A stretch of DNA of 64,000 nucleotides from an uncultured Brachyspira sp. (GCF_910578695.1 NZ_CAJTQJ010000007.1:14597-78596); one strand, 5' to 3'; positions 1 to 64,000 are shown, counted from the first letter of the stretch. Notes: generated from the sequence alone by a model not told the origin. Made by a program: numbers and translations.

Positions 1-956
1 CAAGACTTTTAGGCAATGTTGGAAATACTTTTTCTAAAGAAGTTGAAACTATAGAATATGATGAGGATATTATATTAGAGCTTTCAAGTTTTCAATTAGA
101 AACTCTTGAAAAATTTCACAGCCATATAGCTGCAGTATTAAATATAGCTGAAGATCATCTTGACAGATATAAGGATATAGAAGATTATTTTAATGCAAAA
201 AAAAATATAAGCATAAATCAAAATAAAAACGATTTTCTTATACTCAATTATGATAATGTATATACAAATCTTTGGTATAATGAACTTAATAATAACAGCA
301 AGATGAAGCTTCTTACATTTTCCATAAAAAGCAAATTTACTGATATTTACTATAATGAAGAAGATGATTATATATATTATGAGAATGAAAAATTATTTTC
401 TATAAAGAATAGAAAAGTATTGGGCAGGCATAATATATCAAATATATTAGCTTCAGTTTTGATATGTTTAAAAAATGAAATACCAGTAGAGTATATAGAA
501 AATGCTGTAAATAATTTTAAAGGTATAGAACATAGGGTAGAATTTGTCTCTGAAATAAACGGAGTAAAATATATTAATGACTCAAAAGCAACATCTATGA
601 ATGCTGTAATGAGTGCTTTAAAATCTTTTGATAAAAATATTATATTGATAATGGGCGGCAGAAATAAGAATATAGATTTTACATCTTTAAATAATATTAT
701 AGAAGCTAGGGTAAAGAAACTTATACTTATTGGAGAGGCTGCTGAGTCCCTTGATGAGATGCTGCATTTTGAAAATAAAATTATAATAAAAGATTTTACA
801 GATGCTTTTAATTATGCTTCTGCTATATCTATAAATGGAGATACGGTTTTATTGTCTCCGGGATGTGCTAGTTTTGATATGTTTAAAAATTATGAAGAAC
901 GCGGAAAATGTTTTAAAAGTTTAGTTCATAAACTTGAAAATAATATTGCAAATTAA
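1..956 (+). CDS. murD: UDP-N-acetylmuramoylalanine--D-glutamate ligase (MurD), 5'-truncated by the window edge
   Basis: Frame 3 is open from nt 3 into the listed ORF 303..956. The upstream in-frame translation reads LELSSFQLETLEKFHSHIAAVLNIAEDHLDRY. Downstream are GIEHRVEFV, INDSKATS, MGGRNK and LLSPGCASFDMFKNYEERG, which are typical MurD central and C-terminal motifs. Confidence 0.85.
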   Translation, partial: RLLGNVGNTFSKEVETIEYDEDIILELSSFQLETLEKFHSHIAAVLNIAEDHLDRYKDIEDYFNAKKNISINQNKNDFLILNYDNVYTNLWYNELNNNSKMKLLTFSIKSKFTDIYYNEEDDYIYYENEKLFSIKNRKVLGRHNISNILASVLICLKNEIPVEYIENAVNNFKGIEHRVEFVSEINGVKYINDSKATSMNAVMSALKSFDKNIILIMGGRNKNIDFTSLNNIIEARVKKLILIGEAAESLDEMLHFENKIIIKDFTDAFNYASAISINGDTVLLSPGCASFDMFKNYEERGKCFKSLVHKLENNIAN

Positions 957-1037
957 TATAATTATTTTATTTTTATATTTGAATATTTTTTTAAATTATT
1001 ATAAAATTAATGCCATAAAAAAATTAAGAAAAATAAA

Positions 1038-2921
<1,884 letters not shown>

Positions 2922-2957
2922 TTAAATACCACTTTAATAGTTAATGGAGGATAATAA

Positions 2958-4547
2958 ATGAGAATTTTTAAAAATGCTAAAATTTATTCTATGGATAAAG
3001 ATGATAATATTTATGAAGCTTTAGCTGTTGAAAACGGAAGAATAGCTTTTGCAGGAAGTAATGAAGAAGTATTAAAACAATATTCTGATTGTAAAGATAT
3101 AGAAGATATAATAGATTTAGAAGGCAGAACGGTTGTACCCGGATTTAATGACAGCTGCGTTCGTTTTGTTGAATATGCACGCTTTAATACTATGCTTAAT
3201 TTAAGCAAATGCAAATCCATAAAAGAAATAATAGATTTAGCAAAAGATTCCAAAAAGCATGGAGGCTGGGTTATAGGCTGGGGCTGGAATCAAGATTATT
3301 TTGAAGAGAAAAGAATGCTTACAAAAAATGATTTAGACAGCATTTCAAATGAATATCCTATTGCTTTTAGAAGATGCTGCGGAGAGATGATAGCTGCAAA
3401 CAGCAAGGCACTTGAAATATGCGGTATTGATGAAAAAATGAAATCTGACAGTATAGATTTTGAAAATGGTCTTATCAGTTCTAAAGATATGATATTAATA
3501 TTATCAAAATTAAAATCACTTGAAATAGATACTTTAAAATCAATAATATTAGATACTCAGGAAGCTTTTTTCAAAATGGGTATTACTTCCGTTCAGACAG
3601 ATGATTTAAGAAGTCTTCCTGATTTTGATTATAGAAAAATTATAGATGCTTATCAGAAACTAAATAGAGAGAAAAAATTAAAGATAAGAGTATGCGAACA
3701 GGCTCAGTTTATTGATAAAAAAGATATAGATGATTTCAGACAGTATTATTATTATCAGTATATTAATGATGAAAGATTTAAAGTTTCACGCATAAAACTT
3801 ATTATAGACGGTGCTATAGGTTCAAGAACAGCTCTTCTAAAAGATGATTATAATGATGCTAAGGGATTTAGAGGCATTTCTCAGTATAAGCAGGAAGACC
3901 TTGATGAATTAGTTGCCTATGCTAATAGTTTGGATTATTCTTTGGCTATACAGGCTACAGGAGACGGAGCTATAGATATGGCATTAAATGCAATAGAAAA
4001 AATAAAGGATACTAAAGATTTCAAATATAGAAGAAATGGCTTGATGTATTGCCAGATAACAGATAAAAAATTATTTGAAAAAATGAAAGAACTTAATGTT
4101 GGTATTTATTATCAGCCTATATTTCTTCATTATGATATGCATATAGTTGAAGATAGAGTTGGAGAGCAAAAGGCTTCTACTAGTTATGCTTATAAAACAG
4201 CCAAAGATATAGGAATAAATATAGGATTTGGTTCATCAGGACCTATTGACGGTATTAGTGTTATGGAAGGAATACATTGTGCTGTAAATAGAGAAGATTT
4301 AAATGGCTGGCCCAAATCAGGCTGGATGCCTCAGGAAAAACTTACAGTTAAAGAGGCAGTTTATTTATATACTATGGGAAGTGCTTATATGTCGTCTGAA
4401 GATGATATTAAAGGAAGTATTGAAGAGGATAAATTGGCTGACTTTGTAGTTTTAGATAAAGATATATTTGAGACAGATACTAATGAAATAAAAAATATTA
4501 AAGTACTAAAAACTATTATTGACGGAGACATAGTTTATAGTGCTTAA
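2958..4547 (+). CDS. Amidohydrolase-fold protein (YtcJ-like / Amidohydro_3 architecture) with non-canonical residues at the metal-ligand positions
   Basis: An N-terminal beta-sandwich lead (IYEALAVENGRIAFAGS, EGRTVVPGFNDS) is followed by a TIM-barrel-like body (IKLIIDGAIGSRTALL, LAIQATGDGAIDMAL). The C-terminal motif DKLADFVVLDKDIF...IDGDIVY is typical of this family. A GGAGG-like RBS (aatggagga) lies upstream. Confidence 0.7.
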   Translation: MRIFKNAKIYSMDKDDNIYEALAVENGRIAFAGSNEEVLKQYSDCKDIEDIIDLEGRTVVPGFNDSCVRFVEYARFNTMLNLSKCKSIKEIIDLAKDSKKHGGWVIGWGWNQDYFEEKRMLTKNDLDSISNEYPIAFRRCCGEMIAANSKALEICGIDEKMKSDSIDFENGLISSKDMILILSKLKSLEIDTLKSIILDTQEAFFKMGITSVQTDDLRSLPDFDYRKIIDAYQKLNREKKLKIRVCEQAQFIDKKDIDDFRQYYYYQYINDERFKVSRIKLIIDGAIGSRTALLKDDYNDAKGFRGISQYKQEDLDELVAYANSLDYSLAIQATGDGAIDMALNAIEKIKDTKDFKYRRNGLMYCQITDKKLFEKMKELNVGIYYQPIFLHYDMHIVEDRVGEQKASTSYAYKTAKDIGINIGFGSSGPIDGISVMEGIHCAVNREDLNGWPKSGWMPQEKLTVKEAVYLYTMGSAYMSSEDDIKGSIEEDKLADFVVLDKDIFETDTNEIKNIKVLKTIIDGDIVYSA

Positions 4548-4607
4548 TTAATTACTATTATAATTTAATTAATTACTATTATAACTTAATTAATTACTGT
4601 TATATAT
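4545..4607. repeat. 21-bp tandem repeat x3 (ttaattaattactattataay), starting at the stop codon of the amidohydrolase-like gene
   Basis: The string ttaattaattact recurs at 4545, 4566 and 4587, a period of 21 nt. Confidence 0.85.
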
Positions 4608-4610
4608 AAA

Positions 4611-4644
4611 AGGATTTGGTAATTATTTACCTAGTCCTTTTTTA
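4611..4644. terminator. Probable bidirectional rho-independent terminator between convergent genes
   Basis: Arm aggatttggtaa (4611..4622) pairs with ttacctagtcct (4627..4638). The stem is 12 bp with one mismatch and one G-U pair, and the loop is ttat. A T-run (tttttt) follows and an A-run precedes it. Confidence 0.6.
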
Positions 4645-4701
4645 TTATTATATTTTTTATATTTTTTTACACATACTTTTTTATATGAATTTTAAATATT
4701 T

Positions 4702-5607
4702 TTATTGTAATAGTAAAAATATATAATATGATATTGGGGCAGTTAATATTACGCTGTCGAATATATCAAATACTCCTCCATGACCTGGAAATAATTTGCT
4801 CGAATCTTTTGTATCATACATTCTTTTTATTAAACTTTCTCCCATATCTCCTAGAAATCCTGTTAATGTGAATATTGATGTTAATAGTATTATTTGCTGA
4901 ATAGAAAAATTAGGTATATTTTTTCCCAATATAAAAGTTAAATATCCTTTAGAGTATAGAAAATAGTATAAAATTCCTATTGGTATAGTAAATAAAAACA
5001 TACCGACTAAGCCCTCATAGCTTTTATTTGGAGATGCACTATTAGAAAGTTTATGCTTTCCTAATTTTCTTCCTACAACATAGCCGCCTGTATCGCTTAG
5101 CCAAGAGCATAATAAAATAAATACTATATAATATTTACCGCTAGGCATAAAACGCATAAGAGATATATGCCATACTCCTAAACCTACATATATAAAGCAA
5201 AATACTGCTGTTAATATAGCTCTTCCTTTTTCTTCAAAAGTAGAAACATTAACTTTAAACATATTTATGATAAATAAAACTGCTATTAAAGCAAAAACCA
5301 TTACTAATGATAAATCCATAGACGGGTTTTTAGTTTCTACTATTTTGTAGAGATTAGAAAAGTCTCCTTTTAATATACTTACTCCGCACATAGTTATAGC
5401 ATAGCCTAATACCATAGCTATCATAGTAGTTATTACAGTTCTTAAATTTTTTTGTCTATGTACTTTTGCCATATAGAATATTTCTGATGCACTGAATATA
5501 GATATAGATAATATAAGCATATGAAATAGATATATAACTTTATCATAAAATATAATTATGCTGAATAACGGCAATGTAAGTGCTACAGATATTAATCTAT
5601 TTTTCAT
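4702..5607 (-). CDS. cdsA: Phosphatidate cytidylyltransferase (CDP-diglyceride synthase)
   Basis: This is a polytopic membrane protein with the C-terminal CdsA signature SDTGGYVVGRKLGKHKL...SPNKSYEG...GDMGESLIKRMYDTKDSSKLFPGHGGVFDIFDS. It sits in the conserved frr-uppS-cdsA order. Confidence 0.9.
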   Translation of the reverse strand: MKNRLISVALTLPLFSIIIFYDKVIYLFHMLILSISIFSASEIFYMAKVHRQKNLRTVITTMIAMVLGYAITMCGVSILKGDFSNLYKIVETKNPSMDLSLVMVFALIAVLFIINMFKVNVSTFEEKGRAILTAVFCFIYVGLGVWHISLMRFMPSGKYYIVFILLCSWLSDTGGYVVGRKLGKHKLSNSASPNKSYEGLVGMFLFTIPIGILYYFLYSKGYLTFILGKNIPNFSIQQIILLTSIFTLTGFLGDMGESLIKRMYDTKDSSKLFPGHGGVFDIFDSVILTAPISYYIFLLLQ

Positions 5608-5612
5608 AATTA

Positions 5613-6335
5613 CTATAGTCCTCCATATCTTCTATTTCTATTTGAATATTCTTCTACAGCTTTTTTAAAATCTTCTTTAGAAAAGTCAGGCCATAATATA
5701 TCAGTAAAATATAATTCACTGTATGATGCCTGATACATCAAGAAATTACTTAGTCTTGATTCTCCGGAAGTTCTTATTATCAAATCAGGATCTGGGATAT
5801 TTTTTGTATATAAATAATTTCTTATAAAATTTTCATCAATACTTTCTATATCTATTTTATTGTTTTTTGCTTCATAGCATATATTTTTTAATGCATTTTT
5901 TAATTCATCTCTAAAACCATAATTTAAAGCTAGTATTACAGTAAGTATAGGATTCTTACATTTTTCAGAAGTTTCTTTTTCAGTTTCTTTTATAACAGCT
6001 ATAGTATCTTTTGGAAATGCATTTATATCGCCTATATGTTTTACTAAAATATTATTTGAAATTAGTCTTTTTATCTCTTTTTTATAGAATTCTTTTAATA
6101 ATTTAAATAATGCTTTTTTCTCCTCTTCAGGTCTTTTCCAATTTTCTGTAGAGAATGCATATAATGTCAAATATTTTATATTAAGTTCAGAACAGGCTTC
6201 TACTATATTAATTACATTTTCACTTCCAGCCCTATGTCCGATACTTCTGATTTTATTATGAGATTTAGCCCATCTTCCATTACCGTCCATAATTATGGCT
6301 ACATGCGAAAGTATTTTAGACTCATCTGTAATCAT
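5613..6335 (-). CDS. uppS: Isoprenyl transferase / undecaprenyl diphosphate synthase
   Basis: Motifs HVAIIMDGNGRWA, YAFSTENWKRP, IRTSGESRLSNFLMYQASYSELYF and RRYGG match cis-prenyltransferases. Confidence 0.93.
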   Translation of the reverse strand: MITDESKILSHVAIIMDGNGRWAKSHNKIRSIGHRAGSENVINIVEACSELNIKYLTLYAFSTENWKRPEEEKKALFKLLKEFYKKEIKRLISNNILVKHIGDINAFPKDTIAVIKETEKETSEKCKNPILTVILALNYGFRDELKNALKNICYEAKNNKIDIESIDENFIRNYLYTKNIPDPDLIIRTSGESRLSNFLMYQASYSELYFTDILWPDFSKEDFKKAVEEYSNRNRRYGGL

Positions 6336-6880
6336 ATAGTGTCTAATTCTTTTTCTTTTGAATTAATTAAATCATCAATCTTTTTTATATATGAATCAGT
6401 GTCATTTTGTATTTTCTTTTCCTGTGATTTTGATTCATCTTCTGTAATTGTTTTATCTTTTAATTCTTTTTTTATTTTATCGTTTTCATCTCTTCTTATA
6501 TTTCTTACAGCGATTTTAGCTTCTTCTCCTCTATGTCTTACTCCTTTTTTTAATTCCTCTCTTCTTTCTTTTGTAAGTTCAGGAACTACTATTCTAATAT
6601 TTCCTCCGTCATTGAAAGGGTTGAAACCTAAATCAGCTTTTAATATAGCTTTTTCTATGTCTCCGATTAGTCCTTTATCAAACGGCTGTATCATAATAGT
6701 TTTAGAATCAGGAGTTGAAACATTACCAACTTGTTTTAACGGCATACTGCTTCCATAAGCTTCCACTTTTACTCCGTCTAATATAGAAGCATTTGCTCTT
6801 CCTGTTCTTATACCTTTTAAATCATTTTGCAAACTTGAAATTGCTTTTTCCATCCTATCTTTATATGATTCCTTTGACAT
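6332..6880 (-). CDS. frr: Ribosome recycling factor
   Basis: The protein is 182 aa and contains LKGIRTGRANASILDGVKVEAYGS, PLKQVGNVSTPDSKTIMIQPFD, IRIVVPELTKERREEL and AKIAVRNIRRD. Its stop overlaps the uppS start by 4 nt. Confidence 0.95.
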   Translation of the reverse strand: MSKESYKDRMEKAISSLQNDLKGIRTGRANASILDGVKVEAYGSSMPLKQVGNVSTPDSKTIMIQPFDKGLIGDIEKAILKADLGFNPFNDGGNIRIVVPELTKERREELKKGVRHRGEEAKIAVRNIRRDENDKIKKELKDKTITEDESKSQEKKIQNDTDSYIKKIDDLINSKEKELDTI

Positions 6881-7182
6881 AGATAAAAACCTCTTTAAAA
6901 ATATTTTACTGCAGTTAAGTATAATTTAATATATTACTATTGTCAAGTTAATTATTTTTTCTTTAATGTTTAATTAAAAATGAGCTTTTATATATTTTTT
7001 AATTTAAATTATTTTTTTTAATTTCTTTTTTTACTTCTCTATTTTTAAATTCATTTTTTATATAATTTTAAATTCACTTTTTATATAAAAGAATACAAAC
7101 ATTAAAGAAATAGGATTATATATATAGCAAAAAATATTCATAAATATATTGAATTATTTATTTTATATTATACAATTATACT

Positions 7183-8154
7183 ATGTACTTATTGGAATTT
7201 GATGAAATAGCAAAAGAAGTTATTTGGGGCGGAAATTTTCTATCTGCAGTATATTCAAAACCATTCGATAAAAATAAAATTATAGGTGAAAGCTTGGAAA
7301 TTTGCGATTTACCCAATGACAATAATATAGTTTCTAATGGCAAATTAAAAGGACAAACTTTATCATATTTGGTGAATGAATATAGAGAAAAACTTTTAGG
7401 TACAAAATTCAAAGAAAATTATTTTCCATTGCTTGTAAAACTTATAGATTCAAAGGATAAATTATCAATACAAGTTCACCCAGATGAAGAATATGCAAAT
7501 AAAAGACATAATAAACATGGCAAAAATGAAATGTGGTATGTTATGGAAACTTACGGAGAGGCAAAACTTTTAATTGGATTAAAAGAAAATGTTTCAAGCG
7601 AAGATTTAAAAAAAGCTGTTAATAATAATCAGAATATAGAGAATATGTTTAATTATTTTGATGTAAAAAAGGGAGATGCTTTTTATATACCAAGCGGATG
7701 CATACATGCTATACTTGGAAATATTGTTATAGCTGAAATACAAACTCCTAGCGATATTACATACAGACTTTATGATTGGAATAGGACTGATAAAAATGGT
7801 AATTATAGAGAGCTTCATATAGAAGATGCATTTAATGCTGTAAAAGATATTAATTCTTATGGTTTAAAATCAAAAAAAGAAAACAAAATAAAAAATGATA
7901 ATTTAGAAATAAATACAATATTTAAAAATGAATATTTTACTGCAGAAGAGTATATTATAAATAATAATTTTTCTTCAAGCACTATAGAAGAGAGCTTTGA
8001 GATAATCATTATACTAGAAGGGAAAGGAATTATAGAATCTGATTATAATAGAATTGTACTTAATATTGGAAAAACGGTTTTAATACCTGCAGATTTAGGT
8101 GTTTATAATATAGAAAGCGATAATGGAATTAAATTATTGAGGGTAACTTTATAA
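7183..8154 (+). CDS. manA: Class I mannose-6-phosphate isomerase
   Basis: Motifs VIWGG, FPLLVKLIDSKDKLSIQVHPDEEYA, GKNEMWYV, GDAFYIPSGCIHAI and YDWNR match the cupin-type PMI signature. Confidence 0.8.
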   Translation: MYLLEFDEIAKEVIWGGNFLSAVYSKPFDKNKIIGESLEICDLPNDNNIVSNGKLKGQTLSYLVNEYREKLLGTKFKENYFPLLVKLIDSKDKLSIQVHPDEEYANKRHNKHGKNEMWYVMETYGEAKLLIGLKENVSSEDLKKAVNNNQNIENMFNYFDVKKGDAFYIPSGCIHAILGNIVIAEIQTPSDITYRLYDWNRTDKNGNYRELHIEDAFNAVKDINSYGLKSKKENKIKNDNLEINTIFKNEYFTAEEYIINNNFSSSTIEESFEIIIILEGKGIIESDYNRIVLNIGKTVLIPADLGVYNIESDNGIKLLRVTL

Positions 8155-8155
8155 T

Positions 8156-8935
8156 ATGAGTGATATTATAGAATTAAAAGATGTATATAAAAGCTTTGGT
8201 ACTCAGAAAGTACTTAATGGCGTCAATCTTAAAGTTAATAAGGGAGAAACATTATCTGTTATAGGGAATTCGGGCTGCGGAAAAAGCGTGCTTATAAAAC
8301 ATTTGATAGGCTTGCTTCAGCCTGACAGCGGCACGATAGTTATAGACGGACAGGATATTAATCAAATTTCTGATAATGAGCTTACAGAGGTGAGAAAAAA
8401 GTTTGCTATGGTGTTTCAGGGAGCTGCTTTATTTGATTCATTAAATGTTTATGAGAATGTAAGTTTCGGACTTAGAAGAATTAAAAAGAATATGCCTGAA
8501 GAAAAGATAAAGGCAAAAGTAGCTGAAGTTCTTGAAATGGTAGGTATGCCTAATATAGAACATAAAATGCCTTCTGAACTTTCAGGCGGTATGAAAAAAC
8601 GCGTAGGCTTGGCAAGGGCTATAGCTATGGATCCTGAAATACTTCTTTATGATGAACCTACTACAGGTTTGGATCCTGTTATGTCAAGGGTTATAGATGA
8701 TTTGATAGTAAAGATGCAGGAGATACTTAATGTTACAAGTATTGTTATTACTCATGATATGACTAGTGTATTTAGAATGTCTGACAGAGTTGTTATGCTG
8801 CATAAGGGGCAAATTATAGAGGGGGGAGATCCTGATCATTTGCATGAAACTGATAATCCTCATTTAAAATTTTTCTTTATGAGCAGTATAGCCAAAAAAG
8901 GCGAAGATATAGAAACTATCAGACCGAAAGACTAA
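8156..8935 (+). CDS. ABC transporter ATP-binding protein, MlaF-like
   Basis: Walker A GNSGCGKS, signature LSGGMKKR and Walker B LLYDEPTTGLD are present. It lies immediately upstream of an MCE/MlaD-domain gene. Confidence 0.8.
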   Translation: MSDIIELKDVYKSFGTQKVLNGVNLKVNKGETLSVIGNSGCGKSVLIKHLIGLLQPDSGTIVIDGQDINQISDNELTEVRKKFAMVFQGAALFDSLNVYENVSFGLRRIKKNMPEEKIKAKVAEVLEMVGMPNIEHKMPSELSGGMKKRVGLARAIAMDPEILLYDEPTTGLDPVMSRVIDDLIVKMQEILNVTSIVITHDMTSVFRMSDRVVMLHKGQIIEGGDPDHLHETDNPHLKFFFMSSIAKKGEDIETIRPKD

Positions 8936-8967
8936 ATTATATATTATTTTATAATAAGGAAACAGTT

Positions 8968-9747
8968 ATGAAAAATAAAGTTAAATTAGGTGTATTTTTT
9001 ATTATTACTTTTATAATATTTATAGGTGCTATAATATTACTAGGCAAAATAAAATTAAAAGGCGACGGGTACAGACTGTATGTAGATTATGCATTCATTG
9101 GTGATTTGCAGGAAAATGGTAAGGTTTCATACAGAGGAGGCGGAATTCAGATAGGTTTTATTGAAAAAATAAGTATCAATCCGGACGGAACTATACGGGT
9201 AACTTTATTTATTACTGATAAAAATGTTATACTTCCTGAAGGTACAAAATTTTCTATACAAACTGTAGGTTTAGGACTTGGAGAAAAATATATAATGGTA
9301 TCTCCTCCTGTATCCACTACTACAGGTATGACTAGTATTCCTGCAGGCACAGTAGTAAAAGGTGTTGAGCCTTTCAGTATAGAAACTACTTTAGGGTCTA
9401 TAGGCGATTTAGGTAAAGATTTTAATTTTGATGAAATATCAAGAGTGTTAAATAATCTTTCCCAAACTATTGATATGATAACTGAGATTATAGGAACTAA
9501 TGAAGGCAATATTAGAAGTTCTATTTCTAATGTAAGCGAAACATTATCTTATGTAAATAAAATTGCAAGAGATTTGTCTTATGTTGTTAATGATGTAGAA
9601 AAAGGAAATGGTACTATAGGTGCTATAATAAAAGACCCTCAGGTTCATACTAATTTTAATGAAATAGTTAATAATTTAAAAGTATTTAGTCAAAAATTGA
9701 AAGATAATCCTTCAGTTTTGCTTTTTAGGGAAACTGAAAATAAATAA
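8968..9747 (+). CDS. MCE/MlaD-family substrate-binding protein with an N-terminal membrane anchor
   Basis: An N-terminal TM (LGVFFIITFIIFIGAIILLG) is followed by an MCE-like core (Y..Y.DYAFIGDLQENGKVSYRGGGIQIGFIEKISINPDG.IRVTLFI). It is adjacent to the MlaF-like ATPase gene. Confidence 0.7.
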   Translation: MKNKVKLGVFFIITFIIFIGAIILLGKIKLKGDGYRLYVDYAFIGDLQENGKVSYRGGGIQIGFIEKISINPDGTIRVTLFITDKNVILPEGTKFSIQTVGLGLGEKYIMVSPPVSTTTGMTSIPAGTVVKGVEPFSIETTLGSIGDLGKDFNFDEISRVLNNLSQTIDMITEIIGTNEGNIRSSISNVSETLSYVNKIARDLSYVVNDVEKGNGTIGAIIKDPQVHTNFNEIVNNLKVFSQKLKDNPSVLLFRETENK

Positions 9748-9775
9748 TAATACTTTACATTTTATGGAGGAAAAT

Positions 9776-10681
9776 ATGATAGATGATATTATAACTCTCT
9801 TCACAAAAAGTTTTTCTAATAAAAATAAGAAATCAAAATTATCTGATAATGAAATAGAATATAATAATATATTAAAAGAGATAAAAGAATTTCCAAAATC
9901 TAAATTAAATAAATGTTTGAAAGATGCAGAGCGTATAGCTGTCAAAGCGGGTAAATATTCTTTAAAATATTTTTCCTGTCCTAAAAAAGTTTCTAAGAAA
10001 GGGAAAACTGATTTATTTACTGAAATAGATTTAAAAAATGAAAGAATTATTAGAGAATATTTATTAAAACGATATCCTAAATTCGGATTTTATGGTGAAG
10101 AATCTAATAAAAATGACAGTAAAAAATTTACTTGGATAGTTGACCCTATTGACGGAACAACTAATTTTATACACGGATATCCGTTTTACTGTATATCTAT
10201 AGGGCTTGCTTATAAGGGTATTCCTATATTAGGGGTAGTATATGCTCCTTTAACTAATACTGTTTATAAGGCACATATAAAATCTAAAGCATATAAGAAC
10301 AATAATGTTATTAGGGTAAGTTCTGCTAATAGATTAATAGAATCTCTTATAATAACAGGTTTTTATTATGATGTCAGTACTGATGAGGATTTTCTTCATG
10401 ACAGAATGGTAGATTTTGCCAATATGGTGAGATATTCTTTAGCTTTGAGAAGAGACGGATCTGCGGCACTTGATATATGTATGGTAGCAGAAGGTGCAGC
10501 TGACGGATTTTTTGAATACGGACTTTCTCCTTGGGATATATGTGCAGGAACAATTATATTAAAGCAGGCAGGCGGTATGGTAAGCAACATAAATATGAAA
10601 GAATATGATATTTTTTCAAAGAAACAGTATATAGCAAGTAATAAAAAAATTCATAAAGAGATGATTAAAGTACTTGAATAA
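9776..10681 (+). CDS. Inositol monophosphatase family protein (SuhB-like)
   Basis: Motifs GEES, WIVDPIDGTTNFIHG and WDICAG match the IMPase family. I prefer the ATG at 9776 over the ORF-track start at 9764, because the GGAGG inside atggaggaaaatATG lies 7 nt upstream of 9776. Confidence 0.8.
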   Translation: MIDDIITLFTKSFSNKNKKSKLSDNEIEYNNILKEIKEFPKSKLNKCLKDAERIAVKAGKYSLKYFSCPKKVSKKGKTDLFTEIDLKNERIIREYLLKRYPKFGFYGEESNKNDSKKFTWIVDPIDGTTNFIHGYPFYCISIGLAYKGIPILGVVYAPLTNTVYKAHIKSKAYKNNNVIRVSSANRLIESLIITGFYYDVSTDEDFLHDRMVDFANMVRYSLALRRDGSAALDICMVAEGAADGFFEYGLSPWDICAGTIILKQAGGMVSNINMKEYDIFSKKQYIASNKKIHKEMIKVLE

Positions 10682-10736
10682 GTTTGCAATAGATAATAAA
10701 ATAAAAGCAGTATAAAAATTATGATTTTTTATATAA

Positions 10737-12158
<1,422 letters not shown>

Positions 12159-12250
12159 AATAGTTAAATAGTTAATTATTATTTATGCTAAATAAACGGC
12201 GGTATTTACCGACAATTGAAACAGTATGTAATTTTTCATAGGTGAATGGT

Positions 12251-15094
12251 ATGATTTTTCAAATAAACGAAGATAGATTAAAAAAAGGATTAAAGATTTA
12301 TATACCAATATCTTTTTTAATTATGGCTGCTATTTCAGTCGGATCATATTCTATGTTATTAAAAACAATTTATCAGCAGTCAAGTTCTTTAAAAATATAT
12401 GTATATTTATTTATTATTCTATTAGCTTTAGCTACAGCTTTAAGCTTATTTTTTGACTGTTTAAAAATAGAAAAAGGAAAATCTATACCATTAGGCATTA
12501 TATATGTAGTAAAATCAGGCATTGCTGTTGCTTTGGTGGCAGTTGTTTCTTATACAGTTTATATATTAGACGGAAGCATAACATTATTTGAAATACTCAA
12601 TATACGGCTTATAATGGTTATATTTTTGATTGCTATAGCTATGTCTGTTTCCTCTATATGCTTTAATATTTTGGTAAGACCTTTGTATAAAAAGACAGCT
12701 AAAAGAGAATATTATCTGCCTATGATATATAATTTTCTGCCTATATGTATGGCTACAACTATATTTATTATTACTTTAATTAATGGTATGCATTATAGAT
12801 CTGAGATTATTTATAACAGAGAATATAATACGATGCTGAAAAAAGGCTATGCGGATAATTTTGTTATTAATGTATCTGATGCTATTCAAAATTATGTAAA
12901 TATGTCTGAAAATTTACTGACATATATGAGAGTTTTATCAAGAAATAATTATACTTTGGATAATTATGTTAATGTTTTATCCTCTTTTTTAAGTACAAAA
13001 TATGCTAATGATTATAATATATCATCTTTTTCTATATTTTTTAATGATATTGAAAATATTAATATCAATATTAATGATGCAAGGGCAGATAATATATTTA
13101 TAAACTGGCGGTATTATGTAAATAATTTGGCTACAATAAGTACAAATTTCAGGCTGAATATTTCAGACAATATTTTATCTAAACTTTTTAATGATACTAA
13201 TTTTTTAATAAGCATAGAACAGAACTCAGAATCTTTTTATATTTATAATCCTATCGTACTTAATAATACCAATGTAGGTTTTATTACTTTAGAAGTAAAA
13301 AGCTCTGTTTACCGTGATTTCTTAATGGATACTTCTTTAAAAGAAAATTTAGATATTTTTATAGCCGATGATCTTTATGTTATAAAAGATTCTAATAATC
13401 CAGGATTAATAGGTTCTGTACAAAAAGATTTGGATAATCCTATTATCGGAGGAGAGATAAAAGATATTGCCAATAATAATACTAAAATTAGTAAAGCAAA
13501 AGCTCTTAATATAAGGAATTCTGATAGATTTTTTATAAAATATTCGCTATTTAATAATTTAAATATCATAAGTATTTGGGAGCTTGAGAATGTTTATGAA
13601 AATCCATTATTTAGAAGCACTATAATAAAAAATTCTATAATTATATATTTAGGCTTATTATTATTTTTAATAGTTATATTAGCTTTAATATTTTCATTAA
13701 GAAAAACTTTGGTATTAGCTAAAAATATTTCTGAGTCTTTGAGTGAAGGCGAAGGAGATTTAACTATAAGGCTTCCTGTTGTTAATAATAATGAATCAGG
13801 CGAACTTGTACATTCTTTCAATAAGTTTTTAGAAAAAGTTAAGAATATTATAGTAAGCGTAAAAAATAATGCTTATACTTTGACTGGAAATATTCAAAAT
13901 ATGAGGGCTTCTATCAGCATAAGTATAAGTGATTTTAATACTATATATAAAGAGTTTGAAACAGAATTATCAAATTCAGCAAAAATAGCGGAATCTTCAG
14001 CCAATGCTGCCAGAGTAAGCTTTATGCAGAGAACTAGATTTACAGCAGTTAATGAAACAGTTCAGCTATTATTAGAAAATATCAATGATATTAATAATAA
14101 GATGAAGCAGCAGTCAGAAGCTGTAGCCAAAACCAGCAGTTCAGTACAGCAGATGATGGCTAATATTGTAACAGTGAGTCATGGGGCAACTAAAGCTAAT
14201 GACTATGCTAAAATACTTTATACAGAAGCACAAGACGGAAGTAATATAGGAGAATCTGTTGTTGACTCTATTCAAAGTATTAAGGAGTATTCTAAACAGA
14301 TAACAAATATTACTCAGGTAATACATAATATAGCAGAACAGACAAACCTTTTGGCTATGAATGCTGCAATAGAGGCTGCTCATGCAGGAGAGCATGGACG
14401 AGGTTTTACGGTTGTAGCGGATAAAATTAGAAAATTAGCAGAGGATACAGGCGAAAACTCTAAGATAATCAATGAAATAATTGAAGAAACTACTCAGGCA
14501 ATAGATCATACTGTATCTTTAGCTTTTAAAAGTTCTGAGTCTATGGAGAAGATATTAGAGGGTTCCAATACTCTTGCAGATTTGATAGCAACTATATCGG
14601 GAGCTAATGATGAGCTTGATATAGGCAGAAGAGAAATATTAATGAATATAAGCAATTTAAATAATATTACTGAAGATGTACAGGAGCTTTCATTAAAGCA
14701 AATGCAGATGAGTTCTGCTGTAAGCAATAATATTTCAAGTGTAGATAAATTAGCTGAAGATGTAGTTAATGTAGTTAATGCTACAGAAACAGAGATGAAA
14801 GAACTTGTAAATTCAATAGAAAATGTTTCTAATCTTTCTAATACCAGCAGCAGTAATATGGAAACTATGGATAAAAGGATTAAGGAGCTTCAATATATAT
14901 TTTTGCAGCTGTATAAATTAGTTATTTCTTTTAAGACAGAAAAAACTGATGATGATATTGCTAAAGAAAATACTAAAAAAACTTTAGTAGACAGAAAAAG
15001 ATTAAGGTTAGAACGCAAAGCAGAGAAAGAGAGATTAAGAGAAGAAAAGATGAGATTAAAAGAATTAAAGAAAGAAAGCAGTAAAAACAAATAA
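12251..15094 (+). CDS. Methyl-accepting chemotaxis protein with a multi-TM N-terminus, a large extracytoplasmic domain, HAMP and an MCP signalling domain
   Basis: The conserved MCP hairpin core is [43 protein letters not shown]-like segment ([31 protein letters not shown]) follows a TM helix. The ORF track starts at GTG 12242; I prefer ATG 12251, which lies 6 nt after AGGTG. Confidence 0.88.
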
Positions 15095-15112
15095 TATTTA
15101 TTTTTATAGTTT

Positions 15113-16321
15113 ATGAAAAAAGTTGTCATTTTTATTATATTTCAGCTATTACTCTTTAATATAGTATATTCTGAAATAAGTCATAAATTCTATTGGAATT
15201 TAGAAAAAGGAAAGAGAATAGAATCTGTAAAAACTGCTGATATTGAATATTATGAAAATGGAATACTTCAAACTACATATAAAGAAAGAAATATAGTTGA
15301 TTTAACAGTAATTGCTATTGCACCTAAAGGCGGATACAGAGTAAGCGGAGTATTTAAAATTTTTAGAATGATGAAAGGAGAGAATGTTTTTCATCTTGAC
15401 GAAGAGCATACAAGCGACTTTATAATTCATACTAATGGAAAATTTGAAGTGCCTTATAATTATTTTATGCCCAATGTGAGACATATTCCGACTTTTCCAG
15501 ATAATGAAGTTAAACTCACAGAATCTTGGAATAGGGAATCTATAGAAATTATAAGAGTAAATAATGCTCCTAATCTTACTATGGCACTTTCTTCAGATTA
15601 TTTATTTGCTGATGTAGAAACTAATGATAATGGAAATAGAAATGCTGTTATACAGTATCATATTATGACAGATAAAGATTTGCTTCAGGCAGGTCTTTCA
15701 AAAAAAGGATATCCTGAAAGAATATACGGTTTTAATTATGGTACTTTTCTTTGGGATATGGAAAAAAATATTCCCGTATCTCAGCAGGAAAGATATCAAA
15801 TATTATTCGGATATGGTAAAGAATTATCCTATGCCAGTCTTCAGTATAAAATGAATATTATAAGCACATATAAAATATATGATGCTATCACAAAAGAAGA
15901 AGAGGATTATAATAGAAAAATACTTGAAGATAATCTTTATAATGATGATAATGTTACTATAGATACAGTACCTGAAGGCTTAGCATTAAGACTTGGTGAG
16001 ATTCTTTTTGATACAGATTCATATACTTTAAAGCCTAATGCTAAAAATACTATAGATAATATTATTAAAGCTATAAAAGAAACCTATCCTGACAGAGAAA
16101 TTATAGTAGAAGGTCATACAGATAATACAGGAAGAAAAGAGTATAATCAGGAATTATCTGAAAAAAGAGCAAAGTCTGTAGCTGATTATATACTGCCTAA
16201 TCTTGATCATGATAAATTATCTTATAAAGGGCTTGCTGATGATGAGCCTATAGCTTCTAATGATAATGCCGACGGAAGAAAAAAGAATAGAAGAGTTGAT
16301 ATTATAATCAAATTGAGATGA
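15113..16321 (+). CDS. OmpA-family (peptidoglycan-associating) protein with a signal peptide
   Basis: An N-terminal signal peptide (MKKVVIFIIFQLLLFNIVYS) is present. The C-terminal OmpA-like domain reads LFDTDSYTLKPNAKNTIDNI...IIVEGHTDNTGRKEYNQELSEKRAKSVADYI...NRRVDIII. Confidence 0.85.
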   Translation: MKKVVIFIIFQLLLFNIVYSEISHKFYWNLEKGKRIESVKTADIEYYENGILQTTYKERNIVDLTVIAIAPKGGYRVSGVFKIFRMMKGENVFHLDEEHTSDFIIHTNGKFEVPYNYFMPNVRHIPTFPDNEVKLTESWNRESIEIIRVNNAPNLTMALSSDYLFADVETNDNGNRNAVIQYHIMTDKDLLQAGLSKKGYPERIYGFNYGTFLWDMEKNIPVSQQERYQILFGYGKELSYASLQYKMNIISTYKIYDAITKEEEDYNRKILEDNLYNDDNVTIDTVPEGLALRLGEILFDTDSYTLKPNAKNTIDNIIKAIKETYPDREIIVEGHTDNTGRKEYNQELSEKRAKSVADYILPNLDHDKLSYKGLADDEPIASNDNADGRKKNRRVDIIIKLR

Positions 16322-16471
16322 TAATACTTTTATATAAAATTCTATAAAGCATATATTTTTTATATTAACTATGCCATTAATAAAACTATTGATAAAATAA
16401 TTTTTTGTAATATAATTAATCCTTAAAACAAATAATTCTAATAATAAAATAAATTTAAGGCAATAATAAAT

Positions 16472-18508
16472 ATGAATCAATTTATAGATGTAGTAAGCTT
16501 TGAGATAGAGGCAGGACATGGAGGGGCTGGAAGCGTAAGTTTTAGAAGAGAGGCACATGTACCTATGGGAGGACCTGACGGAGGAAATGGAGGAGACGGA
16601 GGAGATGTTATTGTAAGAGTTGATGCTAGAATAAATAGTTTCGGCAAAATAAAAAGCAGAAAAAAATTTAAAGCAAAAGACGGAGAACAAGGAAAGGCAA
16701 GACTTAGCGACGGAAAAAGGGGAGATGATGTTATTATAAGAGTTCCGATAGGTACTGTAATTTATGATGAAGATACTGATAATATATTGGCTGATTTAAT
16801 TGAAGACGGACAAAGCTATACTGCAGCAAGAGGAGGAAAAGGAGGAAAGGGAAATAAATTCTATGCTACAGCTGTTAATCAGGCACCAGATTATGCACAG
16901 CATGGACTTGAAGGCGAAAAATTAAATATAAGGCTTGAGGTTAAGCTTATAGCAGATATAGGGCTTGTAGGTATGCCTAATGCAGGAAAGTCAAGTTTGC
17001 TTGCAAGACTTACAAGAGCTAATCCTAAAATAGCATCATATCCTTTTACTACTCTTACCCCGAATTTAGGCGTTTGCTATTTGGATTATGAGAGAAGTTT
17101 TGTTATTGCTGATATTCCCGGTATTATTGAAGGAGCAAGCAATGGAGCTGGGCTTGGACTTACTTTTTTAAGGCATATTGAAAGAACAGGGGCTTTATGT
17201 TTTGTTATAGATTTAACTGATGAAGATGCAGCTGATACTTATAAAAAACTTAGAAATGAATTAAAACAGTATAGTAAAGAATTAATAAAGAAAAAGTCTA
17301 TTATAGTATTAAATAAAACTGATATGCTTGAAGAAGATGAAATAAAAGAAAAACTAAAAAAAATAGAAAAAGCTGTAAAAAAAGAATATAAAAATAATAA
17401 AGAATCTCATTATGAAGAGCCTGAAATATTTGCTTTATCTGTATTCAGCTTGGACGGAGAACTGCTTGATAAAGTGACAAATGCATTTTATAAGGCAAAT
17501 GAGGAAAGATATGATAATACTGTAAAGCATACAAAAGAACCTTTGCTGCTTAATCAAAATAAATCTAAATTAAAAACTAAAAGGGTGTTCGGTCCTGTTA
17601 TTTCAAAAAGGCTTGGAAACTCTTTAGGTATAGATGTGATACCGCATAAAACATGCTCTTATAACTGCATATATTGTCAATTAGGTTCAGAGGAAAATAC
17701 AAAAACTAATCTTGCGGATTATTATTCTGCTGATGAGATAATATATGAATTGAAAGAGGCTTTGCTTAATAATAAAAATATTGATTATATAACATTCGCA
17801 GGCTCAGGAGAACCTACTTTATATAAAAATTTAAAAAAACTTATTTATGAAATAAAGCAGATAACTGATATACCAGTATGCATAATAACAAATGGTTCTT
17901 TACTCTATAAACAGGAAATGCGTTCAAATTTGCTTATGGCGGATTTGGTAATACCCTCTCTTGATGCAGGAAATATTGATACTTTTAAACTTATAGATCA
18001 GCCTGACAAAGAAATAGATTTTGACAGTATGGTTAATGGGCTTATAGAGTTTAGAAGGGTTTTTAAAGGCGAATATTGGCTTGAAATATTTTTACTAAAA
18101 GGAATTAATGACAGCGAAGAAGAGCTTGATGATATAATAAAAATAGCCAAACAGATAAAACCCGATATGATACAGCTTGTTACAGCTACAAGAAGAACCT
18201 CTGATAATAAGGCTTTAGCATTAAATGATGAAGAAATGAAAAAAGCTAAAAAATATTTTGAGTTAAAATGCAGCATTAAAATAGATATTCCTAGCGTATC
18301 TGAAAATGCTAAAGGAAATACAAAAAAAATAACTGAAGAAGATATAATAAATTTTTTGATAAGACAGCCTGATACAATTCGTATGATATCAATTAGTTTT
18401 AATGAAGATGAAAGAAGAGTAAATGAATTATTAAAAAAATTAGTTGAAAGCGGAAAATTGAGAGAAGAGGTAGTTAATGGAGTATTATCTTATGCTGTTA
18501 ATATTTAA
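16472..18508 (+). CDS. obg: Obg/CgtA GTPase fused to a C-terminal radical-SAM domain
   Basis: The Obg fold is FIDVVSFEIEAGHGGAGSVSFRREAHVPMGGPDGGNGGDGGDVIV. G motifs are GMPNAGKSSLL, DIPGIIEGA and NKTD. From about aa 372 (nt 17585) comes GPVISKRLGNSLGIDVIPHKTCSYNCIYCQLG (CxxxCxxC) and then FAGSGEPTL. The frame is uninterrupted throughout. Confidence 0.85.
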   Translation: MNQFIDVVSFEIEAGHGGAGSVSFRREAHVPMGGPDGGNGGDGGDVIVRVDARINSFGKIKSRKKFKAKDGEQGKARLSDGKRGDDVIIRVPIGTVIYDEDTDNILADLIEDGQSYTAARGGKGGKGNKFYATAVNQAPDYAQHGLEGEKLNIRLEVKLIADIGLVGMPNAGKSSLLARLTRANPKIASYPFTTLTPNLGVCYLDYERSFVIADIPGIIEGASNGAGLGLTFLRHIERTGALCFVIDLTDEDAADTYKKLRNELKQYSKELIKKKSIIVLNKTDMLEEDEIKEKLKKIEKAVKKEYKNNKESHYEEPEIFALSVFSLDGELLDKVTNAFYKANEERYDNTVKHTKEPLLLNQNKSKLKTKRVFGPVISKRLGNSLGIDVIPHKTCSYNCIYCQLGSEENTKTNLADYYSADEIIYELKEALLNNKNIDYITFAGSGEPTLYKNLKKLIYEIKQITDIPVCIITNGSLLYKQEMRSNLLMADLVIPSLDAGNIDTFKLIDQPDKEIDFDSMVNGLIEFRRVFKGEYWLEIFLLKGINDSEEELDDIIKIAKQIKPDMIQLVTATRRTSDNKALALNDEEMKKAKKYFELKCSIKIDIPSVSENAKGNTKKITEEDIINFLIRQPDTIRMISISFNEDERRVNELLKKLVESGKLREEVVNGVLSYAVNI

Positions 18509-18670
18509 AAAAAAATTAATTAAGCTATGATATTATGTTTAAGGTTTTTGTATATTTAAAAAAATTGTATATAATAAAAAAGAGTGATAACACTATATAT
18601 AAGTTATTAGTATTTATGAAATAAAAAAATTAATAATAGAAAATAAAAAATTAATAATAGGATAAATATT

Positions 18671-19228
18671 ATGTCAAATAAAATTGCTGTTCTTTATAAA
18701 AGTAAATACGGTGCTGCAAGAACCTATGCTAAATGGATAGCTGATAAACTTCACGGGGATCTTTATGGTATTGATAATGTATCTTTTCAGAATTTAGATA
18801 CTTATGATTTTATTGTTTTTGCGGGTGCTTTGTATGCAGGAAAACTCTCATCTGTTAAAGGAATTAAAAAATTTTATAATAAATTAAAAGGCAGAAAGAA
18901 TCTGTATTGTGTTGTAGTGGGTATTACCAATCCTGAACATAAAGAGATTTATGATAATGCTGTTAATCAAAATTTCAAATCTGATGAAAAAGATAATATG
19001 AAATTTTATTTTTTAAGAGGAAGTATAGATTTTGATAAATTAAAACTTCATCATGCATTAATGATGTATATGCTAAGCAGAATAATATCTAAAAAAGCAG
19101 TAAAAACAGAAGATGAAAAAATATTATTAGAAAATTACGGCAAAAAAATAGATTTTCTTAATAAGAGTTCTGTAGAAGAAATAGTGCTTGATATAAAAAA
19201 TAAAATTAAAGAAAAAAATAATTCATAA
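18671..19228 (+). CDS. Flavodoxin-domain protein (Flavodoxin_5/HemG-like family)
   Basis: The N-terminus IAVLYKSKYGAARTYAKWIADKL, the segment DFIVFAGALYAGKL and a size of about 185 aa are typical of this family. Confidence 0.6.
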   Translation: MSNKIAVLYKSKYGAARTYAKWIADKLHGDLYGIDNVSFQNLDTYDFIVFAGALYAGKLSSVKGIKKFYNKLKGRKNLYCVVVGITNPEHKEIYDNAVNQNFKSDEKDNMKFYFLRGSIDFDKLKLHHALMMYMLSRIISKKAVKTEDEKILLENYGKKIDFLNKSSVEEIVLDIKNKIKEKNNS

Positions 19229-19342
19229 TTTTTAAATGCTTAAAAATATAATTATATAATCTATCATGAGACTTTAGAATACAGCTTCTGATAAAAAAAA
19301 TCTTTATTTAAAACAATACTAAAAAATATGTATTAATAAAAC

Positions 19343-20284
19343 TTAATTGATTTTTTTATTTTTATTGTTTTTTATTTTTTCTGATATTTTATCGCCTATA
19401 CTGCTGTATATTATTCCAATAAGCATTAATATTCCTCCCAATACCTGAAACAATAATAATTTTTCATTTAATAATATAACCGCTTGTAAAGATGAAAAAA
19501 ATGGTACGGAATCATATATTATAGAACCTTTTATAGCTCCTATTTTAGAAACGGCTATATTCCATAATATAAATCCTAATGCAGACGGAAATATTCCTAT
19601 ATATACAAGTATTAAAGCAGATGAAGTATTCAAAGTATTTACATTATTTAATATATACATAAATATCATCACTGTCATTAATGGTATAAATCCTATAATA
19701 ACCATAATATAAAAGAAAATATGATGAGGTATTTCTTTGGGCTTTATTCGTAGAATTAATGTATATACAGAAAATATTATAACACCGAAAAGCATATAAA
19801 TATCTCCTACAGTAAACTGCATTTTCATTAGAACTTCTATGCTTCCTTTAGTTATTAAAATTACAACCCCTATTATAACCAATAATAAGCCTATTTTCTG
19901 ATATATAGTTAATTTAGTTTTCCATACTACTCTGCTTATCAATGCTGTTACAACAGGTGATAAAGATGCAAGCAAAGACATATTTACAGCATTACTTGTA
20001 TGTGCTGCCATATATACAAATGTATTAAATAAAGTTACGCTAAGTATTGACATTATTATTATTTTTATACGCATTCCCTTTATATATTTTATATTTTCAG
20101 GAAGTTTTTTTATACAAAATGGGGTTAATACTATTAGCGTAACAAGCCATCTATAAAATGAGATTTCTATAGGCATTAAATTTGTAAGATATTTTGCAGC
20201 TATAAAGTTGGTGCTCCATATAATAACTGCTAATATGGCAAATAAATAACCTAAATTATTATTTGATTTATTATTATCTGACAT
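19343..20284 (-). CDS. EamA/DMT-family transporter
   Basis: There are about ten hydrophobic helices arranged as two similar halves. The N-terminal pattern (LGYLFAILAVIIWSTNFIAAKYL) is typical of EamA domains. Confidence 0.75.
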   Translation of the reverse strand: MSDNNKSNNNLGYLFAILAVIIWSTNFIAAKYLTNLMPIEISFYRWLVTLIVLTPFCIKKLPENIKYIKGMRIKIIIMSILSVTLFNTFVYMAAHTSNAVNMSLLASLSPVVTALISRVVWKTKLTIYQKIGLLLVIIGVVILITKGSIEVLMKMQFTVGDIYMLFGVIIFSVYTLILRIKPKEIPHHIFFYIMVIIGFIPLMTVMIFMYILNNVNTLNTSSALILVYIGIFPSALGFILWNIAVSKIGAIKGSIIYDSVPFFSSLQAVILLNEKLLLFQVLGGILMLIGIIYSSIGDKISEKIKNNKNKKIN

Positions 20285-20627
20285 AAAAAGTCCGTAAATT
20301 AAAAAAATTAATCAGTGTATTATACTATTATAAAATTATTTTTTTGCAATTATTTTTTACTATATAATATATTATCAAATGCCTTCAAACTTTAATAAAT
20401 GCATTATCATATTAGAGTTTATTAAAAAAAGAAAATATAATTTAATATGTTTATTTTGTATATAGTTTTATAATAATTAAAAAAAACATATATTTAAAAA
20501 TTTTATATTTTAGAGCATATAATTATTATAGACTAATATTATTATAAATATTGTTTCTTTAATAATATATAATAAAAATAATATATACTATGCATTAATA
20601 ATATAATATGCCTTATTAAAATATTAA

Positions 20628-21398
20628 TTATAATTTATCAACATTTATTTCTTTAACAGAATTAAATACATAATTAGGGCGGTATGGAAATTCTTCTATC
20701 ATATCTTTAGTGGTAACCCCTGAAAGTACAAGAGCTGTTTTCATACCTGCACCAAGTCCTCCTAATATATCAGTATCCATTCTGTCGCCTACCATTAATG
20801 TATTTTCACTATGAGCATTAATTTGATTTTTTGCTATTGACATCATAATAGGATTAGGCTTTCCTACTATATACGGTTTTTTACCTGTTGCATATTCTAT
20901 AGCAGCAAGTATAGGACCTACTGCAGGCACCAATTCGCCATTGGGAGCAGGATCTACTATATCAGGATTGCATCCTATAAATCTTGCCCCTTTATTAATA
21001 AGATGAATAGCTTTTTGAAGCATATCAAAATTAAATGCATTAGTTTTTCCAACTACAACATAATCAGGATTAACATCATTGATACTATATCCTACATTAT
21101 ATAATTCGCTTACAAGTCCGCCTGTGCCTATAACATAAGCTGTTCCGTTTGCAAGCTGTCTTTGTAAGAATATAGCAGTTGCTTGTGCTGCTGTGAAAAA
21201 ATGTTTTTCTTGTAAGCCATTAACTCCTAATGATTCTAATTTTCTTTTTAAATCTATTGGAGTTTGTTCTGCATTATTAGTTAAAAATAAAAAAGGCACA
21301 TTCTTATATAAAAGCATTCTTATAAAATCTTCTGCACCATCTATTAAATTATTCCCTCTGTATATTACTCCATCCATATCTGATATTATACTAATCAT
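20628..21398 (-). CDS. HAD-IIA family hydrolase (NagD-like sugar phosphatase)
   Basis: It has the DxDG nucleophile motif (IISDMDGVIYRG), FLTNN, the GKP motif (VGKPNPIMM) and GDRMDTDILGG. Confidence 0.85.
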   Translation of the reverse strand: MISIISDMDGVIYRGNNLIDGAEDFIRMLLYKNVPFLFLTNNAEQTPIDLKRKLESLGVNGLQEKHFFTAAQATAIFLQRQLANGTAYVIGTGGLVSELYNVGYSINDVNPDYVVVGKTNAFNFDMLQKAIHLINKGARFIGCNPDIVDPAPNGELVPAVGPILAAIEYATGKKPYIVGKPNPIMMSIAKNQINAHSENTLMVGDRMDTDILGGLGAGMKTALVLSGVTTKDMIEEFPYRPNYVFNSVKEINVDKL

Positions 21399-21674
21399 TG
21401 ATTTCTCTCCATTTTTATATTAAATAAGTATAATAAAAATAGTAAAATTTTTTATAAAAAATAAAACTAAATTTTATACTATATTTTTACTGTCTAAAAT
21501 TAATATTAATTTTTAACCTATAAATTGTATAAATATAAAATAAAAAGTCAATTAGAATTTTATATTTTATTTGTATTAAATGTAGCGTAATATATAATAC
21601 TTGTAAAAAAAATTATTTTATTTATAATATACAGCAAGTAAACATATTTTATTAGTATAGATTATGGGAGTATT

Positions 21675-23612
21675 ATGTTAAAAAAAGCGGTTTATATTTC
21701 TATATTATTTATTGTATTAATTTGTTCAAGCTGCAGTAAAAATGAATCATCAAATAATGATTTAAATATCAATAATGATTATAACATAAATATTCAAAAT
21801 GAAGATAATGTTTCATTTGATATGAAATATGTATATAAATCTGTAAGAGTTGATAAAATTAATTTCAGCAATGCTTTGATTAGTTATTATCATGATATAA
21901 ATTACAGCAATATAATAAATAGAAACAAAGATTTTCTTAATAAAAAACTTGTAGGAGATAATGATATAAAAAAATATGCTGTGGATTATATATCTAATAC
22001 ATATCATAATCCTTATAATGATAGTGTATCTAAAGGAGATTTATATGACGGAGATTTGTCGCATTATTATGCTTCTGAATATAATTATGTTGAACAGAAC
22101 CTAGCATTGAAAAAAGCAAGAGAACTTCTTTTAAGTATAAATAATAAAGATGCTGATATTTATTTAGCTTTATTTTTATCATATATGGCTTCGGATTCTT
22201 TGTATAATTTTTATGAAATACAGAATTATTTGAAAGAGTGGAGAAAATTAGATTCTACTAATATTAATATGATGATAGGGATTGTAAATGAAGGCAATAA
22301 TATAAATGAAATATACTCTAATAGTATGAAGCTTATAAATTATATAATAGAAGCTCCTTCAAATTTAGGGGCAGAGCAGCTGATTGCCGATGCTTATCAG
22401 AATGGATTTTTAAAATATATATCAAAAAGTACAGGGTATTTGGATATTTATAATGAAAATAATTATAATTTATCTTCTATATTATATGACAGCGACGCTC
22501 ATAAATCTTATTTTGCTGTTATAAGGGATATAGTAAATACTAATATAATGAATAAGTATATCAGAACATACAGCAAAGAAAATTTAAGCAGAGATAAAAT
22601 GAAGCTTCCTGTATATTATCAAAATTTTTATTATATTGATAATACATATCCGAATGAAAAATATGATGAGTTTTCTGAGTTATATTTTTTAGAGTTCAAT
22701 AAAAATACATTTGTTTATTCTATTTATGAAAATAAACTTAAAGAAATATATTATTTTAATCCTTCATTTATAGAAAATACTAGATATGCTTCTTTTGAAA
22801 CAGAAGAAATATTTAATTTTCGTCTTGGAGATGATTCTAAATTAGAAAAAGCTAAAACCTCTAATGTAAAAGATATTGCTGATGATTCTCAGTTTATTTT
22901 AAATGGCAAATTTAATATGGATAAATATACATCTTATTTAAATGAAATATTATCATTTCCAATATATAAGCCTGAATTTTTCTTATGCGATATAAATAAT
23001 GACGGTAAAGATGAAATAATGCTTAGAGGAAGTTATGATAATTCAATAGGCGGCGGAGGAAAGGCATCATATACTTTGGTTTTGAAAGATAATTTAGAAT
23101 TAGATTTAGAAAGCACTATAGCCAAATCTATAAACGGAAGCAGCAAACAGGGACTTAATAATTTTCAAATACTATATTCAGAAAATGGAAAAAATAAAAT
23201 ACTTCTTGTAAATCCAATAGCAAATACTGCTCAGGATATATTTTCTGAGAATGATATTGTTAATGTTGATGAGTTTAAATATAAAAATTATACTTTCAAG
23301 CCTAAATTAATATGGAAAGGCAGTATTGTAAATGGTGTTCCGCAAGGGGCATTAAAAATGGATGCAGGTTTTGATATGAATAAAGTAAAAAGCGATTCTG
23401 ATATAGCTATAGTATCGGATAAAACTTTGAGGGCGGCAGATAAATTAATAAGCGATATATATTATAGAGATAGAGAAAAACTTAATGAAGAAGATGAAAA
23501 AGAAAAACTTTTAGAAAGTAAAAGGGCTGAAATAAAGGCTATTCAAGATGAGTACGGCGATATAGTAAATATAGAAAATGAAATGCTTAATATATTAGGT
23601 TTAGATAATTAA
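21675..23612 (+). CDS. Putative lipoprotein of unknown function (645 aa)
   Basis: The signal peptide ends in a Cys-containing motif (ISILFIVLICSSCSKNE). An internal Ca-binding/FG-GAP-like DxNxDGxDE motif (CDINNDGKDEIML) is present. I do not recognise the family. Confidence 0.55.
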   Translation: MLKKAVYISILFIVLICSSCSKNESSNNDLNINNDYNINIQNEDNVSFDMKYVYKSVRVDKINFSNALISYYHDINYSNIINRNKDFLNKKLVGDNDIKKYAVDYISNTYHNPYNDSVSKGDLYDGDLSHYYASEYNYVEQNLALKKARELLLSINNKDADIYLALFLSYMASDSLYNFYEIQNYLKEWRKLDSTNINMMIGIVNEGNNINEIYSNSMKLINYIIEAPSNLGAEQLIADAYQNGFLKYISKSTGYLDIYNENNYNLSSILYDSDAHKSYFAVIRDIVNTNIMNKYIRTYSKENLSRDKMKLPVYYQNFYYIDNTYPNEKYDEFSELYFLEFNKNTFVYSIYENKLKEIYYFNPSFIENTRYASFETEEIFNFRLGDDSKLEKAKTSNVKDIADDSQFILNGKFNMDKYTSYLNEILSFPIYKPEFFLCDINNDGKDEIMLRGSYDNSIGGGGKASYTLVLKDNLELDLESTIAKSINGSSKQGLNNFQILYSENGKNKILLVNPIANTAQDIFSENDIVNVDEFKYKNYTFKPKLIWKGSIVNGVPQGALKMDAGFDMNKVKSDSDIAIVSDKTLRAADKLISDIYYRDREKLNEEDEKEKLLESKRAEIKAIQDEYGDIVNIENEMLNILGLDN

Positions 23613-23614
23613 TA

Positions 23615-24739
23615 GTGAATAATATAAATATAGATACTCCTTTTTATAAAAAATTTAATGCTATTATAGGAATTAGTTTTATATTATTAGTTTCTGCTGT
23701 ATATGTTACTTTTATATTTAATATTAGCATTATGCCTTTAAATACTAATATAGATTTAAATATTTTAGAAAATATCATTACAGAAAAATTTATTTATTAT
23801 ATAAAAATATTTTTTTCTTTGATAATTCCTTTATCATTTTTTATATTCTCATTTCTTTTTGTATTAAATCCTATTAGTGTAAAATCTATGCTGATATCAT
23901 TTATATTAATTTTTTTAACAGCATTTTATTTATATAATATTTCTTATGATTTATTAATTAATGTATTTGAAGATATAAATATTTTGATTAAACTTATAAT
24001 TAATATTGTATCAGCAAATTTTATTATGCTTTTTATAGTTGGTATGTCGTATATTAAATATGATATTAAGAAATTTACAAAATTATATGATTTTTATACT
24101 ATGATTGCTGAAATTATAATATGGAGTTTTTTAATATTTTTTATAATTTTAGTTATAGTATTTTCTATAGCTTTTTTATTAAATTTGAATGATAAAAGAA
24201 TTTTTAAATATTTAATAAGAAATGATATGAAAAATTTAAAAATAGCTTTATCTATTTTGGCGGTATTTAAAATTTCTTTAATTTATTTTTCTTATATAAT
24301 GTATAATAAAATGATTAATACCAAATTATCTATAAGTATTTCAAGAACTATCTCTTTAATTATAAGTGCTTTATCCATTGCTGTTATGGTTTTTAGTTTT
24401 AAATATAATCAGTATATTAAATTTTTTATTTTATTTTATTTACTGTTCATTATGTTTTTTATATTTAATATGTTTTTATTTAGAATAGATAAAAAATATA
24501 ATAAGACAGAGTATATCATATATATAATTTCAAATATATCAGGCTTTTTATTTTCTATATTTTTATTGTATATATGTATTAATAGATTTTTTTATCATTA
24601 TTTTATTATATTTGATATTATTATAATTTTTAATTTTTTATATAATATATTAATAACTATATTAAAAAGGTATATAAAGTTCATATTTTTATACAATTAT
24701 GTATATATAGTTCTCTTTATTATATTGTTATTTTATTGA
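23615..24739 (+). CDS. Polytopic integral membrane protein of unknown function (374 aa, GTG start)
   Basis: The protein is extremely hydrophobic and I/F/L-rich, with about 9-10 predicted helices. The GTG start lies 2 nt after the stop of the upstream lipoprotein gene, suggesting co-translation. The next in-frame Met is 40 codons downstream. Confidence 0.5.
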   Translation: MNNINIDTPFYKKFNAIIGISFILLVSAVYVTFIFNISIMPLNTNIDLNILENIITEKFIYYIKIFFSLIIPLSFFIFSFLFVLNPISVKSMLISFILIFLTAFYLYNISYDLLINVFEDINILIKLIINIVSANFIMLFIVGMSYIKYDIKKFTKLYDFYTMIAEIIIWSFLIFFIILVIVFSIAFLLNLNDKRIFKYLIRNDMKNLKIALSILAVFKISLIYFSYIMYNKMINTKLSISISRTISLIISALSIAVMVFSFKYNQYIKFFILFYLLFIMFFIFNMFLFRIDKKYNKTEYIIYIISNISGFLFSIFLLYICINRFFYHYFIIFDIIIIFNFLYNILITILKRYIKFIFLYNYVYIVLFIILLFY

Positions 24740-24801
24740 CTTTATTTTATATTTTAATATACTTTAAATATATAATATAAAAATTTATAGTAGGGTTTGT
24801 T

Positions 24802-25488
24802 TTGAGAAAGAGAATATTTTTTATAAGTATATTAATTTTAATTGCTTCTCTCAATTTAAATGCAGTTAATTTGTCATTGGGTTTTACAAGCCAGTTTGCA
24901 ATTAGCGGTACTACTACAAATTCATCAAAAATATTTCCTGCTAATTTTAGAGATTTTGATGTAGGATTTAATTTTTCAATAGGCATTAATCAGCCTATAT
25001 CATATTCTATGTCTTTTTCTATATTAGCTGATTTAGGATATTATCATGATTCTTATGGTTTAAAATATAATATAGAAGGTAAAAGGGCTATAGAAGAATA
25101 TCAATTTGATAGTTTTTTAATAGGAGGATACGGAAGATTTAATTTCGGTTTTTTATCTTTAGGAGCAGGAGGCGGAGTTAAGATTCCTGTATCAGCTTCA
25201 TATAAAATAGATAAGCCAAGCCTATATAGAAGCTATATGTTGACTTTTGGAGATTTAAATGATATATTTGAGAAAGTGTTTATATCTTATTTAAGATTTT
25301 CTATTGATTTTAGTATTTTTAATTATTTTCTTATTGGTGTATATGTTAATTATGATTTTCCTATACATTTTCAAGATAATAATTATATGAGTGATATTTT
25401 AATCAATAAATCTTCTATAAGCAGTTTAGATATAGGTATTCAATTTGGATATTATATTAATTTGAATATTGATAAAAATTATTATTAG
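24802..25488 (+). CDS. Putative small outer-membrane beta-barrel protein, paralog 1 (TTG start)
   Basis: It has a signal peptide (MRKRIFFISILILIASLNLNA) and alternating hydrophobic/polar strands. It shares motifs with the next gene: FRDFD, LKYNI.G....E.Y.F, GFLS.G.GGG.K.P, FGD, VY.NYDFPI and S.DIGIQFG.Y. Confidence 0.55.
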   Translation: MRKRIFFISILILIASLNLNAVNLSLGFTSQFAISGTTTNSSKIFPANFRDFDVGFNFSIGINQPISYSMSFSILADLGYYHDSYGLKYNIEGKRAIEEYQFDSFLIGGYGRFNFGFLSLGAGGGVKIPVSASYKIDKPSLYRSYMLTFGDLNDIFEKVFISYLRFSIDFSIFNYFLIGVYVNYDFPIHFQDNNYMSDILINKSSISSLDIGIQFGYYINLNIDKNYY

Positions 25489-25496
25489 GAGCTAAT

Positions 25497-26174
25497 ATGA
25501 AAAAGTTATTTATATTATTATCAATTTTATTTTCATTTAATGTAATTTATGCTGCTGATTTTGTAATCGGTTTTATGGGAAGCTTTGGTGCAAGCAGTGC
25601 AACTACAGAGAGAGATAAAATATTTACAACAGATTTTAGAGATTTCGACAGTTCTTTCTCTATTCAGCCCGGTATATTTTGGGGATATAATGATTTATTG
25701 TCAAGTGCTTTTCTGCTTGATATAGGATACAGCAAAGACAGATATGAATTAAAATATAATATTAAAGGCAATAAAGTTTTAGAAAATTATAAGTTCAGCA
25801 GTTTATCTTTGGGTTTATTTCCTAGAATTAATATAGGATTTCTTTCTATCGGTGTAGGCGGAGGAATAAAACTGCCTTTAGCTTTAAAATACAGCAGAGA
25901 AGAAAAAGGATATGACAAAAATAAATATTCATTAGATTTTGGAGATATAAAAGATTCATTTGAAACTTATTATATACCGTATGTTAAAGCATCAGTAGAT
26001 TTTTTAATAAAAACTAAAAGGAAATTTATGTTTTCTTTTGGAGTATATGCTAATTATGATTTTCCTATTAATATAGATAAAAAAGGAATATTAAAAGATA
26101 TTACTATTAATCAGGACTCTTTAGCATCATTTGATATAGGCATTCAATTTGGAATGTATTTTTTAAGTAAATAA
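25497..26174 (+). CDS. Putative small outer-membrane beta-barrel protein, paralog 2
   Basis: It has a signal peptide (MKKLFILLSILFSFNVIYA), is colinear with ORF 24802..25488, and has a GGAG RBS (attaggagctaatATG). Confidence 0.6.
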   Translation: MKKLFILLSILFSFNVIYAADFVIGFMGSFGASSATTERDKIFTTDFRDFDSSFSIQPGIFWGYNDLLSSAFLLDIGYSKDRYELKYNIKGNKVLENYKFSSLSLGLFPRINIGFLSIGVGGGIKLPLALKYSREEKGYDKNKYSLDFGDIKDSFETYYIPYVKASVDFLIKTKRKFMFSFGVYANYDFPINIDKKGILKDITINQDSLASFDIGIQFGMYFLSK

Positions 26175-26188
26175 AATAATATTATTTA

Positions 26189-26213
26189 GGGCTTTAATAT
26201 TTAAATAAAGCCC
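26189..26213. terminator. Bidirectional rho-independent terminator
   Basis: gggcttta (26189..26196) pairs with taaagccc (26206..26213). The stem is 8 bp including 4 G-C pairs, the loop is 9 nt, T-rich sequence flanks both sides, and it lies between convergent genes. Confidence 0.65.
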
Positions 26214-26237
26214 TGTTATTTTCTATATATAATTTTT

Positions 26238-26633
26238 TTACTTAGAAATAATTTGCAGATATACTTTTCTACTTCTTGCTCCGTCAAATTCAAAGAAATA
26301 TATATCCTGCCAAGTGCCTAGTACTATTTTAGAGTTTTCTATTATTACAGTTAAGCTTGGAGATACTAAAGATGATAATAGATGAGCTTGAGAATTTCCC
26401 TCTCTATGTCTATAATTATCATTCTGAGGTACTAATTTATTAAAAGCATTTTTCATATCAAAAACAACATCAGGGTCTGCATTCTCATTAATGCCTATAG
26501 CAGCAGTAGTATGAGGCACAAATATAACTGCAATTCCATTATTTACTTTTTCTTCATCTATACATTTTTGTACTTCTTTTGTTATATCAATTATATCGAA
26601 TCTTGATTTTGTTTTAATATTTATTGTACACAT
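26238..26633 (-). CDS. YjbQ/UPF0047 family protein (secondary thiamine-phosphate synthase-like)
   Basis: Motifs VPHTTAAIGINENADPDVVFD, HREGNSQAHLLSSLVSPSLTV and LGTWQDIYFFEFDG match the family. I prefer the start at MCTINIKT (26633), where GGAG lies 9 nt upstream, over the longer ORF-track start at 26681. Confidence 0.8.
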   Translation of the reverse strand: MCTINIKTKSRFDIIDITKEVQKCIDEEKVNNGIAVIFVPHTTAAIGINENADPDVVFDMKNAFNKLVPQNDNYRHREGNSQAHLLSSLVSPSLTVIIENSKIVLGTWQDIYFFEFDGARSRKVYLQIISK

Positions 26634-26729
26634 TTTATTAAACTCCATTTTATTAGACATATAGTAAAAAGTATAGTACAATTATTCATTATATTTTTCA
26701 ATATATTTTTAATTTTTTATTAGGTTAAT

Positions 26730-27671
26730 ATGAGTTTGATTAATAAATTGAAAAGTTCTATATTGGGTTTGTCAATTGGAGATGCTTTAGGTGTTCCTTA
26801 TGAATTTATTTCTAGGGATAGAATGAAAAAATATCCTGCATTTGATATGATAGGAAATGGTACACATAATAAAAAAGCTGGTACTTGGTCTGATGATACA
26901 AGTTTAACATTATGTTTACTTGATAGTTTAAATAATAAAGAAATTGATTATAATGATATTATGAATAAATTTGTATTATGGTATGATTATGCATATTATA
27001 CAGCTGATAATGATACTTTTGATATAGGCATTACAACTTCAGAAGCTATTATAAATTATAAAACTAAAAATATTGATGCTATAAATTGCGGAATGTCAGA
27101 TGAAATGAGTAATGGAAATGGTTCTTTAATGAGAATATTACCTTTGTCTTTTTATATAGTTAAATATTTTAATGGTAATTTATTTGATGATAATATTATA
27201 AAAATATTGTATAATGTTTCTTCATTAACTCATTCTCATAAAAGAAGTTTAATTGCTTGCGTTATATATACTGCAATAGCTATTAATTTGATAAATAATA
27301 TTGATATAGAAAATGCTATTAAGAAATCACTTAATGATTCAAGAGAATATTATAAAAATGAAGAAGAGTTAAATTATTTTGATAGGATATTTGAATCAAA
27401 TTTTAAAAATTTATCAGAAAATTGTATAGAAAGTACAGGTTATGTTGTTCATACATTAGAGGCTTCTATTTGGATATTATTAAATACAAATAATTATAAG
27501 GCTTCTATATTAAAAGCAGTTAATTTAGGTAATGATACTGATACTATTGAAGCAGTTACAGGAGGTCTTGCAGGGCTTTATTATGGCATTGAGAGTATAC
27601 CAAGAGAATGGATTGATATTTTGCTTAATAAAGATTTAATAATATCCATTTGCAATAAATTTAATTATTAG
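26730..27671 (+). CDS. ADP-ribosylglycohydrolase family protein
   Basis: Motifs LGLSIGDALGVPYEF, GTWSDDTSLTLC, GNGSLMRILP and GNDTDTIEAVTGGLAGLYYG match the ARH/DraG family. Confidence 0.85.
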   Translation: MSLINKLKSSILGLSIGDALGVPYEFISRDRMKKYPAFDMIGNGTHNKKAGTWSDDTSLTLCLLDSLNNKEIDYNDIMNKFVLWYDYAYYTADNDTFDIGITTSEAIINYKTKNIDAINCGMSDEMSNGNGSLMRILPLSFYIVKYFNGNLFDDNIIKILYNVSSLTHSHKRSLIACVIYTAIAINLINNIDIENAIKKSLNDSREYYKNEEELNYFDRIFESNFKNLSENCIESTGYVVHTLEASIWILLNTNNYKASILKAVNLGNDTDTIEAVTGGLAGLYYGIESIPREWIDILLNKDLIISICNKFNY

Positions 27672-27827
27672 TAATAGTTATTATTTAATATAACTTGTAA
27701 ATAATTTTATTATATGCTATATTGTAAAATGATAAATATCATATATTAAGAATATTAATTTAAAACTATTGTATAAATATAATTAAATATGTTAATTAAA
27801 ATAATTATTTATTAAAGGAGTCATTTA

Positions 27828-29216
27828 ATGAAGTATTTTAATTTTGATAAAAATTTTCTGCATTCTGTTATAGAAGAAGCTTTAAAAAATGGGGGAGAAT
27901 ATGCTGATATATTTTTTGAAGATACTAAAATAAACTCAATAAGTTATTTAGATTCTAAAGCAGATGATATGAATTTAGGAAATAATTATGGCGTAGGCTT
28001 AAGAGTTATAGTTAATAAAAAAACAATATATTTATATTCAAATGATATAAGTAATGAAAACTTAATTAATTTAGCTAGAAGTGCAGCTTCAATTATAAAT
28101 GATAAGAAGCATATAGTTAAGGATTTTATTCAGTCAAATGAAAATAATAATCATCCGCTGCATATAAATCCCTTTGATATTAATTTTGATGAAAAAATAG
28201 ATGTTCTTTCATATTTGGATAAAACAGCAAGGGCAGTATCTGATAAAATAAAACAAGTTAATGCCAGATATATGGAAAAGCAGAGAAATATTTTAGTATG
28301 TGCAAGCAATGGAATATTAAAAGAAGATTCTCAAACTTATATAAGACTTGTTATGATGTCAATGGCAAGCGATGGAGTGAATACTCAGACAGCAAGCAGA
28401 ACAAAAGGCGCATTAGACGGATTTCAAGTAATAAAGGACATTAATTTAGAAGATATGGCTATGGAAACTGCTAATTCTGCTATAAAAATGCTTAATTCAA
28501 AATATCCTAAATCAGGCAAATATCCTGTTGTAATAGATAATGCATTCGGCGGAGTAATATTTCACGAAGCTTGCGGACATGCTTTAGAGGCTACATCTGT
28601 TGCTGATAATGCCAGTGTATTTTGCGGTAAATTGGGAGAAAAAATAGCTTCTGATGTTGTTACGGCTGTTGATGACGGCACTATAAAAAATGCTTGGGGA
28701 AGCTATAATATTGATGATGAAGGTAATGAGGCTCAGAGAACTGTATTAATAGAAAATGGTATTTTAAAAAATTATTTGGTTGATGAGCTTGGTTCTATGA
28801 AGATGAATCAGAAAGTTACAGGAAGTGCGAGGAGAGAAAGCTATAAATATCCTCCTACTTCTAGAATGAGAAATACATTTATAGATAAAGGAAATTCAAG
28901 TTTTGAAGATTTAATTTCCAGCATAGAATACGGACTTTATGCTAAAAAGATGGGCGGCGGTTCGGTTGACCCTGCTACAACAGATTATAATTTTGCAGTT
29001 TCTGAAGGTTATTTAATAGAGAATGGAAAAATTACTGAACCTGTGAGAGGTGCTACGCTTATAGGGCGGGGAGATGAAACTCTTATGAATATTGAAGCGG
29101 TTTCATCTAATTTAGAATTAGCTGACGGTATTTGCGGAAGTATTTCAGGTTCTGTGCCTACTACTGTCGGACAGCCTGCTATTAGAGTTAAAGAACTTAC
29201 TGTGGGAGGCAGATAA
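27828..29216 (+). CDS. tldD: TldD-family metalloprotease
   Basis: The HExxxH motif (FHEACGHALE), the C-terminal GxC and glycine-rich motifs (DGICGSISGSVP, PAIRVKELTVGG), and pairing with a PmbA gene support the call. Confidence 0.88.
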   Translation: MKYFNFDKNFLHSVIEEALKNGGEYADIFFEDTKINSISYLDSKADDMNLGNNYGVGLRVIVNKKTIYLYSNDISNENLINLARSAASIINDKKHIVKDFIQSNENNNHPLHINPFDINFDEKIDVLSYLDKTARAVSDKIKQVNARYMEKQRNILVCASNGILKEDSQTYIRLVMMSMASDGVNTQTASRTKGALDGFQVIKDINLEDMAMETANSAIKMLNSKYPKSGKYPVVIDNAFGGVIFHEACGHALEATSVADNASVFCGKLGEKIASDVVTAVDDGTIKNAWGSYNIDDEGNEAQRTVLIENGILKNYLVDELGSMKMNQKVTGSARRESYKYPPTSRMRNTFIDKGNSSFEDLISSIEYGLYAKKMGGGSVDPATTDYNFAVSEGYLIENGKITEPVRGATLIGRGDETLMNIEAVSSNLELADGICGSISGSVPTTVGQPAIRVKELTVGGR

Positions 29217-29218
29217 TA

Positions 29219-30577
29219 ATGTCAGAATTAAGCAGCTTTATGAATAGAATAAAAGAAGTATATGATATAGTTAAAAACAAAGCAAAAGATATTGATGAAA
29301 TAGAAATTTATATGTCAGTGAGCGGAGAAGAGGAGTTTACTGTAAGAGAAAAAGATTTAGATAGATATACTTATGCTGAATCAGGAGGAATAGGCTTAAG
29401 ATTAATTAAAAATGGAAAAGCGGGCATAAGTTTTACTGAAAAAATAAGTTCTGATATTAATATGGATAGTCTTATTGATAATGCAGAAACTTCATTATAT
29501 TATGCTGATTCTGAGCCTGAATATAATATGCTTATAGATAAAGATGATGAAGAAAAAAGCTATGATATGATTAATAAAGATATAATTAATTTATCAAATG
29601 ATAAACTTAAAGAAATATCATTATCTATAGAAGATAAATTATATTCATTTGACAAAAGAATAGTTAATGTTCCTTCTGCAGGATTAGCAAGATATAATTT
29701 TACTAAATGCATAATAAACAGCAATGGTATATGCAAAGAAGAGAAAAAAAACAGCATATCATACTATGGAGAAGTAATAGCAAAAGACAGTAATGCAGTA
29801 AAAACTTTTTTTGATGTTTATTCTTCAAGAGATGCTTTTTTTGATATTGATGCTTTTACAAGGAATATAGCTGACAATGTTATAAATAAATTATCGGCTA
29901 AGCCTATAGAAAGCGGTAAGTATAAAACAGTATTTACAAGTAAGGCTATGAGAACTATACTAGGTGCTTATTTGGGATTATTCTCTTCTGAGGCAGTTCA
30001 AAAGAAATTATCTCTTCTTCAAGGCAAATTAAATCAAAAAATAGCAGGCAGTATTATCAATATTAAAGATATTCCTATGTATGATAAAGGCTTAGCCAAT
30101 ACTAATTTTGACGGAGAGGGTTCTAAAACTAAAGATTTGAATATAATAAGCAGCGGTATTTTAAATAGCTATCTATATAATAATTATACTGCTAAAAAAG
30201 ACGGCGTAAAAACAACATCGCATGCTTCAAGAGGATTCAAAACTTCAATAGGTATATCATGTCATAATTTGATTTTAGAAGATGGAAATAATACTCAAGA
30301 GGAGCTGATTTCCCAAATTAAAAATGGAGTATTAGTAAATTCTTTAACAGGCACTCATTCAGGAGTTAATGCAATAAGCGGAGATTTTTCTTTACAGGCT
30401 GAAGGCATAAAAATAGAAAACGGCAAATTGTCCTATACAGTAAGTCCTTTTATAGTTTCAGGAAATATATTAGACTTTTTAAATAATATAGAAATGCTTG
30501 CAGATGATACCGATTATCATCATTCATCTATATATACGCCTAGTGCTTTGATTAGGGAATTATCATTTGCTTCATAA
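29219..30577 (+). CDS. pmbA: PmbA/TldE-family protein, partner of TldD
   Basis: The size is right and the gene sits immediately after tldD with a 2-nt gap. The C-terminal pattern (GTHSGVNAISGDFSLQAEGIKIENGK...SPFIVSGNILDFL) is typical of PmbA. Confidence 0.82.
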   Translation: MSELSSFMNRIKEVYDIVKNKAKDIDEIEIYMSVSGEEEFTVREKDLDRYTYAESGGIGLRLIKNGKAGISFTEKISSDINMDSLIDNAETSLYYADSEPEYNMLIDKDDEEKSYDMINKDIINLSNDKLKEISLSIEDKLYSFDKRIVNVPSAGLARYNFTKCIINSNGICKEEKKNSISYYGEVIAKDSNAVKTFFDVYSSRDAFFDIDAFTRNIADNVINKLSAKPIESGKYKTVFTSKAMRTILGAYLGLFSSEAVQKKLSLLQGKLNQKIAGSIINIKDIPMYDKGLANTNFDGEGSKTKDLNIISSGILNSYLYNNYTAKKDGVKTTSHASRGFKTSIGISCHNLILEDGNNTQEELISQIKNGVLVNSLTGTHSGVNAISGDFSLQAEGIKIENGKLSYTVSPFIVSGNILDFLNNIEMLADDTDYHHSSIYTPSALIRELSFAS

Positions 30578-31832
30578 ACTTTATATTATTTTTTTCAGTA
30601 TTGAAGTTTTTTTTATTTTTATTATACTTTATAAAATGAATAGTACTAATCAGTTTTTTTATAAATTTTTGCAGAATTTCGATAAAGTTTCTGACATTGA
30701 AAAGAAGAAAGTATTTAAAAGACTGTCAAATCTTTTTTATTCTCAAAATATCATTATAGAAAATCTTGAAGAGGGTATAATAGCTATAGATGATAAAGGC
30801 TTAATACAGGGAATAAATAAAAAGGCATGTTTTTTGTTTTCTATACCAAGAAACTCAGAAGGAAAATCTATAAGTAAATATATGATTGGAAATGATATAG
30901 TAAAATCTGTATTAGAACTTATAAAAGATAAAATATCAGATACTAAATTATTAAAAGATGATGAAAATGATAGAATAATTCAGATAAATATACTGCCTAT
31001 AGGAGATAAGGGAAGAATCATAGGCACCCTTATAAAGGCATTTGATATAACAAAAACTTATGAAAGTGCTCAAAAACTTAAAAGAGCAGAGCAGCTAGCA
31101 TCTCTTACAACTCTTGCAGCGGGAGTAGCACATGAAATAAAAAATCCTTTAGGATCTATTTCAATATATATACAGCTTATAGAAAAGATAATAAAAAAAA
31201 ATATGGATAATAATTGTCAATGCTATATAGATTTTAAAGAGTATTCTGATATTATAAAAGAGGAAATAAGCAGGCTTGAAGATACTATCAATTCTTTTTT
31301 ATTTTCTGTACGCAAATTAGAGCTTAATATTGAAGATATTAATATAAATGATATTATTTTATCAACAGTTTCATTTTTAAAATATGAGATAGAAAAAAAT
31401 AATGTAAGCATAGATATAAAATTTGATAAGGATAATTTAATTTTAAAATTAGATGAAAGATATATAAAGCAGTCTTTAATTAATATAATACAAAATGCAA
31501 TAGATGCTATGAGTGATAATGATAATCAGAATAAGAAAAAATATATTTATATAAAATTGAAAACTATTGATAATTATGCTGTTATAAGTATAAAAGATAC
31601 AGGAATTGGAATGAAAGAAGAAACATTAAATAAAATATTTGAGCCTTATTTTACTACTAAAAGACATGGTACAGGATTAGGGCTTACAAATGTAGTTCGT
31701 ATAGTAGAAGCACATAACGGCAGTATATCTATAGAAAGCAAATATGGTGTGGGAAGCGAGTTTATAATAAAACTTCCTTTGCATCAGGAGAATCAAAAAT
31801 TTTTACAGACGGATTTATTAGATTATGCCTAA
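30567..31832 (+). CDS. Sensor histidine kinase with an N-terminal TM anchor, a PAS-like domain and HisKA plus HATPase_c domains
   Basis: H-box AHEIKNPLGSI, N-box IIQNAIDAM, G1 DTGIGM and G2 GTGLGL are present. The TTG start overlaps the pmbA stop by 11 nt, and the encoded N-terminal hydrophobic helix supports this early start. Confidence 0.82.
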   Translation: MLHKLYIIFFSIEVFFIFIILYKMNSTNQFFYKFLQNFDKVSDIEKKKVFKRLSNLFYSQNIIIENLEEGIIAIDDKGLIQGINKKACFLFSIPRNSEGKSISKYMIGNDIVKSVLELIKDKISDTKLLKDDENDRIIQINILPIGDKGRIIGTLIKAFDITKTYESAQKLKRAEQLASLTTLAAGVAHEIKNPLGSISIYIQLIEKIIKKNMDNNCQCYIDFKEYSDIIKEEISRLEDTINSFLFSVRKLELNIEDININDIILSTVSFLKYEIEKNNVSIDIKFDKDNLILKLDERYIKQSLINIIQNAIDAMSDNDNQNKKKYIYIKLKTIDNYAVISIKDTGIGMKEETLNKIFEPYFTTKRHGTGLGLTNVVRIVEAHNGSISIESKYGVGSEFIIKLPLHQENQKFLQTDLLDYA

Positions 31833-33162
31833 AATATTAGTAATAGATGATGAAAAAAATATAAGAGACGGCATCAAGAAATCATTAGAATTTGAGGGCT
31901 ATGAAGTTGTAACTGCAGATAATGGCGAAAAGGGAATAGAAACCGTTTATAAAGGCGGGATAGATTTAGTTATAACTGATTTAAAAATGCCTGAAAAGAC
32001 AGGTGAAGAATTTTTAAAAGATATTTTAGAATTTGACAAACATATACCTGTAATAGTACTTACAGGTCATGGTAATGTAGAAACGGCAGTTGATATGATG
32101 AGGCTTGGAGCTTATGATTTTATGACAAAGCCTTTTAATCTTGATAAAATGCTTCTTATAATAGCAAGAGCATTGGAAAGTAAGAATATAAAAAAAACTA
32201 ATGAAACTTTAGAAAAACGGCTTGATTATAATGAAAGTTTTTATGGAATGATAGGGCATAGTCCTAAAATGCTGAAAGTTTATGAGGCAGTAAAACAGGT
32301 GGCTAGAACTAAAGCTACTGTACTTATAGAAGGAGAGAGCGGAACAGGTAAGGAATTAGTTGCTAATGCCATTCATCAAATATCTGACAGAGCAAAACAG
32401 CCTTATATAACTGTAAACTGTGCTGCACTTTCTGAAGGTGTTTTGGAAAGCGAATTATTCGGACATGAAAAAGGTTCTTTCACAGGTGCTATTGATAAAA
32501 AGATAGGAAGGTTTGAAGCCGCCAATAAGGGTACTATATTTTTAGATGAGATAGGGGAAATTAATCAAACTGTTCAGGTTAAGCTTTTGAGGGTGCTTGA
32601 AGAGAGAGTTATAGAGAGAGTGGGTTCAAATAGTTCTATTGATGTTGATATAAGAGTAATTGCTGCTACAAATAAGATATTGTCTGAAGAAATAAAAGAG
32701 GGTAAGTTTAGAGAAGATTTATATTATAGGCTTAATGTTATAAAAATAGAAATGCCGCCGCTTAGAGAGAGAAGAGAAGATATACCGCTTTTAATAGATA
32801 ATTTTATAAAAGAGTTTTCAAATGTTCATTCTATAAATATAAAATCTGTTGATAAAAAAGTGTATAAAATATTATCATCATTGCAATGGGAAGGAAATGT
32901 AAGGGAATTAAGAAATACTATTGAAACTATGGTTGTTATGTGCAAAGATGGTAAAATAGATGAGGGAAATATACCTGATTGGGCATTAAAAAATAATGAT
33001 GAAAATTTTGTAGTGGAAAATGATGTTACATTAGAAGAGCTTGAAAGAATGTATATCAATTATCTGCTTAGTCATAATAATTTTAATAAAGCACAAGTTG
33101 CAAAGATACTTGGAATTGAAAGAGCTACTCTATATAGAAAATTAAAAGAGGATATAAAATAA
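31825..33162 (+). CDS. Sigma-54-dependent response regulator (NtrC family: REC, AAA+ and Fis-type HTH domains)
   Basis: The receiver domain has ILVIDDE...VITDLKMP. The AAA+ domain has GESGTGKE, ELFGHEKGSFTGA (a GAFTGA variant) and FLDEIGE. The C-terminal HTH is AQVAKILGIERATLYRKLK. It overlaps the kinase gene by 8 nt. Confidence 0.9.
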   Translation: MPKILVIDDEKNIRDGIKKSLEFEGYEVVTADNGEKGIETVYKGGIDLVITDLKMPEKTGEEFLKDILEFDKHIPVIVLTGHGNVETAVDMMRLGAYDFMTKPFNLDKMLLIIARALESKNIKKTNETLEKRLDYNESFYGMIGHSPKMLKVYEAVKQVARTKATVLIEGESGTGKELVANAIHQISDRAKQPYITVNCAALSEGVLESELFGHEKGSFTGAIDKKIGRFEAANKGTIFLDEIGEINQTVQVKLLRVLEERVIERVGSNSSIDVDIRVIAATNKILSEEIKEGKFREDLYYRLNVIKIEMPPLRERREDIPLLIDNFIKEFSNVHSINIKSVDKKVYKILSSLQWEGNVRELRNTIETMVVMCKDGKIDEGNIPDWALKNNDENFVVENDVTLEELERMYINYLLSHNNFNKAQVAKILGIERATLYRKLKEDIK

Positions 33163-33175
33163 AAAATAAGAATAT

Positions 33176-33195
33176 AGGAGCTTAAAAAAGCTCCT
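33176..33195. terminator. Bidirectional rho-independent terminator
   Basis: aggagctt aaaa aagctcct forms a perfect 8-bp stem with a 4-nt loop. A/T runs flank both sides, and it lies between the convergent response-regulator and crr genes. Confidence 0.7.
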
Positions 33196-33211
33196 TTAAA
33201 ATTGCAGGCTT

Positions 33212-33676
33212 TTATTTAGAAATAGTCATTATAACATCATTTATAGAAACATCTCTATGTTCAGTTTTATTTAATGATTTCAATTCGGAAAAATTAGGTA
33301 TTATAATAGGCGAAGTAATATCATATTCTTTTTCTATTTCTTCTTTATCAAATTCTATCAGCAAAGCTCCAGCCTTTATTTTATCGCCTTCTTTTACATA
33401 ACATTTAAAATGCTTTCCGCCCAATTTAACAGTATCCATTCCGATATGTATTAATATTTCAACTCCTTTAGATAATAATCCTATAGCATGATTCGTATTA
33501 ACAGTTGTAATAACTTCTCCGTCTACAGGAGAATAAACTTTTCCTTCTTCAGGTATTACAGCCATTCCCTCGCCAAGTGCTTTACTGGAAAAAGCCTCGT
33601 CTTTAACATCTGTAACATCTACTAATTTGCCTTTAATAGGGCTTTTTATTTCAATTTTTTTAGAGAATAATCCCAT
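33212..33676 (-). CDS. crr: PTS glucose-family EIIA component
   Basis: The two-His active-site region (NTNHAIGLLSKGVEILIHIGMDTVKLGG) is present. The protein is 154 aa and has a GAGGAGG RBS upstream on the minus strand. Confidence 0.9.
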   Translation of the reverse strand: MGLFSKKIEIKSPIKGKLVDVTDVKDEAFSSKALGEGMAVIPEEGKVYSPVDGEVITTVNTNHAIGLLSKGVEILIHIGMDTVKLGGKHFKCYVKEGDKIKAGALLIEFDKEEIEKEYDITSPIIIPNFSELKSLNKTEHRDVSINDVIMTISK

Positions 33677-33804
33677 ACGAATTCCTCCTCAAATTTATTT
33701 ATGTTTATATTCTATCATAAATGTTTTTAAAGTAAATAATTCTATAAAAAATATATTGTATTTTAGTATATAAATTATGATGATATTAAAAAATAGCATA
33801 ATGC

Positions 33805-33833
33805 TTGATAAAGCATAAAATAAGTATTATACT
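33805..33833 (+). promoter_or_regulatory. Candidate sigma-70-type promoter for the PTS EIICB gene
   Basis: TTGATA (33805..33810), a 17-nt spacer and TATACT (33828..33833) lie about 40 nt upstream of the ATG. Chance matches are common in an AT-rich background. Confidence 0.4.
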
Positions 33834-33872
33834 ATTAATTATGAAGAAAAAATTAATTTTTATGGAGGATAT

Positions 33873-35333
33873 ATGTTTAATTATCTGCAAAAAATAGGTA
33901 AGTCATTAATGGTTCCTGTAGCTGTACTGCCTGCTGCTGCTATTTTATTGGGTATTGGTTATTGGATTGATCCAAACGGCTGGGGTGCTCAAAGCCCCAT
34001 TTCTGCTTTCTTTATTAAAGCGGGCGGATCTATTATAGATAATATGCCTATACTTTTTGCTATCGGCGTTGCTTTCGGTATGTCTAATGATAGAAATGGT
34101 GCTGCAGCTTTAGCAGGGCTTGTCGCTTTTCTAGTTGTTACAACTCTTTTATCTCCTGCCTCAGTTGCTATGATTCAAAGCAAAGATATTGCTGATGTAG
34201 CTCCGGGTTTTGCTAAGATTAATAATCAGTTTGTAGGCATACTTTGCGGCGTTATTGCGGGAATATTATATAATAAATTTTGTAATGTAGAGCTTCCTAA
34301 ATTTTTAGCATTTTTCAGCGGAAGAAGATTTGTACCTATAGTAACTTCTGTAGTTATGCTGGCTGTGTCTTTTATTTTGATGTTAATATGGCCAGTCGTT
34401 TACGGAGGATTAGTAGCATTTGGCGAAGCTATTATAGGTTTAGGTCCTATAGGAGCTGGAATATACGGATTTTTTAATAGGCTTTTAATTCCTGTAGGAC
34501 TGCATCATGCTCTTAATTCAGTATTCTGGTTTGATGTTGCAGGTATTAATGATATACCTAATTTCTTGGGAGGGCAGGCTTCTATAGATGCAGGAAACGC
34601 TGTTATAGGACAAACAGGTATGTATCAGGCTGGCTTTTTTCCTATTATGATGTTCGGATTAGTAGGTGCTTGTTTTGCATTCATTAAAAATGCTAAGCCT
34701 CAAAACAGAGCTAATATAAGATCTATAATGCTTGCGGCTGCTTTTGCTAGTTTTTTTACAGGCGTAACAGAGCCTATAGAATTCTCATTTATGTTTGTTG
34801 CACCAGCTTTATATTTAGTACATGCTGGTTTAACTTGCATATCATTAATCATTGCTGCCAGCTTCAAATGGATGGCTGGTTTCGGATTTTCTGCAGGATT
34901 TATAGATTTGATTTTATCTACTAGAAATCCGTTAGCTTGCAATTGGTATATGCTTATAGTACAGGGTTTAGTATTCTTTATATTATATTATATTATATTT
35001 GATTTTGCTATTAGAAAATTTAATTTAAAAACTCCCGGAAGAGAAGATGATGATTCTGATGAGAGTATAATTTTAACTGTTTCTAATAAATCTTATGCAG
35101 ATAAAGCTATTCTTTTGCTTCCTTTATTAGGCGGTGCTGAAAATATAGTTAATGTTGATAATTGTGCTACCAGATTAAGACTTGAAGTTAAAGACAATTC
35201 TATAATAAAAGATGCTGAAATTAAGAAATCTTTTCCAGGCGTACTTACTCCCGGAAAAACTTCTGTACAGGTAATAGTAGGCACAGATGTTCAATTTTTA
35301 GCAGATGAGTTTAAAAAATTAGTTAATAAATAA
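33873..35333 (+). CDS. PTS glucose/N-acetylglucosamine-family EIIC-EIIB permease
   Basis: EIIC motifs are LGIGYWI and GFFNRLLIPVGLHHALN. A linker follows, then a C-terminal EIIB domain with the active-site Cys (NVDNCATRLRLEVKD). A GGAGG RBS is present. Confidence 0.9.
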   Translation: MFNYLQKIGKSLMVPVAVLPAAAILLGIGYWIDPNGWGAQSPISAFFIKAGGSIIDNMPILFAIGVAFGMSNDRNGAAALAGLVAFLVVTTLLSPASVAMIQSKDIADVAPGFAKINNQFVGILCGVIAGILYNKFCNVELPKFLAFFSGRRFVPIVTSVVMLAVSFILMLIWPVVYGGLVAFGEAIIGLGPIGAGIYGFFNRLLIPVGLHHALNSVFWFDVAGINDIPNFLGGQASIDAGNAVIGQTGMYQAGFFPIMMFGLVGACFAFIKNAKPQNRANIRSIMLAAAFASFFTGVTEPIEFSFMFVAPALYLVHAGLTCISLIIAASFKWMAGFGFSAGFIDLILSTRNPLACNWYMLIVQGLVFFILYYIIFDFAIRKFNLKTPGREDDDSDESIILTVSNKSYADKAILLLPLLGGAENIVNVDNCATRLRLEVKDNSIIKDAEIKKSFPGVLTPGKTSVQVIVGTDVQFLADEFKKLVNK

Positions 35334-35360
35334 TAGAATTGATTTATTAATATTAAATTA

Positions 35361-35393
35361 GACTTGCAGTACTTATTACTGCAGGTCTTTTTT
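35361..35393 (+). terminator. Rho-independent terminator of the EIICB gene
   Basis: gacttgcagta (35361..35371) pairs with tactgcaggtc (35377..35387). The stem is 11 bp with one G-U pair, the loop is cttat, and tttttt follows. Confidence 0.8.
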
Positions 35394-35459
35394 ATTACTA
35401 GAAATAAAATTAATATTATGTTAGTATTATATGATTATTATAAGTATTTGAGGTTTTTT

Positions 35460-36191
35460 ATGATGAAAGATAATATAAAGTTTATGCTTCCTCTAAACTT
35501 ATTTGGAGATAAAGAAAATATATTAAAAGTAAATAATTGTGCTACCAGATTAAGACTTGAAGTTAAAGATATTAATAAAGTTAATACTGAAGAGATAAAA
35601 AAGTATTATCCTGCTGTACAAAAGATAAATGATAATGAGATTCATATAGTTACAGGTATCAATGCCAATTTGATTGCAAAATCTTTAAAAAGTTTATTGG
35701 AAAATGAAGGCATAGGCTTAAAAACGGCTTTGCTTCTTCCATTAGTTGGTAATATAGATAATATATCTAATATAAATAATTGTGCTACCAGATTAAGACT
35801 TGAAGTTAAAGATATCAATAAAGTTAATACTGAAGAGATAAAAAAATATTATCCTGCTGTACAAAAGATAAATGATAATGAGATTCATATAATTATAGGC
35901 ACTGATGCTAATTTACTTGCTCAGTCTTTAAAAAAATTATTGGAAAATGAAGGTATAAGTTTAAAAACGATTTCTCTTCTTCCTATGATTGGCGGTATAG
36001 AAAATATAACTAATATAAATAATTGTGCTACTAGGCTAAGACTTGAAATAAAAGATATTAATAAAGTTAATACTGAAGAGATAAAAAAATATTATCCTGC
36101 TGTACAAAAGATAAATGATAATGAGATTCATATAATTACAGGTACTAATGCCAATTTGCTTGCTGATGAGCTTAAAAAATTTGTAATTTAA
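35460..36191 (+). CDS. Stand-alone protein composed of three tandem PTS EIIB (glucose-family) domains
   Basis: NNCATRLRLE(V/I)KDINKVNTEEIKKYYPAVQKINDNEIHI occurs three times, 81 aa apart. The Cys codons are at 35538, 35781 and 36024. I prefer the start at ATG 35460, which is preceded by GAGG. The ORF-track TTG start at 35364 lies inside the upstream terminator hairpin. Confidence 0.8.
   Translation: MMKDNIKFMLPLNLFGDKENILKVNNCATRLRLEVKDINKVNTEEIKKYYPAVQKINDNEIHIVTGINANLIAKSLKSLLENEGIGLKTALLLPLVGNIDNISNINNCATRLRLEVKDINKVNTEEIKKYYPAVQKINDNEIHIIIGTDANLLAQSLKKLLENEGISLKTISLLPMIGGIENITNINNCATRLRLEIKDINKVNTEEIKKYYPAVQKINDNEIHIITGTNANLLADELKKFVI
35490..36188 (+). repeat. Three tandem 243-bp coding repeats, one EIIB domain each
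   Basis: The period is exactly 243 nt by the Cys codon positions. A 72-nt core is essentially identical in all three copies (35577..35648, 35820..35891, 36063..36134). The flanks are clearly diverged. Confidence 0.9.
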
Positions 36192-36259
36192 TTTTAATAA
36201 AAAAATAAAGAGGGTATAGCCATATTAAGTTTTTGCTATTTATAATAATAACTTTTATA

Positions 36260-37237
36260 TTATTTCATTATAATCTTATCCAATATTTCAAATATTTCTT
36301 TTTTACTCTCGCATTTCATAAGTTCTATTTTATTTTCCATTTTGTATCCTGTAAGATATTTCATAATAAATTTACGCATAAAATGTATTCCGCTTATTTC
36401 TCCGTATAGTATGCAGCATCCGTTTATATGCTCTTCTATAATATTTTTTAAATTATCATTTTCTGAAATATCATTATTGTATATATCATTATCATCAAAT
36501 ATTGTATTAAGCTCTCTGAATATATAAGGATTGCCTATAGCAGCCCTTCCAATCATTATTCCATCAACTTTAGAAATATTAAATGCCTTTATAGCCTCTT
36601 CTTTATTTTTTATATCTCCGTTTCCTATTAAAATATAATCTTTTCCTAGTGCCTCTTTTGTTTTCGCTATAGCCTCCCAATCAGCATTTCCTTTGTATAA
36701 ATCGCTTGCATATCTTCCATGCAATGTAAGAAAGCATGCCCCGTTTTCTTTTAATGCTAAGGCTCTTTCTATTTCTCCTCCTTCTCCTCTTTTAAGTCCT
36801 AATCTTATTTTTACGCTTACAGGCAGCGGGGATACACTTTTGACTGAATTTAATATGGAAATCATTTTATCAGTATCTTCTAAAAGCCCAGCCCCTCCAT
36901 TGTTTTTTATGACTTTTTTGGTAGGACAGCCCATATTAATATCTATAAAAGAAAAACCGCTTAAATCAGTTATTTCTATAGCTCTTTTATAATCATCTTC
37001 ATTTGCTCCGAACAGCTGAAGCGATATAGGATATTCATCTTTTTTATGCTCCATATATCTATAAGTTTTTTTCACTTGTCTTGCTAATGCAGCTGCACTC
37101 ACAAGCTCGGTTGTAAGAAGCCCTGCACCGAATCTTCTTGAAAGCCTTCTAAAAACATAATCTGTATAGCCTGCCATAGGAGCTAAAAAGAATCTTGAGG
37201 GTATATTTACATTTTCTATTATTATATTTCTATTCAT
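36260..37237 (-). CDS. tRNA-dihydrouridine synthase (DusB-like)
   Basis: Motifs LAPMAGYTD, SLQLFG, IDINMGCP (catalytic Cys), VSVKIRLG, LTLHGR and IGNGDI match the Dus family. Confidence 0.88.
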   Translation of the reverse strand: MNRNIIIENVNIPSRFFLAPMAGYTDYVFRRLSRRFGAGLLTTELVSAAALARQVKKTYRYMEHKKDEYPISLQLFGANEDDYKRAIEITDLSGFSFIDINMGCPTKKVIKNNGGAGLLEDTDKMISILNSVKSVSPLPVSVKIRLGLKRGEGGEIERALALKENGACFLTLHGRYASDLYKGNADWEAIAKTKEALGKDYILIGNGDIKNKEEAIKAFNISKVDGIMIGRAAIGNPYIFRELNTIFDDNDIYNNDISENDNLKNIIEEHINGCCILYGEISGIHFMRKFIMKYLTGYKMENKIELMKCESKKEIFEILDKIIMK

Positions 37238-37390
37238 ATTTTTCTTAAATTGATTGATTTAAATTTTATATACTATAAACAATTAATTAAAAAACTTCAA
37301 GGGTATAAAAAGAATAAATATATGTTGACTATAAAATACAATATTATATAATAGTATAGTGCATTCTAACTGTTAAAATAGAGGTAATTT

Positions 37391-39163
37391 GTGGATATAT
37401 ATGATATAGTTGATGATCCTGAAAAACAATTGGAAGTATTTTCAGGAATTATCAAAAGAATGAATTCTAGTAATGATCATGATGAAACTTTAATTACTAT
37501 TATATCTGAAATAAAAACTATAATGTATACAGACTCTATACTTTTATATTTAGTAGATCAGGAACTGCATAATCTTCATTATGAAATATCTATAGGACCT
37601 CTTGGGAGTAAATTTTTCGGACATATTATAGATAAAGAAAAGCCCTTATCTGTAAGAGCATATATGACATCATCTTCTTTATATTCTAATGAGCCTCAGG
37701 AAGATTCAGCATTTATACCAATGAAAGAAATTCTAGGAGATGAATTAAAAAATATATTATTCGTGCCTTTGAAAGTGAGAAAGAGGAATATAGGTTCTTT
37801 ATTTTTAATTAATAAAAAGAATGGTAAATTTATAGAAAAAGATACTATTGTAATGTCATTATTTGCAAATATAGTGTCATTAGCATTGGTTAATAAAATG
37901 GTGTATGACAGAGCACAGTCAAGGGCTTATGAAGTCGGTGCATTATATCAGATGTCAATATCAATTAATAAATGCGATACTATTGAAGAGATACTTAATG
38001 ATAATATAAGTATAGTTTGCGAGGCATTCGAGGTTCATAGAGTATCTGTAATATTAAAAGAAAATGGAGTTTTCAAATTCAAAGCAGGCATTGGTATTGA
38101 TGAGGATGTTATTAAATACGGAGTTGTAACCGTTGATGATAATGTGCTTTCTGAGGTACTTCGCACTAAAAAGCCTATTTATTCATTTGATGTGGATAAA
38201 GATAAAAGATTCAGACCTAATAAAAATCTTAGATATACTAGAAATAGTTTTATGGTTGCACCTATAGTTGGAAAAGATGAGATTATAGGTTTTCTATCAG
38301 CTACTGAACGCAACATTGATAAGGCTTTTAATTTAAGTAATTTATCGCTTTTGGAAATGCTGGCTCAGCAGATTGGCGAAAATTATATGCATATACTTTT
38401 ATCTGAAGAATCAAAAATAAAAGAGTCTTTGGCTGAAGAGATTAATTTTACAGAGCAGCTTCAAAAAAGCGTTTTACCTAAGGAGTTTCCAAGTAACGGA
38501 TTATTTGATATTGCTGCTGTAAGCATTCCTAGTAAAAATGTCGGAGGCGATTTTTATGATTATATTAAAATCAGCGATAGTAAATATGCACTCGTTATAG
38601 CTGATGTGTCAGGCAAAGGCTTGGGGGCAGGATTCTTTATGACTATGACTCGTTCTATACTTAGAGTTTATTTTTCTGAGATGGAAGACCCTGCTAAAAT
38701 ATTAGAGGCAGTTAATAAGCATATATATAAAGATTCTAATAATGGTATGTTTGTTACCTGTTTCATTCTAGTTATTGATACAGAAAATAAAACTGTTACA
38801 TATTCTAATGCAGGACATTTAACTCAGTATTTGATAAAAAAATATGAGATTAGCACTTTAGATTCTATATATGAAATGCATACTCATGGAAAGCCTTTAG
38901 GATTTATTGAAGATGCTTCATATCAAAATAAAATGCTTACCTATTCTAGTTCTGATACTATTATATTATTTACCGACGGAATAACAGAAACATTCAATCA
39001 GTCTGAAGAAGAATATGGAGAAGAAAGACTTAAAGCTATACTTAAAAATGATTATGATAATGCAAAAGAGTTAGTAGATGATATAGTTAATGAAACAGTT
39101 TTATTTAGAGGAAAAACTCCTCAATTTGATGATGTTACTCTTTTAGTAGCAAGGTTATTATAA
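37391..39163 (+). CDS. GAF-domain-containing PP2C-type (SpoIIE/RsbU-like) serine phosphatase
   Basis: Two GAF-like regions form the N-terminal half. The C-terminal PPM/SpoIIE motifs are GGDFYDY, ALVIADVSGKGLGAGFFM, NAGH, LFTDGITE and DDVTLLV. The GTG start lies 6 nt after GAGG. Confidence 0.85.
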   Translation: MDIYDIVDDPEKQLEVFSGIIKRMNSSNDHDETLITIISEIKTIMYTDSILLYLVDQELHNLHYEISIGPLGSKFFGHIIDKEKPLSVRAYMTSSSLYSNEPQEDSAFIPMKEILGDELKNILFVPLKVRKRNIGSLFLINKKNGKFIEKDTIVMSLFANIVSLALVNKMVYDRAQSRAYEVGALYQMSISINKCDTIEEILNDNISIVCEAFEVHRVSVILKENGVFKFKAGIGIDEDVIKYGVVTVDDNVLSEVLRTKKPIYSFDVDKDKRFRPNKNLRYTRNSFMVAPIVGKDEIIGFLSATERNIDKAFNLSNLSLLEMLAQQIGENYMHILLSEESKIKESLAEEINFTEQLQKSVLPKEFPSNGLFDIAAVSIPSKNVGGDFYDYIKISDSKYALVIADVSGKGLGAGFFMTMTRSILRVYFSEMEDPAKILEAVNKHIYKDSNNGMFVTCFILVIDTENKTVTYSNAGHLTQYLIKKYEISTLDSIYEMHTHGKPLGFIEDASYQNKMLTYSSSDTIILFTDGITETFNQSEEEYGEERLKAILKNDYDNAKELVDDIVNETVLFRGKTPQFDDVTLLVARLL

Positions 39164-39164
39164 T

Positions 39165-39300
39165 GAGCAGCTAATAACTTTAGTTATTAGCTATTCTAAA
39201 GCGAGTTTATCCGATAACAATAATAAAGATAAACGAGCAGCTAATAACTTTAGTTATTAGCTATTCTAAAGCGAGTTTATCGATAACAATAATAAATATA
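39165..39300. repeat. Tandem duplication (about 70 bp x 2) of a hairpin-containing intergenic unit
   Basis: gagcagctaataactttagttattagctattctaaagcgagtttatc(c)gataacaataataaa occurs at 39165 and again at 39235. Each copy carries a perfect 10-bp hairpin, agctaataac/gttattagct (39169..39192 and 39239..39262). Confidence 0.9.
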
Positions 39301-39305
39301 AAATT

Positions 39306-40055
39306 ATGAGTATACAATTTATAAACCTAACAATAAATAATATTGATAAAGAACATTTATGCTGTGCAATTTCCGATAAAAAGCATAAAGACGGAGTATT
39401 TGCAAAAAAAGAGTGGTTAAAAGAAAGAATTGCAGAGGGACATGTTTTTCGTAAACTTGATGAAAAAGGAAAGATATTTATTGAATATGCACCTTTGGAA
39501 AAAGCATGGGTTCCTATTATCGGAGATAATTATTTATATATTTATTGTCTTTGGGTGGCTGGATCTTTTAAGGGGAAAGGATATGCAAAGCAGCTCATTG
39601 AATATTGTATAAATGATGCAAAAGATAAAGGAAAGTATGGAGTATGTGTTCTAAGTTCAAAAAAGAAAAAACCGTTTCTCTCTGAAAAGAAATTTTTTAT
39701 GAAATACGGATTTGAAGTTGCAGATACTGCAGGAAATGACTATGAACTTCTAGCTTTATCATTTAACGGAAAAAAGCCTTATTTTTCAGAAAGTGCTAAG
39801 AAGATGAAAATAAAAAATAAAGAGTTTACTATATATTATACGCTTCAATGTCCTTATATATCTAACTGCATAAAAGAGGTAAAAGAATATTGTAATAAAA
39901 ATAATATACCATTAAATTTAATTGCTGTTGATAGTTTGGAAAAATCTAAAAATATTCCATGCATATTTAATAATTATGCTGTTTTTTATAACGGAGAGTT
40001 TGAAACTAATCATCTTCTTAATGAATCATTTTTGAAGAAAAAATTTAATCTGTAA
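39306..40055 (+). CDS. GNAT-family N-acetyltransferase with a YoaP-like C-terminal domain
   Basis: The acetyl-CoA-binding-type segment is LWVAGSFKGKGYAKQLIEYCINDAK. The C-terminal Cys-containing domain (YTLQCPY...IPC...AVFYNGEF) resembles YoaP-type proteins. This is family recognition from memory. Confidence 0.6.
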   Translation: MSIQFINLTINNIDKEHLCCAISDKKHKDGVFAKKEWLKERIAEGHVFRKLDEKGKIFIEYAPLEKAWVPIIGDNYLYIYCLWVAGSFKGKGYAKQLIEYCINDAKDKGKYGVCVLSSKKKKPFLSEKKFFMKYGFEVADTAGNDYELLALSFNGKKPYFSESAKKMKIKNKEFTIYYTLQCPYISNCIKEVKEYCNKNNIPLNLIAVDSLEKSKNIPCIFNNYAVFYNGEFETNHLLNESFLKKKFNL

Positions 40056-40241
40056 AAAAGAATTAGAATCAATTTTAGTATATAAAGAGAACATTTATTT
40101 AAATTATAGATTGACCCGCTTACAATCAAAGCTTTTATGATAAAATGAAACAGTGTCTTTAAATATTTTATATAGTAAAAATATTTAAATAAATACATTT
40201 ATATGTTATACTTGTTTTAATAATATATTTAAGGAAAAACT

Positions 40242-41711
40242 ATGAATAAAATATTTTTATTTATTATAATAATGTCTTTAATGATAATTCAATGCAGTAA
40301 AAAAATAGATACTCAAACTACTGCTGATGATGTTAATACAAATGAAGATATACAATCAAATGAAACTATACCTGCAGCAAAAATATTATCAAAAGAAGAT
40401 GCAGCATTTTTAGAAAAGATAAAGAATAAAATAGTGATAGACGGAGATTTTGAATATACTTTCAAAGAGAATGGAGATTTAGAATTGCTTGATGCTCTTT
40501 ACAGCTTTGAATCTTCAAAAGACGGAACTAATGCTTATTATTATGAAACTTATAATATACAAGATAGGTATAAAAAAGGACCAAGCAGTATAGCTACAAA
40601 TTATAGAGGCTATTCAGTAATAAATGGATTTCTTTATGAAGATAATTATCAAGGATATGAAGGCGACCCAAATGAAACTATAATGACTAAATGGGAGAGG
40701 GAAAATTATTATTCTAATTACTATTACGGAGAAGTAAAAGAAAGTCCTAATTTTGATAATTTTCCTTATGAGAATAAAGCTGATGTAACTTTTAATGAGT
40801 ATAATAGAATATCAAGAGGTATATTAATATCAAAATCAGATTATAAACCTGAAGAAGCAGGTGACATTGATGAATATAATTTTGACGGTATATATTCAAA
40901 TAATAATTCTTTTATTGAGTTAAAGAAAGATGATGACGGAACATTTTATTTCTATGCTGTTAATATAACTGCAAATGAAAAAGGACAAACTATAACTAAT
41001 ATTCAAAGCACAGATATAAGCAAAATGATATTAGAAGAAAATCAGTATGCTGAGCCTTATTGTGAAATATTCGGAGATTCTATGCAGTATGGAGAAGTTT
41101 CAGGTGCTGATTTTACATATATGATAGATATAACTCCTATAAGCTCTGATGCTTTAGTTTTAGTTGAAAATAATGGAAGCTATGGATTTTCCGGCATATA
41201 TAAAAGAGTGCCTGAAATTGTGGAGGCTAATGATAAAAGCACTAAAGAAAAAGTATATTATAATGCATGCAAATGGTACGGTGAAAATATCAGTGAATTA
41301 AATGATATTTTTAATAAAACTGTAGATTTCGATTTTGAGGGCGGCGGATATTATGAGATTAATATGGAGAATGTATATCTATATATATCTAAATTTAAAA
41401 ACTCAGGGTATTTTTCTGACAGCTATATTAAATATTTAGAAAATAATTTTGAAGAAGTAAAAAAGTATTTGCAAGAGAATAAGCAAAATGACGGAGCCCC
41501 TGAGGGTATGGAGTTTGATTGGTTTTTTCGCAGTCAGGAATATGATTATATGCTTGATTTTATAACTAATGAGATGAAGCTTAAAGATATAATAACTTAT
41601 TCAAATGATAACGGAAAAGAGTTTGCATGTATAAGTAACAGAGATATGGGCAGATTTTTAAGTTTACAAGTAAAAAAGTATAATAATGAATGGCTAATTG
41701 AAGGATATTGA
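40242..41711 (+). CDS. Putative lipoprotein of unknown function (489 aa)
   Basis: The signal peptide ends in a lipobox-like IIQC|S. The N-terminal third shares a module with ORFs 46064 and 46602: FKENGDLELL, NAYYYETY, YRGYSVINGFLYED and TKWEREN. Confidence 0.55.
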   Translation: MNKIFLFIIIMSLMIIQCSKKIDTQTTADDVNTNEDIQSNETIPAAKILSKEDAAFLEKIKNKIVIDGDFEYTFKENGDLELLDALYSFESSKDGTNAYYYETYNIQDRYKKGPSSIATNYRGYSVINGFLYEDNYQGYEGDPNETIMTKWERENYYSNYYYGEVKESPNFDNFPYENKADVTFNEYNRISRGILISKSDYKPEEAGDIDEYNFDGIYSNNNSFIELKKDDDGTFYFYAVNITANEKGQTITNIQSTDISKMILEENQYAEPYCEIFGDSMQYGEVSGADFTYMIDITPISSDALVLVENNGSYGFSGIYKRVPEIVEANDKSTKEKVYYNACKWYGENISELNDIFNKTVDFDFEGGGYYEINMENVYLYISKFKNSGYFSDSYIKYLENNFEEVKKYLQENKQNDGAPEGMEFDWFFRSQEYDYMLDFITNEMKLKDIITYSNDNGKEFACISNRDMGRFLSLQVKKYNNEWLIEGY

Positions 41712-41805
41712 AGATAGAAAGATAGAAAGATAGAAAAATATGAAAGATTATAAATAAAAAATCAATTTTTTTAATTTATAAAATATTAAATCTTAACTCA
41801 ATTTA

Positions 41806-41832
41806 TATAAAAATAATATTGTTATTTTTATA
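41806..41832. terminator. Possible AT-only hairpin terminator between convergent genes
   Basis: tataaaaataa (41806..41816) pairs with ttatttttata (41822..41832) across a tattg loop. There are no G-C pairs, so this is weak. Confidence 0.25.
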
Positions 41833-41860
41833 TTGACAAAGATTTAATTATATATTTACA

Positions 41861-44800
41861 TTATTTCAATTTTATAAGTTTTAAATCTACAGCTATCATA
41901 AACATACAAGGTAAAAATATCAATGTTATTAATGTTGAGAATATAAGCCCATAGGCTAAACTCATAACTATAGGTACTATCAAATCAGCATCTCCTCCAA
42001 TACCGTAAACTGTAGGCATTAATCCCCCAACTGTAGTTACTGTAGTTAAAAATATTGGAAGAAGTCTTTGAGAAGCACCTTCAGCTATAGAATCAAATGC
42101 AAACTTTTTAGGATTGTTTAAAGCATAAGGGTTTATTTTTCCTGTTTCTATAATTTTGTTTATCAAGTCTATCATTATAATGCCGTCATTAACAAGCACT
42201 CCGCATAATCCTACAATACCTATAAATCCTATAAAAGACATAGGCATTCTATGAATATAGAAAGCTATGAATACGCCCGTTAATGTAAATGGTATTAAAA
42301 ACATTATCATTAAAGGCTGAACAAATTTTTTGAATTGTAATAATAGTATTAAATATATTAAAACTATTGCTATAAATAATGCGGCTGCAAGTCCGTCTAA
42401 AGCTCCTACAGTTTGATCAGCTTCTCCTCCGAAACCTATTATTATACCGGGATATCTTTGATTTATGTCTTTAAACTTATTTTTTACTGCAAACATAATT
42501 TGTATGGAGGTGTTTTGTCCTTGTATCAAATCTGCTGTAATAGTTATGCATCTTTGTCCATTATAATGCCTTATGGCAGATACTCCGTTAGTTTCTACTA
42601 TGCTTGCAATATTTTTTAAATAAAGCAGTCTATTATATACATTTGGTATTAAAAGATTATTAAGTACATTTGTATTGTATATATAATCTCTGTCAAGCTG
42701 CACTCTAAAATCTAATCTATAATCCATTTGCTGAATATATGTAGCAACCGTTCCGCTATATGCTGTTCTAAGTTCATTTGCAACATTGGCAACATTCATA
42801 CCTAATTGTGCTATCTCATCATAATTAAATAATACTCTTAATTCATCTTTTCCTATTTTATCATCATCATAATAATTTATAATGCCGTTTAGGCTAAGCA
42901 AATATTCTTTTACTTCATCTCTTACCTTTCTAGTTTGGCTTATATCATTTCCTACTATTTTTATATCTACCGCTTTGCCTGGATCCATTGGAAGTTTAAC
43001 CGATACCATTAAAGCATCAAGTTCTTTTCTTAATGAAGTTTTTTCTAATTCAGAGTTTATATCATCCATTATATCATAAGCAGTTTTTTTTCTTTCGGTA
43101 GACGGTATTAGATAAATTGTTATTCCAGCGAGATTTGCAGATTCTTCAGAAATATCTACTATATTTTGATTAATCTGTTTTCCTACAATACTATTAACTG
43201 CAATTAAGTTTTCAGCATCAACAGATTTGTATATAATATTTTCTATCTGTTCAGCATATTTCATAGTATTTTTGATAGAGTTTCCTATTCCTGAATCTAT
43301 ATTTATCATTATGCTGTCTGAGCTTGTATCATATATTATAATAAATTTTTTAAGACTGTCTTTAGCTAGGAAAAAAGAGAATATTAACAGAAGTATAAAA
43401 AACAGCACAACTAAATATCTGAATTTTAATAATATTTTTAAAGCCTTATTAAAAGGATTTTTTATAATATTGAATAATTTTTCTTTATCGAAGTCTAAAG
43501 GATTTTTTATATTTTTTAAGAATTTTAATTTGCCTTTATTCTTTGCTTTATCCTGAAGATTATTAGGCAGTAAAAATACAGCCTGAAAAAAACTCGCAAT
43601 CAAAGCTACAACTACAACTTTAGGAAAAGGGGCTATCAATTTTCCTACAACATCTTTAGTAAGAAGCATAGGCATAAATGCAACAATAGTGGTCATAGTG
43701 GCAACCATTATAGGATTTACTACATCTTTAACCGCTTCTACAGTACCGTCAATTCCTGTTTTACCAGATTTTTTAAAATCATATATATTTTCGCATACCA
43801 CAATACTATTATCAACAACCATTCCCATAACTGTTATTATTCCTGCGAGAGATATTATATTGAATGTTAAATCAGAAAAATTTATATATGAGAAAGTAAT
43901 AAATATTACAGCTACCATTCCTATGCTTGTAAATAATGCACTTTTAAAATCTAAAAATATTAAAAGAACTATCAATATTATAATAAATCCGAATATTAAA
44001 TTGCTTGCAGCTGCATTTGTAAGTGCTAATACCATTCTTGAAGTTTCTCCCATAGCTGTAACCTCAATATTTTCAGGTATTAAATTTTGATTATTTTTTA
44101 GAAATGCATTTATATTTTCTGTGGTTTTTACTATATCAGCATTTTCTTTTTTCAATATATTTAAAGAATATCCCTCTATACTATTTATTCTAACATAAAT
44201 AGACTTTTCAACAAAACCTCTGTCTACCTTTGCCATATCCTGTATTCTTACTCTCTGCCCATTGAAGGTGGAGCGTACAACAGTATTTGCAGCCTCTGAA
44301 GGATTTTCAAACTGTCCCATTGTAACTATAGTTTTTTCTTCTTCATTTTCTTCCAAATCCATATATATAGGCTTTTTCAAATCTCCGCTTGTAGCCCTTA
44401 TATTTCTTGCAGATAATGAGTTTACTATATCAGTAAGAGAAATATAATACTCCTGCAATTTCTGAGGGTCAGCTAAAATTTTTATTTCGGGGTCTGTTCT
44501 TCCCTGCACTTTTATATCAGCAACGCCATCAACATATTTTAATTGTCTTTCTAATTCTTTGCTGAAATCATATAAAATTTTTTCATCTCCATTATAGCCT
44601 TTCTTGAAATGCACTCCTATATTGTATATAGGCGTAAGTTTAGGATTTATATCTGTTATTTCTATAGTCTGAACTTCTTCTGCCATATCAGGAACGCTTT
44701 GCATTTTTCTAAAAATATCATCTTTAGCCTTTCTTGTATCTATTTCCATATCCAATTTTACAAATATTACAGCAGCATTTTCTGTTATTACAGAAGTAAA

Positions 44801-45040
44801 TTCATCTATTCCAGATATAGCTCTTAATTGATCTTCTATTTGTATAACTGCATTTTGTTCTACATCCAAAGGCGAAGCTCCCGGATAAATAACCTGCAGA
44901 ATCATTAATTCTAAATCTGTTGAAGGAAATGATTCTTTATCTATATTAAAGTATGAATATAAACCTATCATAATAGAAACAAATATTATAATATTTACGA
45001 GTATTCTATTATTTGCAAAAAAGTATATTAGATTTTTCAT
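41861..45040 (-). CDS. RND-family efflux transporter permease (AcrB/AcrD/AcrF-like)
   Basis: The protein is 1059 aa with a 12-TM, two-large-loop architecture. The N-terminus is FFANNRILVNIIIFVSIMIGLYSY...ESFPS. TM4-type segments (AGIITVMGMVVDNSIVVCENI and GLCGVLVNDGIIMIDLI) are present. Confidence 0.88.
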   Translation of the reverse strand: MKNLIYFFANNRILVNIIIFVSIMIGLYSYFNIDKESFPSTDLELMILQVIYPGASPLDVEQNAVIQIEDQLRAISGIDEFTSVITENAAVIFVKLDMEIDTRKAKDDIFRKMQSVPDMAEEVQTIEITDINPKLTPIYNIGVHFKKGYNGDEKILYDFSKELERQLKYVDGVADIKVQGRTDPEIKILADPQKLQEYYISLTDIVNSLSARNIRATSGDLKKPIYMDLEENEEEKTIVTMGQFENPSEAANTVVRSTFNGQRVRIQDMAKVDRGFVEKSIYVRINSIEGYSLNILKKENADIVKTTENINAFLKNNQNLIPENIEVTAMGETSRMVLALTNAAASNLIFGFIIILIVLLIFLDFKSALFTSIGMVAVIFITFSYINFSDLTFNIISLAGIITVMGMVVDNSIVVCENIYDFKKSGKTGIDGTVEAVKDVVNPIMVATMTTIVAFMPMLLTKDVVGKLIAPFPKVVVVALIASFFQAVFLLPNNLQDKAKNKGKLKFLKNIKNPLDFDKEKLFNIIKNPFNKALKILLKFRYLVVLFFILLLIFSFFLAKDSLKKFIIIYDTSSDSIMINIDSGIGNSIKNTMKYAEQIENIIYKSVDAENLIAVNSIVGKQINQNIVDISEESANLAGITIYLIPSTERKKTAYDIMDDINSELEKTSLRKELDALMVSVKLPMDPGKAVDIKIVGNDISQTRKVRDEVKEYLLSLNGIINYYDDDKIGKDELRVLFNYDEIAQLGMNVANVANELRTAYSGTVATYIQQMDYRLDFRVQLDRDYIYNTNVLNNLLIPNVYNRLLYLKNIASIVETNGVSAIRHYNGQRCITITADLIQGQNTSIQIMFAVKNKFKDINQRYPGIIIGFGGEADQTVGALDGLAAALFIAIVLIYLILLLQFKKFVQPLMIMFLIPFTLTGVFIAFYIHRMPMSFIGFIGIVGLCGVLVNDGIIMIDLINKIIETGKINPYALNNPKKFAFDSIAEGASQRLLPIFLTTVTTVGGLMPTVYGIGGDADLIVPIVMSLAYGLIFSTLITLIFLPCMFMIAVDLKLIKLK

Positions 45041-45166
45041 TATATCATAACCTAGTAATTATTATTTAATTATTTAATTATTATAATATATTATAATAAA
45101 TTTTAATATGAATTTATACTTGCGGATAAAAAATTAATATAATTTATGTTCTGACAAAAATAAAAA

Positions 45167-45199
45167 TATGTCTATAAACTAGCATTATTTTTAGACATA
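45167..45199. promoter_or_regulatory. Candidate TetR operator: a 12-bp inverted repeat in the RND/tetR divergent intergenic region
   Basis: tatgtctataaa (45167..45178) and tttttagacata (45188..45199) match in 11 of 12 positions and are separated by 9 nt. Confidence 0.35.
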
Positions 45200-45344
45200 A
45201 ATGTTATATTGTTGTTTATTCTAATGTTAATTCTCATTTTTTATTGAATTATTTATAATTATAGTTTACTTTTTATTGAATTATAATATACTAAATACAG
45301 TGCGATAATATGTTATTAATACAAATTAGCAGGATATTCTATAT

Positions 45345-45929
45345 ATGAAAAATAATTCTAATAAAAACAATGCAAGAGTAGAAAAAACAAAAAAACTTCT
45401 TGAGGATTCATTAGGAATTTTACTTGAAGAAAAATCTTTTGAGGACATAAGAGTAATTGATATTTGTGCTAAAGCGAATATACATAGAAGTACTTTTTAT
45501 ACCTACTATAATGATAAATATGAATTATTAAAATCTAAATTAGATGAGTATGAGGAAAAATTTTTAGAAGATTTAAATCGATATAAAATAGAAAATAAAT
45601 TAAAAGACTTTCATATAGATATAATGAAAAAAATACTTCAGTATTTTTATTTGAATAAAAAATATTTAAAGATAATATTTCAAAATAATAAAGACGGAAG
45701 TGTTACTGAAATTTTAAGAGAATATTTAGCTTCTTATGTTTTAGAAGGAATAAAAGATTTTAAAACCATAAGACCAAAAAAAGAGGATATTATATCTGTT
45801 ATGGTAAGTTTTTATTCAGGAGCTTTTATATCTGTTATTACAGATTGGATTGTTAATGACTGCATTATATCTGTTGAAGATTTAGCAGGATATATATCAG
45901 ATATTATTATGCAGAGAGTTTTTTCTTAA
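45345..45929 (+). CDS. TetR/AcrR-family transcriptional regulator
   Basis: The N-terminal HTH is FEDIRVIDICAKANIHRSTFYTYYNDKYELL. The protein is 194 aa and the gene is divergent from the RND pump gene. Confidence 0.85.
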   Translation: MKNNSNKNNARVEKTKKLLEDSLGILLEEKSFEDIRVIDICAKANIHRSTFYTYYNDKYELLKSKLDEYEEKFLEDLNRYKIENKLKDFHIDIMKKILQYFYLNKKYLKIIFQNNKDGSVTEILREYLASYVLEGIKDFKTIRPKKEDIISVMVSFYSGAFISVITDWIVNDCIISVEDLAGYISDIIMQRVFS

Positions 45930-46063
45930 TAATTTTATATATTTGTCTTGATTTAATTATTAATAAACTTATCATTTCCGATAATATAAAAAAATAATAT
46001 TATCATTTTACATTTATATTTATAATATGATTTTATTAATATAAGCATAGGAGAATATAATTT

Positions 46064-46594
46064 ATGAAGAAGATGATTTTTTTTGTATTATTATTCGTTA
46101 TTTCATTTAATTTTTTAAATGCTCAAAATATAACAAAAGAGAGTGATTATTCAAAGAATTGGGCTAGTTTTATATTTAAAAAAACTATTGATATGAAAGG
46201 TGTTTTATACGAAGGAAGACCCGGAGGAGATTTAGAATTAGTTTCTGGAAGATCTCCCCTTATGCTTGTAAAACTTTATAAATTTATGGGAGCGAGAACA
46301 GATACTCATGCATATTATACTTATCAGCTTCCTATTTCTACTTTCTATGAAAATGCTCCTGCATTAGGTATTAATTTGGTGGAAGGCTATTCAATAGAGG
46401 GAGGAAAAATAATGAGATATTCTAAATACACAAAAAAATATCAAGGAAAGTTAGAGGCTTGGAAAAAAGCTAATACTGTTTATAGCGATAACAGATGGGT
46501 TGCTAATACAAATGCAAATTGGACTTCCTATCCTGTACCTCAGCCTGAGGATGTTGACTGGTCTGAAGCCGAATATGCAGGAGAGCTGTATTAA
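46064..46594 (+). CDS. Secreted protein of unknown function (176 aa), paralog A
   Basis: It has a signal peptide (MKKMIFFVLLFVISFNFLNA) and a GGAG RBS. It is colinear with the next ORF: GGDLELV/EDGELII, EGYSIEGGKIM/EGYIVEDNKLY, LEAWKKAN/LNEWMKLN and NWTSYPVPQPEDVDW/KWSTFPSPKYSDINW. Confidence 0.55.
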   Translation: MKKMIFFVLLFVISFNFLNAQNITKESDYSKNWASFIFKKTIDMKGVLYEGRPGGDLELVSGRSPLMLVKLYKFMGARTDTHAYYTYQLPISTFYENAPALGINLVEGYSIEGGKIMRYSKYTKKYQGKLEAWKKANTVYSDNRWVANTNANWTSYPVPQPEDVDWSEAEYAGELY

Positions 46595-46601
46595 AAAATA
46601 A

Positions 46602-47123
46602 ATGTCTTATATTTTTATTATATTAGTTATACTATTGGTTCTTACTGTTTTATTTTTTATAAATAATAATACAGTTATTTCTTATGATAATGCTTGGATA
46701 AAATTAGTAAAAAATAGGACTGTAAATAATGAAGAAGATAGAAATTATTTATTTAAAGAAGACGGAGAACTTATTATAAATAACAGCAAAAAATTAACTT
46801 TTATAAAAGCAAGATATAATAATATGGCTGTTTATAGCAATACAGATTATTTAAATAAATTTATGCTTGTTTTTTCAGAATATCCTTCTATAAAAGTAGT
46901 ATTTATGGAAGGATATATTGTTGAAGATAATAAATTATACTATACTTATGCCTATAAGCCTTCTTACTATACTAAACTAAATGAATGGATGAAGCTTAAT
47001 GGTGTTTTTGAAAATAAAGAAAATTGGAAATCTAATAAAAATGTAAAATGGAGTACATTTCCGTCCCCTAAATATTCCGATATAAATTGGGATAAGAAAG
47101 CTATGATAGGCATATTATCTTAA
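46602..47123 (+). CDS. Membrane-anchored or secreted protein of unknown function (173 aa), paralog B
   Basis: It has an N-terminal hydrophobic anchor (YIFIILVILLVLTVLFFI), starts 7 nt after paralog A ends, and shares motifs with paralog A. Confidence 0.5.
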   Translation: MSYIFIILVILLVLTVLFFINNNTVISYDNAWIKLVKNRTVNNEEDRNYLFKEDGELIINNSKKLTFIKARYNNMAVYSNTDYLNKFMLVFSEYPSIKVVFMEGYIVEDNKLYYTYAYKPSYYTKLNEWMKLNGVFENKENWKSNKNVKWSTFPSPKYSDINWDKKAMIGILS

Positions 47124-47185
47124 TATTAATTTTTCATTAAACTATATTACAATTTCTGCTAATTGCTGTTATATATTTAAGTATA

Positions 47186-47213
47186 TTGACTAATTTTTTT
47201 TATTTGCTATACT
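47186..47213 (+). promoter_or_regulatory. Candidate sigma-70-type promoter upstream of the STAS gene
   Basis: TTGACT (47186..47191), a 16-nt spacer and TATACT (47208..47213) lie about 30 nt upstream of the ATG at 47245. Confidence 0.4.
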
Positions 47214-47244
47214 TTAAATAATTATAAGCTTTAAGGAGATATAT

Positions 47245-47580
47245 ATGAGTTTAAATATAGAAGATAAAGGAAAAGTTAAAATTGTGCATTTAGTTGGTAA
47301 ATTAGATGTTAATTTATCTGTATCTATAGAATCAGAATTAGAGGGATTAGTAGAATCAGGTTCTGTTTATTTAATATTAGAATTATCAGGCATTGAATAT
47401 TTAAGTTCAAGCGGTATAAGAGTATTTATTTCTATAATGAGGAAAATTAAAGATAAAAATGGAAAATTAGTATTAGCATGCGTTCCTGATATAATAAAGA
47501 AAATATTAAAAACAGTTGAATTAGAAGATTTATTTGAAGTTTATGAAAATACAGATGAAGCTGTTTCATCTTTTGAATAA
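47245..47580 (+). CDS. STAS-domain anti-sigma-factor antagonist (SpoIIAA/RsbV-like)
   Basis: The protein is 111 aa. The motif ELSGIEYLSSSGIRVFI contains the conserved phosphorylatable Ser context. An AAGGAG RBS is present. Confidence 0.8.
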   Translation: MSLNIEDKGKVKIVHLVGKLDVNLSVSIESELEGLVESGSVYLILELSGIEYLSSSGIRVFISIMRKIKDKNGKLVLACVPDIIKKILKTVELEDLFEVYENTDEAVSSFE

Positions 47581-47675
47581 TATTTTATACTGATTTTTTT
47601 GTATTTTACTGCTTAATTCCATAAATTAAATATCTATCCTATTATTAATAATATAAACTAAAGTAGAAATATACT

Positions 47676-50600
47676 ATGAAATTTAAATGCTATATAAAAT
47701 TAAAAATATTATTATTATTTTCTTTTGTATTATTTGCATGTGCTTCTAGTCAGAAAAATTCTGATACAGCATTTATGAGCAGACCTTTTCTAAAAGAGTA
47801 TAAGAGATATTCTTTAACATCAGGAGAAGTTAATCCTGCATTAGATGCAGTAATTGACAGCGAAGGTACTTGGATATATTATACAAGAGAAAATGCAGGA
47901 AATACAGATATTTTTGCTATAGATTCTTATACTTTGGAATCCTATAGATTAACTAGAAGTCCTAGCATAGACGAATCGGTTTCTGTTGATGAGAAATCAA
48001 AATATATAGTTTTTTCTTCTACTAGAGATGATGCTTTCGGAGATATTTATTTATATAAACTTGTCAATTTCGGTATAAGAACTTCAAAAAATAATTTAGA
48101 AAATTTAGAGCAGAATATAATAAGAATTACAGATTATAAAGGCTATGATATAGATCCTGTTATTTCTCATAAAGGTAATATTATAGCTTTCATTTCAGAT
48201 AGAGATGCAGGAATAAAAAAGCTATTTACAGTTAAGCCTAATGGCAAAGAAGTTAAAAAGATGTCAGATATAGAAGCTTCTTCTCCTACATTTTCTTTTG
48301 ATGATACGAAGATAGCATTTATAACTTCAAAAATAGGAGATACATTTTCTCAGTTAGCAATATTAGATTTGGATTCTAATTCAGAAACTAATTTAAATAT
48401 ACTTACAGATACAAAAACATTCAAATTTAATCCTGCATTTTATAATGATGATACTATCATATATTTTGAAATAGAAAAAGATTCTGATAGAGACGGAAAT
48501 TTAACATACTATGATAAAAGGCGTTTAATGTCATATTCTTTGACTACGCATCAATATTATGTATTAGATGAGGATACTAAATTAACTACTTTTAATGTAG
48601 CATATCCTTCTGCTTTGGTAGGGGCTTATGTGGTAAGCGAAGATGGTACTAGTATAGTAACTATGGGCTCTACTAAAGAATATTTTATAAAAGATGATAA
48701 TTCTCAAAGTATGTACAATAGTTTTATAGAGCTTCCATACGATAGAAAATCCAGTGCTATAGAAAGATTTGCTGAATATTTTCCTTTTAATGAGGATAAA
48801 AATAATGTTGCCAAAGCATATTTTAATATGATGATATCATCGTATTCTAATAATAATATTAAAGAATATAATAATTCTAAAGAAATTTTAATATCAGAGT
48901 ATGAAGATACTTTGGCAGGATTTTTAACTTCTAAAATAGATAATATATTTGATACTAATAATAATTGGTTTGATATAAATTATTATACTAATGAATATTT
49001 TTTTACTAATAATAACTTAGAAATTACTAATTTGACAGCTTGGGCTGGATATATATCAGCAAATGAAAAGTATAAAGCTGATAATAAAAATAAAGATACA
49101 TTAAATATACTTGATAATATTATGAATCTTGATATAAGCAAAGATTTATATATGTTAATTGCAAAATTATATGAACATTCAGTTGAAGATAATGGCTATA
49201 AATATCCCAAAGACAGTAATATTTATAATAAGCCCTATAGAAGAAAAGATTTAATATTTTCAGACAGATTAGAAATAGCTAAAGATTTTATTAGGGATTC
49301 AAATATTCCATATAATGTTATAATAGATAATTCTCATCCTTATGCACCTTTGGCAGTTGCTTCAAGACTTATATATTTAGACGGACTTATACTTTCAAGA
49401 AATTATGATGCTGCTGTTAATTTATTTAAGCCTTATCTTGAATCTAAAAATGAAATAATGCTTGCATTGGGAAATTATGCAAATGCTAAAGTTTTGTTAG
49501 CTCAAAAAGATGACGGAGCTTATGCTTTATTTAAAAATGCTTTAAGTTCAGGCGGTAAGAATTTTGATTCTACTTATGAAGCTGAAAATTGTAAAGAGAT
49601 ATTAGCTGATTATTATAAATCTTTAGCAGATAAAGCATACAATGAAGGTAAGTATACAGCTGCTTATGATAATTATAATGAAACTTTGAAATATAATCCT
49701 ACTGATGCTTCTTCTTCTGCAAGAGTTATAGAAAGCGGGCTTAGGGCATACAGTACAATAGAATCATTAGAAAAAACTATTGCTGAAAGAGAAAAAACAA
49801 TTTTGGAGAATAGATATTCATCTCATGAGGCACATGCCGAATTAGCTAATGCCTATTATTATTTGGCTAACAGATATTATGGAATGGCATTATTAAAACA
49901 GTATAGTAAAGAGCGTTATGTTATAAGCGATAAAAAAAGAGAAGACGGATTTTATTTATATTTAAATAAATCTTTTAATTCTATAGTTAATAATGCTGTA
50001 TCTTATATTGATTTTGCCATATTCTTATATCCTGAAGAGGAAAATTATTATATAAAAAAAGCTGAAATGCTTACATTTGCTCAGGCTTTAAAAATGCAGG
50101 TTCTGCAAGATGAAAAAGTATATAAAAGCGTAATGGAATTAGTACCCGCATATAAAGATAATTCTGCAACTAATAATACATATATAGGTTATAATATGCT
50201 GGCATTTCAAACTGCAAATTTAGATGCTGATATTATAGATGCATTAATAATGGCAAAGAGTAAAGTAAAAACTAAACCAAGTATAGTTTCTATAATGCTT
50301 GCTAATTCTTATTTAATAAACGGAAGATATTCAGATGCTGCAAATGAGTATAAAGAGGCTGAAAGTCTTTTGAATAAAGTAGGTACTGATAAGAGCAGGG
50401 CTTGGTATCATTTTTTCTATGGATATTCTTTATGGATGAATAATGATATAAAAGGTGCTTATAGAGAATATGATATTTCGCGTTCTTTATTTGAAAAATT
50501 AGGAGATAAGGAATCTATATACAAAATAGTAGGCTATACATCTATAGCTGCAATAGAACAGGAAGATTATAAAAAAGCTATAGAATCATTATTAGAAAGA

Positions 50601-53600
50601 GATAAACTCACAGAAAATGATGTTAATAAAAATGAACTTAATCAGCTTTTACTTGCCGCCTGCTATCTTAAATTGGAGGATTATAATAATGCCTTATCCT
50701 ACTGCGATAAAGTAAAAGCTAAAATTGATAGTTTAGATTCATCTGTTTATACGCCGAACTATTTAAGTATAACTTTATATGGTGCAAATATTAATATAGT
50801 AAATTTAGGACTTGCTTCTTTAGGAGGATATATACCCGGAGAGCCTCTTAATGTTGATAAACAGCAAATGCTTTATTCTATATATCAGGAATTATATGAA
50901 AAGATGGGCAGATATTCTGAGGCAAGAGAAGCCCTATATTCGTATAGAAATTATGTTATTAAAGATAAGCCGAAGAAATCTATACAGCCTCTTATGCTTT
51001 CTACATATTATAATAATGAGGGTTATCTTTATTATAAGCAGGGAGATCAGTCTAATTCTATAATGTCTTTTAGAACTTCTATAAAAGAATATGAAAAAAC
51101 TATAGATGAAAAGGCTTTAGCTAATAATCCTAGTCTTAAATTTCAAAATGCTCAAAATGATGCTAAAAATTATTTAAGTTTATCTTCTTTATATTTAAGA
51201 TATTTATCAGAAAATGATTTAACTTCTATGAAGAGAGAATTTTTTATAGAGTTATTCAATACAACAAAAACGCTTCAAATATTATCTACAAATAATGCTG
51301 TGAGTACAAAAGACAGATTATTATTATATTCTCATATAGCGGCTTTTAAATATATAATGGCTTTCAAACTTACTGCAGATAATAATGTTAATTTTAATAA
51401 TAGAAAAAAACAGTATAATGATCCTTCGGATATAACTGATCATGATATAAATGTTGAAAGATTATCTATGCTTAAAGATGCTATTGACAGATATAAGTAT
51501 ATTTTATCATCAAACTCTAACTTTCCAGTAGATTTAAAGACAGAAATTATTATAAGATATAATTTGGCTAAAGCTTATGAATTAGCAGGATATATAGAAG
51601 AAGCAGCACGTGAATATATGTCAGCATTTTCAAAAGCACAGGCATCTGCATTTGCAGTTGAAGAAATAGCAATATTAACTACTTTAATTGATTTCAGTAT
51701 AAAGTATAGAAATATATATCCTGACAGCTTAGATTATCCTATACAATATGTATTTAGAATACTTCAGAGAATGAGAGAAAGCGTATTTATGATAACATTT
51801 GCTGAGGATAATAATTTTATATTAAGACAGGCTAAATATAAAGTTATAGAGTTTTTGAAAGGCAGTTATCCTGATGCCAGCCTTAATATACTTGCTATGT
51901 TTGATGCTATTAATATGAGAAGGAAATTTTTAGACAGAAGGCTTTATACTTTAGGAGAAAATAATTACTATCTTAGAGAATATTATAAACTTTATGAGAA
52001 GGCTATTTATTCTTATCAAAGATATTTGAATGCAGTTTCCACGCCTTATGACAGTAAAACAGAGACTGCTATGTTAAAAGAAATTGCGGCATACGAAAAA
52101 GAGGCTTTAGAAAAATTTTCTAATACTCCTATAGAACCTATAGTTGTATGCGATTTCAAGCCTGAAGATATTGATAAGTCTATGCGTAAAGATGAAACTC
52201 TCATTTGGGATACTTATTTAGGCTATAGATTTGTAAGAGAAAACGGAAAGACTTATTTTTATATTCAAAGCAATGATATGCCTAAAACTAAAAATTATGT
52301 TACTCATATAGGATTCAGACCTATTATTATGAGCAATAAGAATATTTTTGTGAGGGAATTATATGATTCTACAGAATATATGCTTCCTCCTAAAACCGCT
52401 TATATAGACAGTAAATTGATATCATTCTATAAAACTGCTAGAAACTCTCAAAGAGAAATAAATACTATGAGTATGGCAAGCAATACAAACAGCACTAATA
52501 ATATTTATAGTTATAATTATGCTAACGATGTTTCTGCTGAATATGATAATAATAATTTATACAGAAATATTGAATATAATACTAATCAATATTTATCTTC
52601 TAATTCATTATCTTCTAATGCCTTATTAACTAATACCGCTTCAGAAAGTAGAAGAAGGCGTATAGGTAATTTTAGATTTATAGAATTAAAAGATTTAGCT
52701 TCAAATTCTTATGTTCCGTTAGTCACTGATATAACAGGTGCAAATGCTTCTGATATATCTAATGTAATGAAAAAAAATCTTTATATAGTTTATTGCGATA
52801 GAGCTACATTTACAAACAATAGAAGGGTTTTAAGAAATTTGAATAATATAGCTTTAGTAGTAGGAAATGATGAAAAAAATTCCAGAATGATTTTTTATAC
52901 TAATTATTTCAGAAAATTGTCTACAAATTCTTTAGAAGAGAGTATGATGGGCTATGATAATAATATGTTTACCGTATACGGAAAACCTGACTACAGTATT
53001 GCCTCATTATCTAATGCTGCTTATGAATTTAAAATGAGGCTTTATAATTCTTATGCTGCAAGCAAATCGCCTAGTATGACAATGATGTCTAATGTTATAG
53101 CTTATTCTCAAAGCGATAATGAAAAAATGCTTAATTATGCTAAAATAGTTGAAGACAGATATAATGCAAAAGATACAAATTCAGCTTATTATTTTTCTGA
53201 AGAAGGGTATAAATTCTTTTCAAGTTCTTACAGTAATATAAGCGATTCTAATGCATATAGATTTATAAAATCAATGCTTCCTGTTTATAGAAGAATGGGA
53301 GAAGAAGGTGCTGTAAAAGGAGCTAATATAGCATTGCATTTTATGTATTTATATACTAATGATAATTATGATTTGATAGATGAATATTTTACTCCTAGAA
53401 CTTTATCGAGATTTTTGAAAGCAAAAAATGATGCTAAAGAAAATGTAAGGTATTTAAATTATATTGCAAGAAGAGCTGATGGAAATAATAAAGAGAAAAT
53501 TTTAGAAGTTGCTGTTCTTTATGATTTGATATACGGCAGGGTTTCTATTGATAGTATAACAAATTTATTAAATAGAATGCAAAACACAAATGAAGTATTA

Positions 53601-54647
53601 ACAGTTGCAAATACTATAATAGATTCTAAATCAACTAATGAAAATGATATATTTATTACTATGAATTATATATATGGAAATAGATATATATTTGAAAATG
53701 AAACAGTATCTGATTTTGCTGATAGATTTTATTCATTATACAAAACTAATTCTGCTTATATATACGGACTTTTAAATAAGATACGGGTTCCTGAAAGCGA
53801 TTTTGATGATAATATAAAAAATGCTTATGAAATATTTTCAAATGAAAATACTAATACGATGTTTATATTTTATTCTTATGAAAATAATAAATATACTGCA
53901 TACAGTTATGTTGTAGGCGATGCAGAAGTTAAGAAATCCATTTTAATAGACAGAGATAAACTTAATAAATATTTAAATGATTTTACTAATGTATCAAGAG
54001 CAAGGGATAGAAGAAACTCATTAAAATCTATTCAAAGTGCTATGCTCTCATCAGATATTATTAATGATTCTCAAAGAGCTGAAAGAATATATATAACAGG
54101 TTCAGCTGCTAATTTATTTACAGTGCCTTTTGCATATTTAGAGGCATTCAAAAATAATGATGTTGTTAAAATAAGAGAATTCCAATACTCACCTTCATCT
54201 GTTTTGGAAATTGGAAAGCCGTCTATTAAATTAAATATAGAAACCAATTTTTATACTTCATTGGAAAGTTCTGCTGTAAAATCTTTAGAAAACCCTGCAG
54301 GCAAAACTGATTTAATGCATTATATAGGCATAGATACTAATAGAGATAAGCCTTATGATGATATGGATATTTTCTTATCTCCTGCTAGAAATAATGATAT
54401 AAATGCATATTTAAAATCCAGAAATGATACTAAACTTTTATTTACATATACTTCTGATTCTTCCGGCGATTATTATACTGTAATGAAGTATTTGTATCAA
54501 AATTTTGATAAGGGAATAATTGATTCATATAAATATATAAAAAATAATAGAGTTCCTATTAATGCTATAAATCCAAATGATAGAAGTACTTTATATATGG
54601 CTAACTATGCTTTATTTGATTATATATTACCTGGAATTCCTAAATAA
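47676..54647 (+). CDS. Giant (2323 aa) predicted lipoprotein: TolB-like PD40 beta-propeller region, TPR-rich region and a large uncharacterised C-terminal region
   Basis: The signal peptide ends with LFAC|ASSQ. PD40-like repeats are TDIFAIDS...RLT, VDEKSKYIVFSSTRDDAFGDIYLY, DIDPVISHKGNIIAFISDRDAGIKKLFTV and PTFSFDDTKIAFI. Multiple TPR-like units follow, for example KAYNEGKYTAAYDNYNETLKYNP, ANSYLINGRYSDAANEYKEA and AACYLKLEDYNNALSYCDK. Confidence 0.7.
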   Translation: MKFKCYIKLKILLLFSFVLFACASSQKNSDTAFMSRPFLKEYKRYSLTSGEVNPALDAVIDSEGTWIYYTRENAGNTDIFAIDSYTLESYRLTRSPSIDESVSVDEKSKYIVFSSTRDDAFGDIYLYKLVNFGIRTSKNNLENLEQNIIRITDYKGYDIDPVISHKGNIIAFISDRDAGIKKLFTVKPNGKEVKKMSDIEASSPTFSFDDTKIAFITSKIGDTFSQLAILDLDSNSETNLNILTDTKTFKFNPAFYNDDTIIYFEIEKDSDRDGNLTYYDKRRLMSYSLTTHQYYVLDEDTKLTTFNVAYPSALVGAYVVSEDGTSIVTMGSTKEYFIKDDNSQSMYNSFIELPYDRKSSAIERFAEYFPFNEDKNNVAKAYFNMMISSYSNNNIKEYNNSKEILISEYEDTLAGFLTSKIDNIFDTNNNWFDINYYTNEYFFTNNNLEITNLTAWAGYISANEKYKADNKNKDTLNILDNIMNLDISKDLYMLIAKLYEHSVEDNGYKYPKDSNIYNKPYRRKDLIFSDRLEIAKDFIRDSNIPYNVIIDNSHPYAPLAVASRLIYLDGLILSRNYDAAVNLFKPYLESKNEIMLALGNYANAKVLLAQKDDGAYALFKNALSSGGKNFDSTYEAENCKEILADYYKSLADKAYNEGKYTAAYDNYNETLKYNPTDASSSARVIESGLRAYSTIESLEKTIAEREKTILENRYSSHEAHAELANAYYYLANRYYGMALLKQYSKERYVISDKKREDGFYLYLNKSFNSIVNNAVSYIDFAIFLYPEEENYYIKKAEMLTFAQALKMQVLQDEKVYKSVMELVPAYKDNSATNNTYIGYNMLAFQTANLDADIIDALIMAKSKVKTKPSIVSIMLANSYLINGRYSDAANEYKEAESLLNKVGTDKSRAWYHFFYGYSLWMNNDIKGAYREYDISRSLFEKLGDKESIYKIVGYTSIAAIEQEDYKKAIESLLERDKLTENDVNKNELNQLLLAACYLKLEDYNNALSYCDKVKAKIDSLDSSVYTPNYLSITLYGANINIVNLGLASLGGYIPGEPLNVDKQQMLYSIYQELYEKMGRYSEAREALYSYRNYVIKDKPKKSIQPLMLSTYYNNEGYLYYKQGDQSNSIMSFRTSIKEYEKTIDEKALANNPSLKFQNAQNDAKNYLSLSSLYLRYLSENDLTSMKREFFIELFNTTKTLQILSTNNAVSTKDRLLLYSHIAAFKYIMAFKLTADNNVNFNNRKKQYNDPSDITDHDINVERLSMLKDAIDRYKYILSSNSNFPVDLKTEIIIRYNLAKAYELAGYIEEAAREYMSAFSKAQASAFAVEEIAILTTLIDFSIKYRNIYPDSLDYPIQYVFRILQRMRESVFMITFAEDNNFILRQAKYKVIEFLKGSYPDASLNILAMFDAINMRRKFLDRRLYTLGENNYYLREYYKLYEKAIYSYQRYLNAVSTPYDSKTETAMLKEIAAYEKEALEKFSNTPIEPIVVCDFKPEDIDKSMRKDETLIWDTYLGYRFVRENGKTYFYIQSNDMPKTKNYVTHIGFRPIIMSNKNIFVRELYDSTEYMLPPKTAYIDSKLISFYKTARNSQREINTMSMASNTNSTNNIYSYNYANDVSAEYDNNNLYRNIEYNTNQYLSSNSLSSNALLTNTASESRRRRIGNFRFIELKDLASNSYVPLVTDITGANASDISNVMKKNLYIVYCDRATFTNNRRVLRNLNNIALVVGNDEKNSRMIFYTNYFRKLSTNSLEESMMGYDNNMFTVYGKPDYSIASLSNAAYEFKMRLYNSYAASKSPSMTMMSNVIAYSQSDNEKMLNYAKIVEDRYNAKDTNSAYYFSEEGYKFFSSSYSNISDSNAYRFIKSMLPVYRRMGEEGAVKGANIALHFMYLYTNDNYDLIDEYFTPRTLSRFLKAKNDAKENVRYLNYIARRADGNNKEKILEVAVLYDLIYGRVSIDSITNLLNRMQNTNEVLTVANTIIDSKSTNENDIFITMNYIYGNRYIFENETVSDFADRFYSLYKTNSAYIYGLLNKIRVPESDFDDNIKNAYEIFSNENTNTMFIFYSYENNKYTAYSYVVGDAEVKKSILIDRDKLNKYLNDFTNVSRARDRRNSLKSIQSAMLSSDIINDSQRAERIYITGSAANLFTVPFAYLEAFKNNDVVKIREFQYSPSSVLEIGKPSIKLNIETNFYTSLESSAVKSLENPAGKTDLMHYIGIDTNRDKPYDDMDIFLSPARNNDINAYLKSRNDTKLLFTYTSDSSGDYYTVMKYLYQNFDKGIIDSYKYIKNNRVPINAINPNDRSTLYMANYALFDYILPGIPK

Positions 54648-54701
54648 ATTTTACTTTTTTAATTAAAAATATATTTTTTAGTAAAAAATATTTACTTTTT
54701 C

Positions 54702-54730
54702 TTGACATTTTATTTACAATATATTATAAT
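54702..54730 (+). promoter_or_regulatory. Consensus sigma-70-type promoter upstream of OMP paralog 3
   Basis: TTGACA (54702..54707), a 17-nt spacer and TATAAT (54725..54730) give a perfect match to both hexamers at optimal spacing, about 30 nt upstream of the ATG at 54762. Confidence 0.55.
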
Positions 54731-54761
54731 ATAATCATAAATATTAATAAAGGGTGTTTTT

Positions 54762-55490
54762 ATGAAAAAGATATACATAATAATTTTTAGTATTTTTATA
54801 ATGCAAATTCAAGCTCTTTTTGCTGATTTTAATGCAGGCATAGGTTTATATGTACCATTAGGAGCATCAATTTCGCAAAGCTATCAAGACTATAAATTAG
54901 GAGCTAATAAAAGTGAAGGAAAATTAACTTCAGGTTCTGCTTTTGAATGGGGTGTGGGCATAACTCCTGGTATATACAATGGTTTTGATAATTATTTAGG
55001 ATTTTCTTTATCATTAGATTTGGCTTATCATAGAGATGTTTATGCCTACAATGAAAGCAAACGCGTCGGCAATACAGATAGATATGAGAATATTAAAACT
55101 ACTTATTATTTTGATACATTAGTTATAGGCATACTTCCAAAAATTAATGTATATAACTTTTTTATAGGCTTTGGAGCAGGAATAAAAATTCCATTATACG
55201 GAGGAGAAGCCACACAAAATTATAATACAGCATATAATCAATTTGAAAATTCTAATACATATTATACTTTTAATGATATTAAAAATAAATATAAAATGCC
55301 TATAATTCCTTATGTTAAACTTACATTAGATTATTTATTTTACTTCAGCGATGAAACTGCTTTAGGTATAGGGTTTTATGCAGGATATGATTTCGGACCT
55401 GGAAAGGTTACAGATGCTGCATTCAATAAAAATGATTTAGGAGCTTTTGATGTTGGAGGTCAGATAAGTTTCTATTTTGTAGATGATTAA
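54762..55490 (+). CDS. Putative small outer-membrane beta-barrel protein, distant paralog of 24802 and 25497
   Basis: It has a signal peptide (MKKIYIIIFSIFIMQIQALFA). It shares the layout and motifs: GF.GAGIKIPL vs GFLS.G.GGG.K.P, FNDIKNKY vs FGDIKDSF, FYAGYDFGP vs VYANYDFPI, and FDVGGQISFYF vs FDIGIQFGMYF. Confidence 0.5.
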   Translation: MKKIYIIIFSIFIMQIQALFADFNAGIGLYVPLGASISQSYQDYKLGANKSEGKLTSGSAFEWGVGITPGIYNGFDNYLGFSLSLDLAYHRDVYAYNESKRVGNTDRYENIKTTYYFDTLVIGILPKINVYNFFIGFGAGIKIPLYGGEATQNYNTAYNQFENSNTYYTFNDIKNKYKMPIIPYVKLTLDYLFYFSDETALGIGFYAGYDFGPGKVTDAAFNKNDLGAFDVGGQISFYFVDD

Positions 55491-55499
55491 TTTATTATT

Positions 55500-55531
55500 A
55501 GGCGGGATAAAAAAAATTATCCTGCCTTTTT
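55500..55531. terminator. Bidirectional rho-independent terminator
   Basis: aggcgggataa (55500..55510) pairs with ttatcctgcct (55517..55527). The stem is 11 bp with one G-U pair, the loop is A6, and tttt follows. It lies between convergent genes. Confidence 0.7.
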
Positions 55532-56465
55532 AAATATACTTATTTATGAAATCTTTAATAGTATTCCAATATAAATATTCATCATTAAATACAGCTGATA
55601 TATGTTTTCCTTCTTTTATAATAAGTTTTTGCTTTTCTGAAGAGCAGGCTTCATATAATTTATAAGACATACTACAGTCTACTAATTCATCTTTATCTCC
55701 ATGTATAAAAAGAATTGGTATTTTTGATTTTGACACTCTTTTTTCTACATCAATATCTTTAAATGAAAATCCAAGTCTTATTTTAGCTATTAATGATGTA
55801 AATTCAACTATAGGAAGAAAAGAAAATTTATAAGCTATATCTATTCTTCTTTTTAATTGTTCATAAGCATTTGTGAATCCTGCATCTTCTATTACAGCTT
55901 TTACATTATTAGGAAGTTCATTTTCATTACAGCACATCATAACAGCATTTGCTCCCATAGATATTCCGTAAAGAATTATTTCAGTATTATTATAATTATC
56001 ATTTATATATTTTATCCAAGCAAGCACATCAAGTCTTTCCAAATATCCAAGGGAATATATTTCACCTTCGCTTTCTCCGTGAGTTCTTAAATCTACAGCC
56101 AATATATTAAATCCCATATCATAAAACTGCTTAGCAAAATATTTCATATAAGAGCCTCTGCCTTCATAAGGATGTACAATTATAATGTATATATTACTTT
56201 CATTGTTTTTCATAAAATGAGAATGAAGTTTTTTATTATCGATTGAAATTGTGTATTTATCTTCTTGATAAGTTTCAAACCATATTTTTGTTTTTTCTTT
56301 TTTTAATTTTTTTTCTTCGCTTTCTTCTTTTTTATTTTCATCTTTTTCAAAAAGTTTTTTATTAGTTTTTATTAAAATTTTATTAACAAAATGATTTGAA
56401 ATTATTATTAAAATTATTAATATTAAAATTATAATAAAAGATATTATATATAATACTGAAATCAT
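55530..56465 (-). CDS. Membrane-anchored alpha/beta-fold hydrolase
   Basis: An N-terminal TM (ISVLYIISFIIILILIILIII) is present. The nucleophile elbow is GISMGA (GxSxG). Also present are HGESEG and IHGDKDELV, the Asp/His region typical of the family. Confidence 0.8.
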   Translation of the reverse strand: MISVLYIISFIIILILIILIIISNHFVNKILIKTNKKLFEKDENKKEESEEKKLKKEKTKIWFETYQEDKYTISIDNKKLHSHFMKNNESNIYIIIVHPYEGRGSYMKYFAKQFYDMGFNILAVDLRTHGESEGEIYSLGYLERLDVLAWIKYINDNYNNTEIILYGISMGANAVMMCCNENELPNNVKAVIEDAGFTNAYEQLKRRIDIAYKFSFLPIVEFTSLIAKIRLGFSFKDIDVEKRVSKSKIPILFIHGDKDELVDCSMSYKLYEACSSEKQKLIIKEGKHISAVFNDEYLYWNTIKDFINKYI

Positions 56466-56489
56466 TATAATTCTCCATAATAATATAGT

Positions 56490-57296
56490 TTATCCCAAAG
56501 CGGTATCTAATACCATCATTATAGCAAAGCCTAATATAAATCCGAATACTCCGAAATGATTATGTTCTTCTAAAACAGCTTCAGGCACAAGTTCTTCTAC
56601 AACTACATACATCATAGCACCTGCAGAAAAAGCTAAAGATATAGGAAGTATAATAGTAAGTTTTGTAACAGCTACAGCACCTATAACTGCAGCAATAGGC
56701 TCAACTATGCCTGATATAGTACCTAGTAAAAAAGATTTTAATTTTGATACTCCTGTAGTTTTTAGAGGAAGTGAAATAGCAGCACCTTCAGGAAAGTTCT
56801 GCAAACCTATTCCAAGTGCCAATGCCAAAGCAGCATTAAATGTTACTTTACCGTCTCCTATAGAAAAAGCACCAAATGTTACTCCTATAGCCAAGCCTTC
56901 TGGTATATTATGTAAAGTTATTGCTAAAAATAATAATATGCTTTTTGATAATTTTACTTTAACACCCTCTTGTTCTTCATTTCCATTAACTATATGCATA
57001 TGAGGAAGTATTTTATCTAATAACCATATAAAAAAAGCACCCAATAAAAATCCTAATACAGGTATAACCCAATTAGGAATATTAGTACTCTCTGATAATT
57101 CTATTGAAGGAGCAAGAAGCGACCAAAAACTAGCAGCAGTCATTACGCCTGCAGCAAATCCGTACATAGATGCTAATAGTTTTGGTCTTATCTCTGATAT
57201 AAATAAAAATACAAGACCTGAGCCTAATGCAGTAAATAAAAAAGTTATACTTCCTGCAAATAATGCCAATTCAATTGCTGATGAGTTTGATATCAT
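56490..57296 (-). CDS. zupT: ZIP-family divalent metal transporter (ZupT-like)
   Basis: This is a polytopic membrane protein with the motifs HNIPEGLAIG and QNFPEGAAISLPL. Confidence 0.85.
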   Translation of the reverse strand: MISNSSAIELALFAGSITFLFTALGSGLVFLFISEIRPKLLASMYGFAAGVMTAASFWSLLAPSIELSESTNIPNWVIPVLGFLLGAFFIWLLDKILPHMHIVNGNEEQEGVKVKLSKSILLFLAITLHNIPEGLAIGVTFGAFSIGDGKVTFNAALALALGIGLQNFPEGAAISLPLKTTGVSKLKSFLLGTISGIVEPIAAVIGAVAVTKLTIILPISLAFSAGAMMYVVVEELVPEAVLEEHNHFGVFGFILGFAIMMVLDTALG

Positions 57297-57485
57297 TTCT
57301 GCCTCTTTTTCGATTATTTATATGCTGTATATTTTATATTTTATTAATTTAATTTTCAATGTTTATAATAACTGCTAATGAATATTTTTAATCAAATAAA
57401 TTATTATAATACTAGATTAATTTTTTATTTTGATTTATTATTATTATAATATAATTTTTTTATTTATGTTTAAGGAGATTTTATT

Positions 57486-57824
57486 ATGCCGAATTTTAAT
57501 CAAGATGGAGACTGCGTATTTTGTAAAATTATAAGCGGAGAAATTCCTTCAAATTTTATAAAAGAAAATGAATACTGTGTAGTATTTTCAGATTTGAATC
57601 CTAAAGCTAAAGTTCATTTGCTTGCTGTACCGAAAATGCATATTAAAAATATATTAGAAACAGATAATATTTTAATGGGAAATATTTTAGAAACTATAAA
57701 AGAAACAGCAAAAGAACAAGGTTTAGAGTCTTTTAGAATAATTAATAATTGCGGAGTTGGAGCAGGGCAGACAGTATTTCATGTTCATTTTCATATACTT
57801 TCGGGAGATAATTTAGAAGAATAA
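57486..57824 (+). CDS. HIT-family (histidine triad) nucleotide hydrolase
   Basis: CVFCKII, the histidine triad QTVFHVHFHIL and a size of 112 aa support the call. An AAGGAG RBS is present. Confidence 0.9.
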   Translation: MPNFNQDGDCVFCKIISGEIPSNFIKENEYCVVFSDLNPKAKVHLLAVPKMHIKNILETDNILMGNILETIKETAKEQGLESFRIINNCGVGAGQTVFHVHFHILSGDNLEE

Positions 57825-57852
57825 AAAATAAGATATAATTGGAGTAAATATA

Positions 57853-58665
57853 ATGATAGACAGTCACTGCCATCTAACATATATATCAAAGAAGAGTAAG
57901 GAATTAGAAGAAGTTTTAAAACGTGCCAATAAGGCAGGTATATTTTATTTTATTGATATAGGAGTTCACCCAGATGATATAGGCGAGCGTATGTTTATAT
58001 TATCCGATGCTGAGGGAGTATTTTTTAGTATAGGCTATTATCCTGATTATGCAAATGAAAATGATGAAGATACTTTAAAGGCTTTTGAATTAAAAATAAA
58101 AAATTTAAATAAAAAAACATTAAAAAATAGAAATAAATCAATATATGCTGTAGGAGAGATAGGGCTTGACTATTATCATAATGATGAAAATAAAGATGAA
58201 CAAAAAGAGTTTTTTAGAGCTTTATGCAAAACAGCAAAAAAAACTGAGCTTCCTATATTAATACATAGCAGAGATGCTTTTAAAGATACTTTTAAAATAC
58301 TTAAAGAAGCGGATTTGCCTAAGAGAGGAATATTTCATTGCTTCAGCGGAAATATTGAAGATGCTAAAAATGCTTTGGATTTGGGATATATATTATCTTT
58401 TTCGGGTTCAGCTACATATATGAAAAATGATTTTATAAGAGATGCTGTTAAATATGTACCTAAAGATATGTTTACAATAGAAACCGATTCCCCTTATTTA
58501 ACTCCTCAAAAGGTTAGAGGCAGAGCAAATGAGCCTTCATTCATTCCGTATACGGTAGAAGTTTTATCTGAGGTTAGAGGTGAGAAGAGCGAGGATATTA
58601 TGAGAACTGCTTTAGAAAATGCTGTGAGAGTATTAGAACTTCCTATAGACTTAAATAGAATATAA
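57853..58665 (+). CDS. TatD-family metal-dependent hydrolase/DNase
   Basis: Motifs MIDSHCHL, GEIGLDYY, LPILIHSRDA, GIFHCFSG and ETDSPYL match the family. Confidence 0.9.
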   Translation: MIDSHCHLTYISKKSKELEEVLKRANKAGIFYFIDIGVHPDDIGERMFILSDAEGVFFSIGYYPDYANENDEDTLKAFELKIKNLNKKTLKNRNKSIYAVGEIGLDYYHNDENKDEQKEFFRALCKTAKKTELPILIHSRDAFKDTFKILKEADLPKRGIFHCFSGNIEDAKNALDLGYILSFSGSATYMKNDFIRDAVKYVPKDMFTIETDSPYLTPQKVRGRANEPSFIPYTVEVLSEVRGEKSEDIMRTALENAVRVLELPIDLNRI

Positions 58666-58688
58666 GTAAATATAATAAATAAAATAAA

Positions 58689-58725
58689 AAGTTCTTATAA
58701 TAATTTATCTTAATTATAAGAACTT
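58689..58725. terminator. Bidirectional rho-independent terminator
   Basis: aagttcttataat (58689..58701) pairs with attataagaactt (58713..58725). The stem is 13 bp, A/T runs flank both sides, and it lies between convergent genes. Confidence 0.65.
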
Positions 58726-58732
58726 ATTTTAA

Positions 58733-59248
58733 TTATATAGATTTAACAATTTCTTTTAATTTATTTAAATCATCAGCATCAGGATGTCCCATAGCATTAT
58801 CATAATTTCCTAATTTAGATTGAATAGCTTTTTTCTCATCATCATTTGAAGCTTTGGAAAGCATATTTTCTAAATTTTTTTTCTGTCCTTCCATCCACTG
58901 CCCCTGACAAACATAAGTGCCGACTAAAGTATTAGAAGAATCCAAGAAAGCCTTAGAAGGATTAATCATTTTATCATAGTATTTTTGATTATTGCCGTAT
59001 CCGACAGTCATAAATAAAAATACTTTTTTGTTTTTTAATGTCTGCATAAACTTTCCTGCCGCATCATCGCAATTTCCTCTATAGTTTCCTGCCCCTACAA
59101 ATATTAAATCAGAATCATCAATTTTAGCATTATCAGCTGCATTAGTTTTTACGCATTGCAGACATTCTCCATTGGCAGCTTCTTTTATTGCTAATGCTAA
59201 TTTTTCAGTATTTCCGCTTTTACTTGTATAAATAATAGAATATTTCAT
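58733..59248 (-). CDS. Flavodoxin-family protein
   Basis: The N-terminal FMN-binding-type motif IIYTSKSGNTEKLA is present. The protein is 171 aa and has a GGAG RBS on the minus strand. Confidence 0.7.
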   Translation of the reverse strand: MKYSIIYTSKSGNTEKLALAIKEAANGECLQCVKTNAADNAKIDDSDLIFVGAGNYRGNCDDAAGKFMQTLKNKKVFLFMTVGYGNNQKYYDKMINPSKAFLDSSNTLVGTYVCQGQWMEGQKKNLENMLSKASNDDEKKAIQSKLGNYDNAMGHPDADDLNKLKEIVKSI

Positions 59249-59355
59249 TTTTAACTCCTTTGTTAGAATAGTCTAATTATTATAGCATTTTTTCAAAGTT
59301 TATCAATATACTATACAGCGGTATTTACTTATTTTTTTGAGTAATAATTTAATGC

Positions 59356-59384
59356 TTGCTATTATAATATTATTATGATATAAT
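59356..59384 (+). promoter_or_regulatory. Candidate sigma-70-type promoter upstream of rplI
   Basis: TTGCTA (59356..59361), a 17-nt spacer and TATAAT (59379..59384) lie about 60 nt upstream of the start. Confidence 0.35.
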
Positions 59385-59444
59385 GTATCAATTGTAAAGC
59401 GAAGTTTATTATATTATTAATAGAGTAAATAAAGGAGAAGGCAG

Positions 59445-59969
59445 ATGGAAGTTATCTTAAAAAAAGATTTTATATCATTAGGTTATGAAGGTGATATATG
59501 TAAAGTAAAAGACGGCTATGCAAGAAATTACCTTATTCCAAGAAATATAGCAGTAGTAAAGAATGCTGCTAATTTAAAAACTTTAGCTCAAATGCAGAAG
59601 AGTTTAGAGAAGAAGAGAGCTAAAAGAAAAATGGAAGCAGAAATTTTGAAAGGTAAAATTGTAGATATTACAGTAGTTATACCTATGAAAGTTGCTGAAA
59701 ACGGAAAATTATACGGTTCTGTAAGCCAGCAGACTATAGTTGATGCTTTGAAAGAAAAAGAAATTGATATAAATAAACGCGATGTTCATATGGAAAAGCA
59801 TATAAAAGAATTGGGCGAATTTGAAGTAGAAATAAAATTATATCATAGTGTTAATGCTAATATAAAAATAAAAGTTGTTAATGTAGATGAGAAAGCTGCT
59901 TCAGAAGAGGTTAAAGAGGCTGAAGAAGTCAAAAAAGAAGAAAATGCAGCTGTTTCTGCAGAAGTTTAA
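59445..59969 (+). CDS. rplI: 50S ribosomal protein L9 with an acidic/Lys-rich C-terminal extension
   Basis: The N-terminus is MEVILKKDFISLGYEGDICKVKDGYARNYLIPRNIAV. An AAGGAGAAGG RBS is present. The gene lies upstream of dnaB, as in many bacteria. Confidence 0.93.
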   Translation: MEVILKKDFISLGYEGDICKVKDGYARNYLIPRNIAVVKNAANLKTLAQMQKSLEKKRAKRKMEAEILKGKIVDITVVIPMKVAENGKLYGSVSQQTIVDALKEKEIDINKRDVHMEKHIKELGEFEVEIKLYHSVNANIKIKVVNVDEKAASEEVKEAEEVKKEENAAVSAEV

Positions 59970-59995
59970 TAAACAATTAATAGGCATAATATTTA

Positions 59996-61396
59996 ATGAA
60001 TAATACACCTTGCTCAATAGAGGCTGAAGAGTCTCTATTGGGTGCAATGCTTCAGAACTCTCAGGCTATATCGGCTTCTATATCTAAAATAAAATCTACT
60101 GACTTTTACAGTGAAAGAAATCGTATGCTCTATGAAAGCATTTTAGAAATGCATAATAGAGGCATAGCAGTCAATCAGGAAACTGCCTTAAGATATCTTA
60201 AAGAAAACGGATTATTTGATAAAATTATACAAAATGATGAAGCATATTTATTTCGTATTATAGACGGAACGCCTTTTCATCAGAATGCAAAATATTATGC
60301 TGAGATTATTGCAGAAAAATCATTATTAAGGGATTTGATAACAGTTTCTCAGGATATACAAAAATCGGCTTATGAGGCAAAAGATGCTGAAACTAAAGAG
60401 ATTGCTGATTTTGCTGAGAAAAAAATATTTGAAGTTACTCAAAGAAGACTAGATAATGATTTTATTCATATACGGGATTTACTCTATGAAGCTTTAACTA
60501 CAATAGAAAGCAGAAAAAAGCATAAAGGTACAGTTACAGGAGTTCCTTCAGGTTTCATAGGACTTGATAAAGTTACGCACGGTTTTCAGCCTTCAGATTT
60601 AATAATATTGGCGGCAAGACCTTCTGTAGGTAAAACAAGTTTTGCACTTAATATAATAGAACATGTTATTACAAATATAGAAACAGTTAGTTTTGGAATA
60701 GGTTTTTTTTCTCTTGAAATGAGCCGTATGCAGCTAGTTGAAAGATTATTATCAAGCAAGGCAAGAATAAATTTATCCAGAATAAGGTCCGGAGATATAG
60801 AAAAGCAGGAATGGACAAAACTCGGACAAACATTTAATAGCTTATCTCAGGCTAATCTTTTAATAGATGATTCCAGCCAATTAACTATTATGGAAATAAG
60901 AGGAAAGGCTAGGCAGATGAAATATAAATTTGCAGAGATAAGTAAAACTTCGGGAAAAGAAATTGATTTGAAACTGATAGTTGTTGATTATCTTCAGCTT
61001 ATACATTCCGCATCTCATTCAAGAAAAAATGGTACCAGAGAACAGGAAATTGCTGATATTTCAAGAGGACTTAAAGCATTAGCAAAAGAGCTTAATGTAC
61101 CTGTTATAGCATTGGCTCAGCTTTCAAGGGCTGTTGAACAGAGGCAGGATAAACCTAGACTTTCAGATTTGAGAGAGTCGGGTTCTATAGAGCAGGATGC
61201 TGATATTGTAATGTTTCTTCATAGACAAAAGCCAAGTAAAGAAGAAAAAGATGATGAAGTAATAGATGAAAAAACAAATCAAATAGAAGTAATACTTGCA
61301 AAACATAGAAATGGTGCTATATTAGATGGGCTGCCTCTTAATTTCATAGCTGACCAAACTAGATTTGAAAATATTTATAATAATAGCACAGTTTAA
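59996..61396 (+). CDS. dnaB: Replicative DNA helicase DnaB
   Basis: The N-terminus is PCSIEAEESLLGAML. Also present are Walker A ARPSVGKTSFALN, Walker B VVDYLQL, ISRGLKALAKELNVPVIALAQLSR, SDLRESGSIEQDAD and AKHRNG. Confidence 0.95.
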   Translation: MNNTPCSIEAEESLLGAMLQNSQAISASISKIKSTDFYSERNRMLYESILEMHNRGIAVNQETALRYLKENGLFDKIIQNDEAYLFRIIDGTPFHQNAKYYAEIIAEKSLLRDLITVSQDIQKSAYEAKDAETKEIADFAEKKIFEVTQRRLDNDFIHIRDLLYEALTTIESRKKHKGTVTGVPSGFIGLDKVTHGFQPSDLIILAARPSVGKTSFALNIIEHVITNIETVSFGIGFFSLEMSRMQLVERLLSSKARINLSRIRSGDIEKQEWTKLGQTFNSLSQANLLIDDSSQLTIMEIRGKARQMKYKFAEISKTSGKEIDLKLIVVDYLQLIHSASHSRKNGTREQEIADISRGLKALAKELNVPVIALAQLSRAVEQRQDKPRLSDLRESGSIEQDADIVMFLHRQKPSKEEKDDEVIDEKTNQIEVILAKHRNGAILDGLPLNFIADQTRFENIYNNSTV

Positions 61397-61417
61397 TATT
61401 ATAGGAGTAATTTTATT

Positions 61418-62224
61418 ATGGAATTATTTGATGTAAAGATAGAATTACGAAAAGGCATAAAAAGTAAAATTAGTTATTTTCTTGCATATTTAGGAGAATT
61501 TGCCTCTCTTATTATAGAGGTATTCAAATATACATTTAGAAGTACATTCTCTTTTAAATTATTGAAAGAACAGATAATAAGAATGGGGGTTGATTCTTTT
61601 GTTGTTGCAGCTGTTACTGTGCTTTGTACAGGTATGGTTATGTCATTACAAATAGCAGTTGTGCTTGACAGCGTACTTAAGGGTATATCTCAGTTTGTAG
61701 GTTCTATGGTTGGTAAGGCTATGGTTAAGGAATTATCGCCTATGCTTCTTGCTTTGATATTTGCAGGAAGGGTAGGGAGTTCTGTTACTGCTGAAATAGG
61801 CACTATGCAGGTAAGCGAGCAGTTAGATGCTTTAAAAACTTTATATACTAATCCTATAGAATATGTTGCTGTTCCCCGTTTTTGGGCTGCTGTAATATCC
61901 CTTCCTATGCTTACAGTTTCTGCAGATGTTATAGGTGTTTTGGGCGGTGCTGTTGTTACTGTATTTGTTTTAAGAAGCGATCCTATGCATTATTTTGACA
62001 GGGCTATTGCTGTTATTAGTGTTGGTGATTTTATCGGAAGTTTAATTAAGTCTACTATATTCGGTGCTGAAGTTATGCTTATATCTTGCTTTTACGGATT
62101 TAAAACTTCAGGCGGTGCTGAAGGAGTAGGTAAGGCTACTACTACAAGTGTTGTTTACAGCTTTATGATAATACTTGTGACTGATTATATACTTGTTTCT
62201 ATACTTGGTATGTTTGGAATGTAA
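61418..62224 (+). CDS. MlaE-family ABC transporter permease
   Basis: The protein is 268 aa and polytopic. Segments QIIRMGVDSFVVAAVTVLCTGMVMSLQ, ELSPMLLALIFAGRVGSSVTAEIGTMQVSEQLDAL and PRFWA match the MlaE/Ttg2B pattern. Confidence 0.8.
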   Translation: MELFDVKIELRKGIKSKISYFLAYLGEFASLIIEVFKYTFRSTFSFKLLKEQIIRMGVDSFVVAAVTVLCTGMVMSLQIAVVLDSVLKGISQFVGSMVGKAMVKELSPMLLALIFAGRVGSSVTAEIGTMQVSEQLDALKTLYTNPIEYVAVPRFWAAVISLPMLTVSADVIGVLGGAVVTVFVLRSDPMHYFDRAIAVISVGDFIGSLIKSTIFGAEVMLISCFYGFKTSGGAEGVGKATTTSVVYSFMIILVTDYILVSILGMFGM

Positions 62225-62258
62225 TTATAATTTTTTGTATACTGCTCATTTATTATAT

Positions 62259-63797
62259 TTAAATATTCGGATAATATTTTTTTAGAGCTTCTTTTGCTTC
62301 TTCTCTGTCATCAAAATGTATAGTTTTATCAGGAAATATCTGATAAGTTTCATGACCTTTTCCTGCTATTATAACTATATCATTTTTTTTAGCTTCTTTT
62401 ACAGCCTCAAATATAGCTTCCTTTCTGTCTATTATTTTTTTATAATTATTATTTTTAAATCCTTTTTCAATATCATTCATTATCTGATTAATATTCTCTG
62501 TTCTTTGATTATCAGCAGTAAGTATAATAATATCTGAATATTTTTCTGCTATTTGTGCCATTATAGGACGCTTCTTTCTATCTCTGTCTCCTCCGCATCC
62601 AAATACTGTTATCACTCTATTAGGATTTAATTTTCTAGCTTCTATTAAAATATTTTCTAAACTGTCAGGAGTATGTGAATAATCAACTGCCGCTATAAAC
62701 GGATGTTTTTCTTTAGTTACTATTTCAAATCTTCCTGCTACCTGAACTTTTCTCATTGCTTTTATTGATTTTTCTATATCTAATTTATATTCGCAAATAT
62801 ATGCTAAAACTGACAGTGAATTTAATATATTAAATCTTCCAAGCATTGATAATTTTACTTTTGATATAAATTTACCCTTTGCATAGAATTCATATTCTGT
62901 ATTTTTTGAATTTAATGAGATTACTTTTCCGTAATAATCAGCATTTTCATTAATTCCGTAAGTGACAATTTTTATTCCTAGTTTTTTTATATAATTATAT
63001 ATCTGATTAAAATTATTTGTATCTATATTGATTATTGCTAATTTTTTCTTTTTGCTGCTTTCTTTTAATAATGAAAATAGTTTTAATTTGGCTTTAAGAT
63101 AACTTTGCATATCTTTATGATAATCAAGATGATCTTCTGTTATATTAGTAAAAATGGCAGTATCATAATTTAAATAATCGCATCTGTTCATAGCAAGTGC
63201 CTGAGATGATGATTCCATAACTATATGAGATACTTCTTTTTTTAAGGATTTATAAAATATATTTTCTAAGTCAATGGATTCAGGAGTTGTTAGATTTGTT
63301 TTTATTTCGCTTTTACCTATCATATTTTTTATAGTACCTATTAATGCTGTTTTATATTTACTAGCTTCAAGTACAGACTTTAATAGATATGTAGTAGTGG
63401 TTTTCCCATTGGTTCCTGTTATTGCTATAGTATTGATTTTTTTTGTAGGTTCATCAAAAAACTTTGCTGAAATATATGCAAGACATTCTCTAGGATTTTT
63501 CACGGCTATAAAATATACTTTATTATATTTTCTCTTAAATTCTTTTATTAAATTTTTATCTGCGGCATTATCATATATTATAATGACTGCTTTATTTTTT
63601 ACAGCATTTTCTATATATTTATGTCCGTCATCTTTTAAGCCTTTTATTGCTGTAAATAAATAATTTTTTTTTATCAGTCTTGAATTATATGATATGCCTT
63701 TTATTTCTGTATTTAAGCATTCTTCTGTTAATTGTTTTTCTTTTGATACTTTATAGTCTTTAATTAATTCTTTAAAATACTTCATATTTTTTCCCAT
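62259..63797 (-). CDS. murE: UDP-N-acetylmuramoyl-L-alanyl-D-glutamate--diamino acid ligase (MurE)
   Basis: Motifs ITGTNGKTTT, ESSSQAL, TNITEDHLDYH, GRFE, VDYSHTPDSL, FGCGGDRDRKKRP and GKGHE are present. A DNQR motif occupies the DNPR position. An alternative start lies at Met5. Confidence 0.9.
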   Translation of the reverse strand: MGKNMKYFKELIKDYKVSKEKQLTEECLNTEIKGISYNSRLIKKNYLFTAIKGLKDDGHKYIENAVKNKAVIIIYDNAADKNLIKEFKRKYNKVYFIAVKNPRECLAYISAKFFDEPTKKINTIAITGTNGKTTTTYLLKSVLEASKYKTALIGTIKNMIGKSEIKTNLTTPESIDLENIFYKSLKKEVSHIVMESSSQALAMNRCDYLNYDTAIFTNITEDHLDYHKDMQSYLKAKLKLFSLLKESSKKKKLAIINIDTNNFNQIYNYIKKLGIKIVTYGINENADYYGKVISLNSKNTEYEFYAKGKFISKVKLSMLGRFNILNSLSVLAYICEYKLDIEKSIKAMRKVQVAGRFEIVTKEKHPFIAAVDYSHTPDSLENILIEARKLNPNRVITVFGCGGDRDRKKRPIMAQIAEKYSDIIILTADNQRTENINQIMNDIEKGFKNNNYKKIIDRKEAIFEAVKEAKKNDIVIIAGKGHETYQIFPDKTIHFDDREEAKEALKKYYPNI

Positions 63798-63950
63798 TTT
63801 TATTTTTATAATATTATAAACAATTTTATAAATTTTATAGTAAAAAATTATATATTATTTTATATCAATATTATAAAAAATAAATTACTTGATTTTTAAC
63901 TTTAAAAGATATATAACTATATCATAGTAAAATATTTATGGAAGTAATTT

Positions 63951-64000
63951 ATGAATATATTTATGGTATCCAGCGAAGCATATCCTTTTTCCAAAACAGG
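63951..64000 (+). CDS. glgA: Probable glycogen synthase, 5' end only (3'-truncated by the window edge)
   Basis: The ATG at 63951 opens MNIFMVSSEAYPFSKT, which matches the conserved GlgA N-terminus (M.I.fVsSE..PF.KTGGL). Only 16 codons are visible. Confidence 0.5.
   Translation, partial: MNIFMVSSEAYPFSKT

Follow-up and report, generated by a model that had tools for sequence, protein, structure and literature searches.

The 64,000-nucleotide (64-kb) stretch of uncultured Brachyspira sp. DNA analysed here, referred to as the window, encodes a protein composed of three EIIB(Glc) domains of the PTS and no EIIC, which we call poly-EIIB. The poly-EIIB gene is real, conserved and expressed. With roughly even confidence, we regard its product as a soluble phosphocarrier with several sites. 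P~EIIA(Glc) would charge it, and permeases of the Glc/NagE family would draw on it as an accessory pool of EIIB or as a buffer. The gene and its domains are located as follows, with positions counted from the first letter of the window.

35460..36191, + strand: poly-EIIB gene, 243 aa, three EIIB(Glc) domains, EIIC absent
35450..35453, + strand: Shine-Dalgarno sequence GAGG of poly-EIIB, read directly from the sequence and kept in the intergenic alignment
35481..35723, + strand: EIIB domain 1, aa 8-88, Cys27 codon at 35538..35540
35724..35966, + strand: EIIB domain 2, aa 89-169, Cys108 codon at 35781..35783
35967..36188, + strand: EIIB domain 3, aa 170-243, Cys189 codon at 36024..36026

The start codon is the ATG at 35460, and homologues share the same start. 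A longer ORF of 275 aa beginning with TTG at 35364 was rejected as the poly-EIIB gene because this start falls within the terminator of nagE. As claimed in the original prediction, a separate gene encodes three 81-aa EIIB(Glc) domains and nothing else: PF00367 (PTS_EIIB) matched three stretches of the protein (131.9 bits, cut-off 27) and was its sole Pfam domain, while the same Pfam profile search gave no match to PF02378 (EIIC) in the 243-aa protein. TIGR00826 (EIIB_glc) also matched three stretches (94.1 bits, cut-off 45.75). The motif NNCATRLRLE, said to be retained in each domain, is indeed present around Cys27, Cys108 and Cys189, which are spaced exactly 81 aa apart. Analysis of the gene with TRF gave a period of 243 nt (2.7 copies, 88% matches, no indels), and the repeats of the window gene are 78-83% identical to each other in DNA. 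The window domains are bona fide EIIB(Glc) family members, with every testable defining feature found in them. Having at least two EIIB(Glc) domains, nothing else, and conservation across genomes, the protein is a stand-alone tandem EIIB array, a term which denotes an architecture class with no curated family.

The neighbouring PTS genes and the transcription signals of the region are listed below.

33212..33676, - strand: EIIA(Glc), crr-like, 154 aa (PF00358 155 bits; TIGR00830 138 bits, cut-off 97.5)
33805..33833, + strand: promoter-like site of nagE, TTGATA-17-TATACT, the best promoter-like match of the region, with a putative function
33873..35333, + strand: NagE-type EIICB permease, 486 aa (PF02378 and PF00367; TIGR01998 632.7 bits, cut-off 553.2)
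35360..35394, + strand: intrinsic terminator of nagE, hairpin at 35360..35388 with a 12-bp stem, then a T-run
35399..35429, + strand: promoter-like motif TAGAAATAAAATTAATATTATGTTAGTATTA, 31 nt, with -35 TAGAAA, a 17-nt spacer and extended -10 TGnTAGTAT

The one EIIA of the original prediction, upstream and divergent, was confirmed at 33212..33676 on the - strand and is the presumed phosphoryl donor. The fourth EIIB, described there as fused to the permease, was likewise recovered, PF00367 matching within the EIICB of 33873..35333. The adjacent permease therefore already has its own EIIB, an observation that runs counter to a phosphocarrier role. When the three PTS proteins were used as tblastn queries, no further PTS gene was detected in the 64-kb window. 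The B. hyodysenteriae locus is syntenic with the window and consists, in order, of a TldD/PmbA pair, histidine kinase, sigma-54 response regulator, EIIA (- strand), EIICB, poly-EIIB, Dus (- strand) and GAF-SpoIIE phosphatase. The position of EIIA(Glc) is identical in all B. hyodysenteriae loci, and the gene order EIIA - EIICB - polyEIIB is kept across Brachyspira loci. The window EIICB is 75% identical to NagE of Fusobacterium ulcerans/varium, which suggests transfer of the permease between phyla. Joint transfer of EIICB and poly-EIIB from Fusobacterium was considered and rejected, as the NagE of F. ulcerans/varium has no adjoining poly-EIIB.

The terminator placed between EIICB and poly-EIIB by the original prediction was found as a hairpin followed by a T-run, and it is supported by covariation: it is conserved in eight Brachyspira lineages, with compensatory changes on both sides in 5 of 12 pairs. 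The TAGAAATAAAATTAATATTATGTTAGTATTA motif is near-invariant in eight aligned intergenic regions, the spacer around it being variable, and it occurs once in the window, where 0 matches are expected by chance. Each poly-EIIB gene that was examined has it on its 5' side, and this holds for the additional copies in B. pulli (L016) and B. hyodysenteriae (L005/L006) as well as for the B. alvinipulli gene, which has been relocated. From this pattern of sequence conservation we infer that the block is the poly-EIIB promoter; in a simple promoter scan with a threshold of 9/12 matches, the site scores 8. The promoter-like block of nagE, CTTGATAA...AAATAAGTATTATACTA, is conserved in six lineages, and its promoter-like site differs from the motif of poly-EIIB. 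With a terminator before it and a motif of its own distinct from the nagE site, poly-EIIB would thus form its own transcription unit, with a predicted cis element travelling along with the gene. Two other candidate control features were rejected. The palindrome AGCATAATGCT (33795..33805, in the nagE promoter) was tried as an operator and is unconserved in other species. The adjacent sigma-54 two-component system was tried as driver of the PTS genes, and no -24/-12 element in 33000..36400 supports this, a scan of that interval having returned nothing but a weak intragenic match.

Lacking an EIIC, poly-EIIB is no permease; against the NagE equivalog TIGR01998 it scored 142 bits (cut-off 553.2), with only the B region matching. 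Nor is it a GlvB-type subunit, because its match to NF007255 (PRK09702, a stand-alone IIB model) was weak and below cut-off (87.6 bits, cut-off 321) and no EIIC-only gene adjoins it. GlvB of E. coli (NF007255) likewise carries EIIB(Glc) on its own polypeptide, but has one domain and is paired with an EIIC devoid of EIIB, whereas poly-EIIB is tripled and its neighbouring permease has its own EIIB. That poly-EIIB is a dedicated EIIB for one or more EIIC-only permeases of the Glc family encoded elsewhere, as in the GlvB/GlvC pair of E. coli, appears improbable. Separate EIIBs of this family do exist, one of their models matches the protein weakly, and the active-site arginines, both of which E. 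coli PtsG reportedly requires to pass the phosphoryl group to the sugar, are invariant. However, no EIIC-only gene was found in the 64-kb window or in any Brachyspira locus examined, the NF007255 score falls short of its cut-off, and three to seven heads would be unexplained by one partner. Furthermore, the Glc-family permeases listed in the B. hyodysenteriae proteome tables are EIICBA, EIICB and IIABC proteins with their own B domain. The evidence gathered here slightly weakens the idea of an EIIC-only partner.

An AF2 model computed with a 28-sequence alignment contained three separate alpha/beta domains, with pLDDT of 80-92 in the domains and ~55 in the two linkers; the pTM of 0.43 means that no confident inter-domain packing can be read from it. 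When single domains were compared with the PDB by Foldseek, E. coli IIBGlc was returned (1o2f_B, 3bp3_A, 3bp8_C; target-normalised TM 0.84-0.88, rmsd 1.2-1.3 A), and sequence search returned the same PDB entries at ~30% identity. Each window domain is predicted by the model to have the IIBGlc fold, a four-stranded sheet backed by helices. Poly-EIIB domains share this fold and the C-x-T-R-x-R loop with the EIIB of E. coli PtsG (1IBA, 3BP3, 1O2F; ~30% identity). In PtsG, however, a single EIIB is joined to EIIC via a KTPGRED linker, whereas poly-EIIB has three copies on a soluble chain with no EIIC. The two also differ at Cys+35, in the strand after the active-site loop, where the EIIB of PtsG has a conserved Gln (Q456 of the E. 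coli protein) and poly-EIIB has His. This position was His in 331/335 Brachyspira poly-EIIB domains and Gln in 120/120 retrieved NagE-type EIICB proteins; His was also observed in some, not most, stand-alone multi-EIIBs of other lineages. The change from Gln to His hints at some functional change, and its presence throughout the lineage is a further observation counter to a phosphocarrier role.

The identical 243-aa protein is recorded on 18 contigs, and 5 others carry a 242-aa form; the database name is "PTS transporter subunit EIIB [uncultured Brachyspira sp.]". Homologues were found in B. hyodysenteriae, intermedia, hampsonii, murdochii, innocens, pulli, alvinipulli, suanatina, catarrhinii and sp. 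G79, and the gene is syntenic in most Brachyspira species. Copy number in these relatives ranges over 2-4 domains per protein and 2 to 7 free domains per locus. Most homologues have four domains (326-339 aa), the others three (243-254 aa) or two (~161-176 aa), with 65, 15 and 15 of the 95 Brachyspira clusters in the respective classes. In a neighbour-joining tree of single domains, with the window permease's own B domain as outgroup, all poly-EIIB domains fell on one side of the permease B domain and were grouped by position (d1, d2, d3, d4) across species, which places the origin of the multi-domain layout before speciation. The N-terminal flank of window domain 1 is orthologous to domain 1 of the four-domain proteins, and domain 3 to their last domain (d4, ending KKFVI), to which the flanks of domain 2 are also most alike.

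Between species, dN/dS was 0.19-0.39 for poly-EIIB versus 0.03-0.19 for the adjacent EIICB; poly-EIIB is faster-evolving than EIICB yet clearly constrained. Purifying selection is concentrated on the active-site face. When domains were located by two anchors that do not depend on the active site, namely the beta-4 motif and KYY, C-x-T-R-x-R was retained in 335/335 domains from the 95 Brachyspira homologue clusters, and the Cys, the Thr and both Arg of the loop are invariant across Brachyspira domains. With respect to expression, the orthologue of B. hyodysenteriae WA1 (BHWA1_00273/C0QXB5), which has nagE on one side and rsbU on the other as in the window, was detected in the proteomics study of Casas 2016 (PMC4955376, supplementary files 5/7) by up to 12 peptides with 53% coverage. 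Total spectral matches reported for WA1 in those files were 176 for BHWA1_00273, 298 for NagE and 133 for EIIA, an abundance of the orthologue similar to that of NagE. The protein ACN82773.1 (P0066) carries the same name as the WA1 orthologue, and its accession number appears to fit WA1 locus number 273. No PTS inventory is given in the genome paper of B. hyodysenteriae WA1 or in the supplement to it.

These data bear on whether the gene is a non-functional by-product, either a tandem duplicate of the nagE 3' end undergoing decay or a repeat assembly artefact, which we consider very improbable indeed. The 78-83% DNA identity of the repeats with their near-identical core, the two-domain variant (P0065) on one contig, and the splitting of the gene in two in one B. 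hyodysenteriae strain (L005) would fit such an origin. Against it stand the position-wise orthology of the domains across species with dN/dS below 0.4, an active site intact in 335/335 domains, and the mass spectrometric detection of the orthologue in the files cited (PMC4955376). In addition, the flanks of the repeats are unique, the identical protein is found on 18 + 5 contigs, and four-domain versions are present on the ~3.0 Mb B. hyodysenteriae records CP015910.2 and CP046930.1. All three grounds on which the original prediction would have been abandoned have therefore fallen away: a lack of expression is contradicted by the WA1 peptides in those supplementary files, decay of a duplication by conservation, purifying selection and the intact active sites, and an assembly artefact by the unique repeat flanks.

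The repeats of the window gene have an overall dS of ~0.4 and dN/dS of 0.37-0.51. A core of ~120 nt, spanning the active-site loop through beta-4, is near-identical between them, amid diverged flanks.

35526..35648, + strand: copy 1 of the near-identical ~120-nt repeat core (alignment columns 46-168, as for the other copies)
35769..35891, + strand: copy 2 of the core
36012..36134, + strand: copy 3 of the core

Such a near-identical core amid diverged flanks points to gene conversion, and the pattern indicates that the core is probably both a conversion tract and a substrate for unequal recombination. One unit of the window protein is missing from P0065 (162 aa, on one contig), which is otherwise identical to it and has its junction within the core; P0065 represents either a recombinational deletion or a collapse in its assembly. 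Derivation of the three-domain protein from a four-domain protein by loss of one domain was rejected, since by comparison of flanks the window array consists of a d1-type head and two d4-like units.

Locus layout was also found to vary. EIICB followed by four domains is the layout of most species, and EIICB followed by three domains that of the window and L014. Some B. hyodysenteriae strains (L005-L007) have EIICB followed by genes of two and four domains, and B. pulli (L016) has EIICB followed by three and four domains and then a MalK-like ATPase. In B. alvinipulli (L020/L021 and L022), the order is FtsK, four domains and MalK-like ATPase, with EIICB absent; the lack of an adjoining EIICB and the placement beside a MalK-like ABC ATPase sit awkwardly with a phosphocarrier role. 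The MalK-like ATPases beside the B. pulli and B. alvinipulli genes bear OB/TOBE domains. In two B. hyodysenteriae strains, EIICB is virtually identical (dS 0.02) while the poly-EIIB alleles are just 73% identical (dS 0.60), one of them being closest to the B. pulli allele (83%), which argues for allele replacement by recombination in this species. Two Brachyspira-like lineages (P0353 and P0308) have a NagE-type EIICB in other contexts, with no poly-EIIB beside it, and no protein of B. pilosicoli or B. aalborgi was present among the named homologue matches; these results mark the gene as accessory and lineage-restricted. A contig scan with the repeat alignment missed some species.

When 1.84 billion cluster representatives were searched exhaustively with HMMER, many short proteins matched over two or more domains. 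Among the proteins retrieved, 41 non-Brachyspira stand-alone sequences had at least two intact Cys motifs. These relatives include a two-domain protein of Streptobacillus felis (WP_067320432, 166 aa), with an aldolase gene on one side and a ROK gene directly downstream, a partly degenerate four-domain protein of Fusobacterium sp. (WP_410207567, 335 aa) encoded two genes 3' of an EIICB, and a two-domain protein from a Brevinema MAG (MGL5722125, 163 aa). Metagenomic multi-EIIBs have three (P0130), four (P0122) or five (P0121) domains, and one locus (L043) contains three di-EIIB genes. The arrangement of EIICB with poly-EIIB recurs in unrelated lineages (L010, Fusobacterium; L042, a di-EIIB). Like poly-EIIB, the arrays of Fusobacterium, Streptobacillus, Brevinema and metagenomic lineages are EIIB-only tandems, several of them beside an EIICB; some Fusobacterium-type domains have degenerate active sites, whereas the Brachyspira domains are all intact. 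With multi-EIIBs in all these lineages, the architecture is recurrent, and independent origins are likely because the non-Brachyspira proteins are just 27-41% identical to the window protein. Outside the family, the window domains are closest to the B domains found in EIICB fragments, with 49-55% identity per domain; one of these fragments (P0097) visibly shares the C-terminal sequence of the window permease.

Fused EIIC-B-B permeases were also found, namely P0125 (652 aa) and a frameshifted one in L044. The apparent di-EIIB of the latter, a chitin-utilisation locus, was rejected as a stand-alone protein, being the tail of the frameshifted EIIC-B-B gene. In P0125, as in the window, an extra EIIB(Glc) accompanies EIICB, but there it is covalently part of the permease, whereas poly-EIIB is a separate soluble protein with separate predicted transcription. 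Precedent for a duplicated EIIB domain is given by FruA of E. coli (IIB'-IIB-IIC), in which IIB' is said to assist phosphotransfer while being non-catalytic. That domain, however, belongs to another EIIB superfamily, is membrane-tethered and has lost its phosphorylation function, whereas the poly-EIIB domains keep their active site.

The original prediction held that a soluble poly-EIIB is not a described PTS component. This stands in so far as a literature search (tandem, multiple and orphan EIIB; BHWA1_00273/C0QXB5) found no paper on poly-EIIB. It does not stand as a claim of uniqueness, since the architecture is found elsewhere and the protein carries a generic annotation in dozens of Brachyspira genomes. 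The database search for three EIIB domains without EIIC was accordingly positive in Brachyspira, with analogues from di- to penta-EIIB in Fusobacterium, Streptobacillus, Brevinema and metagenomes.

As a multi-site phosphocarrier, poly-EIIB would be a beads-on-a-string cytoplasmic protein whose three functional EIIB(Glc) heads trace back to the B domain in a permease of the NagE type. The Cys of each domain would receive its phosphoryl group from P~EIIA(Glc), the gene for which lies 1.8 kb upstream. Phosphoryl transfers of the PTS down to EIIB are reversible, so a soluble P~Cys pool would be in equilibrium with EIIA, HPr and EI. This pool may act as accessory EIIB capacity or as a buffer, with phosphoryl groups passed in trans to an EIIC of the Glc/NagE family or back to EIIA. 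Transcription would proceed from the gene's own conserved promoter, apart from nagE, and head number would be altered by unequal recombination and gene conversion through the ~120-nt core. That each domain is a working phosphocarrier is suggested by the IIBGlc fold, the invariant Cys, Thr and both Arg, the selection on the active-site face and the NagE-like abundance, and also by the donor EIIA and NagE-type permease alongside, the recurrent pairing with EIICB and the fused EIIC-B-B relatives. With NagE-type EIICB found without an adjoining poly-EIIB in Brachyspira-like lineages and in F. ulcerans/varium, poly-EIIB looks dispensable for transport. Buffering alone would mainly matter for signalling, since the phosphate that can be stored on a protein is little beside the flux of sugar.

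The main rival is a regulatory adaptor, in which the array would be a multivalent sensor of the PTS phosphorylation state, its dephospho or phospho form binding and controlling another protein, with a ROK-family protein or a MalK-type ABC ATPase as candidate targets. By analogy with known systems we consider this possible, though on balance unlikely. In E. coli, dephospho-EIIB(Glc) sequesters the tetrameric ROK repressor Mlc, for which EIIB must be membrane-anchored. The Mlc-EIIB(Glc) complex 3BP8 presents EIIB(Glc) as a phosphorylation-dependent binding module whose fold matches the poly-EIIB domains, the model of which matched 3bp8_C, the EIIB chain of that complex; no Mlc/ROK partner, however, was found near the Brachyspira locus. 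An adaptor would be consistent with the gene's own near-invariant promoter motif and its separation from nagE by the terminator, with NagE doing without poly-EIIB in other lineages, and with the lineage-wide replacement of Gln by His in the strand after the active-site loop. The usual four heads would suit a tetrameric partner, a MalK-like ATPase adjoins the gene in B. pulli and B. alvinipulli, and the ROK gene of S. felis lies directly downstream of its di-EIIB. These MalK and ROK adjacencies, however, are confined to one or two lineages each, no ROK gene or other obvious target was found within ~10 kb in B. hyodysenteriae loci, and the tblastn searches with the three PTS proteins gave no additional PTS gene in the window. 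A range of 2 to 7 domains per locus is moreover a poor fit to a complex of fixed stoichiometry.

Few bacterial transport and signalling systems have been studied as thoroughly as the PTS, and to our knowledge its textbook parts list includes no soluble multi-EIIB protein. Poly-EIIB adds to it a real component whose locus is unexpectedly dynamic. More broadly, and as a speculation that we rate as unlikely, tandem EIIB-only proteins might constitute an unrecognised soluble PTS class. Instead of serving transport itself, they would set the P~EIIA(Glc)/EIIA ratio as multivalent signalling hubs or phosphoryl capacitors. If so, this ratio would govern catabolite control, inducer exclusion of MalK-type ATPases or PTS-linked chemotaxis toward mucin sugars. 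Gut and oral anaerobes (Brachyspira, Fusobacteriota, Brevinema) would then have evolved the class more than once, and rapid recombinational change in head number, together with allele exchange between species, would tune its gain.

Poly-EIIB is conserved, abundant and evolutionarily dynamic in a genus which includes the agent of swine dysentery, and it adjoins a predicted transporter of N-acetylglucosamine, a mucin-derived sugar relevant to colonisation. If it merely provides redundant EIIB capacity, it would be a curiosity of domain shuffling. If phosphoryl flow is buffered or redirected by it, poly-EIIB would be a tunable element in PTS carbon sensing, with head number as an evolvable gain control.

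With respect to the position corresponding to Q456 of E. coli PtsG (Cys+35), the poly-EIIB product of the window carries His in each of its three domains, at H62, H143 and H224. This residue was His in 331 of the 335 Brachyspira poly-EIIB domains, at a position where Gln is otherwise conserved, and Gln was retained in all NagE EIICB proteins compared (120/120).

The genes immediately upstream of the window's PTS genes are:

27828..33162, TldD/PmbA pair, histidine kinase and sigma-54-type response regulator

These genes are kept at the same position in B. hyodysenteriae. A regulatory link to the PTS genes was considered and is unsupported, since no sigma-54 promoter was found near them. Elsewhere in the window, a very long ORF of 2323 aa is present on the + strand (47676..54647).

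Directly 3' of poly-EIIB, both B. pulli and B. alvinipulli encode a MalK-like ABC ATPase with ABC_tran, OB_MalK and TOBE domains:

L016 (B. pulli locus) 7881..8990, MalK-like ABC ATPase
L020 (B. alvinipulli locus) 7025..8134, MalK-like ABC ATPase

In B. alvinipulli the poly-EIIB and MalK-like ATPase pair follows FtsK, and no EIICB was found near the pair. Stand-alone EIIB genes of two domains were also observed in other loci. In Streptobacillus felis (L008, 8001..9463) such a gene is flanked by fructose-bisphosphate aldolase and 317-aa ROK-family (glucokinase-like) genes, with no EIIC found near it, and a stretch of GCA_002632265.1 (L043, 4109..6486) holds a cluster of three two-domain EIIB genes (175, 175 and 172 aa) distributed over both strands, from which an EIIC gene is absent.

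The window EIICB (33873..35333) shares 75% identity over its full length with NagE of Fusobacterium ulcerans/varium. This identity is unusually high between phyla and, at the level of sequence, suggests horizontal transfer of the NagE-type permease. Inspection of the Fusobacterium ulcerans/varium NagE locus showed that poly-EIIB is absent from it.

Irregular gene calls were observed in two B. hyodysenteriae sequences. In CP015910.2 (L002, 8140..10000) the EIICB gene call is absent and the nagE position holds a 325-aa ORF alone, compared with the 486-aa nagE of other strains, with the poly-EIIB gene intact; the short ORF possibly represents a frameshifted nagE or a pseudogene of it, or results from an error in the sequence. 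In JXNI01000016 (L005, 10690..11693) a four-domain gene is broken into products of 217 aa and 113 aa, a split due to either a frameshift or an error in sequencing.

Between two B. hyodysenteriae strains, represented by loci L003 and L006, the EIICB genes hardly differ (dS 0.02). The poly-EIIB alleles of these strains (L003 10001..10987 and L006 10690..11694) share only 73% identity, with a dS of 0.60, and one of the two has the B. pulli allele as its nearest relative. This pattern looks as if one poly-EIIB allele had been replaced by another at a hot spot of recombination in B. hyodysenteriae.
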